Assembly (NCBI GenBank): GCA_046563655.1
Contig: CM102283.1
Location: 9,114,001-9,178,000 of the forward strand
DNA length: 64,000 nt
Reading direction: 5' to 3'
Source: Yuukianura sp. NJ FZ-2021
Lineage: Eukaryota
In this document: in pieces, positions 1 to 64,000 of the stretch
How the letters are laid out: each line of letters begins with the position of its first letter
Position numbering within the stretch: position 1 is the first letter of the stretch
Made by a program: the position numbers and the translations under genes
Notes under the pieces: generated by a model
Seen by the model: only the letters and a program-made list of their open reading frames with translations
What the model was told of the DNA's origin: nothing
Database searches by the model: none

Positions 1-64
1 AAACAAACATAAATGGCGTTGAGGTTAACCCAAGCAAAAAAAAAAAAAGCAAAATGCATCACTT

Positions 65-127
65 TCATACTAATGAAATCAGCGTCCGTCCGACACTCTC
101 ATACTAATGAAATCAGCGTCCGTCCGA
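65..127. repeat. Short direct duplication (29 bp, period 34)
   Basis: TCATACTAATGAAATCAGCGTCCGTCCGA at 65-93 and 99-127. Confidence 0.9.
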
Positions 128-763
128 ACAGTCCCCCGTAACTGTCACCCAGTCGTATATAAAAGTTATTTACACTGCACTTCATTAAGTAAAAACAATT
201 ACAATTTACAAATGTTGTTTACGTAATTACAACATAATACAAATATGCTATTACTCCTAAAATTTTTACAAATTTACAAAAATCTAACCAGTTCAGACCC
301 CTATTTCTCAACTTTCGATCACATCATGGCACTTTCCTTCGCTGAAACTAAAATCAGTGCTGAACGTTCAAAAAACACTGCAAATCGCTGAAAATCGCTC
401 CAGTTTATGAAACCCCTTAAAAATTTCTTTCCTTAAAAAAAGTCGTTTTAGAAGATGAAAGGCAAAGCGGCTCAAGACTGCCAGTAATTTTCCCACTCAC
501 TTTCTTCAGTTTCTGCAAAAGTCATGCGTAGAAATAAAAGTGTTTAGTGCATGCATTTACGTTAAAAGTCAAAAAGTAGTGTAAAATTCTTACAACTAAT
601 ATACAAAGACTATATAAAGTTTCAAACCAAAAAATCATTTCCTCAAGCATGGCAGTGGTGAGATGTGCAGCAAAAAGTCAAATAATTACAAACGCTGCTG
701 CTGCTGCTCACTGTTCTGTTTTTTGTTGCGCATGCGTAAGGTTTCCAACGTTCGCTTATAATT

Positions 764-867
764 TTAAATCTTACCGCTCTCGAAGGTTTGATTCCAAGAA
801 TATTTATCACTTCCATTGATTTTTCTTATGGACAATGGATCTGCGTAAGGGTTCGAATGAATTGAAG
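764..867 (-). CDS. exp: Expansion/Rebuf-family gene, probable last coding exon (ASIHSNPYADPLSIRKINGSDKYSWNQTFESGKI*)
   Basis: Strong acceptor ttttttttgcag, phase 1 compatible, stop TAA at 764-766. Predicted protein is 544 aa (upstream ATG) or 516 aa (ATG at 27556). Confidence 0.65.
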
Positions 868-1224
868 CTGCAAAAAAAAACACAACAAATTTTTTCTAAA
901 ACTGAAAAATCTAATGAAAAGCCAATTTCCTGATTAAATTGACCGGGCGTCAGAAATTTTAAACGAGACATGCAACATCCTTTGACTCTTTGAAAAAAAA
1001 ACGAATTTGAAAACGAATTTGAGGTGTTTGACACCTCATCTCGTTGGTAAAAATGAAACACCTTAGAAATTGATACGATTTGAACTACAAATTGGTTCAG
1101 ATCGCGTGTAAAGAATCGTTTCCGCAAAAATTTCAAATCGTAACAACTTTTTCCCAGTAATTGGCACTTTTGTGTGAAACGGGCCTTATGCATGGGTTAC
1201 ATGAGTAAAAGTATTGTAATTTAC

Positions 1225-1566
1225 CCATTCCAGAATCGACGGACTTGGCATGCCACATCATGGGATGACCAGGTAATGGTCCACTTCCGGCCAAGAATCT
1301 GGGCGGAAGCTGAGCATGGAGTTGGATGTTGTTGTTGTTCTGAGTCAAAAGATGCCCCGTACCATTGGACAAGGTAGCGACGTGACCATTTCCGTTGACG
1401 CCTGGAGTTGCTACGACTACGAGTGCAGTTGGAGGTGTTGGCTGCATGTGGACTTGCTGCTTGGCTTGAAGAATTGCTGGAGACTGTTTAGGCTTGTTTC
1501 TAGACGGAAGAGCTTTCTGCACAAACGCTGGAATACGAGCACGCAGGCCGCAGTAGTAGGGGTCAT
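1225..1566 (-). CDS. exp: Expansion/Rebuf-family gene, exon DDPYYCGLRARIP...WHAKSVDSGM
   Basis: 342 nt, phase 1-1, tttag acceptor and G|gtaaat donor; carries the DDPYYCGLRAR block I recognise in this family. Confidence 0.88.
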
Positions 1567-1664
1567 CTAAACAAAAAGGAATCAAAAATCGCATAAAATC
1601 TACCCAAAACAGTTAGATTTTTTTGCAAACGTTTCAAAATTTCGCAAAGTTTTCAAAATGTTAC

Positions 1665-1773
1665 CGTATTTTCTGTCTTTTCCTTGAGGCTTGTCTTTAG
1701 CACTTGTTCGGGACGAGTTTAAAAATGGTTTCAGCATTGGCTCTACTTCTTCTATCGTATCGTCATAGTCGGG
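1665..1773 (-). CDS. exp: Expansion/Rebuf-family gene, exon PDYDDTIEEVEP...KDRKY
   Basis: 109 nt, phase 0-1, follows a 72-nt GT-AG intron; donor G|gtaaca. Confidence 0.85.
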
Positions 1774-1845
1774 CTGAAACAAAAACAAAGTTGTACTTTT
1801 GTGTAAAACCAAAATTTTTCAAAATTTTGAGCAAGTTGTTCTAAC

Positions 1846-2346
1846 TTTTGGTATATTCAAATCTCTCGGTGGAAGTTTCGGTGGCTTGTCGCTTCCAGCT
1901 CTGGAAGTTTTGATTCCACCGACCATCGTGTACGGATCCTCGTCTTCCCTCGGCAGTGGAATCTTCGGGCGATGTCGAATGTCTTGTCCATTCGGTATGC
2001 TATTGTTGTTGACATTTGCAGGAGTGGATCCGTTCGTTCCATTTCCAGATCCAGTCGTTCCATTCGTAACTGGAATTGGAGCTGGAAGGAGCACTCCATT
2101 GACAATGTTCACAGTGCCCTCACTGCCAGTACGCTGGATGCTCTTCATTGGTGGAATTCTTGCTTTGAGCATATCCATGGCCACCAGATTAATAATCATC
2201 ATCCAACAGGGACAACTCAGCAGCTCTGTCTCTTGTTTCACAAAAGACACGGCCGTGATGCACTCAATTTCCAACTTCCGACGATCTGGATATGCCCGAC
2301 GAAGTTCTCGACTCACATTTGACGCAAATTTCTTCATGTCAAACAA
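1846..2346 (-). CDS. exp: Expansion/Rebuf-family gene, exon completing the MH2-like domain (LFDMKKF...AVSFVK...PCWMMIINLVAMDMLK) plus N/G/P-rich linker
   Basis: 501 nt, phase 0-0, tttcag acceptor and AAA|gttaga donor. The SFVK and PCW motifs echo the Smad MH2 C-terminus. Confidence 0.92.
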
Positions 2347-5300
2347 CTGAAAATGACAAACGAAAAACAAGAGTTAGTAAAATCCAGAAAATTTCATCAC
2401 ACCACAGTAGTTCTAGATTGGGTTTGATCACTTTAAAAATAAACCTAGCCTATTTACGTTAGTTAATCAAACTCAATTAAATGATGCCGGGAGTCATCTC
2501 GATTTCAAATTGGCAAAGCGTCTTTTGATAATAGAAAGACGGAAGCCTTTTACTTTTACTTTTCAAAGTCATTCATTGCCCAAGTGACAGTGATTGATGA
2601 AAGTCAGTTAGCAGTAGTTAACAATAAGTTAAGGAGACTGTTGACAATTGACTACGAAAAAGTCTGTTCAACGAAAATTTTAAAAATCTAATATCTCCAT
2701 CAATTGATTGAAAAAGTCTCTTTCAAAAAAAATTTACCGACCAACACAACTTTCTAAGAAAAAATTAGTAAAAATGAAACGCTCTACCCTAACTAAATTT
2801 TTTTTTCAAAATGTATTTTTTTCATAAAATTTTGTTAATTGTTTAAATCCATAACATTTGTAAACTGAGAATCCTAAGTGAAATGGCTGTCATATTCATT
2901 TACGCACTGTGTGATGTTCCCCTTCAGCTATTTATGAAGTTCTTTAATGAAAAGTTTCACACCACACTTTGAGTTAATTGGTCATTATGAAGTGTAGTTT
3001 AAAAGTTTTGTGAGTAGTTGGGCACTATTGAATTAAATAAGGTCCAACATAACATAACATCTTTTGAGTAGGTTGAATTCTCAATGCTGCACTACTTGTT
3101 TGACAGTTACGAGAGGATTTCAACATCTTTTAATAGCAGCATCTCATCAAGTGGATGGTTACATCAGTTAACCTGATTCCTACGAGTAAAAGTGACTCAA
3201 TGCAATCTAATGGGAACCTATTATATAATATATACACTTATATAATAGTTATAACCTATAAAATATATGGTATGCAATAATTTGTAGCCTATTATATCAG
3301 ATACCAAGGACGATCAAACTTTAGTCAAAAGTCGTGGGAAACTGGAAATCCGCCACTTTTTAGTAAAAACATTTTCAAATTCACGCCATCTCTAAACTTT
3401 TACTGGAAAAAAAATTAATTTGAATTTGAAATCCTTGAAGGCATTTCAAAATTTCATGAAATTAAAGCGTAAGAAGCCAATTCCTTGTAACTTTTTAACA
3501 TGAGGTTTTAAACCAGAACCAATCACGGCATGAAATCCAATGTCAATGCCAGGAAGCTGACAGAAACTACAAAAAAGTGATGATGGAGTACATGGACAAA
3601 AGCGGATGCGCTCCTGTGCAAAAATTTTCAAACTTTTAAAACCTTGCAAAATCTCTCCTAGGAACTTTATAATCAATCTTCCATCTTTCATAAAAAGAGG
3701 AAGAATTTAGAGTTTTAGCAAAAGACAAATAAGACGGTAGTAATTACAGGATTTTCTCTTCCGCAAACATTTTACTCAAAAGTTGCCTTGAAAAAGAAGG
3801 TTTTTCATTAAAATTCACCAAATTCACAAAAGAGACCAGAAAATTGAAACTGGAATTAAAATTAAGATTTGTTTTCAAAGTCTTCGTTTTGTGTATGAAA
3901 TTGCGTGAAACGGATGAACTCCATTACACCTCAACTACCTCTTCGTGTTTCATGTCAAATCAAATGGAAATGTTTTTCCAAGATGCAAAAATTGTTCCGA
4001 ACTGAACCTAAAAGTACCCGCTGTTATTCCCAGAACTTGTCTTCAAAAAAAAATTCCTGGGAAAAGAGGCTGAATCACTTTTCCAGAGTCAATGTACGCA
4101 AAACGCAATAGACAAAAACAATTTGCAAAAAATGAAAAAAAAACTTGACAATAGAAAGAGTTTCAAAATGGAAACGCTTAGACATATTCACATATTAAAC
4201 TTGCAAACAATAAAATTTGCTTTTCAATTCAAAAATCTTCCGCGTTCCAAAATCCAAACAAAACAAAATTCAAAACTGCATAAAAAGTGCTGGAACTATT
4301 ACAATTTTAAATTGAAGGCTAAATGGACATGATGCGGATTAAAGAGTCATGAAAGCATGTCAGTTAATCCAGGAAGACGTTCCAAATTGTTCGCCACGCT
4401 CACACGTCACTTTTTAGCCATTGTTCAAAAAATAATTGAAACTTCAATTCCATTAACTTCCATCAAAAGAACTATTTAGATCTCACAGATTTCAAATCAA
4501 TTGCACAAAAACATTCAACAATTTAAAAATTTCCGCCAAATCTCGTTCCAGCACTGATGAACAACCTCTAAACATTGCAAGTTGTTTTAGAAAGCGATGA
4601 CCGGTGAACAATTTTTCAACATAACTTGTTGTAGGTACCTCAAAATACGTTGTTTTAGGTATCAGATACCGCTGAGAAGCTACCTAAAATACAGCACAAG
4701 TTTAAGATCAATGTCCGGAAAATTGTCACTAGAAACACATGTTTAGAGGTCATTTTGAATTGTTTGAACTTTTTTTGAACTTGCAAATTTTTGAACTTGC
4801 AAGATCGGTGCCCTTTTAAAAATTCTTTTGTGAAAATTTTAAAAATTCATCAGAACAAGAACTATTTTGCACAGCCTTAAACATTTTATCCGCTTCTTTT
4901 TTTTTCTAAATTGAACCTGAAAATCGATCAATCAAAAATCTATTTGCACAAGGATTTTGTGTGAGCAAGGAATTTCTTCCGTCATAAAAATTTGAAGTGG
5001 AGGATGTGGGAAATAGAGAGACTGTACGATTTAATCCTATGATTAAGACAAGTTTAATTGAATCCTCCATTCCTTACGTCAAGGTCACACGCAAAACAAT
5101 TAAACATATTACATTACATGTAACATGGTAGGATTCCTACACATAAAAAACGCAAAGTGTTACATTCCTAACTGGAAGCACCATAAACTTGATCCTTGTC
5201 TGTACAGGATGTGTCGAAATTATTGTACTACTGGTTTACGGAGAACTCAAAAATCATATCATGGGTGTGGTCAACGTTTAGCCATTCTGGGACATTTTGA

Positions 5301-6272
5301 AATTAATAAAAAAAAGTTAGGAAATATGACAGAGGGAACAAAAGAAGCACGACAGACACACTTCCTTACTTCCAAAAAACGAAAAAGTCATAAATCAAAT
5401 TCTGAAATGAACCAATTATGACAAAGTGACAACAATTAAGACACAATACAAGTCAACTTTGACAACAATACGTTAGTAAAAAAAAACTATGCCACTAATA
5501 AAAAGTTCAATGTTGGAATCAATGCCACGCAGTTCGAAAGGAGGTTAAACGTTGACGAATGTTCAAAAATTTAAAAAAAATCGCCCGAGAATGTCAGGAA
5601 ACCAAAATCGCTTCACAATTCTAAATTACAACCAAAATGACGAATTTTCATAAAAATTGGTTCTTTTTCTCGGTTTCTCAATTCCAGCCCGACTTGAGAT
5701 ATTTTTTTGATGTCCAACATTTTAATATTTCTGGATCCGATTTAAGCACGCGTGAGAGCAAAAGCATTTCTTTAAAACGTACTTTTGATTTCATGTTTAA
5801 ATGACACTTGATGCACTTTAACTTTTGTTCGTTTGAAGAGGAAGTTAAACAAAACACTTTGAATCAAGTGCACCACTCAGATTTTCACACCTCAACAACC
5901 AATCAAACAAAGTTCAACACCTTTGACACAGTTTTAACCATAGTTCATGAACTTCTTAAACTTCAACAATAGAAAACGGTTTTGCATTTTACAAAAGTTC
6001 AAAATTACAAACTAAATTGAATTTCAGCAATGACAAAGCCAAGTTTTTTTTATGTTTTGCTCTGGTTTCCTGTTTCTCAAGCCCTTACACGAAATTTCAA
6101 CTAAGGAAAGGGAAATTTGTAATTATTGTTGAGGATGCCATAAATCTTAATGGCTCAACACTGTCTCATGTTCAACTGACTTTATGACCTGCATTGTTGT
6201 GGTTTGTTATAAAACTATAACTATAAAATTTGAAATTTTATAAATTTCAAAATTTTCAAAAAAAGTTCTTAC

Positions 6273-6659
6273 CTTGAGTGGTTTGTCCAATTCTAAAGCT
6301 CCATTGAACAGTTTCGTGACATCATTGGAAATGGCATTTTCCTCGGCCGTTGCCCTCACAAAAACGGAGTTTTTTGAAACTCTTTTGATCAAAATGTTTC
6401 CACTGTCGTCCATTTTGATTTTGATTCCATGTCCAATGTGTCTCAAAATATCTTCAGTTTTGCTATCTCTCATTGGATTTTCAAATCCATTGAGTCCAAT
6501 CCGAAATCCATCAAATCCATCATCAGATCCATTCACTGTTAAAACTGGAGCACGCGCATAAGCTTTAGCTACACGCCGATTTCTTTCGAAAACTATAACT
6601 TTTGCCCAGATTTCATCATCAATCTGCTCCCATTTGTCCAGAACTTCTTGAATGTGATC
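6273..6659 (-). CDS. exp: Expansion/Rebuf-family gene, Smad MH2-like domain exon (DHIQEVLDKWEQIDDEIWAKVIVFERNRRVAKAYARAPVLTVNGS...KPLK)
   Basis: 387 nt (129 codons) between tttcag and AAG|gtaaga; sequence is characteristic of the Expansion N-alpha-MH2 domain. Confidence 0.93.
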
Positions 6660-9600
6660 CTGAAATAAAAAAAAATAAACAGTGAATTTCGAAATTTCAA
6701 AACATGAAAAATCCTTTTCGCTCAATTTCATAAATTTTTGTGCTTTGCGTAATTGAAATACGTTGTGACTCGTGCGGCAGAATTTTTTAGTGTCATTGAA
6801 TCATTTCAAGGCAAAAAGAAATGATTAAGTTCTTAAAAAATTAATTCATAATCGCCTACACAGGAACATTTTGGTGAAAAGTCACAATGACTTTCAGTAA
6901 TTTTTCAACAAAATCTCTTAATTTGCCTATATTTGGTTCTTATTGTTATTTTTTAGGCGTAACTTATTTTACAAAATGGTGTCATTTTTAAAATTAAGTG
7001 AATCTTTTGCTAGTGAGGGTGGAGGTTGATTGGAATGACTAGATTACAAACTTTTTTTTTCAGACTTTTGGTGCTTTTGGGCAAGGAAGATTAACTTTGA
7101 ATAGAAAATAGCATTTAAGCCAAGGCGAAAAGGAAGAATTAAATGTGCAATTGAATTTCATGGAGGCGGAGTATGTGAGCTGGTAATTCAAATTGTCCTA
7201 TTCATGGAATTATGCAATGCCAACAATCCTTTGATTGTCAATTGTGACATAGGACGATGTCCCCCTGTCATCAATCTCGGTCACATCGGGACATGAGAAC
7301 TGTCACGAGGACACACATTAGATTCAAAACTCAAAATTTTTCAAAATTCGGTTCAAATTCTACTGAAGTTAACGAATTTTGAGAAATTTTGGCGTAAACT
7401 CTAATAAATCAAAAATGTAAACTTTTTTGTAGCCCAAAAAGTTACAAGTCCTATTTTTTTGGCGAAGGTGATACTCTGGAGCTCATTTTTAAAATTTAAA
7501 ATTTTCTGAGTTTATGATGGAAGATTTGTTGAAGTAAATTTTATTGCTACCAGAAATCAAATGTTTCAACACTCCCGCTAATTTCGACCTGCAAGTTGCT
7601 TCCGTTAAGCCTTATAAAGTCTATAGAAACACAATAGAAAGTCACAATTAAAGTTGAGCGAGATAATAACATCAGATTCAACTCCAATTTCTTTTGTAAT
7701 GATTTCTACTCTACTTATTTTCCGAGACGGCCAAGTTACGCTACGTTCCCAAAAAATCCACTGTACTAGTTCTCAGCACAAATCGCAATTCACCCTCTCA
7801 GTCATCTACAGGCTTAAAATTTTATGCATTCTGATGCATTCATGTCAAAAACGTCAAAAAAAACATTCTCAAAAAAGCATTTTCAAAAAACGAACATTTT
7901 TTGAACACACGGATGTACAACATTCAAACTTTTTTCTTTAGTATAGTCTCCGAGCAATGAGCAAATGCATTTGCAAAATTGCGAAATTCATCGCATTTGT
8001 GTTTTTTTTTGTTTTGGAGCGAAATTTTTGATTTCTCGTTAAAAGTGTCCGCTGTCATTAAAATTCCTGCACTTTATTGTTCATTTTAAATAAAAATTTA
8101 CATGGTTTCGTTAAATCTTGAAATCGTCGTTGTAATTTAGGTCCTTGGACAACAAAAATCTCAAAATGTAAATGATTTGCGCAAGTGCAGAAAAGGAATG
8201 TAGGCGTCCATTACATCTTTAGAATTGTAAAAGATGATGTGAGTCTATCATCTTTACCAACAGGAGAGAGAATGATGTTTTAAAGCAATTAAAGTTTAAG
8301 CAAAAGTGAAATTCCAATTTAATTATAAAGTACGGATCATGATTAAGATTTGTAATTATTTGTTACTGGTGCCTACTGTTTTTGTAATTGGCAAATGCAA
8401 AAAACTGTTCTGCACATGTGCAACCGCAGTCACTAGGAATACGGTGCTGCCAAATTTCCAACTCAGCATTTGCACTCTACGACTTTTATCTTTTCCTAAT
8501 TTTCTCCCCGTTGTTGATTATCCAACTTTGGATTCGCTTTCCTGCGTCTCCCGCTCACTCAACCTTTGCAAATTCCATTGATAAATGTGCACAACTGTGC
8601 AGGAGTTAAATTGAAAGAGAAAAGACCGCCGAACAAAAAATTAAATAGCGTTCAATAGTCCATAGTTGCCAAAATACAAGTAACAATTAGCAACACTAAA
8701 CCTCAAACGTCATCTTTGCAACTTGCAAAATTTTGCCAAAAAATTCGCAACTTGTTGGTTTAAACATAAAAATTTAGTTTCAGCAAATTTGTAATTGCAA
8801 CTCAGCTGGTTAGCTTCAAAGCAAATTATGTATTCAACGCAAATGCACTTTTGAGGGACACAAAAGTTTTAAGAGCAAGCAGCGCTAAACTTCAAAAAAT
8901 GTTGGAAACTACCGCAAATTGGACATAAAAAATCACGCATGCGTTGAAATCCAAATTCGTCTCATTAACCAAAAACGTATTTGCAAATAAACAGAAGCCT
9001 CATTGTCGTAAATTCACAAATTTCAAACCCGTTTGCTCGTTTTTACAAAAAAGGAGAGAAAAATAGCCCAAAGCTCAAATTGCAAAAAGTGACAACACTG
9101 TCTATAAAAAAAATTCCCCAAATTTAATTAGCGGAAAATTCTTTCAGTACACCGCCGATGCTGTGAAATACTCCAATTTTTTAAAATGTAAAAACCGCCC
9201 TTTGTCAAAAATTACCAAAAATTTGTCAATTTTGGGGGTAAATTTTAAATTGGCGAGGTTAAGAGTGTCATAATACAGAAAATTGAGTCTGTTATTATTG
9301 ACGGCAGTCTGACCCAATTTTACTCCAATTTGTAACTTACCCAAAACACACCAAATTATTTCATGAAAACGCTTAAAAGTTGGGCCAATTTCTGACCTAG
9401 GCAATAACTTAGAGCAATTTAGTGTCGTTACATGAGTTTGTGTTTGTAAGTGTCAAAGGTTATGGCGGAAGAGGTTGTGCAGTTGTCAAATTGTCATTAA
9501 CTGAGAACTCGTTAAGGAAAATTACAACGTGGTTGCACGCATGCGTGTCATTGGACGTGTCACATGGCTTGGACTCACGCCGTGAAATAACATGGAGGAG

Positions 9601-12514
9601 AGAAAGTTAATTTGTCATTTGTCTTTAGTATTTCCGATTTGAAACAAAACAAATAAATGGACTCCAAACGACAAAATCGTTAACTACAAAACCAATTCCA
9701 CGTTTCACGATTGAGTCATTCCAAAATCACGTTGTTTTCCAATCAGTTTTTGACAAAAAACCTAAGAATGCTTAAATTTCAGTGCGAAAATTCAAATTGT
9801 TGCATATGACTTAAATCACCTAACAAAGAACTTATTCATCAAAAAAACGTAAAAATGAGAGCACAGCGAATCTGACGCAATCTGTCCGCCCAGTATTCGC
9901 ACGATCTGTCAGGATTGCGGAGTTAATAGCTTCTGCATAGCATATTTGCAAAAATAGAACAATGGAACGCAGGCGTAGAGCTCACTGTCTAGCACATTAA
10001 ACAATTTCAACCTCACTTCCAATTGAACATGCTCCTGCTGCGTCCAAATTTTTGCAATCAGCAGAAATTTTTTGACAAAAATATTGCCTTCAATGCTCAG
10101 AATAGAGCAACACGGATAAGCATAAAATTAAAAAAAAATTTTTAAAGCCTACCTGGTGAGAATTTTTGATTTGAAGTTTAGCCAAAAACTTTCACTTTGG
10201 TTGAATTTAATTTCCTAAGCTAGCAAATTCACCCGCCCAAAGGAAATTTAGAATGAACAATAGAAATGAATATATTTGCGAATAAAGAGAATTTAAAGTC
10301 ATTTGGCTTCCAAATGCACATGTGCATTCATTTTAATCTTGTCTTAATTGCACCGAATCCAAATGTCAAGTTAGCTCAAGACACCTACTGCCAGCAAAAC
10401 AAAGAAAAAAGCGTCAAATTGTCAATCAATTCTCCAAATTTGTACTTTTTACTACAACCGCGATGACGTTTAATACACACAGAAAAGGATTTCGTAAACT
10501 TTGCTCATCGAATATTTCGTTCGTACGACACCCAAAAATCATCACAACATGAAAGAAGTAGTTTATATAATTTTTACTATGCGGACAGAATTCTGTCAAA
10601 TCTTAAGATTTGACACATTTCATGCATTTCTTGCCTCATCATCCCATTTTGCCTCACTTTTTAATTTAATTCTTACTTTAAAGAAATTTTAAAGAGTGTT
10701 CTACACTAAGACAGCAGAGGACGAATTTTCCATTTTTCAACAGTCACTCCCTTCAATATTAAATTTTGAAAAGAGTGCAAAAATTATGCAATTTTAAATC
10801 AATTGACGCTACCGTCAATAAAACCTCCCTCTCCCACAGCCCCAGTTTCATTTTAGTCAGTTCCCAATTTGGAAAAAAAATTGACACATTGAGCAAAAAA
10901 AAAAATTGGCAAACTAATTTTGCGAATTCATGCCGCATACGCCTTGCCACTGGCACTTTCACACATTCAGATAGTAAAGGTGTGGTTCGCAAATTCCCAA
11001 ATTGCATTTCTGGTTTTGAAAAAAAAAAAGCAAACGTTTACCTCTAACTGTTCCTCTGATGAATGAAAATCACCGGAAAACTTGATTTCTGCAAAATTTT
11101 AGTAATTTTGAATTCAAAATTTAAAAACGGCGCCAATTCCACTTTGACCTTGAAAGTTATTGTGCTTGATGACTCATTCGTGAGAGTATGATTATGGAAC
11201 ACTTTTGTTTAAATTAAAATCCAATTTCCCCGCCATTGTTTCAGGTGATTCAAATGTTAGATTACTGTAAGAAAATGAAGGTGTTTGGCCTTCCTCCTTC
11301 CCACATTTGACACTTTTCTTTTGAGTAACCAAGGTTGAGCCTTCCTAATAAATTGGACATTGATTATCGTTTCTAGAGCACTTGGACTTCTGCGCATGTG
11401 CTAAAGATTGGGTCTCCTAATCAACAGAATCATCATTAGACGCATAAGGCCAAACACTTTTTAAATTGGAGCCAGGAGGAAAAAGAATCTACACTTTACA
11501 AAAAAAAATTAGCAAAAAAGTCATGCATCACCCTCCTTTGATTTCCAAAATCTAATGGACTTTTAAATTTTGATCTTGAGTAAACATGGAATTCTAGCCT
11601 AAATCAAGGCTACCAAAACCAAAATTTCAATGCAAATCGAATCAGACTTTTCGAAAAACCTTCAAATCTTACACATGCATGAATTTGACGCTCAAAATTG
11701 TGCATTTTTTGGCAAGGAATTTCTGCTAACTTGTATGTTTCTTTTGTTGATTGTGTGATTTTTTTGTGAATAATTTGTATAAATAATTTATATGATACTC
11801 TCACCACAACACATTCGATTAGCATTGGAAAACTTTCAAATTTACCAAAAATTACAAACTTTCAAAAAGTTATTAATTCCTCCCTCATCAAGTAGAAATT
11901 TGATGAGCAATAATTTTTTTTTTGCATTTTCTCCTTCATTTTAAATTTAACTTATCTTAAACGCAAACATGTGCCAAATTTTCGACAAAAATTTCATAAC
12001 AAACAAAATTGAGCAAGATGCAAGAGCTATAAAAAATTTGCCCAAATTCTTGGTATGTTTCCAAAATCCAAATTTTTAAGTTGCAAATTAAATGCAAAAC
12101 GTAACAAATTTGAGACTCTGGTACCTAAAATGATAGGTTAGATTCTAGCTCCAGGCGAAACTAATTGAAGATGATCTGTATCTTCTGAATTTCAATTTTT
12201 TGGAGTTCAGACTCAAAAATTGCCAAGGTCTCCGCGAAACTTAAACTTTTTGACCTTTGCTATGACTTTAGCAGAAATGCAGGTTTTTTACGTAATGTGC
12301 TACAATTGTCACAAAACGAAACCAAATTTGCAAAATGTACAAGATGTGCCATCAATCAAAAACGTTCTTCGTGACTACTAAACCACCGCAGCACAACATT
12401 TCGCACAACATCATCCGCGTCTGCCCAATTCTGCATGCCATTAACCCCATAACTGCAACATAAACAACAATTACAACTCCCTTGTCTTCAAAATGAAGAA
12501 ACCAAAAGCAGTTA

Positions 12515-12599
12515 CCGTAAATCTTCCAATAATATCCCTTCCGCCACAAGTAGACGAAACCATAAGTGCCCCGGGAAGGCATTATTCGGAGATTTACGG
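12515..12599. mobile_element. Tiny TA-flanked MITE with CCGTA termini, 85 bp
   Basis: ta|CCGTAAATCTTCCAATAAT ... ATTATTCGGAGATTTACGG|ta; 17 of 19 bases match as an inverted repeat. Confidence 0.72.
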
Positions 12600-15500
12600 T
12601 ACTATTTCATCTTAAGACTTAAAAACAATGCGAAAACGTGGGTGAGACACTTTGTAGGCAACAAAGGGAGCGACTTTTCAAACGCTTTTTTTCCAAAACC
12701 TATTAAATAATTACCAACACCAACACTGTAGCACTGCCAAAATTTAGCATTGCAAATCTTCCCAATTAAAACATAGTAAAGAGTGAAACTATTGTTCTAA
12801 AAGTGTCGTAAAATATTGAAATTTAGGATTTTGAAATTGAAAATTACAGTAGTGCTTACAGTGTAAAAGATTAATGTGACAAGTTGATTTGAAACCATGA
12901 AACTAACATTTTGCGGAATCTCGCTCAATTATAAGTTGTCAAAATCAGCTTAAAATTTCAAGGGCTAACAACTCTACCAAGTACAACAATTACACTGTCA
13001 TAAATACTTGCAACTAGCAATTTTTTTTTGAAAAACTTAAAAAACGACATAAACATAAAAACATTGTGACCCACTAACTCCTGACCCTTTGACCTTCACT
13101 TTGTTCACACAAAAACGATAAATTTTTTACACTTTCCACTCAAAATTACTAAAAAGTGTCAAAATATTTGAGAAAAACATAAATTTCGTTCAGCAAGCTT
13201 TTGTTTTTCTTTGTTCAAAGTCTAATTTGTAAGTCGTAAAACGCAAACTCAGGGTAAAAATGGCTCCAAAATTCAACTTCTCAGCTTTTTATGTTTTTTA
13301 CGCTTTGTTTAAAATTTTGTAATGAAAATATTTCAGGATGTAACAAAATTGGTTAAATGACCATGAAAATGTTGAACTGATTTTTAAGTATTCAGGATGT
13401 AGACGGCTAAATTATAGTTTCCATTGTTTTACTCCAATTCCGTACCACCCTACGCAAAAATAAGAACAAAATGAGATCACCAACGGACTCAAATCATCTT
13501 CACCTAAATCCTACTAAAAAAAAGTTCCACCCGCGAAAGTCAAAATTTTAAAAATCAAAACAACATTGCACCACCCAGTATTCTAAAGCACTTTGAAAGT
13601 CAAAACAAAAACGAAACGTTCAAGGCTTGTCAACTAGCCAAAAACTGATCAAGATCTTAAATTTTTCACGACAATTCAAATGCCCATCACGTCCCGCTTC
13701 TCAATGTCTCCGTCCACAATGACACAAATGACACGTTCAACCTCTCCAGCCGAGCAATGACATGCAGATGACACTTTCAATTTAGCAAATGACACCTCTG
13801 ACATGCCCACCCCATGTCACGTCCATCACGTCCCACAAAATCTTCGTCCACGTACTTAAAAGCCTGCATTTTTATGAAGATGAGGCTCATTTCACGCCAC
13901 ACACACAAACACTTTGCATCTTTTTAGCCAACTTTCACCCCCCAATCAACTGACCACTAAATTTCCCATGACTCATTAAGCATTTAACCAATTGAGCAGA
14001 ACATCCTCATGCGCAGCATCCGTCTCATGATCGATCACTTCTGCACATCTCCAAACCAATTTTCAAAAAAATTCTAACTTATTGTTCAAATTTAGGACAA
14101 TTAATTTTGAAAAATGTCGTTTTCCCTAAACACATACTTCATCAGTCAATGTCGTTTGTCAAAGGACGAGCAGGAATAGCCTAGAGGATGTTCCACTCTT
14201 TTTGCAAGTTGCAAATTCTGCACATTGCAAATTTTTTGCAAGTCTGCCGGAGATGTTAGGCGGCCTGTCCCATTGTCACAGTTTTTTTGCAACTATCATT
14301 CTCCTTCATTGGAGCAATTTCAATTAGCAAGTGGATTGAAATCCCAAATTGGCATTTCCTTGTGAAAGTTGATTTCCATAGGTTTCAAGTTCCTCTCAAA
14401 TGTTAGACTTTTCAAAGTCATGAAATCCAAACTCAAAGTGTCCTTGGACGTGTTAATGAGGATCTCTAGCCAAATAGTCATTACACATACTTAAGTGGGA
14501 ATATGGAAAATAGATCAAACCAGGAACCATCACTATCATTTCCACATTCCACATGAGCATATATGCTATATACAATGCACATGCGCATATATGTAATTCA
14601 CATTCGAATAGGCTGTAATGATCTCATCGAGACATTTGAATGAGCTTTGAGATTTCAATGACACGCAAAAGGAATCGTAGCAAGGTGAACCAAAACTTGC
14701 TCTCCGTCATCCATGCACAATTTCGTGTTTTCCAATTTCAAAATTTAGTTTCCCGCCCTAAGTAACTCCATTAATTAAGATTAATTAAAAACGTATTTAA
14801 ATTAACAAAAAAAAACTACAAGTTTAACTAAGGTCAAAAGCCAAAAACCTTCAAACAATTTTTCCAAACTGGAACAACTTGGACAAATCCTCGAAAGATT
14901 TGTCTCTTGCTAAATTAGAGCAACCTGTTTTGTACATGAAACGAAATTTTTCAAAAAACTGACATTTTTTGCCAAAATTTCAAAATTCTGTAACATTTTG
15001 AGCTGTTACTTCTTTTCATAACGAAAACATGAAGCACTAACTACTGAAAGCCGGTTGTCCTCCACCTAATAAACCACTTTCCAATTCATAAGAGAAATTA
15101 ATTGTTAACAATTACGAGCAATATCCAAAAAACAAGGGTGCGTACAAGGGCCGTGCGAAAACTACGTAACATGAACTTCTTCAAAATTTGTGGGTTACAA
15201 AAAATGAACAAAACAAAACGCAACTTTTCCTTTTCGTTTGGGGAAAAACACAAAGAGTGGGAAATGCTATACATACGTGAGTTATCGTAAACAAGTTTCA
15301 AAAAAATCAAAAACAATGGTGGGGAATCTCCCTCCCAAAATTGCACTTCTATGAAAAACTCGTTTTCATTTGAATTAATTAAAACTGTTACAAAATTGCA
15401 CCGTTATTAGGCTAATAAACAACGCTCGAACTATACACTCGTTTTCATACTCCTTCGCCCGTGACTAAAATACCGTAATTCTCCAAACAGAATCTACTCA

Positions 15501-18500
15501 GCTCAAGTACCTAACAAATTGTTCCAATTTACTAAACATGAAAAATGTGAAACTTGAAACAAAATCGTGCCCAAGTCATCAGCAAGTACGAACTCATTAT
15601 GAATCCTAATGGAGGCTACTTTTGAACACAAGAGAAAATCGTAATGTTATGTTTGTGTTTATGTTCATTGAATACGGTACAGATTTCCATCAGCAGAGTG
15701 TTCCTCACAGTGAGTGGTACACTGTCGTTGGTCATCGGCCTCGTAACCCCTCGCATACGCAAAAAATTAACATTGGAAGAAACGAAAAAAAAAATTCACA
15801 TCCTAAACAGGAAAACACGATATTTCTCAATGGTGAATAAAAACGCTCAAAACGTGTCAGCAAAATGACTTAAAAAAAACTGAATTAGGAATATCAAAAT
15901 TTTTTAAGTATTCCTGAGGTATTCCTGATTTCATAAAGAAGAAATTTTTAGATATTCCTGAGACAAGTAGATTTCATTTTGCCACCTAAAAATTTTTGGC
16001 ACTTTCCTAAGAAATATAAATAATTTGCCAACATTTTGAACTTTTCGTTTCGCTCAAAAAGTGGAAAAGGTCAAAAACTGTTTTGTCGCGTGCTGAGTGG
16101 AAGTTGCCTAATAGTTGGCCATCGTCATTCGAATATCCGTAAGAAGTGTCACAGTGTGAAGTGGACAATGATTATCCGCCAAGTCAGTGGATTAGTGCCA
16201 TTCAGACTAAGAGTGCCCTTGAGAAATTAGTTGTATTATTCGTCAAATCGTACTTTTAGGCGTCTCCCTAGTGTCGTCGTTGTGCCAAATGCCCAAACCT
16301 GTACTTGTTTCAATGGGAGATTCAAATTGAGAGTGTGGGACATTTTGACTTTTCCTAATACGAAAACCACCAAGGTTGAAAAGAGGACTTTACAAAAAGT
16401 CCACACAAATAATCACAAGTGGACGAACAATTTGCAGTCTCATTCAAAATAACTACAATGGTGGACCATTTGGGACACCAAAATGTTGACACTTTTCATA
16501 ATCTCCCTCCAAAATCAAAAATTACTTCAACATAGCATTCCCCCGTTCACAGTTCTCGAACATTTCAGAATTTTAAATTTGAAAATATGAAATTGAAAAC
16601 TTAGCCACCGCCCATGGTCATTCCAGTTAAACTTAATTTCATATTTTAAAATAATTACAACTTTTGTTTAGTGTTTTGCTAAAGTTGATTTTTGGACTAA
16701 AAATTGGAAATCCTTCGGCCAAGGGCGTGGTCAGTCCAAAAACAATGGAAATGGTTTCCCTCTGAGTCAAATGAGAATACGGATCTAAAGGCGTCAATTT
16801 TCAAAAAACTGCAAGCAACCATCATTATTGCCTACACTATGTTATATTATTCGCACATGAAAATTGGCAAGGTCAACTTCTCATCTCCTTCCTAAACTAC
16901 TCATCAACTACAGTTAAATTCCAAAATCCTGATCTCATGACCTCTGGCCTTTTTACAACAAAAAAAAACATTTCGAAGTATATTTTCAAAAAAATTCCAA
17001 AAAGTGCTAAAAACCGGGGGAAAACAAAAGCGTAGTTAACATGTGAACTACCAAAGTTATTTCAAAAGTTACAGAATTTTGAGGAATGTTTTCCTTCTCC
17101 CAACAAATCCAATGAAAAACTCATGTTCAAAAGACACAATTCACACGCTAAACCCAGATTTTCTTTTGTACTTTTAACTTTTGATTCAAAAAGTAACTTC
17201 TGTGAAAAATATAACTAGGTCAATAGGGATTTGCTAACAATGCTAACTTCTGCCTGCAGTAAACGTAGACAATACAACTTTTCGTATATTTTAAACAAAA
17301 GGCCCATCACCAACTGTGCAATAATTTCAAAATTTAGTTTTCAAAAACAAAACACTTCTTTCCGCATTCAACAAAACTCAAAAAATCGAAATCCTTGTTC
17401 TACTAAAAGTACTTCCCTGTTTCTACCCCCGCTGGCATCGCAGTAATTGTTTTTAATGCAACTACTTAATTAAACATTCCAGAAGCTAAGTATCCTGGAA
17501 TTAAATAATTATAAAAATTCAAAACTACACTTGCAGAAATTTGCATTTAATTACCTTGCACCAATTTCAGGTTCTGGAAATCTCTTTTTTCGAATTGAAT
17601 TTCCCTCTCATTTAAATTGTAGTTGTAATATGATCTAAATTTCTAATGCTTAAAAGTAGTCTACCTTCAGTCAACCGGACATTGAAAATTCGCACAACTA
17701 AGTCACTCTAATTTCCCATACATTGAAACTTATAGCTCCACACGCAAAGTGAATTTTCAAGGTAGCACAGTGGCAAATTCCAATTATTGCAAAAAGTTAC
17801 AAAAAATGAAATTTTTCTGTTCATTCCACCTCCGCCCTCTAGTAATTGATACAATTAAACAAAAATTGAAAAACAAAACTTTTGCCAAACCAGAACTATT
17901 TTTGTTAATTTTTCTCAAATTAAGCAAAAATTTTTATATGGTGGCACATCGCCATACAGGAAAAACATACACCAAAAAATGTTATTTTGAACTTCTAAAA
18001 AATTTTACAAAAAAAAAAGTTTTTTGGTTAGTTACTTCCTCATCGACCAAAAGTGTAATGGAATATGCCCAATTTGAGACACGTATTGTTATGCCTATCC
18101 AGAAAATCAACCCACACTTTCATATTTTCCAACCCTCTCTAATATTAATAAAAGCCACAAACACACTTTGTACTTCTCCTTTTGCAAAAAATAAACAATG
18201 TGATCTACTAATCCCATTGTCACAAAACCACAACAATATTTGCACCATCATTGGCATCCAGGAACAGGATTTGCATTATGTTTTATGTTAAAGTCCTCCA
18301 TTGTCACTTTTTAAACAAACAAATAATCAAGAAGATCCGTTTTGGAAAAAAAGATAATGGACCAGAGAACAAACAAGTCATAGTTACACATGCATGTTTT
18401 CCAACCATTTTTATGAGGAAGTGCATGTATAATTTCAGTCAATATTTACACGAAGTCAGAACATGAATTTTGGAAAGAAAGAAAAACACGCCCTGAGCTG

Positions 18501-21500
18501 AGCGCCCATAATTTCTTACATTGACATTAAAAGTTGGGTTCTTGGTGAACCAAAATTCAATTTTCAAAATTGGTCATTACTTTTCACAAAAACCAAAATT
18601 TTTAAGTCAGAAACGCATTAAAAAGAGTAAAATGACTTTATGAAGTGAACAAACTCCCAAAAACTAAAAGTTAAAGCCCGGTTTGGAAATGGTGCGTGAT
18701 GATGCTCATGCGCTCATTACGTTGCAACAACCCTCTACTACACTATTAGACTGTGACCAAAACCAATTAGAAGATGCCACGAAAAGTGAACTAAAAAGTG
18801 CACAACCATTTAGAAACCATTTTAGTGTAACAAAGTACATGGAAAGTGTGTAAATGTTCAATAGAACTCTCCTTCCGTTTCAAAATTTGACTTTTAAAAG
18901 TTCAAAATTAAAAAAGAATGAAAATTGTTCAGCTAAAAGTATTTGCTTAAGAAAGTACTTTGGACTTTTTTTATGAGGTTTGGACATGACAAAACTTTGA
19001 CATCTTTATGTGAACTTTTTCAACAACGGAATTCTAACATAACCAAAATGGTTAAGAATAAGTTCCATTGTTGTCAATTGTTACGTGTAACCACCTAACC
19101 ACCTTTACCACCGTTGAGGGTGGTAAAATTATGAACATTCTTCACTCTTATTACTTCCATTAACATCGCCATTAAGTTCATCTCTCCAGTGCAGTTCTGA
19201 ATTCAAATTTACTCACATCATGCACGCTTTCATTTTTATGACTTTTTTGCAATTGCGTAGAAAGTGCTAAAATTAAACACAAATTATACGTTTTTTTTTT
19301 CCCACGGGCATCTTCCACTCCCCCTAAAATTAGCCCCAATTTGAACTTTTTCGAAATGAATTTTGACAAAAGTTTTTGAAAACTGAAATTTTGACTGTGC
19401 GATGATGACAGTAAAAAATGCGGGATAATTCAAGTTCCATTTATCAACTTATTCGTTCTGCTCTGGAACATTCAGTTCCATTAATGAACTTCTCAAAAAT
19501 CGTGACTCGATTTTCACACAATCCCACGCTCCAGTCCGTTCTTTCAACAAAAACTTAAACTAAAATGAAAACAAATCATTCTTTTCAAAACAAAAAAACT
19601 ACTTTTGAAAGTCAGTGACCAGGAAAAGGAAGTTTTAACAATGGGCATTACCAAAAAAATTCAAAAGCACTTGGCAGAATGCTTGTCCAGAATGTTTTTT
19701 ACCAAAATACTTTACTGGTTGTGGGAGTTTTCTGTTTCAACTTTCAAATTTTGAAAACTACAATTCAATTCCATTTGGTCCAGGCGCCATTCAGTCGCCT
19801 CAAAAACTTTGCTCCGCTAAATGGTAAAAAAAAATCTGAAAATTAACTCATCACTTGTAAACTTTTTCCACTAGTACAAAAAACAAAAGGTTACTCTTTA
19901 GACAAAAAAATGTTTGACAAATGTGCTAGTTTCCCACCAAAACTCTTCTGAAACAGAATTGAAAAAAGTGAAACAAGCAGATTTTTCATTACATGCATTA
20001 CGTTATTCCAGAAGTTAAAATTCCAGAAATTAATTGTTAATAATATGTTAAAGGTGTCCACTTAAATAAATTAAACTGCCAGGAAACTTACAGTCCAAAA
20101 TGGACAAAAGCGACATAAACTTTTTTTTTTAAATTCATCACAGCAGGAAACATTGTCGGCAAGTTTGTACAAAATTTTAACACACAATGGACCCGGTTTA
20201 GTACATTACATTGTCCTTTGCGAAAGTGTGAAGAGACGTCGTGTAGTGAGATTTTCACATTAAAATAAAACTATAAAACACTTTTCATCTTTAACAAAAA
20301 ATCCAAAATTTAAACTTCCTTACAAGCAAAAAAGAAACGGATTGGATTAAACTCCTTATGCAAATCTTTGACTTAAAAATCTAACGGCAGCTAAAAGTTG
20401 TCAAACAAACGCATTTTTCCCAAAAGTTTCAAATTTTTTACTTCAATAATTTAATCAATGATTTAAACGAGAACAGTTTAACACAATGAGCAAAAAACTG
20501 CAAAAAAATCATTTTCTGAAAGTTTTGAGTAACTTTGTCCCACTTTAAAGCGTGTTTTACTTGTATTCGATCATTACCGCCACACGTTCGCAACTAATCA
20601 GACGAAAATTGGCCAATTTCGAACTTTTTCACGGAGAAGAGAAAAATCAAAAATTGGGAAACAGTCCAAAGTCAACACTTAAAAAAATTACTTTTTTTTT
20701 TGAAAAAATGAACATTGACAGTGAAAGTTTACTAATTGCGATTCCCTCCAGCTACGGTTTGACACCCATCAAATGTATCCTTTTGATAAATTACTTCCCA
20801 CATCTTTCCATTCAAAAAAGCAAAGGTCACGCAGAATTCCAGAACTTTTTGGCACGCATGTTGCGCAATTTGTATTTTTTGACTTTGCTAACCACTCCTT
20901 TGAACTTGCCCTGCTTAGTGCACCCAACTGATGCAATTTCATTATCCAGCTAATTAATCTTGACGTGACAAGAACTTTTTCAAAGTTAATCAAATCAGGT
21001 CAATGCCCTTTTCAAAATTATTTTACACAGCTCGAGCTAAAGAATTCAATTTTCCATTTCAATTTTTCCTATCTCTTAACACATGTACGTCAATCAATCC
21101 ACTCTTGACGTAGTAAGTAAATGAAACATGACACAAAACGGAGTTGAATTTGGCAGAAAGGCGGTTGGATGGATAAAAAAAATTGCACAAAAAAATACTG
21201 GATTTTTATTCAACTTGTACGTCTAAATAAAAGCAATTTTACAACAAAATCCATGTTCACTCCAGACTACCGAATTTCACACTTTGTACTAATAAATCAC
21301 TCCTTGAAAATGAGCGTATCAAAATTCAAAATTCAGATTCAAAATTCAATTCAAAAATTTCCAAAAATGGGTGACAGATTGAACAAAAGCGATGGAAAAC
21401 AAATCTTGTCTAAACTTCACTCTTTGGACCAAAAATCTACAAAATCCTTTAGCTTTAGCAACGTTTCCTTGCAATTCCTTGTTAAAATTTGAAAATTTCT

Positions 21501-24500
21501 CCCACTCGAATTCATCTAGGTGGAAAAGAATTTGAAATGCTCATCTCCATGCTCAATTGCTAACCCGACTATTGAACTCTCACTGCAAGGCCGGTTCCCA
21601 AGGACGCTTAACAATGTCAAAATCCTACCACCACTTAAACACGTCACAATCACAAAACTTCTCTCAAGACCCTCAGCATCTTAAAAACTGTCATTGTTAC
21701 ATAGGAAATTGTCTAAAAAATTAAATGAATGTCTCTGCTCAGTCCCATCAATTTGTCTCAACAGTCATTAAACTGTCCTCTCCTTTGTCATCAATTCAAA
21801 ACTAGGTGAACAATGAAGGTGTGAACATTTCAAAATTCAAAAGAAATAAAAAAAACTCAAAAAAAAGAGCTCGAAATGTCAGACATTTTAAAATTGGTGC
21901 TCAAATTCTGTCTAAAATGACTCCACAGTACGCATTTGTCATGACAAAGCAAAAACTTTTTGAAAATTTTGCACCATCAAATTCAAAACCTTGGCCGGAA
22001 AACGATTTTTTTTTCTCCCTTACGCTTTTTAAATCTTAAGTGTCCATAATTGGAGAATTTGAAAAATAGGATGTCTAAATTGCACTAAAATTAGTAGCTC
22101 CGCTCCAGTCATTATCACAGTTAGAACAAAAATTTGAATTCGGTTTGAATTTGAGCGCTTAGTTTTTATAGTTTTTGATTCAGCGCCTTCGGATCACTTC
22201 AAAGTAGGACCCTGAAGCCCTTTCCTTTTGGCTGGACCGATGTTAAATGCTAATGGACCAGGATTGAGGTGAGTCCTAATGAGCCCTACGTGCTACTTTC
22301 TGGAGAGGGAGAACTCAATCAAGATCTGGAATTAAGATGAGACAAGTCGAGTGAACAAAAGTGAAAAAGTGATCATCAGGAGATGCTTACAAAAAAAAGT
22401 GAGTATTTAAGCACCTTTCGGCGCTCAAAGTGACATTAGATCCCCCAGGGCTTGTTCGAAACATTCAGAACGAGATTCAAATTAGACAATTTTTAAAACC
22501 TCCAGAACAAGACACAATGGGGGCCGGCAGAAATTCAAAATTAGAGATGACCATCTCAAATTTAGAATAAGAACAATTCAAAAAAATTCTTTAGCATCAT
22601 TATCAGTCGTAGCTGCTAAAAATTAGAAACATGGAATCAGCGGGATACCGACAATTTCAAATTCTCCCGCCAAAAGGAATTAGCCAATTACACCAGCATT
22701 AATCTTTTTACTCAGCAAAATCTGATTAATTGGACCAAGAATTCATGAATTATTTTGAATTTTCAAAATTTTTAAAAACGTTCCGCGAATTTCAAAAATC
22801 TAAATTCCACGTGTTGTAGTGAGGGTGATGACCCGCATGACCGCTGGAAAATGTTTAGAATTTTCAGTTTCTTTTCCCATGATCCTTCATGTGCAAAATA
22901 TTACGCAATCCATTAATTTTCCTTGACAGCTTTTGGCGGCATTTTACAAAATCCGGAGAAATCCATAAACTCCTTGCAAAAAACCCGCATTATTAGCATT
23001 TTGTTTCTCATTTTTTCCACAATTCATTTAAATCCCAATGAATTACAAAGGCAGATTTCAAAAACACAATGGAATCTCTGACAGTTTTTTTGTGTGTGCA
23101 GAAAAGCCTTTGCCAGTGCCAATTTGCAACGAAGCGTCACTTTTGGCTTATGAAGAGCGATCAAGGGAAACTAATGACCAAGAGAACGAATAAGATGAAT
23201 GTGTGCAGACTTCCAGCAGATTCCCATTCACTCTGCCCCAAAATGTCAATCACCCGCACTTAACCTCACTTTGCAAAAAATATGAACGACCATACACGCG
23301 CAAACAGTTCAAGGTGAATCAAAAAATCAAAAAAAAAAGTTCAAAGGATTCATGAAACGAACAAAAAAAATTCAAAGTTTCTCAAAACGCTTATTTTTGC
23401 ATCAAAAAGCTGAAAACGAAAAGCCTGAAAAATTTTATGGCTAACTTTAAATTTCAGCAGCCCTTTACTACAATCAAAAAAAACGTAAGCCGAAAATTAG
23501 TCTTTTTGTCAAAAAAAAAGTTTTTGTAAAAACACAATGGTGGGATTTAACGCTTTAGACAAATTCACACTCAGGACTTTTCCAAAAACACAAAAATTTT
23601 GAACAAAACAGAAAAGATAAATCACCTCATAATTCATTTCCCCTGGACTATTTTTTTGTTACTCAAAATTCATTAATTCTCTGTCCCTGACTTCCTTCTT
23701 AAAACTGGAAAATAACAATTTAATTTGCTTCAAAACTAAACTTTTTAACAGAAAACCAGAAAATAAATCTAAAAGCAACAATAGGAGTAATCCACACGCA
23801 TGTTTAACCAATTTTTCTTGTCCAAAAACTGTAATAATGTTGCACCATTCTTTTTCCCGTTCTTGAAAAATTGAGTAATGGGTTTAAGCAGCATTTAATC
23901 ACTCATAAAAAAAAAGTTGTACTTTTCAGACAGGTTTCTCAAATTTACACTAAAAAACATATAATACTCTTCGCAAAATCAAAATTTCCAGGCGCCGAAT
24001 TGAATAGTATTATGCAATTTGTCTTTCCATTTTCAAAAAAACCAAACAAACTGGATTCAGATAAACCGGTAAAGATATAGGATACATTGTACAAAAAATT
24101 GTTGTTTTCCAATCATGTGTCAAATTAAGTCGACATAAAATCAAAACGAAAAAGTCGAACATTAAACTGACAAATTTCATTTCAAATCTACTTAAAAATG
24201 AAATTGAAATTGCTGATCTTGATTTAGTTAATGCTTGAATCAAACGCAACTCCATGCAACACTGAATTTTGGCACAAAAAGAAAACTTTTTATACAAAAA
24301 GTCAAATTCGTAACACTTGCATAATAATAAATAGACAAAAAAGTTTGTGCAAATTCGTTACAAAAAAAGCAAAAAACGGAAAATCCATTTAAACGGAACT
24401 TAAAGCTTGTCAATTTTTTCAATCCTACAATGCAATTGCAGTGCAGAAAAAAAAACGCTGACGCAATTGAAGTCTGTTCCTACGTGTACTACTGCCTCAC

Positions 24501-26044
24501 TGCCACTCCAACCACTAAACACCTCAGAAACATTCTTTTTTGTTCATGTTTTGCAAAATAGTCATTTCTTACTTTTTCCCACGCTGCGAATTTCAATACA
24601 GTAACACAGTATATACAAACTTACTAAATCTCCCATGCTCAATTTAAACCTAACAACAATGGAAATTCCTAACAATGGAATTGTAACAATAAAAAATAAA
24701 GCTTCCTGCAATCATGATACTTTTCAAACTTTCCCGCCCTTTCCATTTATCAATCAAGTCCGACTTTTCAAAAAATGCACAACAATAATTGCAAAATCAG
24801 ACAAAGTAGACCAGAAGACAACAAAAAGTGAAGATGAGCTGCGCATGCGTCAAAGTCGGCACGACGCTAACCCATAAATGTCACTTTTCAACAACTTCTT
24901 TTAAATTCAAATCTTTTGTAGCAGAGGTAGTCAATGAAATTGTAATTTTTAGCACAAAACAAAACTTTCGTAACGACTTACAAGTTGAATCACTTTTAAC
25001 TTAACAATTCATTCTATTTCCGAACGTACTCAATTGATTTCCGATGATATCAAGTTAACATCCAAATGAAGTCGTATTGCACATGCGTCTTAATTAGGAT
25101 AGATGATGACGAATCGGAAAATGAGAAAAAGAGAGGTACATTTCAATTTCAAAATTTGCCACTTTTAAATGCAAAGTGCAAAAAAGCATATGTCTCGAAG
25201 GCCTTTGAATTGTTTTGGACATGCGCAGACTGTAATTTCTTACTATTAAAATGTTACAACTGATCGTCCTGTCATGAGGATTAGGTAACAGTATTGATAC
25301 GCTTCTAAAAATCAATGTACAACAATTCAATTGCTGTTAAATTGGAGAGGAGTGATTGAGCAACATGTTTTGAAAAATTCAAATTTCCCGCCTTTTCCTC
25401 CCACACTGCAACCTCATCTCCAATTCATTTGTCCAAATTCCAATTTGACTCAAATTTCGAAACAATGATTTCACAATTTCGTCGATTTCCAAAAAATACT
25501 GCAAATTCTGAAAAATTTCGCTCCATTGTTTCACAGTTGAGCAAAAAACAATCAACTTTTGAGAAAATTGAAACATTGATGAGGGTTTGCCGCTCTGAGC
25601 AGAGAGTTTTGGCCACACCCAAGCGCCTTAACTTCAATTTTTTTTTCAAAATGAGATTTTATCTCAAGTGTTAAAAATATCATCACTGACTGTTGAAGGC
25701 GACTGTTAAAAAATATTTTCTACGCATGCGTTCTTGAACATTCAATTTTGAATTGACTCCTTGTCACTTGTAAAACGAACCTGCCAAATGCACTGCTGGA
25801 GATGAACGGAGGGACGCATGTGCATGACACCAAGTCAAAATCAAATCAAACATTTTCATCTTCCTCTTTTAATAAACTAGGTGTGAGTGACACTCCTTTC
25901 AAAAAGATACAAATCTCAAAAAACTAAAAACTTCAACCTACATTTAGTACATAGTTTAAAAATGACAGTTTCAAGAGCACTGTGGTTTGTGGCGGTAAAT
26001 TTTGAATTTTTTTCAAAACTTTCTCACCCGTGTTAAGCCAAATA

Positions 26045-26142
26045 CCGTAAATTTCCAAATAATACTATCATCCTATTAGTACCCCTCCCTCATACGTCGA
26101 CAAAAGAATAAGTATTTGGGGGTACTATTTGGAAATTTACGG
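26045..26142. mobile_element. Tiny TA-flanked MITE with CCGTA termini (Tc1/mariner-pogo type), 98 bp
   Basis: ta|CCGTAAATTTCCAAATA ... TATTTGGAAATTTACGG|ta; 17-bp perfect inverted repeat. Confidence 0.8.
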
Positions 26143-27448
26143 TAATTTAAACCACTTAACACGTTTAAGCCTAACCCCAAGACCCAAAATCATTGGAGCT
26201 TAAAAACCTACATGAGAGTAACGCGTTTCCTCAAAAATTTTGAGTTTAAAATTTCATAAAAATTCCTTCTCGTTGCCAAAACATAGTTTTCTGACCATAA
26301 GAAAATAGGTTCGCATATGACAATATGCGCAGTGCGTAATTTACCGCCGTAGAAACGTTCATCCATGACTTCCTTCCTTTTGTTTTCTCTTTTCCGCTAA
26401 AAACTTAAACTTTTCAACTTCCTTCCGCAAAGACACTAAAAATTCCTCTTGACGCACAAAGAATTTCCATTGTTGTTGTAAAAGAAAAACAGCCGCAGTT
26501 GTAAAATTTCAACCAGCCCATCCTCACTTTTTAATCGCAACTTCTCATCTTTAAAATATAAACTTCCTTGTACCAAAAACACGCAAAAGTACAAGAAAAC
26601 GAGAATCTGCTTTTTGTTTCTAAGCTTCTCCAAAGTATTCATGGCGGGAAATTTCAAAATTTCAAAAGACAATGACTTATCTCCAGCTGAAAATTTATTG
26701 CGTCAGCACTTTTAAATGCTGGATGAAATCAAGAATTGTTTGGCTCATGGGCACGCGCTGTGAACACAATTCCAAAAAATGTCCTTGTCATGACATGGAC
26801 ACTTACAAATTTCAAATCCAGCGCCATTGAAAATTTAATTTTAAAAAGTATGCTTCCAACCATATAATTTTTAACTTTTATTTCCTCCGGCCGTCCAGTC
26901 AACATTATTCAAAATCCGACCGCCATTTTTTAAAATTCGCGCCCTGGAAAAACTGTAAAGTGCCGTCGGCTTTCCAATGTCATTATTGAATTGAAATGTG
27001 CCAGCCAGGAGGGAAAAACAAATGAAAAATGGAAAAAAGTTGTCTTGTTCTTTGAAATTTGAGATTCACTTTGTACAATGTTCACTCTAGGTGGCCAACA
27101 CTAATGCTGCCAACATCTACTTTGTACTGGGTGGCTCAAAAGTTACATTTTTTGAAAGTGAAATGAACAGATCTTATGGAGTTGATATGGACGAACAATT
27201 CATCATTTCCTTACTCTACCAAAGTCCCATATCATCTTCATCATCCTTACAACAAAGAACGTGCCACCAGGCCCACTGATCTCAATTCAAAATTTCATTT
27301 TCCAAAATCCATTGTTCACTTTTAAAAAAAAGTTCTGACAAAACAAATCAGTTATACTTTCGCTTCCTGTTCCACAACTGCTCCCTTTTTAAATTCGCAT
27401 AAAAACTGAGTTTAAAAGCGCGCTAAAATTGAAAAGAGTTGTGCTTAC

Positions 27449-27596
27449 CTTGAGTAGTTTGTCCTTGGAGTACCATATATCCTCTTCCTCAATTGGGGCT
27501 TCTGGCAGGTTAAGGTCATCACGTGACCTGGACAAAATCTTCCGCCGGGACACCATCGTAGTGGACCGCTGCTGCGGAGTTCTGTCAACAGTACTC
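27449..27596 (-). CDS. exp: Expansion/Rebuf-family gene, exon encoding MVSRRKILSRSRDDLNLPEAPIEEEDIWYSKDKLLK (internal ATG at 27556)
   Basis: Acceptor ttttgtttcag, donor AAG|gtaagc, phase 0 join to DHIQEVLDKW. The peptide matches the N-terminus I recognise for Expansion-family proteins. Confidence 0.88.
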
Positions 27597-28189
27597 CTGA
27601 AACAAAAATGAAAGTTTAGCCTAAAACTGCAAAAAGTGTTTTTTTAATCAAGGAAGATAAATCAATTTCTAAAAAGTTAATTGTACTCTGGTCAGCTATT
27701 ATTTATGTGTGGTCAATTGATGTCCATCGGACACGGTCATTGGCTCTGCTTAATTGCTGTGAATCTTAGAGGTGTAAATGAACTGAGAGAGGCGTAGGAT
27801 TGATTGAAAAGTCATTTGAGTATGAGGATTAAGTGGTATATGAAGATTAGATTAATATGAGAGTGTGTCCTCTCCTTAATACTTAATTAACTCCTCAGAA
27901 CTAACACCTCGGAGAAACTGTGCTCCTTCAAGTGGCCACTTTCATATCAAAATAATAAAGAATCTATTCAAAAGTAAGCCTAAAGTGTCGCACTGCCACT
28001 TTCAAAACATTTTCAATCTGAGATTATCCTGGCTTAAGGGCTACACTTATGGATTTTCCTTGAATAAGCTCAAAACTGTATACTATAAAAGTTTCCATTA
28101 AGCCGCAATCATCCGCTAAAAATTTCAAAATAATCTAATTTAGGTGTCAATGAAGTCAATTGGCCAATCAAAAACTAGTTTTTTGGCTC

Positions 28190-28688
28190 ACGACCACTTA
28201 CAACTCTTCCAACCACCTACAACTTTTCCGACCACCTACAAAAATTCTCCGACCACTACAACTTTTCCGACCACCTACAAATTCTCCGACCACTACAACT
28301 TTTCCGACCACCTACAAATTCTCCGACCACTACAACTTTTCCGACCACCTACAAATTCTCCGACCACTACAACTTTTCCGACCACCTACAAATTCTCCAA
28401 CCACTACAACTTTTCCGACCACCTACAAATTCTCCAACCACTACAACTTTTCCGACCACCTACAAATTCTCCGACCACCTACAAATTCTCTGACCACCTA
28501 CAAATTCTCCCACCACTACAACTTTTCCGACCACCTACAAATTCTCCAACCCCCTACAAATTCTCCAACCACCTACAAATTCTCCCACCACTACAACTTT
28601 TCCGATCACTACAACTTTTCCGACCACCTACAAATTCTCCGACCATCTACAAATTCTCCGACTACTACAACTTTTCCGACCACCTACA
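28190..28688. repeat. Minisatellite, 37-bp unit made of 19-bp and 18-bp subunits (CCGACCACCTACAAATTCT + CCGACCACTACAACTTTT)
   Basis: Unit starts at 28267, 28304, 28341 and 28378 (period 37); subunit order becomes irregular after about 28470. Confidence 0.95.
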
Positions 28689-31600
28689 CCCGCGTTTCAT
28701 GGTGTAACAAACAATGCGTTTTAAGTGGGGTTTGGACTAAATGTGAAAAAAATTCGTTTGAAAGGCCCCGCCCTTCCTTCATTTCCAAAAAGTTCAAAAA
28801 CCAGAGTTCAATACCATGCAAATTTTTTGTGTTTCTGCAAAAGTACAAAGTAACAAGGTTCAAAAAGAATGAGTTTAGAAGGGTTGCGCAAGGGCGACCC
28901 CCGTGGCAGTGCCCTTGAATCCCCTTGTTCCTGCGTAGGTTCTGCTTTGTACCAAATCAAGCTGTTCCTCTTGAAAAGTTGAGTTAGTAATTAAATCAGA
29001 AGTGAAGGGCTCCCTAATAGCCACCTTGCGCAAAAAGAGTGAAGGGCCTCAACTGTACCTCAAAATTACTAATTACCAAAAAATCAAAAAGAAACAAGAA
29101 ATTGCATTGCTACAACCAAAATTTGGCAGTACTACTGCCAGTAACTTTTAAGTTGGTGGAGGTTAAGTTTTAAAGTAACGTAAAGTGGCTACTCTAAGCT
29201 AATTGTTTCACATAACATGTTATCACACCCATCCTTTACAGTAAAACATAACCATAAAGTACATCATCCCAACCTACCCAATGAGAGGATATCATAAAGT
29301 TGTTGCAAAAATGCAATTGTTGCAAAAACGTTTTTGCAAATCTGGTTTACCCTGATTGTTAATTGAACGACAGGCTCCTTGGTCTATTTGATTTGCAGAG
29401 ACGTTTGCCGCTCTTTCAAAGTTCAGTGACAACAGTCTCAAAATTACAGCTTTCAAAAAATGCTCGAACTTTTAACAAAAACTCAAGAAATTTTATGCTT
29501 TTTACAAACTACTTCTAACCATGAACTCGATAGAAAACAAGAATCAAACTTTTGGTAAAAATCAAATGATAATTAAATTACTTTAAAAAAGTGCTTTTAG
29601 CACCTAAATAGCAGACTAAAAACATTAATTGGATAAATTGCACATTGGAAGGGGACCTACTAATGAGCAGATTAGCGGATCAGGGACATCTTCTCCATTT
29701 TTACGATTGTTTTGTTACAGCTTCACAGCATTTGAAATTTGCGCATCTCCATTTCTACCAATGCTGTTCAATTTATGCAAACTCATGAACTCGTTATGAA
29801 AACTGCAATTCTGTTCAGGAACACTTTTGAAAAATATCCTTCAATCAATTAAGCTAATCCTTGTCCAAGTGCATGCATAGAATGCAAGACAATGGAGATG
29901 CGCAAACTGTAAAAAAAAGTGTATTGGCATAGAGTATAAAAAATAGAGTTCTGCGCAGCGGCCGGAGACCATGGGAAGACAAAGAGGTAAACATGAAAAA
30001 TGAGCCAATTGTCATCACATTCAGATTCAAAATGTTATTTTTAGCATTTGGGAAAAGTTCATGTCCTCTCACAATGGAAATTCTAAATTTGGAATACAAA
30101 GTCGTGAAAAATTTAAGAAGATTCGCCTTCATGTGATACGCGATCTCACAATGACACAAGTGAAAAGAAAATATTTGAGTTTTGACTATTTTTGCTTTCA
30201 CTTTCACACTGTTTTGCTTCAGGGGTGTTCCCGCGTTTCCTTTCAAGAATTATTTTCGCTCCTCCTTTGAAAAGTTCGAATTTAAAAGAAAGCGCGACAC
30301 CCAAATGACAAAAAAATTTATATATCACGATTGTTCCGTTTTAATTAAAATCCTCCAAAATTAGACATCTTAATGAAAATACAATTATAACAAAATGTCA
30401 TCTGTTTTCAACTTTTGCTGATTCGACATTCCCGAAAAGGAATTTGGTGAAAATCAAAATTCGCAATCACAACTTTTGTTGTTGATTTCGAAATCCAAAT
30501 TCTCTAAATAACTTCTTAGCGCCCACTTTCCAAAGATCTTTTACGGTACTAGGACTTCACATAGCATCTTTACGGTAACTCCTAAGACGTCCAATGTCAA
30601 AACTCAACTTTTGAAGAACATTGAAAAAAATCTCGTCACTGACTCGACAAGAAAGTGGCACCTCTCTAAATCTTCAAAATTTAAAACGGTACAAGCACTA
30701 CACTGGCGTCCGCTGGGGCTGCGCCGAAACGGAATATCGTCCAAATTCAAACTTTTTTAAACGGCAGAACAATGGGGAGCAAAATGGCATAAATGGAGTT
30801 TCCCGCGATAATTTTAAACTTTCACATTTAGTGGATCAAGTGTACAAGTTGTTGAGGATGTCTAATGAGCCCCACTTTGTCTAGCTCTAACAATGTTAGA
30901 CATTAGAGTAAATTAATAACAATGACGAGGCAGGGCTAAAAAAGAGATTTGAAACCCATGTTGGGATGGGTGCTGCTTAAAACGGGATTTGGCTTACAAA
31001 AGTTTACTAACAAAGGAAGGTCTAGAACACCACGCAACAATCAATAACAATACAAAAACATAATGTAAAAAATAGCCTTCACAATTAGATCTGATCTTGA
31101 GCCGAATCAGTCGCAATATCTTTGACGTAAGTAGTTCGATCGTGAAATTCAAATCAAAAGGAGAGTCGAGAGGGTGATAATGACTTACGCAACACTTTTC
31201 ATTAGTATAGAAGGAAAAAGTCATTTGGAATGAAATCGACTTTTTGGCATTTCGAATCAAATGGATTTTTTGACATTTCGAATAAAATGGACTTTTTCTT
31301 ATTTTGTAATTTCCAACCTCCCGCCAACACTTTTTGTATGCAGGTTGGTACATTTCAAAATTTTAACTGCGAGAATCGAATTGGGCACTGACACGTTTTG
31401 GCTCCGCCAGTTCAATTTAACTTTTCGTTCCACTCAACGCTCTATTGCTAATTGGAATGGACGTACTCACATGCGCACTGCTAAAAATTTTTTTCTAATT
31501 TTCATTTTCAATTGCCCCCAAAGGCAAAACTTTGTTCAAAAGTCAAAATTTGCAAAATCTATTTACTCGTTTTCCAAATAAGGAGCTCAGATTAGTCTCT

Positions 31601-34544
31601 GTCACCCCTTCATTTTTGTAATTTGAGTCAATAAATTAAGCCAAAATTGTAAAAAAAATCAAAATTTTGAAAACGAAATATTTGCCAAAAGTCAAATGCT
31701 TGACCCCATTGATTCCACTACCCGCCCTGCCCCACTTTGCCCAAAAATTTGTACCAATTCACTTTCTTCACGAAAAAAAACAACATTTTTCATTCACCAT
31801 TCAACATTGTTATCTCAGTGTAAAATCGGTGCAAATCTTTGTTCTACTGAAACTTTCTTTTGGCAAAGTCCGCCGTTCACGTTCCACCCAACCTTAAACA
31901 ATTTTTGCCCATGCGCCAAAATTTTGAAAATTACAGCTTAATATTCGACATTTCTCATTTTCGCGTAGGTTAACACAATCTGTTCACGTATCATATTCCT
32001 TCCTACCTTAACATGAACTGAATATTGAAATTTTCAAAATTTAAATCAAAACGTTCCGATTGGTTCAAAATGGAAATCAACATGCAAAATTTCTGCGTGT
32101 GCCAAAAACGTCCTTTCTAAATCATGAAAAGCAGAAATCTTAGAGAAACGCCCTTTGGTACGAATACATCAGCCGAAGGTCATGCTTGAGTTGATTGATT
32201 TGTTGGTTTCAAAGTGACGTTGTACGGCACATTTTCGTTAGTTAGCTCATTTGAGTCTTTCAATCAATTACTACTACCGACGTCTTTGTAAAAATATTGA
32301 TGATTACTACTAACTGCAAAAGCATCAAGGTGAAGTCAACCGAGGAGAGATTTTGCAACAACTGCAAAAAAAGATCAAGAAAAAAATCTCCACCCAAAAT
32401 CTAGTTCAACCGTCCGTACATGGTATATTTTCTACACATCAAATTCAAAACTTACACACTGCGCTGCTCAAACATGAACCTCTGTTCATAGTTTTTACGC
32501 AACTCCAATTGGCAATCATGAGAGGCTAATGGACTCTAACTTCTATTTTTATAACTCTATAACTTCTGTTATAGTCTCACTCCCTGTCAACTTCAAATGG
32601 ACGACAATTTTGATTTATGACGACTATCAGAAGCTGAATCAATTCAGAAGAAAGTCATTGCCCAAAACCACACTGAAGTTAGTTTAACATAACCTATTTC
32701 AGATGATGCGCAACGTTAATTAAAATCGGCTAACTTTTTAGATTATGATTGATTTCCTGAGATCGACGACATAACATGCCTACAGCAGCAAATTCGCGAA
32801 ATGTGCGAATTTCAAAATACCGAAATTCAAAAATTTGAAGAGACAAACGAATACTAAAAATTCTGGTCACATGTTCAAATAATCAAAGCAATCGTTCACT
32901 CTGTCAGTTTCACTCCATGGTTTTCAATTTTCAATAATAATGACATTAGCATCAAGTGACATGGGATTAACACCTTTCTCCTCTGCATTAACTACTCTAT
33001 TGTTCCATCGACACTTTTCAAACATCACATGTTACGGCAGAGATCACATTGCAAAGATGTTTGCAAAAAGTTTCGCACGTTATTTGCAAACCAACTACTC
33101 AAACAATCATCAAATTCCAAATATTACCGCTCAACCTACCGCTAAACTCAATCTAAACTATTCAATTTCCATCCATTTTTTCGGCATTTGGCAAATAAGA
33201 AAAAACCATAAGACTTCCATTTACAAAATTTTATGTACAAAATTTTATGTAGGAGAAAATGTTTCCAAAACGAGCCAAAAGAAATTTTAACACGCAAATT
33301 CAAACTACAAACTTTGTAAAGTTTTTCAGAAAACACGTCAGGTTGCAAATATCTAACTTTTTTTTTGCTTTTCCAAAAATACTGGAAAATTTGCCTAGAG
33401 CAAAATTATGAACAAAAATTACAACAGTAGACAAAACCTAAGTTATTAGTTTTTCACCCGAAACGATGTCTAGAGTCATTCTTTTTAGTTTTTACTGCAA
33501 AATTTTTGTGTACAGTCAAAAAACCTTCAAAATTTTGAAATTTTGGCTGCAATTCTGAATTCAAAAGTTGTTTTAAGTTGAACAAGGACTACAGGATTCA
33601 GTTTTACAATAATTTGAAGGAAAAACGTCATTGTTTAGACCTCATCTTCGCATAAATTACATTACACTCCTCATCTTCACCAAAATCCTTATTGTTATTT
33701 TGCTAAAGTTGAAAATGCAGTGATTTCCATTTCATTGTTTACTGCACTTCTGCTTAAGGAATTACCTCGTTTCTAATGAAAAGGAAAAGAAGAGGACCGG
33801 TTCCTATTGGTGTCAAACCAAATGAAAACGAAACGTCCACCTTAGCCACTTACACTTTTAGTCCTATAAAATTATACTAAACTCAATTATTATTATACAC
33901 TATAAATTTAAAAGTTAAAATAATTTGAGTAGTCATCTTCTCTCTACAAGGAAGATGAGAGAACAATGCGACCAAGAAAGTTGCATAACCAAAGTCCTAC
34001 TTGCTTTTAAATCCATCTTTCAACAAAAACGCCCACAAAACACACAAACTCACTTTTTACTCTTGTGTGCAAATTTCAATTTTTCTGCTTCTTTTCATAA
34101 AATTTTACTTTGCAACCTTAAAAATTTGTTTCCAAGCAGTTTCAAAAGTTTTGACGCCATTTTTTGAAAAAAATAAGGTCAGAGTGACTATTTTTAGGAT
34201 CACGGTAAGGTTTGTGTTCCAGTTGGAAAGAAACTGAAAGTTTCACTTCAGTTTTTCAATTTCATTTCTCATCTAACCTAAGAAGCATCTTCTTTTTCTT
34301 GTTCTGCCTCACCTCCCTTCGTCCATTAAGTCAAAAACATGAATGAATATGGGAACAATAACCCAGTGGCACAACAACCTAATTATCCTGATTCTTCATA
34401 TACAGCAACACCAATCAACTATGACACAGAGACACGTTCAAAAACATTACAACACCTTCTAGCCAAATTTCTCTCGAAACGATCAAAATCCAAAAGTCAC
34501 TTTGGTAAAACAATTCAATATCAACAAAGCAGGCGTGATTCAAT

Positions 34545-34700
34545 TTCTAATACCGATTTTCCTACTTCTGACATTCTCTAATTCGATTTTCCACTTCTGA
34601 AACTCTCTAAATCTGATTTTCCACCTTTCGAAATTTCAGATTTTCCAACTTCTGAAATTCTCTAATTCGGTTTTCCAACTCCTGAAATTCGCTACTCTAA
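34545..34700. repeat. Degenerate tandem repeat of about 30 bp
   Basis: About five variants of CTCTAATTCGATTTTCCAACTTCTGAAATT. Confidence 0.7.
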
Positions 34701-34839
34701 ACTAATATTTCTAATGTCCTAATGCGTCGCTAATGTGGACTACAATTTGAACAATTATCATCAACTCCACATTTGCATCCAAGAAAACCGAAAACCATTT
34801 TCACTTTCTGTCCAAACACGGAAAATTTTAAGGTCTTAC

Positions 34840-34986
34840 CTTTAAATCAAGATCCGAAAAAATCCAGCGATCCGTAGATCAGAAATCCAAAAAGTGAACA
34901 AAGTCCGAGTGTTTCGGGAACTAACTCTTTTCAGAACAAATTCCACTACTCACTTTGAATTCTTGAAAACTTGTTTCGCAGACTGA
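34840..34986 (-). promoter_or_regulatory. Putative internal promoter and non-coding alternative first exon of the expansion-family gene
   Basis: Arthropod initiator TCAGTC at 34981-34986 (minus strand), followed about 145 nt later by a consensus donor AAG|gtaaga at 34839. Confidence 0.5.
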
Positions 34987-37900
34987 AATTTTGAAAATCC
35001 TATTTTCCAAAAAGTGAACTTCAGATATTTTGCAAGGGAGATGATGGGAGAGCGTCCTTCCTGTGAGATGGAAGGAAAGAAACTAAGGAGGCATGAGAAA
35101 CTGAACATTCGAAGGCACAACTCCAACCATTTCTTCCCTTGCAAAATTCCCCTGCTTCACTCCTTGGCAATTTTCCTTCACGAAACACCAAGGAACTGAT
35201 CCAAATCTAACCAAAAGTAAGATTGAACTTCAGCTGCATATTCAAACTGGACACAAGTTAGGCAAATCAATGCAAAAACTAAACTTTTTCCAGGAAATTT
35301 GCAAATCCAAAGTGATTTTCAACCAAACTAAAAAAAATCTTGTCTACTACCAATTCCTTGCTATTTCTGATGCATTCCTGAAGAATCAGGAATTGCGTCA
35401 AAATGTTTTTTAAAAATCCTGAAACAGATAAAGAATGAACTCCGGAAAACTTTACAAAAAAATTAAGCCGTTCAAATAATTTTTTACGTGGCGCGGAAAG
35501 CAATTTGAGAATCTCTTTAGTTCTGGAGCTTTTTACATCAAAAAACTTGAAAAGCAAGAAAAAACGAATTATGGATTTGGAAATGACTTTCCAGCAGAAA
35601 AAAGTCGTGACTCAGAAATGCAGAAGGGATTATGGTGGAACTGCACATTTTGGTTTTTACAACAAAAAAAAATCATCATTTTTCTCTTTTTTCAACAAAA
35701 TCTTACAAAAATGTTCAACATTCGGAGAAAAGCAGACCCAAAGCGTTGCAAATCTTTGCAACAAACTCAAAAACAACCTTGCCAACGTCCTTGGCGTTTT
35801 GTTAAAAAGTCCCGGGGGAAATACGAAATTATACAATCGTTGGTAGTAATTATACCCACAGCGTAACAATGGAAATGGAAAATATTTTGGACTTGCGGTT
35901 TTAAAACATTCCGATCTCCATCTCTCTCCCACTTTCTCAAAACCATTGTTATTTTACCCTCTCAAATTATTCCTACAATTCAACTGTAATTGCATACATT
36001 CTGCTCCACAAAAATTCAAAATATCCCTCCGGCCCAATCTCTTCAAAATACAAGAAAAAAGACAACTCCAGTTCAAAAAACAACACGTGAAATTTTAGAG
36101 AAGAAATCCATAGCTACTCCAACGCACTTTTTCTTCCAAAACTCTTCGAAATTTTGTTTTTGACATTTAAAAAAGTGAAAACATGGAAATTTGAAATTAG
36201 CTCATCAGCTAGCCGTTACAATGCACGCGTCACGTTTCGGTTTTCGTTCCGTATAAGGCTAACAAAGTTTTCGTTTGTTAATCTTTTAAAAATTATTAAC
36301 TCACGTACTGTCCATTCAGCACATAAATCAAAGTGGTTTAACTTTTTCGAATAATTTTTTTTTCCAAAAACTTGCTTCCTAACACAATTTCTCAAAAAAT
36401 CGGAAACTAACAAACGGTTTTCATCCATGACAAAAACAACAACAAATTTTCTCAATTTTTCAACTAAAAAGCGTAACGTCAAAGTCAAAATTATCCTGTA
36501 AAACACACAGCTTCAAAAAATAAGACAAAAACCTCAAAATTCGAAATTTAAGTTGATGCTACTTTGAAATTTGGTTACAGCAGAACCGCATGCGAAAACA
36601 GACGCACTAAACATTGCCAGTTTTAACACGACTTTCCTGAACACTTTCCGTTTTTGAAATTTTACAAAACCAAAACTCTTTAATCAGAGAAAGCGGCAAG
36701 ATTACAATTTTTTCGAAATTCGGAAAACCAAATTCTCTTCCCTGAAGTTCACTTTTGTTTTCAACACAAGTCAAAAAATTCATGGTCACTTTCATTTTTT
36801 TTCTTCAAAATTTAGAGCAACCATCACCACCCGCCGCGTATATTTCTATTCAAAACCCAAATCCAAAAAAATTTCAATTTTCCATCCAATTTCAAAATTT
36901 GTAAAGAACACGGAAGTTGTTGATTGTTTTTTAAGTGAAAGCTTTTAGCCTAAACTTTAATAATTTCCTGGGCCTCTCCTTTTTAATTACTCTTTAAGTC
37001 TTTACAAAGTTTACACATGATCGGAATACACAGATTAGCCACCTATTGTCTCATCTTAAGATGATTTTCGCACTTTTGATTACACTCTTGTTCATGTCAA
37101 GTACATGACATATGACCAATCTGTCCCAACATGACTACCCAAAATTAAAATTATTAAAACCAAACACAATTTCCCTTCAGGCAAATTCAACAACTTTATA
37201 CCCAATTTTTCTTCCTTTTTTGCAATGTTGATCCAATTTTCAAAAATTTTGCAATTCAGCAGCACGCGCAAAAAATTGGACACAAAATAAATCATCTTCC
37301 AAAAACAGTGCTGACAAATTTTCCCCCAGAGCGAAACAAATTCAAAACGAAAAAAAAACAACAACAAAATGCAACTTTTATAAAAATTTGAGTTGTCTGG
37401 TGACATAATCGTAAGGATTTGCACAATACACGAAAAATTTGCATCGCAAATCGAGTTGGCAAAAAAAAATTGCAAAAAAGTGACATTCCTGTTCAAGAAT
37501 AGGTCAAGTACAAGTGCAAAAAAGCCAAATGACACATGAACCTTATGGTCATGAAGCACAATTCTTCTGCTCATGCGCATCATTGTCATTGTTTTTTTCA
37601 AGTTCGCATAAAATAGCATTAGTTAAGTCATAGAAATTTAAAATTATGACTAATTTTTCCATATTTTGTATAATTTGGATAAAAAATAAATTGGAAAATT
37701 AAGGGATTTAACCTTTTTGAACAGGTTTCAATTATAAAAGTTAATTTGAGCACAGAAAAACAAGGAAAAAACGCGTGCCTGACATTGACCCACTAAAATC
37801 AAATCATCATAATCACTAATACTTCTAAATGACAATCAAAATAATCTCGAGAGATTTTTTTACAAGATTTTCGCGCTATCCAAAATTGAAAAAAAGGCAT

Positions 37901-40831
37901 CATAAACTTCCTGCTGTGTAAAAGGAAATGTCAGTTTTCTTTTAATTTGCGCAGGGTGAGATCAAAAGTGATCTCCATATTGTCAATTTCCTGAATCTCC
38001 TTAATTGCACAAAAATTTAAAAAGTGTCGCCACTCTGGTGACCTTTTACGTCACCTCAAAATATAAAATGAACGTCACTCCTGACCTAGTTTTTTTGCAA
38101 TCCAATTTGCCATAAAAACAATTAGCATTGGATTTAACCACCTAATCAACACGAATCATCACCACCCTACTCAAATTGACTTAACAGCCGTTAATCATCC
38201 ATGGTTCTTTTTTCCGTTTCAATTTTTAACAATCCTACCTCATCGTTTGTTTAAAAATTTGCCAATTTGAGCATCCGTAACGAATTTATGCTCGTTAAAT
38301 TGCACGCAGAGTCACACATTAACAAAAGTAAAAAAGGAAAAGTACAAGCATAAAAAAAGTAAAAGCTAATTTCCTATTTTCGGCTACTTTTTTTGATAAA
38401 AAAGTTTTTTTGAAAACAAAAATTTGACATTTTTTTGTCACTTTTTTGCAACATGTAGAGCGGAAATTCATAAATTCTTGTGCCTGTCATCTTCTCTGCA
38501 CGAGGCGGACATGCGTATCGGAAAACGACACAAACAATGTGGACATTTCACTTTTTTCAAAATTTCTTCACTTTTTTCAAAAATGTTCAACATTGTTGGT
38601 AACTAATTTACTAAAAAGTGAACATGATCTTTGCAATCTCATCGCTTTCTCATAACGTTAATAGCTCCGCAATGAAATTGAAATTGAGCTTCGTCTTGTA
38701 CATGATGGCTTAAGAGCACAATAAAACCTTGAAAATTCCCTCGTTATGTACAGCACTGTCCAAAATAATCAATTTTTTAGATCTTTGCGGTTGAATCATC
38801 ATTTAGGACAACACACTCGTACTATCACTCATAAAAATTATTTCTAATAAAACTAATTGTGATAAACCTCTAAAATAAAAGTTTGCCATTTCTCAGAATC
38901 AGTCACCCGTACAATCCCAACTTCCCAAAATTGCAAACGTTTCCTTTTCCACATTTTACAGAAATACTAAACTTTGCAAGGAAAAGCTTAACTTTCAAAG
39001 TCTACTGCTGAAATTTGTGAAATTGGAAATTGAAATGTTGCCAATTCCACTCCTTAGCCACAACCATTTTGTGCAAATTTTATGCAAAGAAGTCGTCTGT
39101 GCAGAAATTGCAGAAGAAGATTCAGGAAAGTGAGTCCAACTGGGTCAAGGTCTCCGGGAGTCAGACAGTTGATTAGTCACAGAATGAAATTACAACTCAA
39201 ATGATACACCCCTCACCCCCTACTCTCCAAATTGCAAAATTGCAAAATCCAATTTTAATTTGACCTGTCTCTCATCTGCGGATTGCAAATTGCTCATTTG
39301 CAAATTTCAACGTCAGCCGCAAATGCTCCTCTTTCAGTTGCACAAGCTAAAAAATGATCTGCTTTGCATGTGTTAACAAGCGCAGAATTTTGCATCAGTT
39401 GCAGCAAAAATAGTGAATCAGGTAAATCTCATCTTAGAGATAAATTACGGTATTTGTGTAACGAATTTGTAAATGTTTGCAAACTAAACCAGAGAATTGC
39501 AAAAGATAAACTCACGTTAACGCCACAGGCATAAGCGGCTTCCGACAAAAGCCGAATGTCAAAATATGTAAATACAAATGCTCTAACTTTTTAACTAAAG
39601 TTGGGATAAAAATTAAGTTAATTAGTAAACTTAATTAAATATAATAAAATGCTGCAGGGCCTGATTCCATTGTCGAAAAGGAATAACAATTATTAATCAA
39701 CACGGAACAAATTATCGTTTAAAGAAAAGTTAATGGGGGATGGGCGTTTTCTTTACACCAACAAAACAACTGAATCAGTTAAAATAATAATTTTGCACTA
39801 GAAAAAAAACTAGTAAATGTATAACAACTCCTTTATGTTTCTCCGCAATTAGTTAATTTCGCGGAAGTATTAAAAACAATAGAAACAAATTGGTGAGAAC
39901 AAAAAAGTCGAAAAACTGTAGGGTGCTAAATTTTGTCGGAAATTTGTAATTTAAAATTTAAACTAACATATAAAATTTTCAGATTATTGACGACTTTCAG
40001 AAATTCAAAAACACTTTACCTTGTTTTTCCGCATTTTTTTTCTTTTTCCTCAAGGCCGAAAAACAACTTTCCCTGATTCAATTTACATTTCAAAATTTCT
40101 TTCAAAATTTTCCAAAAATAGGAAATTTCTTGGAAGGCCGAAGAGATATTCAAGGATACCTCAATCAAAACACTATTCCACCGTTTTGTATTCAAGGCTA
40201 CGCTGAACATGTAATAAGCACCGTTTCCTTAATGACCTTTACACAAATCGTAAACAACTTTCAGTTAGGTTAGGTTGGACAATACCGTTTAACTTTAAAT
40301 AAAATCTAAAAAAAATTGTAACAACAAAAGAAATTCTTCCGCGTCACTCAAATTTTACGTTCACATTCCGCTCTAAATTTCAATTTCCGCAAAAACATAT
40401 GAGTTAACGCCCCCGCCCCAAACAACATACGAAAAAACAGTGTTGGTTGTCGAGATCAATTAGAAGTAACGTTTTGCATTGAAAATCAGAGAGATTAATG
40501 ATCAGAGATGCGGTCAATTGATGAACGATCAAGATCTGGTCAAAATTATTTTTACATTTGCGTTACACGCTGAGAATGTTAAGTTTAAGGTTGTTGATAC
40601 AGTTTATCTTTAAAATCAAGCGCCCTTAGCTCCTCCTGTGACAGCTGAATGGTCAACACACGTTGCTTCCTGCTTTAAATTTTTTGCAAGCTTTAAACTT
40701 TGTTTCAAGTGCTAAAGGAAAAGGTGAATGTTCTGTCTCTGTCCAGAAAAAGTGCTAAAGTGGCTCAACAATGGAGAGATGCGGAATGTCATGGCGTTTC
40801 CTCAGAGATAAGAGCAGGAGCTCCGGGTTTA

Positions 40832-40935
40832 CCGTAAAACTTCTGATGTAAGCCTGGGCTACTATTTATTTTCGGCGCCTGGCTTATTCTAGAGGCTTAT
40901 GCTTCTCTTGGGAATGTGTTTTTGAAGTTTTACCG
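40832..40935. mobile_element. Degenerate TA-flanked MITE with CCGTA-like termini, 104 bp
   Basis: ta|CCGTAAAACTTC ... GAAGTTTTACCG|ta; 11 of 12 bases match as an inverted repeat. Confidence 0.55.
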
Positions 40936-41890
40936 TAACGTATGTAGATGGTGATCTAAAATAAGAAACAACAATGGAATGAAGTGTGAAAAATGAAGTG
41001 CGAATGAACTTAACATCGTCATTTTTAATTCAACGACGAGATGATGAACGGCGTTCAAGAGTGGAGAGATGTTTTGCAATTAAAAAGATGAAAGCAAAAA
41101 GTAAATAGAAACTAAAACCGAGATAAGTTGAGGACAAGATCACAATGAATTTAAAAAAGTGCATAGTTTGACAGTGCAAATTCTGACATTCTGAAAACTT
41201 ACAACTTAGGAATGTTATCTAAATTTTAGTTCAGTTCATAAACCTTGACACATAGGTCACTGACACCCTTAATTATCAATTACCAGTAGCATCTAGAGCC
41301 TCGGTTCGTCAAAAAAGTGCAATTTTGTGCAGAAAATAATCAAAACAGGTTCAATTACGAAAAAGAATTTGGAGAAACGAAGACGTGAACTTGTCAATCA
41401 TTGTACAAAACCAATAAGGATATCAACCTTGGTATAAATTTCCAAAATTGTTCAACGGCAGTGAATATTTTTTTGAAGATGGTGACCAGCACCACGCCCG
41501 ACTAGAAGTCAATTTCCATTTTACGAATCATAATGTTCAATTTTAGAGCGTTACTGTACTGATACAAGATGCTGATACTGTGGTGACATGGAATTGTAAT
41601 GATTAATTGAATCCAAGTGACATTGAAATGTCAAAAGAAGTCAATTGAAGTAAAAAAAAAAAGTTAACAAGTCAATCTGAACGAAGTGACGACGTCTCTT
41701 GATAAGCGACTAAAAGTTCCGGCCTACGCTCGTCGTTTCCCATGATTTGCTCATGTTTGATTTCTTCGTTTCTGTTAATCATGAAAGGTCAACAGATCAC
41801 GAGTAATTAAAAGTAACTGGCACATGATGAGTCAAGTTGACACTGTCGACGTACCACCTTGGAAAAAACAAGATAGAGACTTTTGCTTAC

Positions 41891-41934
41891 CTTTGACTGA
41901 GGGTCCTCTTAATTTTGTGTTGAAGCGTCCACAT
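41891..41934 (-). CDS. exp: Expansion/Rebuf-family gene, putative upstream coding exon (MWTLQHKIKRTLSQ-R), part of exon 41891-42039
   Basis: CAAA-ATG at 41934; 44 nt end at a strong donor AAG|gtaagc. Splicing to the acceptor at 27596 keeps the frame open (R-STVDRTPQQRSTT) into MVSRRK. The exon has a tttag acceptor at 42040-42041. Confidence 0.7.
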
Positions 41935-42192
41935 TTTGATGGGTGATGCTGTCGGTGATGAAAACGGTGCGATGACTTTAAGCAGTAGTAGCGTTGAGCG
42001 TCGTCGTCAATTAATCACTGAGCAAATCTTCCTCTTTACCTAAAATGTACAAAAATCACAATCTTGAATTCATGACCAACATATTCCAAGTTATTAATGA
42101 GCTTAAAAACGTCTTCTCCGCTGTCACTGTCACGCACAGGTCATGCAAGTCATAACTTTTCACACTTGGAAGTTTTTAGAAACAGAACGTAC

Positions 42193-42969
42193 GAAGTATC
42201 TGCAATCAGCTTGATTCCATGTCCAACGTCCAACTAAGATGGCCACTGTTCGATAACTGTCAAGGGCTTCACCGTCTGAATCAAACCTAAAACAAAAAAT
42301 ACAAAATGTTGAAATATGGTCATAGGAGGGTGACCAGTTACACTTGAATACTTTTAGCTCCCAATTAAGACTGTTAAGAAAACACTAAAAAAGTTAGTCC
42401 GGTCCCACCTACACAACACAAGTGCCAAAGATCGTCAATGACATCTGAAGAGGACCCACCAGAAGTCTCCCACCATGACAGATATGAATGCGGTGGGTGA
42501 TGCTGATGACACAATTGATTAGTTGACTTTTTACAAAAACATGACAGTCTTTATCCAACCAAGGAGAAAAAGAGACAGCTTAGATGGAAGGTGTTAATGA
42601 TTGATTAGTACTTCTTACCAATTGACGTTGAATGTGCGATGACAGATTGCTTTCGAAGAAGATTCGTTTCGTAAACGTCCTGCCAGTACAAAGTACTGTC
42701 AATGTCAATACAAAGTACTGTCAATACAAAGTACTGCCTGGAACGTCAATGTTGTTGTTATCCAGGATCAGCTGGAGAGAAATCCCGCCGAGAAAATCCC
42801 GCTCGATAACTTGTTGAGACAAAGTTCTTCCACTTTTTTACGCGGGAAATTCAAACGAGAAAATCCCAACTTTTGTCCGTTGGCTTTTTTTCTCTTTGTC
42901 TCCGTGCAACACAAACACACAAAATGGAGTCGTTTTATAAACGTTTTTGGATCGTTTCCAATAAACTAA
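42193..42969 (-). promoter_or_regulatory. Putative distal TSS and 5'UTR exons of the expansion-family gene (about 42967-42619 and 42286-42193)
   Basis: Initiator-like TTAGTT at 42964-42969, donor TTG|gtaaga at 42618, acceptor ttttgttttag at 42287, donor C|gtacgt at 42192, leading to the acceptor at 42040. Confidence 0.45.
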
Positions 42970-45900
42970 TAAGGTCAATGTCACAGAGGTGACAAAATGA
43001 CAAAACTGGCAACGAAAAGCAAATGTTTCAGCACAATTAAGGTCAAGTTGGGGTCACTAAATATGAGAAACTCGTGGAAGTAACTACATATAACGAAAGG
43101 TGACTGTTGAATTTAGTACTTTTTCGAAGTATGACTTACTCACTTACTTTCGTTTATGCAACTGCCACTTAAGATTAAAACGATGAATTACATATATCTT
43201 TTGAAGAAAAAAAAACTTTCAGCAGTACTTTCCTTATGCTTCGTTGCTTTTTCCCTACACGATTTATTCATAGTATCCCACTCCAAATTAGCATTACAAC
43301 ATAGTGCCACCACAAAGTTACTGTGGGTATACTGCTTAAACTGTATCGTAACAAACTAACCCAGCTTAAGTTTGTTAAGTTTACTTCTAAGAAGTATAGG
43401 CTCCACAACGGAAATACGGAACGTCAAAGTTGGTATTTTGGGCAACAAAATGCGTTTCTAAAGGTTTGTGGCCAGTGGCCATAATTTCTTTGTCTGAGAT
43501 TTGGAAATCACCAACAATTGTTTAGTGGTCGGGATTTTACTTTTGAAGATTTGTTGAGGTTCAGTAAATTTGAAAAATAAATTGTAACTTTTAACAGGAA
43601 AATTGAGGTTAGGGTAGTGTTGGGTTAGGTCAGAGCGAAATCTAAGCAATTTTAGTTGGTATTGACAAGGAATTGACGTGGTTTCGTACAATACGACTGA
43701 AAAATCTTGATAACAAAACGAAACAATTAAGTGAATTGTTAACTTTAACGTATTTGTCAAGCACAAATTATTAACATTGGTGGTAGTTGGGTATTAGTGA
43801 CTCCAAGGAAGACTGAAACAGGATACACTAATTGTTTCACAGTTAGTTAATAGCTTAAATTATTTGGCACTGTTGTGAAAATTTATCAATTAAAATCCAA
43901 GTATAAACTCAACCAAAAAAAAAACTCGTTTGGAGGAGCCGAACTGGCGCCCATCAAACTTTTGAATTTTCGCGCCACCACTCTCCGTACTTCACTACAC
44001 AAATATTACTCTCAAGGAAACGTTTTCATTTTTAGTTCAGGCGTTTTGAATAACTGTCATGCATAGTCAAATTTGAATGATTTTTTTTTTGAAAATAGGA
44101 TTATTACGGTGGCCCAACTGAATTTCAAAGAAAAAAGAAATTGGCACAAAGTTAAAAGAATTAAAATTCAAAATAATCCTGTTTCATTTCCGTTTACTTT
44201 AATTGTGTTTATAAACCTTAAATGGCAATTCATACGAGGAAGTTTTCGTGCAGTAATAAGTTGCAGTTAAGTACATAAACTGCAGTATAAATGGCGTGCT
44301 AATTTAACATATTCAATATCATTTTAAATTTGGCGCGTAAAACTCAACATTTCTAGACACTAATACCACAAAGAATTTAATATCAGAAGGCCCTTTACGT
44401 TCACTAAACGTTTCATTTTTCATAAAGCAGAATTATATAATTTGTAAAGGATTTGAGCGGGAAAATTTGAAATTTGCCAAGGAGTATAACTTTTAACTTT
44501 GGAACTTAAGCAAGATACTGCTCGTCCTCCATAGTATTTGTGTTAGTTCCACACCTTGTTATCGATTACTACGATCTTATTACCTAACCTATTAATTTTG
44601 GATCATAAACTATTGACCTTGACCCTAATTAAACTTAACCGTGGCACAAAGTTGCAAGTTTGCAACGGTGTCAGTTTACCACCTTTCTGCTTCGTCAACG
44701 TTTTTGCGGAAGTGAAGGCGTGTCGATCAAGAAGGGGGCGTATGCCCATCTATCTGATTTAGAAAAAAAACGTTTACAAAAATCATTTTGTCGTTTTCCT
44801 ATTTAGATTAATTTTTTTTACTAAACGTTTCATTGTTGTTTTTAAAGGTGTGTGAACATTCCTTAACATCAATTTTTTTACACTGACTTTTCAAACCTTC
44901 CCCCTCTTTTCCTTTTAGTTTATACCGTTAAAGGTCAAATGTCAAGTAGTAATTAGTTTACAGCAAATTGGTTACAGTAGTTACTTACAGGTTGAGTTGA
45001 ACGAGTTACGATTGGTATCAAAACATCAATTGGGTGGACATGAAAAAATATTACAATATTAAATTCGATTGTTCAACTTTTTTTTGGTTTGTATTAAATT
45101 TCGATTGTTTCACTTTCAATCTTCATTTTCCCGCCCATTTTTTTTCTTTTGACGTGAAATATTTTAAGGAGGAGCGAAATCCAAAAATTTGATACTGATT
45201 TATGACACGAGTTGACCTTTAGTGGCACTTTTGCGTCACAAAATACATTCCTTGATACAGATATTTTTTTCTGTTTCAGAAATTTGTGCGGTAAATTTAA
45301 ACTGCATTTTTCAAAATCACGACTTTTTTGGACTTTCCCAAAAATCCATAAATTTTGGAAGCCCTTGGCTCGAATTATTCACGCTTTTTTTTTGTACAAG
45401 AAATTTGAGCGTGGAAAAGCAGCTTAACCGAAGTAAACTTTCAGCTTTATCTTTGTTGACTTTGAAGTGAACTTAACGCAGGAAACATTTGTAAAAAGTA
45501 GCGCCAAAATTTAAATTTGAAACTTGATTAGGAATTTACTGGTTGCTGACAGACAGGACAAGGTTATTGTACTGCTACAAAAAGGTTCTCTGCCGAGTTA
45601 CGTTTGGTTACAGTTTAGTGCAGTTAATCATGGAAATTAATTAGTTTTTTGGATTCAATGACACCAATAAATCCTAACTTTTAACTCGCACAGTTGCAAA
45701 TGGAAGTAGCAAATTCTGTCAATGGAAAATTGGGTGTTGAAAAGTGCGCATGCGCTGAGTAAGGACCAAAATCTTTGTCAATGTTGCAATTACCAAATTG
45801 CAACTGTTGCCAACTGTCAAGAAGAATGTTGTTGTGCTGTCAAGTTCAATTTCAATTGTTAGTGGAATGAAAACAGTAACGACAAGGTGGGAAATTCAAA

Positions 45901-46799
45901 ATTACAAATTGTAACTTTAGAATGGAATTTAGTACAGAGTTGCGCAATGTAACTTATTAAAGTGACTTACTGACTTTCAAAAGTTCCCTCTCATTCTCTA
46001 CTAAAAGTCATTTACTTTCATTAAAGTCTATTCTTTGACTCCCTAAGATTCGTATTTCATTGTAACCTTGTTTCCAAATAAATTTGCACTTCACTGCTGC
46101 TAACAAGTTGAAATGAAATCGAAAAAGGCGCCCTGCCTTTGCCCTAGGTTCCATTTTAAGTACTCTGCGTCTAGGCTTTTAAAAGTTTCCGATCCAACCA
46201 ATCACAAAGCGTTTGCTGAGATTAATTAATCATCATATTGAATGTCGCAATTCCAATCTACTCTGATTTCTTTACGACTAATCTTAAATGGTCATCAGCT
46301 AAAGGTTACACCTAGTAGTTAATTACCTTTTGTGATCGGCAGTGACACTGAACAAAAATGGCGCCATTTTGAGGTGCTGTATTGCAGCACAGATATCCGT
46401 TTTAAAGACGTTTTAAAAACGTCGTGTTCTCAAATTATTTTAAAAAGAATCGTCAAAAGAAAACGTTCAACACTAAAGTCTCAGCTAAAGTCTTTTTTTG
46501 TTCCGACTTTTCAGGTGCCATTTCCATTTTTTTCAAATTTGAAAAAGGCGGCAACTTGCTTGAATATTGGTTGTGAGATTTTGAAAAAAGTGGCGGCAAA
46601 AAATTTCTGTTTTGCTCCTCCTCCTGAACACATGTTGAGCCACTTGTTGAATGACAACGTGTTTGTTTACATTTTGAAAGGTGCGGTGTTTCGTTCTTAA
46701 CTTTCTAAGTTTCAACGAGCTGTCTAACTTTAGCTTAATTGATTAATGCTTAACATACGTTATTTGCAACTGTGATTAACCAAATTACTTAAATTGACA

Positions 46800-47983
46800 A
46801 TGGGATTCTTTCGCGAAGTGGGGAAACTGAGTATACTTGTAGCCATTGCAATAATTGTGCCGCTTTTTATAGTCCATCCGATTGTGAAACATTTCTTTCC
46901 GGATTTGATTCCTACCAGCAGTACTTCCGTTCCGTTACCCAATTTAAACGAAATCATATCTCATCAACTTCAGCTACAAGATCTTCAGAGAGAGGTAAAT
47001 CATGGTTTAGGTCCTTCTGAGGTTCATTTTTACATGGAACTTTGTGATATCTAGTTAGAGAGTTACCGGTCACCTGAAGGTCGTGAGGCCATTTCGAAGC
47101 TCATCCAGGACATTCTTATAATAAATGACAGTCTGTCCAAAGGTAGCGATCGACATGCTACAGCAGACCAATTCGTTGAAGAACTCGACGATAATTTGGT
47201 GATTTGGATGTTAATTGATTAATTAATCACATTCACAAGTCAACTTTTTATAATAAGATTTGCCTTCTCCACTTTTTTACAGTATTCTAAGCTGTACTCT
47301 CTGGAAAATCGAGTTGTATCTTTAACAAACCCGGCTGTAATAGAAGGTCTGGATACCGTTTTTGAAGCCTCACGAGAACTCGGAATCGTTTTGGATAACA
47401 GTGAAGAACTGGAAGAGGACGACGAGAAGATGTTGACCTCGGAACAAAATTGTTTCAAGGCTTTGAATAGTCTAGCACAGTCTCTCCTTGAGGCTAACAA
47501 GTTGACTGACATGGTAAGTTACATAAACCTTCGGTTTCGAATTTTACTAAATATTAAAGAAATATTTCTTGATTATTTAGATTACCAAATTGTACAAAGA
47601 GGTGGAAGCTCGACGCGAGAGTGACATGTCTACGGAAGATCTGAACGTATCTGAGCAAGTAGACTACTACGACAAAGAATCCACTCGATTAACAGAACAA
47701 ATGGATACGATTGTCCAGGAGAGCCACAAAGACTTAAGCAGAGCAAAAGATTTTATTTCAAGTACTACTGCCACAATTCAGAGTTATTTCGACAAGCTCA
47801 AATCCGAATTCGATCTAGTAAGTTTAAACTCAATTCTTGTTTTTTTTTTAATGATTAACGAGTTTATGCTTTCAGAGTCTAATCACCAACCAAGAATTAC
47901 ATGCCACGTACATTTTGGAACGCATTCGGCCACAAGATGGAGACGACGAAGAGATTGAATCTTCCAGAAAAGAGGAACTATAA
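46800..47983 (+). CDS. Uncharacterised 304-aa acidic, probably helical protein with N-terminal hydrophobic segment and C-terminal KEEL; exons 46800-46994, 47055-47198, 47283-47513, 47581-47817, 47876-47983
   Basis: Five exons joined by four short (58-84 nt) phase-0 GT-AG introns give one open frame MGFFREVGKLSILVAIAIIVPLFIVHPIV...EEIESSRKEEL*. Confidence 0.85.
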
Positions 47984-48297
47984 GCGTTTAAGCTAATAAT
48001 CAACCGATCAAGATTAAAATCGACAATAGCACGATTTGCAACAATGGTAGTGTCACTTGTATTTCATCATCGTCACGTAAATACTTGATACTTGAAAATA
48101 TTTAGTAAGTTTCAACTAAATTGTCAAGTATCAAGTATGAAATTGAGACAACAAGGTACGTGTACCACGGTATCAAATCGTTTGTGTCACGTAAGCTTCA
48201 GCCTGTCGTTGAAAATTTGAAGTTGTTTACGTAAGATAAAAATATTGTGATAGTCATTTGTTTTTTCCCATAAGTTTTTAAAGTTGCATCGATTAGC

Positions 48298-48304
48298 TAT
48301 AAAA
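48298..48304 (+). promoter_or_regulatory. Candidate TATA box of the amine oxidase gene
   Basis: TATAAAA about 125 nt upstream of ATG 48425; the AT-rich context makes a chance match possible. Confidence 0.4.
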
Positions 48305-48424
48305 TTAAAGTTCTGATACAGAACTTGAATCAAGTGTATTACTAACTCATCCACTAAAATTAACTTGAATTACACTAAAAAACTTTATATTGAAAATTAA
48401 AAATTGAATTGGTTTTTATTGAAA

Positions 48425-50425
48425 ATGGACTTTAGGGCTCTGGCACTTCCATGGCTAGGACTTCTCCTATTGGCTGGAATCTCAATTCAGCCTACAACTG
48501 CCGTTCCATCACCATTCGACGACCTTAATCCAGAAGAAATTCAACGTGTCGTTCAAATTATCCGCGCTTCAGGATTATTTGAACATGACGCTGACTTTCC
48601 TGTAATTCGAATGCAAGAACCGCCAAAAGCTGATTGGCTCGCCGGGACAGCCAATAACCAGCGTCTTGCTCATGCCTCCGTGTTTGAATACGGTTCAAAC
48701 ATTGTAAGTGATGTTGTCGTTGACCTTAACGTCAATCAAATAGTCGGTGACATTTTTCGTCACGACGACGGAGTCGGTCCGGTTCTGCTCCTCAGTGAAC
48801 TCGTACTGGGTAAATCCATTATCCGAAACGATCCACAGTGGCAAGCAGCCATGGCCAGTCGAAATATCCGGCCGGAGGACACGACCATTGACGTTTGGCT
48901 CCCAGGAACACTTCAAGGCCATGAAGAAGGCCCTGGAAAAAGAATCGTTCGTGGCGTTACTTACTACAAAGATGGAATTTCTAAATTTCATCATTACAAT
49001 GTCGTTGAAGGAGTCGTTGTCATGGTTGACCTTGTCCAAAAAGCCGTCGTAGAATTCTGGGACGACGGGGCTCCTCCTTTAACTTCAGGATTTGAAGAAC
49101 TTCCAGATTTTACTTCCAAACCAATCCTGCTTCCACTGACGATTGAACAGCCCGAGGGAACGTCAATTGCCGTTGATGGTCAACAAATCAGCTGGTACAA
49201 GTGGCGTATGCGGTACAGCATTGACCCGGTCTATGGCCTCCAGCTATACCATGTCACCTACAATGCAGACTGTGAAGATCGATCTGTTTTGTACAAGTTG
49301 TCAATTGGTGAGATGTTTGTTCCTTATGGAGGGTCTGGAAGAGGATGGCGCTGGCGGTCTGCTTTTGACGCTGGAGAATACGGATTTGGCAAAATGGTAA
49401 GTCCACTGAAGATTGGAATTGACCTTCCAGAAAATTCGATCCTGTTTTCATGTTACATTGCTTCTGAAAACGGCGGAGAACCTGCACTGATGCCAGCATG
49501 TGCTGGAGCCTATGAACGCGATGCTGGAATCATGTACAGACATCAAACATGGAACTTCGGTGACACTGACGACGGTAACTCGGCTCGTCGAGGACGTCAA
49601 TTGGTCCTGACCCTGATGACTACAATTTCAAACTACGATTACACTTTTGACTACGTTTTTCATATGGACGGAGTAATCGAGGTCAAGTCAAGACTTACCG
49701 GGATAGTTCTGGCCAAAGGAGTTACCAAGGCAACAAACGATGATGACGAACAAGAATGTCTCCTGGACTGCACTTCACTTCTGAATGACTACCTAGTTGG
49801 ACCACCCCATCAACATTTCTTTAGTTACCGAATTGACTTAGATGTTGACGGAGTTAACAATTACGTTGCCGAAGTTGACGTGACCTCTGACCCCGTGACT
49901 GACCCTGACCCGTATCCATGGGACCACGGAATGTTCTCTCCCAAGAAGACTTTGATTCCAACTGAAACATACCGAGACCACAACCTTCAGCAACATCGTT
50001 CTTGGCACGTTCTGAATGCCAACAGCAGCAGACGTAATCTTTTTGGCTCACCGCGCGGTTACGCTCTCAAACCGGGAGATGCTTTGGCCTTTACGTACTT
50101 GACAGACGAGGCTCCTGTCATGGGCAGAGTCCAGTTTGTGAAGCATCCATTTTGGGCCACACGCTACCACGATGACGAACAACATCCGACAAGCAAATAT
50201 CCGCGTACAGGCAAACCTATGGAAGGAGTACCACAGTTTATAAAAGATCAACAATCGCTGGAAAATGAAGACTCCGTTTTATGGTACACTTACGGTATAA
50301 CGCATACTACAAGACCGGAAGAATGGCCAATCATGAACGTTCACTATGCGACTGGCTTTTCTCTAGTTCCGTATAACTTTTACTCTCAAAATTCAGAAAT
50401 GGCGCTGAAAGACCGGTGCCCGTAG
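48425..50425 (+). CDS. Secreted copper-containing (TPQ) primary amine oxidase, 666 aa, intronless CDS
   Basis: Signal-peptide-like MDFRALALPWLGLLLLAGISIQPTTA; catalytic Asp motif AFDAGEYG (GAC 49367-49369); TPQ consensus TISNYDY (Tyr TAC 49634-49636); Cu ligands HQH (49808-49816) and GITH (50303-50305); RPEEWPIM. AATAAA at 50483 and 50505. Confidence 0.96.
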   Translation: MDFRALALPWLGLLLLAGISIQPTTAVPSPFDDLNPEEIQRVVQIIRASGLFEHDADFPVIRMQEPPKADWLAGTANNQRLAHASVFEYGSNIVSDVVVDLNVNQIVGDIFRHDDGVGPVLLLSELVLGKSIIRNDPQWQAAMASRNIRPEDTTIDVWLPGTLQGHEEGPGKRIVRGVTYYKDGISKFHHYNVVEGVVVMVDLVQKAVVEFWDDGAPPLTSGFEELPDFTSKPILLPLTIEQPEGTSIAVDGQQISWYKWRMRYSIDPVYGLQLYHVTYNADCEDRSVLYKLSIGEMFVPYGGSGRGWRWRSAFDAGEYGFGKMVSPLKIGIDLPENSILFSCYIASENGGEPALMPACAGAYERDAGIMYRHQTWNFGDTDDGNSARRGRQLVLTLMTTISNYDYTFDYVFHMDGVIEVKSRLTGIVLAKGVTKATNDDDEQECLLDCTSLLNDYLVGPPHQHFFSYRIDLDVDGVNNYVAEVDVTSDPVTDPDPYPWDHGMFSPKKTLIPTETYRDHNLQQHRSWHVLNANSSRRNLFGSPRGYALKPGDALAFTYLTDEAPVMGRVQFVKHPFWATRYHDDEQHPTSKYPRTGKPMEGVPQFIKDQQSLENEDSVLWYTYGITHTTRPEEWPIMNVHYATGFSLVPYNFYSQNSEMALKDRCP

Positions 50426-51758
50426 GTCTGTGGCGGGAAAAGCCGAAAGTTTAAATTTAACTGGAGCAACTACGACATACGAAATAAAACTGCTCACATG
50501 TCGAAATAAACGCATAATATGTAGGTCATAGTTTAATTTAATTATAAGTTAAATGCAGTTGAAATTTCAGTTTCAGTTGAAGTTTGAAATCCAGCCAGAT
50601 AAGCAACGATTGCAGCATTTGCAGCAACAAACTCATTTCTATCAGCCAATCCAAGCACATCCTTCTCAAGTTTCTTTCCTCCTCAAATTTGAATTGCACA
50701 GCCAATCAAAATCAACCATGGTTAGTTTAATCAGTAATGTTTTGACGATTGCATTTCAGATTAAAGATTGCATTAGTTAGAACAATTAACTGTTTACACT
50801 CGCAGCGATTCAGCGACACTTTTTATCGTGTCTCCCAATTTCATACAGCATTAAAAAAATGTTGCGGTTTGGTGATTGCTTTAATGATACGCTTAGTCCG
50901 TAACTAATTAGCCAATAACTTTTATAACTTACGATTAGTTGGAATTGGTTATTTTTGCCATTTGACTTTGGCAAAGACTAGTTTATTGCTTTACATTAGG
51001 TTTACTTTAGTTTGTAAAAATACATGGGGGAATTTGCACTAGGGAGAAGCCCAGGGAAAAAGTCATATCGAAAATAGTCGAGAAGGGAGTCGAATTCAAT
51101 TGAATTCTCACACAAAGTAAGTACGGAGAGGCTGCTCTTCTGTGAATTACTATCAAAGTTCAGGAATATCACCCACTTTACACCTCTTCTGTGGTTTGCT
51201 GTCTGACCTACGTCAGCCGTCGTCGTCGTGGTGGTCGTCACCATCGTCTTCTTCGTCGTATTTTGATCAGTTAACGGTCAACGGACTGCTGCTTAGTTTG
51301 GTATGTTAAAATATTTAAAAAGTAGAGGAGTAAGTTAAAATTAGGTCATACTGAATTTGACTCTCAAATTAACCGATTTCCGGCAGAAAAAGAGAAGGAA
51401 CATCAACATAAGTTTCATCGAAAAAGTTACACGGAATTATTGCCCTGTTTTTAGGTCATACAATCTCAATCTGGACACATTGAGTATGGCCAACTAAAAG
51501 AGACATACGGGTAATACGGATTCCGGCGACTGGACTGGACAAGGTGGAGGAGAAAGTGGACGGCTACGGAAAATCAGCTGAGTGTACCGTTATTTGGTGA
51601 GGAAATTCCTGTTAACAGATTACTGTTGTCTGTGGTCATTTGGACGTTCAGGGGTAAGATCCTGAATTATCATTCGAGGTCATTACCTTAGACAAAGAAT
51701 CACGCAAAAGCATAACGGTATTTTTTAATTTTCTAGATCCGGTTGCTGTTTATCAGTC

Positions 51759-54335
51759 ATGTCGCCCAGCGTGAGAGAAGTCATTCTGCACTGCCAAAAA
51801 CAAATTAAGAAGGACATATCCGAGGACAGGGTCAGAAATCTTTGTTTTTAACTTAACAAAAGTATAACACTTAAGTAGGTCAACAGCTGGCTAATATGAC
51901 CTTGACCTTGATATCTTGTTGCATGTCTTTAGATGTTACATTACATTGGAAGACTGAACCGACTTCATATTGGAACCAGTGATTTAATTGAGACTAGAAT
52001 TGGACGGACAATAAATCAGCTCAGCCGTGAAGCTGGAGTGGTAGGGGAAAAGGCTTATGCTTTGGTTGCAAAGTGGAAGTCTCTCGTTGAAGCTGAAAGA
52101 TCAGATTCTTCTTCCGCAGATGAGGCTCCTAAGAAATCCAAGGCGAGAGACGTTTCAAGTGACGACGAGGAAGATGATCATGACGACCGTCGAAAGCGAC
52201 CTTCCAAGTCAACAAAAAGCCGAAACCGCTCTGATGACGACGAAGACGACCAAGAGGAGCGACGACGGTCGGCCAAGAAGAAATCCAAAAGCCGAAACTA
52301 CTCAGACGACGAACGGCGACAAGAAAGGCATAAGTCACACAAATCCTCAAAAAGTCGGAAATTGTCGGATTCGGAAGACGATGATGAGGAACCGGTACGT
52401 TCTCCTTCTCCAAAGAAATCCAAGGCTCATCATCCAGTTTCTGAAGATGATGATGACGATGACGACGGGAGCAGCGATGGATCCGAATCACCTCCACGAA
52501 GACCAGACCCTATCCAGGATTCGGATTCAGATGAAGACGAAACTGCTCTCTTTATCGACCACCATGAACCCGAGCCAGAACCGGAACCAGAACCAGAGCC
52601 CGAACGAAAACCGATTATTGAAAAGTTAAAGCCAATTAAAAAGGAAAAAGACGTTGTTCCTGAATCACCGCGGAAACGACGCAGCGATTCGAAAGAGCGT
52701 GACGAAAAAGTGAAAAAACCAAAAGTGGAGATCAAAGAAGAAAAAACGACACCCGAGAAGAAACCGGATCCGCATGAATGTCTCCGACCAAAACTCGCAC
52801 CTCGTCTTAACGTCGAAATCGACTCAACTTCGGGCCTCAATTTTTCTGATGTCCTGAGCGGTTTGGATGCAAAACGACTAAAAAAATCACCAAAGAAAGT
52901 GTCACCTTCTAAGAAAAGTACATCAGCTGCCACTCCCACTCCAGCCGTTAACGGTACTCCAGAAAAGAACCAGCATCACAAGGGAACAGCATCAGCATCA
53001 ACATCATCAAGCAGTTCGGCTAAAGAAAAAGACAAAAGTTCTTCTGCTAAAGAAAAAGACAAAGATTCTTCTGCAAAAGACAAAGACAAAGATTCGTCTG
53101 CAAAACGTATTGCCAAAGTATCTCCGTTTGCCTACACTCCGTCTCCATCTCGTCCTCCACCGTCCACTTCCACTTCCAAGAAGCAAGTTCCAATTGAACC
53201 TGCGAAGTTACTTGAAGATTTAGCTGCTACTGAAGATCGTTATTGGGAAGACAGTCAAGTAACGCTGAACGGTAGCTACGGTCATGCCGGAGGCGAGGAT
53301 GCTTTGGCCACGATGATGTCCAGCCGAAATCAACGAACTAAAGTTTACTCTGGAGTTAAGACTGGCACTATTACCAAAATCCCAACACTTTTTAAAATGT
53401 GTCTCGGAGTTATTCAGGACAATATTGGAATTCTGGAAGATACTGGCGGAGTGCCATTTGAAATTCTGGAGCCGGTTTTGCGTCGTATCACGGTCAATCA
53501 GCTGATGCATGTTGAGAGTTACAATCCTTACCTCATAGGTCAGTTTTTATCAAAGTACTTTGTGTATTAGATGAAGATTGTTGGATTTTGTGCTAAATGA
53601 TTCTGAATTGTTTTTAGCAAGTATTTTGTATACTTGCAGAATCCACGGATGATATCTGGAAGTATCATTGTAGCCAAAACTTTCGAGGTAAACAGCCAGA
53701 TGACGAGGAAGGCGAAACTTGGCGAGACCTTTACTATGTAAGCTTTCTCTTCACAAAAATTTTTATAATGAGAAAGTGTGACTGAAGTGTGAGGTTTTTC
53801 TTAATTTCAGAGATGTGTCGATGAGAGAACGCAACGCTTCGCATCCTTGACCTCAAAATTGAAAACGAAATTGGAAGATGCTGCTCCTGTTCGCAAGGCT
53901 AAACTGGCTTACGTCGAAGCCAATTCTAAGGGCACGAAATTTAGTAAATCTAAGGCTGACACTGTAAGTTAAAAAACAAAGTTACTCCATTTTTGTCATT
54001 TTCAATTGAAAATGTAATGTTGACGTTGTGTTGTTCAGATTAAGACTGGAATGTCATCGCTGAAAACACGAGAAGAGAAGGGTCCTGTACGAAGTCATGG
54101 ATCCAGTGCCAGTTCTGGTGGTGGTGGCAACAACAACACCAACATTATCATTGAACCAGCCGCTGTAATTATTACGGGAAATGGAAAATCTCGATCCGGG
54201 GGAGGAGGGGGAGAAAGATCATCGTCGTCTTCGGCTGTCGCTGCAAGGGAAGCTTATGCCGCTGCCAAGAAACCAAGAAAAGCTCCATTGATGCAGAAAA
54301 CGTTGAAGAGCATGAAGACACTGATGCGTCGCTAA
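51759..54335 (+). CDS. EloA: Elongin A (TCEB3-like transcription elongation factor), about 741 aa; exons 51759-51830, 51933-53538, 53640-53737, 53811-53963, 54039-54335
   Basis: TFIIS-N-like N-terminus (LIETRIGRTINQL...ALVAKWK), long charged linker, RTKVYSG followed by BC-box IPTLFKMCLGVI, GGVPFEILEPVL, WKYHC...TWRDLY and C-terminal KAPLMQKTLK. All junctions are GT-AG with consistent phases; AATAAA at 54918. Confidence 0.93.
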
Positions 54336-54338
54336 GTT

Positions 54339-54448
54339 TCTGATCAGCTGTTTACTGATCAGCAGTTACTGCTCACCGATCAGCTGTTTACTGATCAATG
54401 ATCAGCTGTTTTCTGATCAACTGTTTGCTGATCGCTGATCAGCTGATT
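54339..54448. repeat. Palindrome-rich tandem repeat of about 15 bp (CTGATCAGCTGTTTA) just after the Elongin A stop codon
   Basis: Repeated overlapping TGATCA and CAGCTG palindromes over about 110 nt. Confidence 0.8.
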
Positions 54449-55493
54449 AGCATTCGTCGCCTTCCCCTTTCCGGAAGCACAATTAATTGACATTATTGTG
54501 GGAATTAACACCGTTTACATTTTCTAAGATTAAGCATTCGATTAATCGGTTTTTCAGATCAATGTCAAGTTGAAGTTTATGGCGGTTTCTGATCAGGGTA
54601 AATTTTAAGATTGTAAGACTCCTAATTAAATTCAAGGGTTCCTCGACTTGATTATTTTCGAAATGTCGTCAATATACTTTTTCAGGACTATTTTTAGTTT
54701 AAAAATGCCATTTCTTCTCCATTAATTTGAAAATTCGTTTTCTCTTTTGACAAGAGTCAAAACGTTAAAGAAATGTTCCAGTTCCAATTAATTATTTTTA
54801 AGCAGCTGAGCTGTAGTTGTAAAAATCGTACTGAACGAATGCGTAATCGGTTCCCTATCCAGCTAAATTTACTATATAAGTAAATAGGGATTATTATATT
54901 AATGTGTATTAAACACTAATAAACTCATCGTTATAAACGTTGTAACATTTCGTTTCAAATCTATTTAAAATGTAGAAAATGATGCACTGTTTTTAAAAAA
55001 AATGGACTTTGAAAAAATCATTTCGAAATTCCAATTCTCAAAAAGGATTTATATTTTTATTATCCACAATTTACACAAGAGAGCAATTTATTTTACAATT
55101 TGAGATCAAGCATGCGCAGTTGAAAATTATTTTCAAGCGGATATTATTAGTAACTGGCTAACCCTAGAATTTTAGGAACAGGCTGTACATTTTTTAAACA
55201 AGATTTTCCAAACTTACTATTTCAAAACAGAAAATGTTGGTTTCTAAATGTTGTGCTTAGAGTTTCTCGTATTCCGGGTAAAGTTTTCGGAAAAAAATTT
55301 TAAATAGGTTTTTTCTTAACTTGAAGTTTCCGTTGCTAGCCTTTCGGTATTTTTCGTTTCTGTGAATTGGAATTTCAATTTACAAGGTTACAAAAGTGTG
55401 AGAAACGAAAATTGAGTATTTTATATAAAACTTAATTGTTCTATTACAAATTAAACTAAAACCTTAATTAACAACTAAAATGAAAATTATAAC

Positions 55494-56635
55494 TTAGTGG
55501 TAAGAATAAGTAAGGTGATCCTCGGGTGACATGCGACTGGACAACCCTTGACCTTGACCTTGACCTTGACCTTGATTATGTTTGGACTGTGATTGATGTC
55601 CAGAACTTGACTTTGGACTTAAGATGGGGTCTAGAATTCTGGAGTAGCTGGACTCTTTGTCCAGAAGTAACCTTGGCGAGTAGTGATTGGCCTGTTGCTG
55701 TTGTGTCACCGAGGTCACGTGGTGACTGCTTGGACTTGTAATGGCACTCTTCGGACTGAAATCCATCAGTTTCTGACCTTCCAGCATCTCGTATGGTTTC
55801 CTCGCAGGGGTCAAGCCATGTTGACCTTGGTGTTCCTGAATGCTGCCAGTATGATGCTTGTTGATGCTGTTGCCACGACTCAAGTTTGATTGAAGTTCGT
55901 TCACTCCGGGTTGTCCCGAGTGATACCGAGTGCCGTAAGTCGGTTCTTGAGTACTTGATGGCTGGAGTGGGATTCGAAACCGCGGCGGTGGTGGTGGATC
56001 GCCACGGTTTTCGTTGACACTGTTCGTTCTTGTTGTGCCGGACTCCGATCCGCTGCTGGTGTCAATCAGTTTTTTTTCGGCGGGATCCATCAGTCCATGT
56101 TTTCTCAAAATTTCGGAAGTTTCGTAATAACTTGTTTTGGCGTCTCTTAGGGCAGCTTTGGGGTCAACATCAACAAATCCTTTGGAAGATTCATACTGCG
56201 CAAGTATTCTACTCTTGTGACCTTGAGATGCCTCACGGTCACGGTCACGGTCACTTCTGGAGGAACAGTGGTGGTGACTGGAGTCGCTTTTGTCGCGGTG
56301 GTGATGGTGGTGATGGCTATGCCGGTGGTCATGGTCACCACCTTGTGATTTGTCGTAAGTTTTGTGGTAAGAGGATTCGTAAGAAGGTGGACCGGAAAGA
56401 AGCAAACCGGGTTTCCGGCTTTCGTAGATCGGTTCGTAGTTGGTTTCGGTATGGGGCGTGGTCATTTTCTTGGAAGTGGAGGCGGAGTCTAAAAATTTTG
56501 GCGGGTATTCAAATCGTTTTGAAGTGTAAACGGACTGGGATCGGCTCAAATTCGTTCTCGGTAGAACCGGAGATGGTTTGACGTAAAGCGAGCGTGTTCC
56601 GCCGTAAATCGGTTCGAGTCGTTCACAAAGTAAAC
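55494..56635 (-). CDS. bib: big brain-type aquaporin, terminal exon (long cytoplasmic tail)
   Basis: Acceptor ttttcag at 56636, phase 1 matches the upstream exon. Encodes EPIYGGTRSLY...LPRTNLSRSQSVY, which I recognise from Big brain tails, then His-rich and QG-repeat tracts; stop at 55494. Confidence 0.82.
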
Positions 56636-56833
56636 CTGAAAAAAATTATCAAAATAATTTAATGAAAATTCTTGAATTTTAACTGGATTTGAAAAGTTAA
56701 CTTAAAAAAAACTTGCAATCAAATCGTAATGCAAAATTGCAACAAAATCAAAATTTCCGCACGCAATTGGTGGTTTGTGTTGAACAAAATACGTCGTGTC
56801 GCCAATTTTAATTTTTCTTTTTGTTGACTCGCC

Positions 56834-57472
56834 CAGTGTTGGCAGATCCCCGGGGATTATATGCTTTCCCCGGGGAATTGGGGATATCCCCAAATCCCCG
56901 GGGATTTGGGGAAAATCGGGGCTCTGGCGATGTTTTGTAAAGCGCATGCGCAGCGTCTGCGCAAACCCAGAATTCAGCTTAGCTCCACCCCGAGCATTCC
57001 CAAACTCCACCCTGTTTTGTTCTTTGTTGCTATCCATCGTTATTAAACTTTATAATTTAAGTCCAATGTTGAATATTTTATATTCTATTTTATTTTTAAT
57101 ATATTATAACATAGTTATTATGTTTTATTTTTAATATATTATAGTATAATTATTATTTTATTATAAACTACAGCATATAAAGGTAAAACATAATGATATT
57201 CAGACTGTCTGTAGTATATCATGTACAGATAGTATTATATAAATGTTATATAATCAATATAATGTATTTATAAATAATATATAATATAAAATATTCAATA
57301 CCGGACTTTTAGAATCACATTACTTCAATGTTATTATAACAAAAAATGTCAGCCATTTTGGATAAAAAAAACTAAATCCCCATCACCCCCAAAATCCCCA
57401 CTTCCGAGGGTGGGGAAAACCCCAATAATCCCCATCCCCGTCCCCAGTGGGGTGGGGGTGCTGCCAACACTG
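56834..57472. mobile_element. Non-autonomous hAT-type MITE, 639 bp, in a big brain intron
   Basis: Perfect 12-bp TIR CAGTGTTGGCAG / CTGCCAACACTG; perfect 8-bp TSD GACTCGCC at 56826-56833 and 57473-57480; subterminal ATCCCC/GGGGAT repeats. Confidence 0.92.
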
Positions 57473-58451
57473 GACTCGCCAAACCATTTTTTGTAAATTG
57501 TATAAAACAGAAAATTCTTTGCAAAAAAGAAGTGAAGAAAAGCTCGAACTTGTAAAAAGCCAAAATATTTTTGAAAAAAAAATCTGTGTTTTTTCAATAG
57601 GCATTTATCTTACATTCGTAATTCGTTTGCTAAAGTTTTCCGTCTTCTCTTTGCCAATTTGTAGCTTTTAAAATGAAAATGTTGAAAACATTTTTACAGA
57701 AACGCCTTTTTTTTTAATACAGGATTTAAAATTATAAAATTGGCAATGGAGTTTTAAAAATTTCAGACTGCAGTTTGACGTCGCCATTTTGGTTCTGGCC
57801 TTTGTTCAACCAAATCCTGCGTTTTGACGGAGCTCAACGACCGGAGCCAGTGAAACACTTTGTTCAAACGGCTTGCTACAAAAACTGTTTCAAAGAACCA
57901 AAATCAGTTTCCAAATTTTTTTTTCAGTTTTGCATTCCTTTTGTGACAATTTTGCATACTGCTTGATTTTCAAATTTTAAAATCCTTTGATTTTGCACAC
58001 CTATACTCTCAGTTTTCATTCAACTTCAAGTAATTTACCCCAAAATTCTCAACTTTGCACAGTGTTTTTATAATTTAGAAAATCGCACAAAACTTTACTG
58101 TTTTTTGTGTAAGTTTTATTGAAAGCTAGTTTGGTCAGAAGTTAATTTCACTTTCTAGCAAAACACAGAAAAACAGAAAGCACTTTGACCACTTTTTGTG
58201 TGATTTTACAGTGAGTTGCATGACCTTCTGCCCTTATGAACAGTTTCATAACCTGTTTTACATTTCAATTCTCATAACATTAGAGAAGTGGGCGGCTAAT
58301 TGCATCCAGAAACTTTCACTTTTACTTTCAATCATTCTCAATCATCTTTTCTTTACAATTCAAGAAGCCATTTGGCACATGCGCAGAAAATGGTCATGAA
58401 CTTCAAAAATGAAGCTAAAACTTAACAATTTAAGATAAAAATTGAACTTAC

Positions 58452-58695
58452 GATCAGGCGTGGTGACAGGGAGTTCTGTAGGGGGGACATCGAGTGAATC
58501 TCCATCTGACCCTTGACCTCTGTCCTTGCCTCCCTTGCTTGACTTCCGTTTCAACACATACTTGTGGAAATATGCTGCCAGTAGTCCTCCTATGATTGGT
58601 CCAAGCCAAAACACCCAGTGTTTGGGCCACTTGTTCATCACGAAGGCGGGGCCAAGCGATCGGACTGGATTCAGCCCAGCTCCAGTGCATGGAAG
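58452..58695 (-). CDS. bib: big brain-type aquaporin, exon with loop E and TM6 ([40 protein letters not shown])
   Basis: MIP-family signature GxxxNPxRSLGP...HWVFWxGP; acceptor gacag, donor C|gtaagt; 244 nt, phase 0-1. Confidence 0.92.
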
Positions 58696-58970
58696 CTGTC
58701 AGTCAACAAAACCAAAACAGATTCAGTAAAAAAAAGTTTTTTTTTCAAAACAAAGTTAGAAAATTTTAACATCTTGTGCAACTTGAACGTTGAACGTATT
58801 TTTATCATTTAAAAGATGAAAATTGTCTGTTTATGGCTAAAGTTTGAATAATCTCCCAATTTCTCGCAACACCGAATCAGTTTCAATTTTAACTAACTTA
58901 AATAATATTTTAAACTTTTTTTTTTATTAAAATTTTTACTTTCAAAATTCTTTTTTTTTTTCGAACTTAC

Positions 58971-59151
58971 AGCAACAAGACTTGCGGCCAGTAAAACGGA
59001 TGAAGTAGGGACGCAATTTTTCGGATCCGACATGTATGTTAACGTGAGTACAAAGGTCAAGATGAGTTCCAGTCCAAAGGCTTGAACAGATTCAACGTGA
59101 GATGCAATCGACGTCGCTCCAAGCGTTCCTTGATATCCGGGAACAGTCAAT
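58971..59151 (-). CDS. bib: big brain-type aquaporin, exon with loop C and TM4-TM5 (LTVPGYQGTLGAT...QAFGLELILTFVL...); upstream exons not found in window
   Basis: Acceptor tttacag, donor GCT|gtaagt; MIP TM4 motif ExxxTF; TVPGYQG resembles Big brain. Confidence 0.88.
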
Positions 59152-59590
59152 CTGTAAACAAAGAAAACATTTTCGAAAATCAAAAGATGATAGACGAAAA
59201 AATGAGAAAGTCAAAACTGTTAAAGAAACTGGAACTAGTGTTTGATGTTCATTTTATCAAAAAAACTTTGAAAGTTGGTGGACTTTAATAAAAGTCTGAA
59301 CTAAACAACCATTTGAACAACTGAACAAACACGACGAAACCCACCAACATGAAAACTTTTCATAACAAATGGAATAAAGATTTCAAAATATGAAAATTTG
59401 AATTTCAAATAAGTATTTTCGAAAATGTAGTTTATATCTACGTATTATTGGTTTTTATTGGTACAAAATATTAAGTCTTAACATTGCATTGCGTCTTGCG
59501 TTTGAAAGTTATAAAATTACTAAAATAAACAAAACTTAAAATTACAGGATTTCGAAATTTTTGTGTTTTTTTTTCTAAATCGTCTAAACT

Positions 59591-61665
59591 TCATTCTGTT
59601 TCGTTTTCAACTTTTCCGTCATCCGGAATCAGGTCAATGGCATTTTCTGGCGTAGAGATTTGTACAAGATCCATAGTTGGTCCATAGTGTCTCTTATGTC
59701 GCACATGCGTCGGAGGGGGTGGTCCCCCCGGGGGAAATGAACTCTGAAACGGCTGAAACACAGTGGCTGCCGGTTTGATAAAGGAACCAATCAGGTCCTT
59801 GGCCATCATAAGTACTCCCTGTTGCCACTGCGTCATGAACGAAGGGCTCTTAGGGGGGCCCTTGTAGTAGCCACTGGCGACATCCGAGTGGTACTTGGGA
59901 TAGTTGCTAACATCTACTGGTTTCCCGCCAAAAACTTCTGTTTGTGAAGATGTAAATGTTGATGGGGAGGGTCCAAGGGCCCACTGGGAGGGGTACTTCG
60001 GACTTCCGGTGAAAGCATAAGTTGGCAACGGAGACTGCGGAAGTTCGTTGTAGCTTGGATGTGAAAATCCTGAAGGCGGGCCACCGGAGGGTCCGGAGGG
60101 CGGGAATTGCTGAGAATTTGAAAATTGTGGCGGCGGGTTTGAAAATTGTGGAGACGAATTTGAAAATGGCGGGGAAGAGCCTGATACTTGGAAGGGTGAA
60201 GCCGATACTGTTTCAATTATTGGAAAAGTGCTTGGAATTGGACTTTGACCTTGCTGACCTTGACCCGGTTGAATTTGACCTTGTTGACCTTGACCTTGTT
60301 GTGATGTAGTTGGAGTCTGAGGAGATGGAAATGGACTATAAATTTCACTTGATGTTACCGTTTGAGTTTGAGCATGAGCTGGAAATCCGAAACTGCCGCC
60401 AGAGGGAAACTGCTGAGACGTCGGCTGATATTTCGATCCGCCGGGTTGTGTCGGATACGGATTCGGTTTTGAAGCAACCGGTTTTCCACGAAACGATTCC
60501 ACGACGGTATCCATTAGATTGTACGGAAATGGAAGAACCTTTGGTCCTCGTATCGGTTTTTTGTATGGAATTGACGTGAGAACCTTTTGGGGTTGACCGT
60601 CCGGACTAAATTGTGGCCCTTGACCTTGACTTTGCAGAGCTTCTTGGTATCGATTGTAAGCTTCTAAATGTCTTTGGTACTCTGCGTATTCAGCATCCGA
60701 TGGTCCTGGAGCAGGCGCAGGCGCAGAAGACAAACCGACCTGCGCAGAGGGGCCGACCTGCGGATTTTGACCGACCTGCGAAGTTGGTCCCATGATTTGA
60801 ATTGCTGGTGTTATTACTGGTTGTTGCTGCTGCTGCGGATAAGGTTGCTGCTGCTCAACTGGATTCAAAAATGCTGCTTGGATGTAGTGTCCAGGCGGCG
60901 ACACTGGAACTTGTACTGGCTGGGCAGGTTGCTGAAACTGCTGCTGTTGCTGCGGAGGTTGCTGAAACTGCTGTTGCTGTTGCTGCGGAGGTTGCTGAAA
61001 CTCCGGTTGCTGTTGCTGCACAGGCTGACTGTCGGCAGGTTTCGACTCTTGGTTTCTCTCAATCCTTATTTGAGGTTGTTGCACAGGCGCCGCTGCAGGG
61101 CCGGTCATCGGTGTGATGGAGTACGACGCTTGCTGATTATTTTGCAACAACGCATGCGTCGTTTGTGGTCCGAGTTGAATTTGATTAAAAAGATCATCAG
61201 ATCCGGCCGTTAAATCTTTGAATTTGAAGAAACTGTCGTCTGCTGCTCCAAAACTTGATACTGGGCTTTGGGGAACAAAGTCTGTCCAAGCTGCTGGAAG
61301 ATCTTGCTTCTTCTGAGGATACTGGCGAATCTTGGGGTAGGGCCGGTGGGGCCTTTGGTGGGGCTGGTTTTGGTGGGACCTTTGGTGGGGCTCGTTTTGG
61401 TGGGGCTGGGGTGCACTTCGTTGGTTACCTTGCCGATCCGGAACATTTCCAGCAAATTGAGCCGATACGCACTGAAACACAAAAAATAAAAATTCAATAA
61501 AATTTTCCCGCCGGAGTTAAAATCCAAGCCGAGAAGTACTGCCAGCACATGCTTCTAAAGCAGAAAATGCTGGAAGTACTGCAAGTACAAAATGCTGGAA
61601 GTACTGTGCATGCTTACCAGAAGAACTGATGAAAGCAGGAACAGTAGTGTTAAGTGGTGGGCCAT
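59591..61665 (-). CDS. Secreted Gln/Pro/Ser-rich low-complexity protein, 642 aa; exons 61618-61665 and 59591-61471
   Basis: Exon 1 MAHHLTLLFLLSSVLL (donor CTG|gtaagc) joins in phase 0 to CVSA-QFAG (acceptor tttcag), forming a signal peptide; 1881-nt open second exon; initiator TCAGTC at 61708-61713. Confidence 0.88.
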
Positions 61666-63318
61666 ATCGCTGTTTGAAGCGACGTCCTTGACCAACAGTA
61701 GCCTTCTGACTGACTTGACGTTATGTTATCTTCCTCTTGTAGAAATTTTTGCACAAAATTTGCACAATTTGCACTCCTGCTCAATTTCTTCCCAAAGTTT
61801 ACGTACAATTTCTATTGTTTTTTGTCTCAATTTGACAAAACAGTTGCAAATAAGTTGTTCCGCAGCATTCAGGATCTTGAGCTTTCACTTTTGCATGTTG
61901 GGCGGAGAGGGAATTTTTGAAGATTCATACACGGATATACTGTTGGTTTCATTTTAATGCAACTTTGTGAAGTAACAGTCACAAAAAAAGTTATAGTCTT
62001 CCGTGCCAATTGAAAAGGAAAGTTTGTAACTTTGTGGTGAAGGATTAGCCAATGGAGTGTATACGTGTACAATGTGTGTATTTTTTACACGTACGTGTGT
62101 ATTTTATACAGTTTACACACGGCGTGTATTTAGTAGCAAGAGAGCATCAACACCTTCCATCATCAACCGGTTTTTGTTTTTAGTGAAACTGAGAAATTTC
62201 CAATCCAAAATCATTTTAACCTGCAGTGCAGCAGAGGAAAAGATTACGTGAAAAATTGAAATTTTTTGGTGGTGTCACGTTTAAACTTTAAAATTTTGAC
62301 AAACGTAATTAAAGCTTTCTGATTTTTGATACAGAAAAACCCAAAACACATTGACAATGGGTGGTAAATTACTAATTTGTGACGCCTTGACTAACTTTTG
62401 TTTTCATAATTTTTGTAATTTGGTGAAATTGTACATGAACTTTGTGGTTAAATTTTTTATGACTTGAGCAAAAACATGAATGAGTAAACAACGATGAGTG
62501 TGCGTGAAGTGACACAGCACGGAAGAATTTAAAAACGTTTCCGCAATTGCTAATTAGTGTTAGGAAGAAGACATGTTTGAAAATCAAAACAACAAAAATT
62601 TGATGTTTTGCAGAGAAGATGCACAATACATTGTAAATTTTGTGTTTTTAAACTACTTTCTAATCATGGAAGATCACCTTACTTTTTTATGAGTTAAGAA
62701 ATTGAATGGAATTAATTAACCCAGTCGATTAATCAGTCGATTAACATTTATTTCCGAATGTGGCAATTTTCAAACCTTTGTTTCAACAAAAGTGACGATG
62801 TTAAATTAACTATAAGACCAACAGTAGGGAAATTCTGAATTTTTTTTCACATTTTTTGAGCGTCTTTGAAATTTTGAAAGGTCCATTTTTTTTCAAAGTT
62901 CCTTCTCTTTTCATTTTCTTTGTGTCGAGTTTGTGATGCTTAATCCTCCGGATGTGGGTGTGTCATAAATTTTCAATTGAATTCAAAACAGCATTTTGGA
63001 ACATTTTTTGAATTACGATATGTGATCGCTTTTAAGTTTTTGAAAAAAGAGCAAATGGTTTTTCTTTTCAAAAGTATCCTATTACATGACAAAAGTTTTA
63101 CTGTAGGAGCAAATTCAAATACTTTTTTAAATGCATTTCCGGTCTTTGAATTTCTTAATTACATTTTGAATTGCATTTTTGAAAAACTTAAGTATTTAAA
63201 ATTTCATTTTGAATTCAAAAAACATTTTTAGAACTTCATTACTTACACCTTTGTTCACATTGCTTAAGATTTGGATCGTTTGATCTTCTTTTCAATTACA
63301 GTGACCCCACCCCACCCC

Positions 63319-63921
63319 TTAAGGGCCCCTATTAGTTTGAATCTCGCTTCTTCATGGCCCGAGGGATCAAAAGTAAAGCAGTCGTTACCTTAGATAAACT
63401 AAAACTCAGTTTTTTGAATTTCCACTGCTGTGTTGTAAGATTTATGACCCGAGAGGACTTAAGGGCTCCTGACGGAAGACGTAAAAGTTGCTACAAAGAA
63501 GTAGCAGAGATGCTGAGGGACTTAAGGCCCCTTTGTGGTCCCTTTGATCCTGCAAGATGCAAGTCTGGTCCACATGTGTGTTAAGGGCCCCTCTCCCTGT
63601 GTTAAGGGCCCCCTCTCCGTGATCTGGGCCAACACCTGGCAAGCATGAATTCTTAGACAGTCGACAGGCAGATGTTCCTGGACACTCCGCTCGTGTTTGC
63701 AAGAAACTCGTTTTTTGAACAAAAAGATCCAAGGAGACCCTTAAGTACCCCTCAGCATCTTTCTTCTTGCTTTGAAGGCGTAAGACGAACGTCTTAACAA
63801 AGAAACCGAGAAGCTACCAAATTTGAAAAAACTTAAGGGTACAGAAGTTGATCACGGAGCGAGTGACTTAAAGATCAGAATTGATCCAAGGGCCAACTGT
63901 TTTGTAGTTGGGGGCCCTTAA
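63319..63921. mobile_element. Possible TTAA-flanked non-autonomous element rich in CTTAAGGGCCCC motifs
   Basis: CTTAAGGGCCCC at 63318 is mirrored by GGGGCCCTTAAG ending at 63922; internal motif variants at about 63458, 63521, 63581, 63602, 63740 and 63832. Confidence 0.4.
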
Positions 63922-64000
63922 GTATTAAGTCTAGACTTAAGGGAGTGACTCCTTTTGGAAGAAAATGAAGCGCAACAGCAGGCATGCGCACCAAGGTTAA

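Follow-up and report, generated by a model that had tools for sequence, protein, structure and literature searches.

An intronless bacterial-type copper amine oxidase gene between spliced host genes of a springtail: evidence for probable horizontal transfer

An intact oxidase gene integrated between two host genes

The window, that is, the whole stretch of DNA analysed here, comprised 64,000 nt of contig CM102283.1 from the springtail Yuukianura sp. NJ FZ-2021 (assembly GCA_046563655.1). It contained a copper amine oxidase ORF of 666 aa that ran from ATG to stop with 0 introns and was bordered on each side by a spliced host gene (Table 1). An in-frame stop was located 8 codons 5' of the ATG. 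The start context, ttattgaaaATGG, had A at -3 and G at +4. A TATAAA motif was found 127 nt before the ATG, and AATAAA signals starting at 50483 and 50505 lay 58 and 80 nt past the stop; all three are motif matches. The N-terminus, MDFRALALPWLGLLLLAGISIQPTTA, followed by VP, was judged by eye to be a signal peptide with its hydrophobic core at residues 5-19. A preliminary description of this DNA had proposed an uninterrupted CDS of 2001 nt, a candidate TATA box with AATAAA signals and a signal peptide. The CDS was recovered exactly as proposed, both kinds of motif were located, and a hydrophobic N-terminus with a predicted cleavage site agreed with the third proposal. The motifs quoted there (EMFVPYG, WRSAFDAGEYGFG, TISNYDY, HQHFFSYRIDLDVDGVNN and THTTRPEEWPIM) all occurred in the oxidase translation.

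Table 1. Coordinates of the oxidase gene, its motifs and the host genes in the window.
Feature	Position	Strand	Basis
MH2-domain exon of host 'expansion'-like gene	6270..6659	-	Pfam MH2, E 2.7e-24
Upstream host gene, 5 exons; 304-aa coiled-coil protein with N-terminal hydrophobic segment	46800..47983	+	Clean spliced ORF
TATAAA, candidate TATA box	48298..48303	+	Motif match only
Copper amine oxidase CDS, intronless, stop codon included	48425..50425	+	ORF, Pfam, phmmer alignment
Predicted signal peptide, residues 1-26, cleavage after TTA	48425..48502	+	Read by eye
FVPYG with conserved Tyr300	49316..49330	+	Aligned to VPYG of E. coli amine oxidase
SAFDAGEYG with Asp315	49358..49384	+	Aligned to Asp of E. 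coli YLDSGDYG
TISNYDY with Tyr404, precursor of topaquinone (TPQ)	49622..49642	+	T-x-x-N-Y-(D/E) consensus
HQH copper ligands His462 and His464, then RIDLDVDG metal-site aspartates	49808..49852	+	Aligned to E. coli HQH...LDLDVDG
GITHTTRPEEWPIM with third copper ligand His627	50294..50335	+	Aligned to E. coli third His (TTH)
Cys665 in clade-specific C-terminal tail SQNSEMALKDRCP	50417..50419	+	Alignment
Two AATAAA polyadenylation-type signals	50483..50510	+	Motif matches only
Downstream host gene Elongin A (TFIIS-N and Elongin_A domains), 5 exons, 741 aa	51759..54335	+	Clean spliced ORF, Pfam

Both flanking genes had been described as carrying four short introns and as lying about 440 bp and 1.3 kb from the oxidase, and the measurements bore this out. 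The upstream gene spliced cleanly through four GT-AG introns of 60, 84, 67 and 58 nt. Between its stop codon and the oxidase ATG lay 441 bp. A Pfam search of its protein returned no significant family. The distance from the oxidase stop to the ATG of Elongin A was 1333 bp, and the four GT-AG introns of Elongin A measured 102, 101, 73 and 75 nt. Among the 23 matches to the Elongin A protein, all 14 that named an organism were from insects. The MH2 exon elsewhere in the window was 92% identical to its counterpart in Orchesella cincta and 89% identical to that of Folsomia candida, and other named arthropods reached at most 79% among the 120 matches listed. By this exon the host, described earlier as an arthropod, is more precisely a springtail.

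Linkage was found in contigs from a sample (X4) that is possibly the assembly's own source. One contig of 1361 bp (X4 record 17) spanned 47766-49117 and joined the last two exons of the upstream gene to the oxidase, and a second (X4 record 19) spanned 50740-52288 and reached Elongin A. The gene was also present in a second study (X5), in pieces only and at ~92-99% identity. These data agree with the earlier argument against a contaminant contig. A joint from 47959 to 52442 that skips the oxidase was observed in X1, X2 and X4. It was read as another locus and not as an allele without the gene, because the loose ends at 47942 and 52462 leave a match of only ~18-20 nt on either side, within acidic-repeat coding sequence. 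The repeats flanking the oxidase ORF were limited to two-copy families of 14-28 nt with 77-88% identity, and no transposon or target-site signature was seen among them.

Enzyme family and catalytic residues

Pfam PF01179 matched residues 239-657 of the oxidase with 357.7 bits (E 1.1e-106), where the cut-off is 27, and the match covered positions 2-405 of the 407 in the profile, indicating that the catalytic D4 beta-sandwich domain is present. Given this E value, the ORF is far beyond chance. The Pfam N2/N3 models scored slightly below their cut-offs (24.0 against 27.4, 20.3 against 21 and 20.0 against 22.6). Alignments made with phmmer to the E. coli and Arthrobacter enzymes spanned residues 24-659, so both the N2 and N3 (D2/D3) domains were covered. 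In the phmmer search of PDB, residues 27-659 aligned with the E. coli amine oxidase at E 3e-86.

The catalytic elements, previously described as intact, were all present and conserved, including Asp315, the TPQ tyrosine Tyr404 and His462/464/627. In homologues of known structure the counterpart of Tyr300 pairs with the cofactor, and Asp315 stands at the position of the catalytic base. In an alignment of nine sequences, the oxidase and its relatives, the cofactor motif read T400-I-S-N403-Y404-D405 in the oxidase, with N403, Y404 and D405 invariant in all nine. H462, H464, the aspartates D471, D473 and D475, and H627 were invariant in the same alignment. By its domains and residues, the 666-aa ORF is predicted to be a complete TPQ-dependent copper amine oxidase (EC 1.4.3.21/22). 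Following the established chemistry of copper amine oxidases, Tyr404 would process itself with Cu(II) and O2 to give TPQ. Once a primary amine is joined to TPQ as a Schiff base, Asp315 would take the proton, freeing the aldehyde. The cofactor would then be re-oxidised by O2 at the copper that His462, His464 and His627 bind, yielding NH3 and H2O2. The oxidase activity, its substrate and its physiological role are predictions from the sequence.

The oxidase was compared with solved structures of bacterial and eukaryotic enzymes. The phmmer scores were 294 bits for E. coli TynA and 260 bits for Arthrobacter AGAO, against 184 for the yeast enzyme, 165 for pea, 126 for human DAO and 96 for VAP-1. 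The match to DAO and VAP-1 was confined to the catalytic domain (residues ~216-663), and by these scores the oxidase is not of the vertebrate AOC1-4 type. The earlier view of a bacterial-type enzyme, distinct from the vertebrate AOC type, agrees with the full-length bacterial matches, whereas its plant/fungal-type alternative was not supported. The designation TynA/Arthrobacter-type held as far as the bacterial type is concerned, but the closest named bacteria were MAGs of Oligoflexia/Bdellovibrionota type and not Enterobacteria or Arthrobacter. The ESM Atlas re-found the same family, including clusters from plants and fungi at 0.96-0.98; that resource is unsuitable for judging origin.

TynA (ECAO) and AGAO are periplasmic oxidases of primary amines (tyramine/phenylethylamine). 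They share with the springtail oxidase the D2-D3-D4 architecture, the TPQ consensus, the HxH pair with the distal His, the catalytic Asp and the metal-site aspartates. Identity to ECAO was about one third, estimated by eye from the alignment. The additional D1 domain at the N-terminus of ECAO has no counterpart in the springtail oxidase, since the alignment begins at ECAO residue 92, and two residues before the catalytic Asp the springtail oxidase has Ala, as do its bacterial sisters, where ECAO has Tyr. It further differs from ECAO and AGAO in its eukaryotic signal peptide (by eye), four extra cysteines, a C-terminal tail and its location in an animal genome. Vertebrate AOC1 (diamine oxidase), AOC2-4 (VAP-1/SSAO) and invertebrate CAO-like genes have the Pfam domain and cofactor chemistry in common with it and are likewise secreted or ectoenzymes; AOC1 and VAP-1 are distant from it.

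Phylogenetic position, host adaptation and selection

An exhaustive search of 1.84 billion representatives returned no full-length protein closer than 48%, and the scores fell from 555 to 388 bits. The closest bacterial protein was 42-44% identical. The closest named full-length relatives (39-44% identity) were oxidases from MAGs labelled Oligoflexia, Bdellovibrionota or Myxococcota (L001, L002, L003, L005, L038 and P0271), labels that are possibly wrong. Together with the sister sequences P0003-P0005 they joined the springtail oxidase in clades of 13 and 19 rows with support of 100. These proteins have the AFD(A/V)GEYG and C..x3..C motifs in common with it. Unlike the springtail gene, the MAG oxidases lie in dense bacterial gene contexts with GC3 mostly of 0.60-0.82, the neighbours of L001 being integrase, sulfatase, GNAT and VanY genes; neither they nor P0003-P0005 have its extra cysteines or its SQNSE...C tail. 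The MAG family is patchy in the phylum of L001, where a donor search found a match in 13 of 401 genomes and none closer than 43%.

In the 55-row ML tree the oxidase paired with L081, a sequence from a metagenome contig, with support of 99, and grouped with P0001/P0121 with support of 100. A 12-row clade (100) enclosed this group and also contained L001 (Oligoflexia), P0271 (Bdellovibrionota) and L002. In the 36-row ML tree a five-row clade of the window oxidase, P0002, L081, P0001 and P0121 received 100/100, its union with P0003/P0004/P0005 99/97 and a 13-row clade 100/100. An AU test rejected a clade of 14 bacterial rows excluding the springtail oxidase (delta lnL 57.6, p 0.00029), the group having been chosen after inspection of the tree. 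The preliminary description had proposed an ML tree with bacterial, fungal, plant and metazoan enzymes; the trees made here placed the oxidase within a bacterial subclade with support of 99-100. With no fungal, plant or animal oxidase among the rows to serve as outgroup, the nesting rests on midpoint rooting and the ranks of the PDB scores. L004 and L036, whose split ORFs give only ~400 aa in a single frame, did not enter the trees. L128, L141 and L148 were considered as context for the P0001/P0121 branch and rejected because they resemble the bacterial P0122/P0005 type, with 67-70% identity.

Codon usage of the oxidase followed that of the host. Its RSCU values correlated with those of pooled host exons at r = 0.77, compared with -0.23 to +0.31 for nine bacterial homologues, and its GC3 of 0.43 fell within the range of host exons (0.30-0.48). 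Among 12 classified CDS variants, the best supported of more than 400 across 9 kb, nine were synonymous and three nonsynonymous (binomial p 0.0002). None of 12 listed indels was located in the oxidase CDS, and both flanks contained some (12 of 62 listed). Comparison with L081 over 300 codons gave pN 0.186 and pS 0.786, with synonymous sites saturated. These patterns indicate purifying selection on the oxidase gene.

L081 is 72% identical to the springtail oxidase and contains a canonical 70-nt GT...AG phase-0 intron directly ahead of the cofactor motif; AT-rich DNA without ORFs follows its gene. The intron is absent from the window oxidase and from P0002, and its occurrence in one of the three sequences covering the site fits intron gain. 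P0001 and P0121 are prokaryote-style gene calls on metagenome contigs of 4099 and 5883 bp; whether they, and likewise P0003-P0005, are bacterial or eukaryotic was judged solely by the signal peptides, the cysteines and the size of the contigs. The two branches of the springtail-type group are 47% identical to each other. Cys283, Cys343, Cys359 and Cys665 were present in every springtail-type member covering the column and in none of the four aligned bacterial sisters. The four clade-specific cysteines probably form two extra disulfides. Together with the signal peptide, judged by eye, they suggest a secreted enzyme acting at an extracellular site, for example the gut lumen, haemolymph or cuticle.

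Origin of the oxidase gene and its significance

We consider horizontal transfer of the oxidase gene from a bacterium to a springtail ancestor, with integration, host adaptation and purifying selection, to be the most probable origin (about 85%). The donor is best explained as a bacterium of the subclade now found in genomes labelled Oligoflexia, Bdellovibrionota or Myxococcota. The gene now lies between two ordinary spliced host genes, where it would have adopted the codon usage of the host along with a start context, a signal peptide and polyA signals of eukaryotic character.

It is possible, although we hold it tentatively, that the window oxidase, P0002, L081, P0001 and P0121 all go back to one old bacterial-to-animal transfer. 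That event would have founded a eukaryote-adapted, disulfide-stapled and secreted family across deeply diverged soil animals. Hexapod relatives would thereby possess a TPQ enzyme not otherwise known from insects, possibly recruited for a new extracellular job. Alternatively, P0001 and P0121 may be bacterial and stand for the actual donor lineage. The cysteines and tail would then predate a younger transfer and would not be eukaryotic adaptations. Their prokaryote-style calls on short contigs fit that alternative. However, the P0001 signal peptide, MQFVFVICVIFHLTDA, lacks the basic n-region seen in the bacterial sisters P0122 and P0005; the P0121 call starts at query residue 51, mid-domain, as expected if an intron severs the first exon; and the long shared stem (0.63-0.68) fits a single shift of environment. 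On this evidence we regard a bacterial P0001/P0121 branch as doubtful.

There is a small chance that the transfer was real but left an unexpressed or decaying relic without function in the animal. In Folsomia candida, RNA-seq support was reported for 466 of 809 foreign genes (57.6%), many others being without it (PMC5490193). The oxidase ORF, however, is intact over 2 kb with all catalytic residues retained, silent variants are in excess (9/12), pN is far below pS against L081, and the listed indels spare the CDS.

Vertical inheritance of an ancient eukaryotic or metazoan oxidase, through intron loss or as a retrocopy, would leave the bacterial appearance to sparse sampling of arthropods. Animal copper amine oxidases occur in cnidarians, molluscs and amphioxus, and those of vertebrates and invertebrates are described as a separate animal clade in a survey from which the words arthropod and insect are absent (PMC12058724). 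The intron of L081 and the trees without a eukaryotic outgroup also leave room for this reading. Against it, every eukaryotic structure scored below the bacterial ones, and the affinity of the oxidase to the eukaryotic structures was no higher than that of the bacterial sister P0005 (259, 247, 126 and 115 bits). Furthermore, support of 99-100 placed the gene within one bacterial subclade, its exclusion was rejected by the AU test, and the L081 intron fits gain. No named arthropod appeared among the best 120 matches, nor among 10 looked up of the best 150, in a collection containing Folsomia and Orchesella proteins, and around the ORF there was no polyA tract or target-site duplication. We therefore judge vertical descent very improbable.

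Bacterial contamination or an assembly chimera, to which the intronless ORF, its bacterial nearest relatives, and the polymorphic source sample with its fragmented Logan contigs might point, is effectively refuted by the contigs joining the ORF to host exons and reaching Elongin A, by its presence in a second study, by codon usage matching host exons and not bacterial homologues, by the eukaryotic-style signal peptide, start context and AATAAA signals, by a relative (L081) with a spliceosomal intron, and by an identity to the closest bacterial protein that is far too low for a contaminating bacterium.

Transfer from a bacterium accords with what has been reported for springtails, in which 809 foreign genes were described from Folsomia candida (PMC5490193) and 253 from Orchesella cincta (PMC4987106). 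Like the foreign enzyme genes catalogued for these species, the oxidase gene encodes a metabolic enzyme of bacterial origin, is linked to native genes, and is intact and host-adapted, and the lines of evidence used in those studies (h-index, linkage and phylogeny) are matched here. The enrichment reported there concerns carbohydrate-active enzymes, however, and not amine metabolism (PMC5490193, PMC4987106). The term 'amine oxidase' does not occur in the main texts of the two papers, the supplementary gene lists lying outside this scope, and searches of the literature on amine oxidases in connection with horizontal transfer and with arthropods, including insects and springtails, found no description of this case.

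With the oxidase, the many foreign genes known from springtails gain a further example, itself well supported. As horizontal transfer into these animals is already well documented, the general picture is unchanged. The case is clean from several sides, namely linkage, phylogeny with the AU test, codon adaptation, the intron of a relative, and selection, and it offers an example of the conversion of a bacterial redox enzyme gene into an animal gene. Changes after transfer are visible in the host codons, the eukaryotic signal peptide, the four conserved cysteines, the new tail and an intron in one lineage. If the springtail-type group does stem from one old transfer, its oxidase may have been recruited for peroxide-based defence of gut or cuticle, for detoxification of amines in decaying litter or for matrix cross-linking. 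Amine oxidation and H2O2 production may join the microbe-derived functions of springtails, those reported so far being mainly carbohydrate degradation and antibiotic synthesis.

The oxidase gene and its flanking genes

The copper amine oxidase gene is an uninterrupted ORF from ATG to stop. There is an in-frame stop 8 codons 5' of the ATG, and the start context is aaaATGG. The protein matched Pfam Cu_amine_oxid (PF01179, E 1.1e-106, residues 239-657), with weak N2 and N3 matches just below the cut-offs, and in phmmer against PDB sequences bacterial enzymes aligned along the whole of residues 24-659. Alignment to the E. coli enzyme located Tyr300 (VPYG), Asp315 (SAFDAGEYG), which we take to be the catalytic base, Tyr404 (TISNYDY), presumably the cofactor tyrosine, His462 and His464 (HQH) with His627 as third ligand, and D471, D473 and D616, assumed to be metal-site aspartates; these are the roles described for copper amine oxidases in general. 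N403, Y404, D405, H462, H464 and H627 were invariant in all nine aligned sequences. As judged from these alignments, the catalytic apparatus is complete, and the intact coding sequence reported in the preliminary description is borne out. Two residues before the catalytic Asp, the protein has Ala, as do its bacterial sisters, versus Tyr in E. coli; since the sisters share the Ala, this position gives no sign of post-transfer change.

Both neighbours, described earlier as having four short introns and lying about 440 bp and 1.3 kb away, were spliced cleanly in silico. The stop of the upstream gene is 441 bp from the oxidase ATG, and the oxidase stop is 1333 bp from the start of Elongin A. The TATA box and AATAAA signals proposed at the same time were also found, as candidate motif matches.

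Features of the window and their positions
Feature	Position	Strand	Description
MH2 exon	1819-2373	-	Pfam match
MH2 exon	6207-6800	-	Pfam match
Conserved MH2 exon	6270-6659	-	lies within 6207-6800; searched against proteins
Tandem repeat ORFs	28144-28918		repeated unit, translation ...PTNSPTTTTFPTTYKFSDHYNFSDHLQIL...
Upstream gene	46800-47983		304-aa spliced ORF; GT-AG introns of 60, 84, 67, 58 nt
TATAAA	48298		candidate
Oxidase gene	48425-50425	+	666 aa
AATAAA (two)	50483, 50505		candidates
Elongin A (downstream gene)	51759-54335		741-aa spliced ORF; GT-AG introns of 102, 101, 73, 75 nt
His/Ser-rich ORF	55494-56645	-	383 aa, no Pfam family; host gene
Aquaporin (MIP) exons	58360-59210	-	host gene
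Gln/Pro-rich ORF	59591-61516	-	641 aa, no Pfam family; host gene

Further animal genes were recognized by Pfam as two MH2 exons, aquaporin exons and Elongin A. The conserved MH2 exon shared 92% identity with Orchesella cincta and 89% with Folsomia candida, versus at most 79% with all other named arthropods among the 120 matches listed. The window is therefore from a springtail (Collembola) other than these two species. The Elongin A exon search gave 23 proteins, all 14 with a named organism being from insects, at about 50% identity and for most across only 11-20% of the query. Two metagenome proteins (P0296, P0297) were 99% and 97% identical to the MH2 exon, and another (P0272) was an Elongin A 59% identical to that of the window. 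DNA of this species or a sister one is therefore present in environmental metagenomes, as with the oxidase fragments P0002 and L081. A Clunio marinus protein (P0295, 961 aa), only 69% identical to the 130-aa MH2 exon, matched it with 367 bits; this is above what one match gives, so we presume that it contains several MH2-like stretches or that its gene model is fused. Positions 1-40000 have 33-35% GC and a persistently negative GC skew, and the minus-strand MH2 exons there are widely spaced and belong to an 'expansion'-like gene whose introns are very long; in contrast, genes are compact at 46-62 kb. The tandem repeat is probably a satellite or minisatellite within an intron.

The gene belongs to the animal genome and is not a contaminant, as its neighbours had already argued. 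The stretch was found in five DNA runs from two studies; runs X1, X2 and X4 represent one sample, which may be the source of the assembly. One X4 contig (record 17, 1361 bp) covers 47766-49117, comprising the two final exons of the upstream gene, the intergenic stretch and 693 nt of the oxidase from its start, and another (record 19) covers 50740-52288, reaching Elongin A. The oxidase ATG is spanned by X1 and X2 records (48126-48463). The second study (X5), of a differently coded organism, yielded oxidase pieces differing at 37 of 458, 6 of 303 and 4 of 388 nt. Relative synonymous codon usage correlated with that of pooled host exons (r 0.77) and with none of nine bacterial homologues (-0.23 to +0.31); GC3 was 0.43, versus 0.30-0.48 in host exons. 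X1, X2 and X4 contigs also appear to connect 47959 with 52442 across 29 other letters. We read this join as an unrelated locus and not as a gene-less allele, because each flank matches over about 18-20 nt only (47942-47959, 52442-52462), in acidic-repeat coding sequence.

Relatives and probable bacterial origin

A word-indexed protein search gave as best matches P0001 (47%), P0002 (71%, a 374-aa fragment) and P0003-P0007 (41-44%), the next being at about 37%; among the 120 proteins listed, all nine with a named organism were bacterial. When 1.84 billion representatives were searched exhaustively, 3783 proteins reached E <= 0.001, headed by P0121 (48%, 613 bits), P0122 (43%, 555 bits) and P0123 (74%, a 264-aa fragment), followed by a gap down to 388 bits. 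The best loci in a prokaryotic species collection were from MAGs, labelled there Oligoflexia (L001, 42% identity), Deltaproteobacteria (L002, 41%), Pseudomonadota (L038, 41%), Myxococcota (L005, 40%), Bacteriovoracaceae (L036, 40%), Pseudobdellovibrionaceae (L003, 39%) and Planctomycetota (L004, 39%); P0138 and P0271 are annotated Bdellovibrionota. The surroundings of L001 are bacterial (phage integrase, sulfatase, GNAT, VanY), and only 13 of 401 genomes searched from its phylum had a match, none closer than 43%. In L001 (3199-6899) the oxidase gene begins 6 nt past the sulfatase gene, so the two may form an operon. With a phage-type integrase 3.5 kb upstream, the oxidase gene may also move between bacteria. 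One genome (G005) has two oxidase copies.

A quick ML tree (55 rows, LG+C20+F+G4 PMSF) comprised the window protein, spliced L081, 14 search proteins, 37 of 78 genome loci and two further metagenome loci. The window protein grouped with L081 (99) and both with P0001 and P0121 (100, stem length 0.68), inside a 12-row clade (100) with L001, P0271, L002, P0122, P0006 and P0003-5. This lay in an 18-row clade (100) with L005, L003, L038, P0007, P0008 and L079. In a careful ML tree (36 rows, bootstrap/SH-aLRT), the window protein joined P0002 (99/93) and then L081 (100/99). The five-row springtail-type clade, completed by P0001 and P0121, had 100/100, rising through a grouping with P0003, P0004 and P0005 (99/97) to clades of 13 (100/100) and 19 rows (100/99). 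P0001 and P0121 may themselves be bacterial, though this is the less likely reading. Constraining the 14 remaining members of the 19-row clade to monophyly without the springtail-type group, a group named only after the tree had been seen, cost 57.6 log-likelihood units (p-AU 0.00029). In place of fungal, plant and animal rows for rooting the trees, phmmer scores against PDB sequences were compared.

phmmer scores of three oxidases against PDB enzymes
PDB enzyme	Window protein	P0001	P0005
E. coli amine oxidase	294	291	322
Arthrobacter AGAO	260	294	352
Yeast	184	202	259
Pea	165	185	247
Human DAO	126	105	126
VAP-1	96	107	115

The window protein had no special affinity to the yeast, pea, human DAO or VAP-1 enzymes in these scores and behaves as a faster-evolving offshoot of a P0005-like bacterial lineage. 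An acquired microbial-type gene had been proposed in an arthropod neighbourhood, of TynA/Arthrobacter or plant/fungal type. The suggested ML tree, run with bacterial homologues, placed the protein inside bacterial clades at 99-100 support, and with the AU test upholds the bacterial part; the PDB scores lend no support to the plant/fungal part. The host can be narrowed to a springtail, and comparison of the homologues supports an Oligoflexia/Bdellovibrionota-like source subclade.

Probable changes after transfer

L081, a 2506-bp metagenome contig and the source of P0123, codes for 306 C-terminal residues that are 72% identical to the window protein. Its frame is broken by a canonical 70-nt GT-AG intron (GTAAGG...GAGCAG, L081 128-197, phase 0) directly preceding M-A-T-T-I-G-N-Y-D-Y, the TPQ consensus, and the 1.5 kb 3' of the gene is AT-rich and has no long ORFs. 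Neither the window gene nor P0002 is interrupted at the intron site. Because only one of three sequences covering it has the intron, a gain after transfer is probably the simplest explanation. Between the window gene and L081, pN was 0.186 and pS 0.786 over 300 codons; such saturation of synonymous sites (pS 0.79) indicates that the family has long been resident in eukaryotic genomes.

Four cysteines (Cys283, Cys343, Cys359, Cys665) were found in every springtail-type member covering the column and in none of four bacterial sisters aligned; Cys445 and Cys449 were universal. The springtail-type sequences also have in common a C-terminal extension, SQNSE(M/V)...C(P/E). The predicted signal peptides of the window protein and P0001 are short and lack a basic n-region, unlike those of P0122 and P0005. 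We infer that cysteines, tail and signal peptide adapt the protein to the secretory pathway of eukaryotes, the cysteines putatively forming two extra disulfides.

Among the best-supported read variants, the ones classified, nine of 12 in the CDS were synonymous and three nonsynonymous (synonymous sites, 22.8% of the CDS; binomial p 0.0002). None of the 12 indels listed fell in the CDS and both flanks have indels, 50 more being present beyond these 12. Indel polymorphisms occur in reads at 48145-48422, just upstream of the ATG; one allele skips 48381-48421 with 9 other letters instead (X1, X2; a loose end also in X5) and another skips 126 nt, 48146-48271 (X2). Variation thus affects the promoter/5' UTR region, in contrast to a conserved CDS. 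We put the joint case for bacterial origin, genuine integration and selection at about 85%. The observation of the preliminary description is confirmed, and its interpretation supported and sharpened.

Proposed function and significance

Copper amine oxidases form TPQ from a tyrosine and oxidise primary amines to aldehyde, NH3 and H2O2. Here Tyr404 would be converted to TPQ with Cu(II) and O2, the primary amine would be oxidised via a Schiff base with Asp315 abstracting a proton, and aldehyde, NH3 and H2O2 would be released. The predicted signal peptide, together with the cysteines gained, points to a probable extracellular location. The enzyme may detoxify amines in litter or gut, serve in peroxide defence or act in cross-linking.

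No published report of this gene was found in the literature searched. A survey published in 2025 and covering copper amine oxidases of both plants and animals has cnidarians, molluscs, amphioxus and vertebrates as animal clades, and the words arthropod, insect and horizontal do not occur there (PMC12058724). The main texts on Folsomia candida (809 foreign genes, 2.8% of genes, 39.9% of them bacterial; PMC5490193) and Orchesella cincta (253 foreign genes; PMC4987106) do not mention amine oxidase; their gene lists are in supplements, to which this statement does not extend. Springtails are thus already documented recipients of foreign genes, and the oxidase is not surprising in principle. It is a well-supported case of a springtail acquiring an enzyme gene horizontally, with an instructive post-transfer history.
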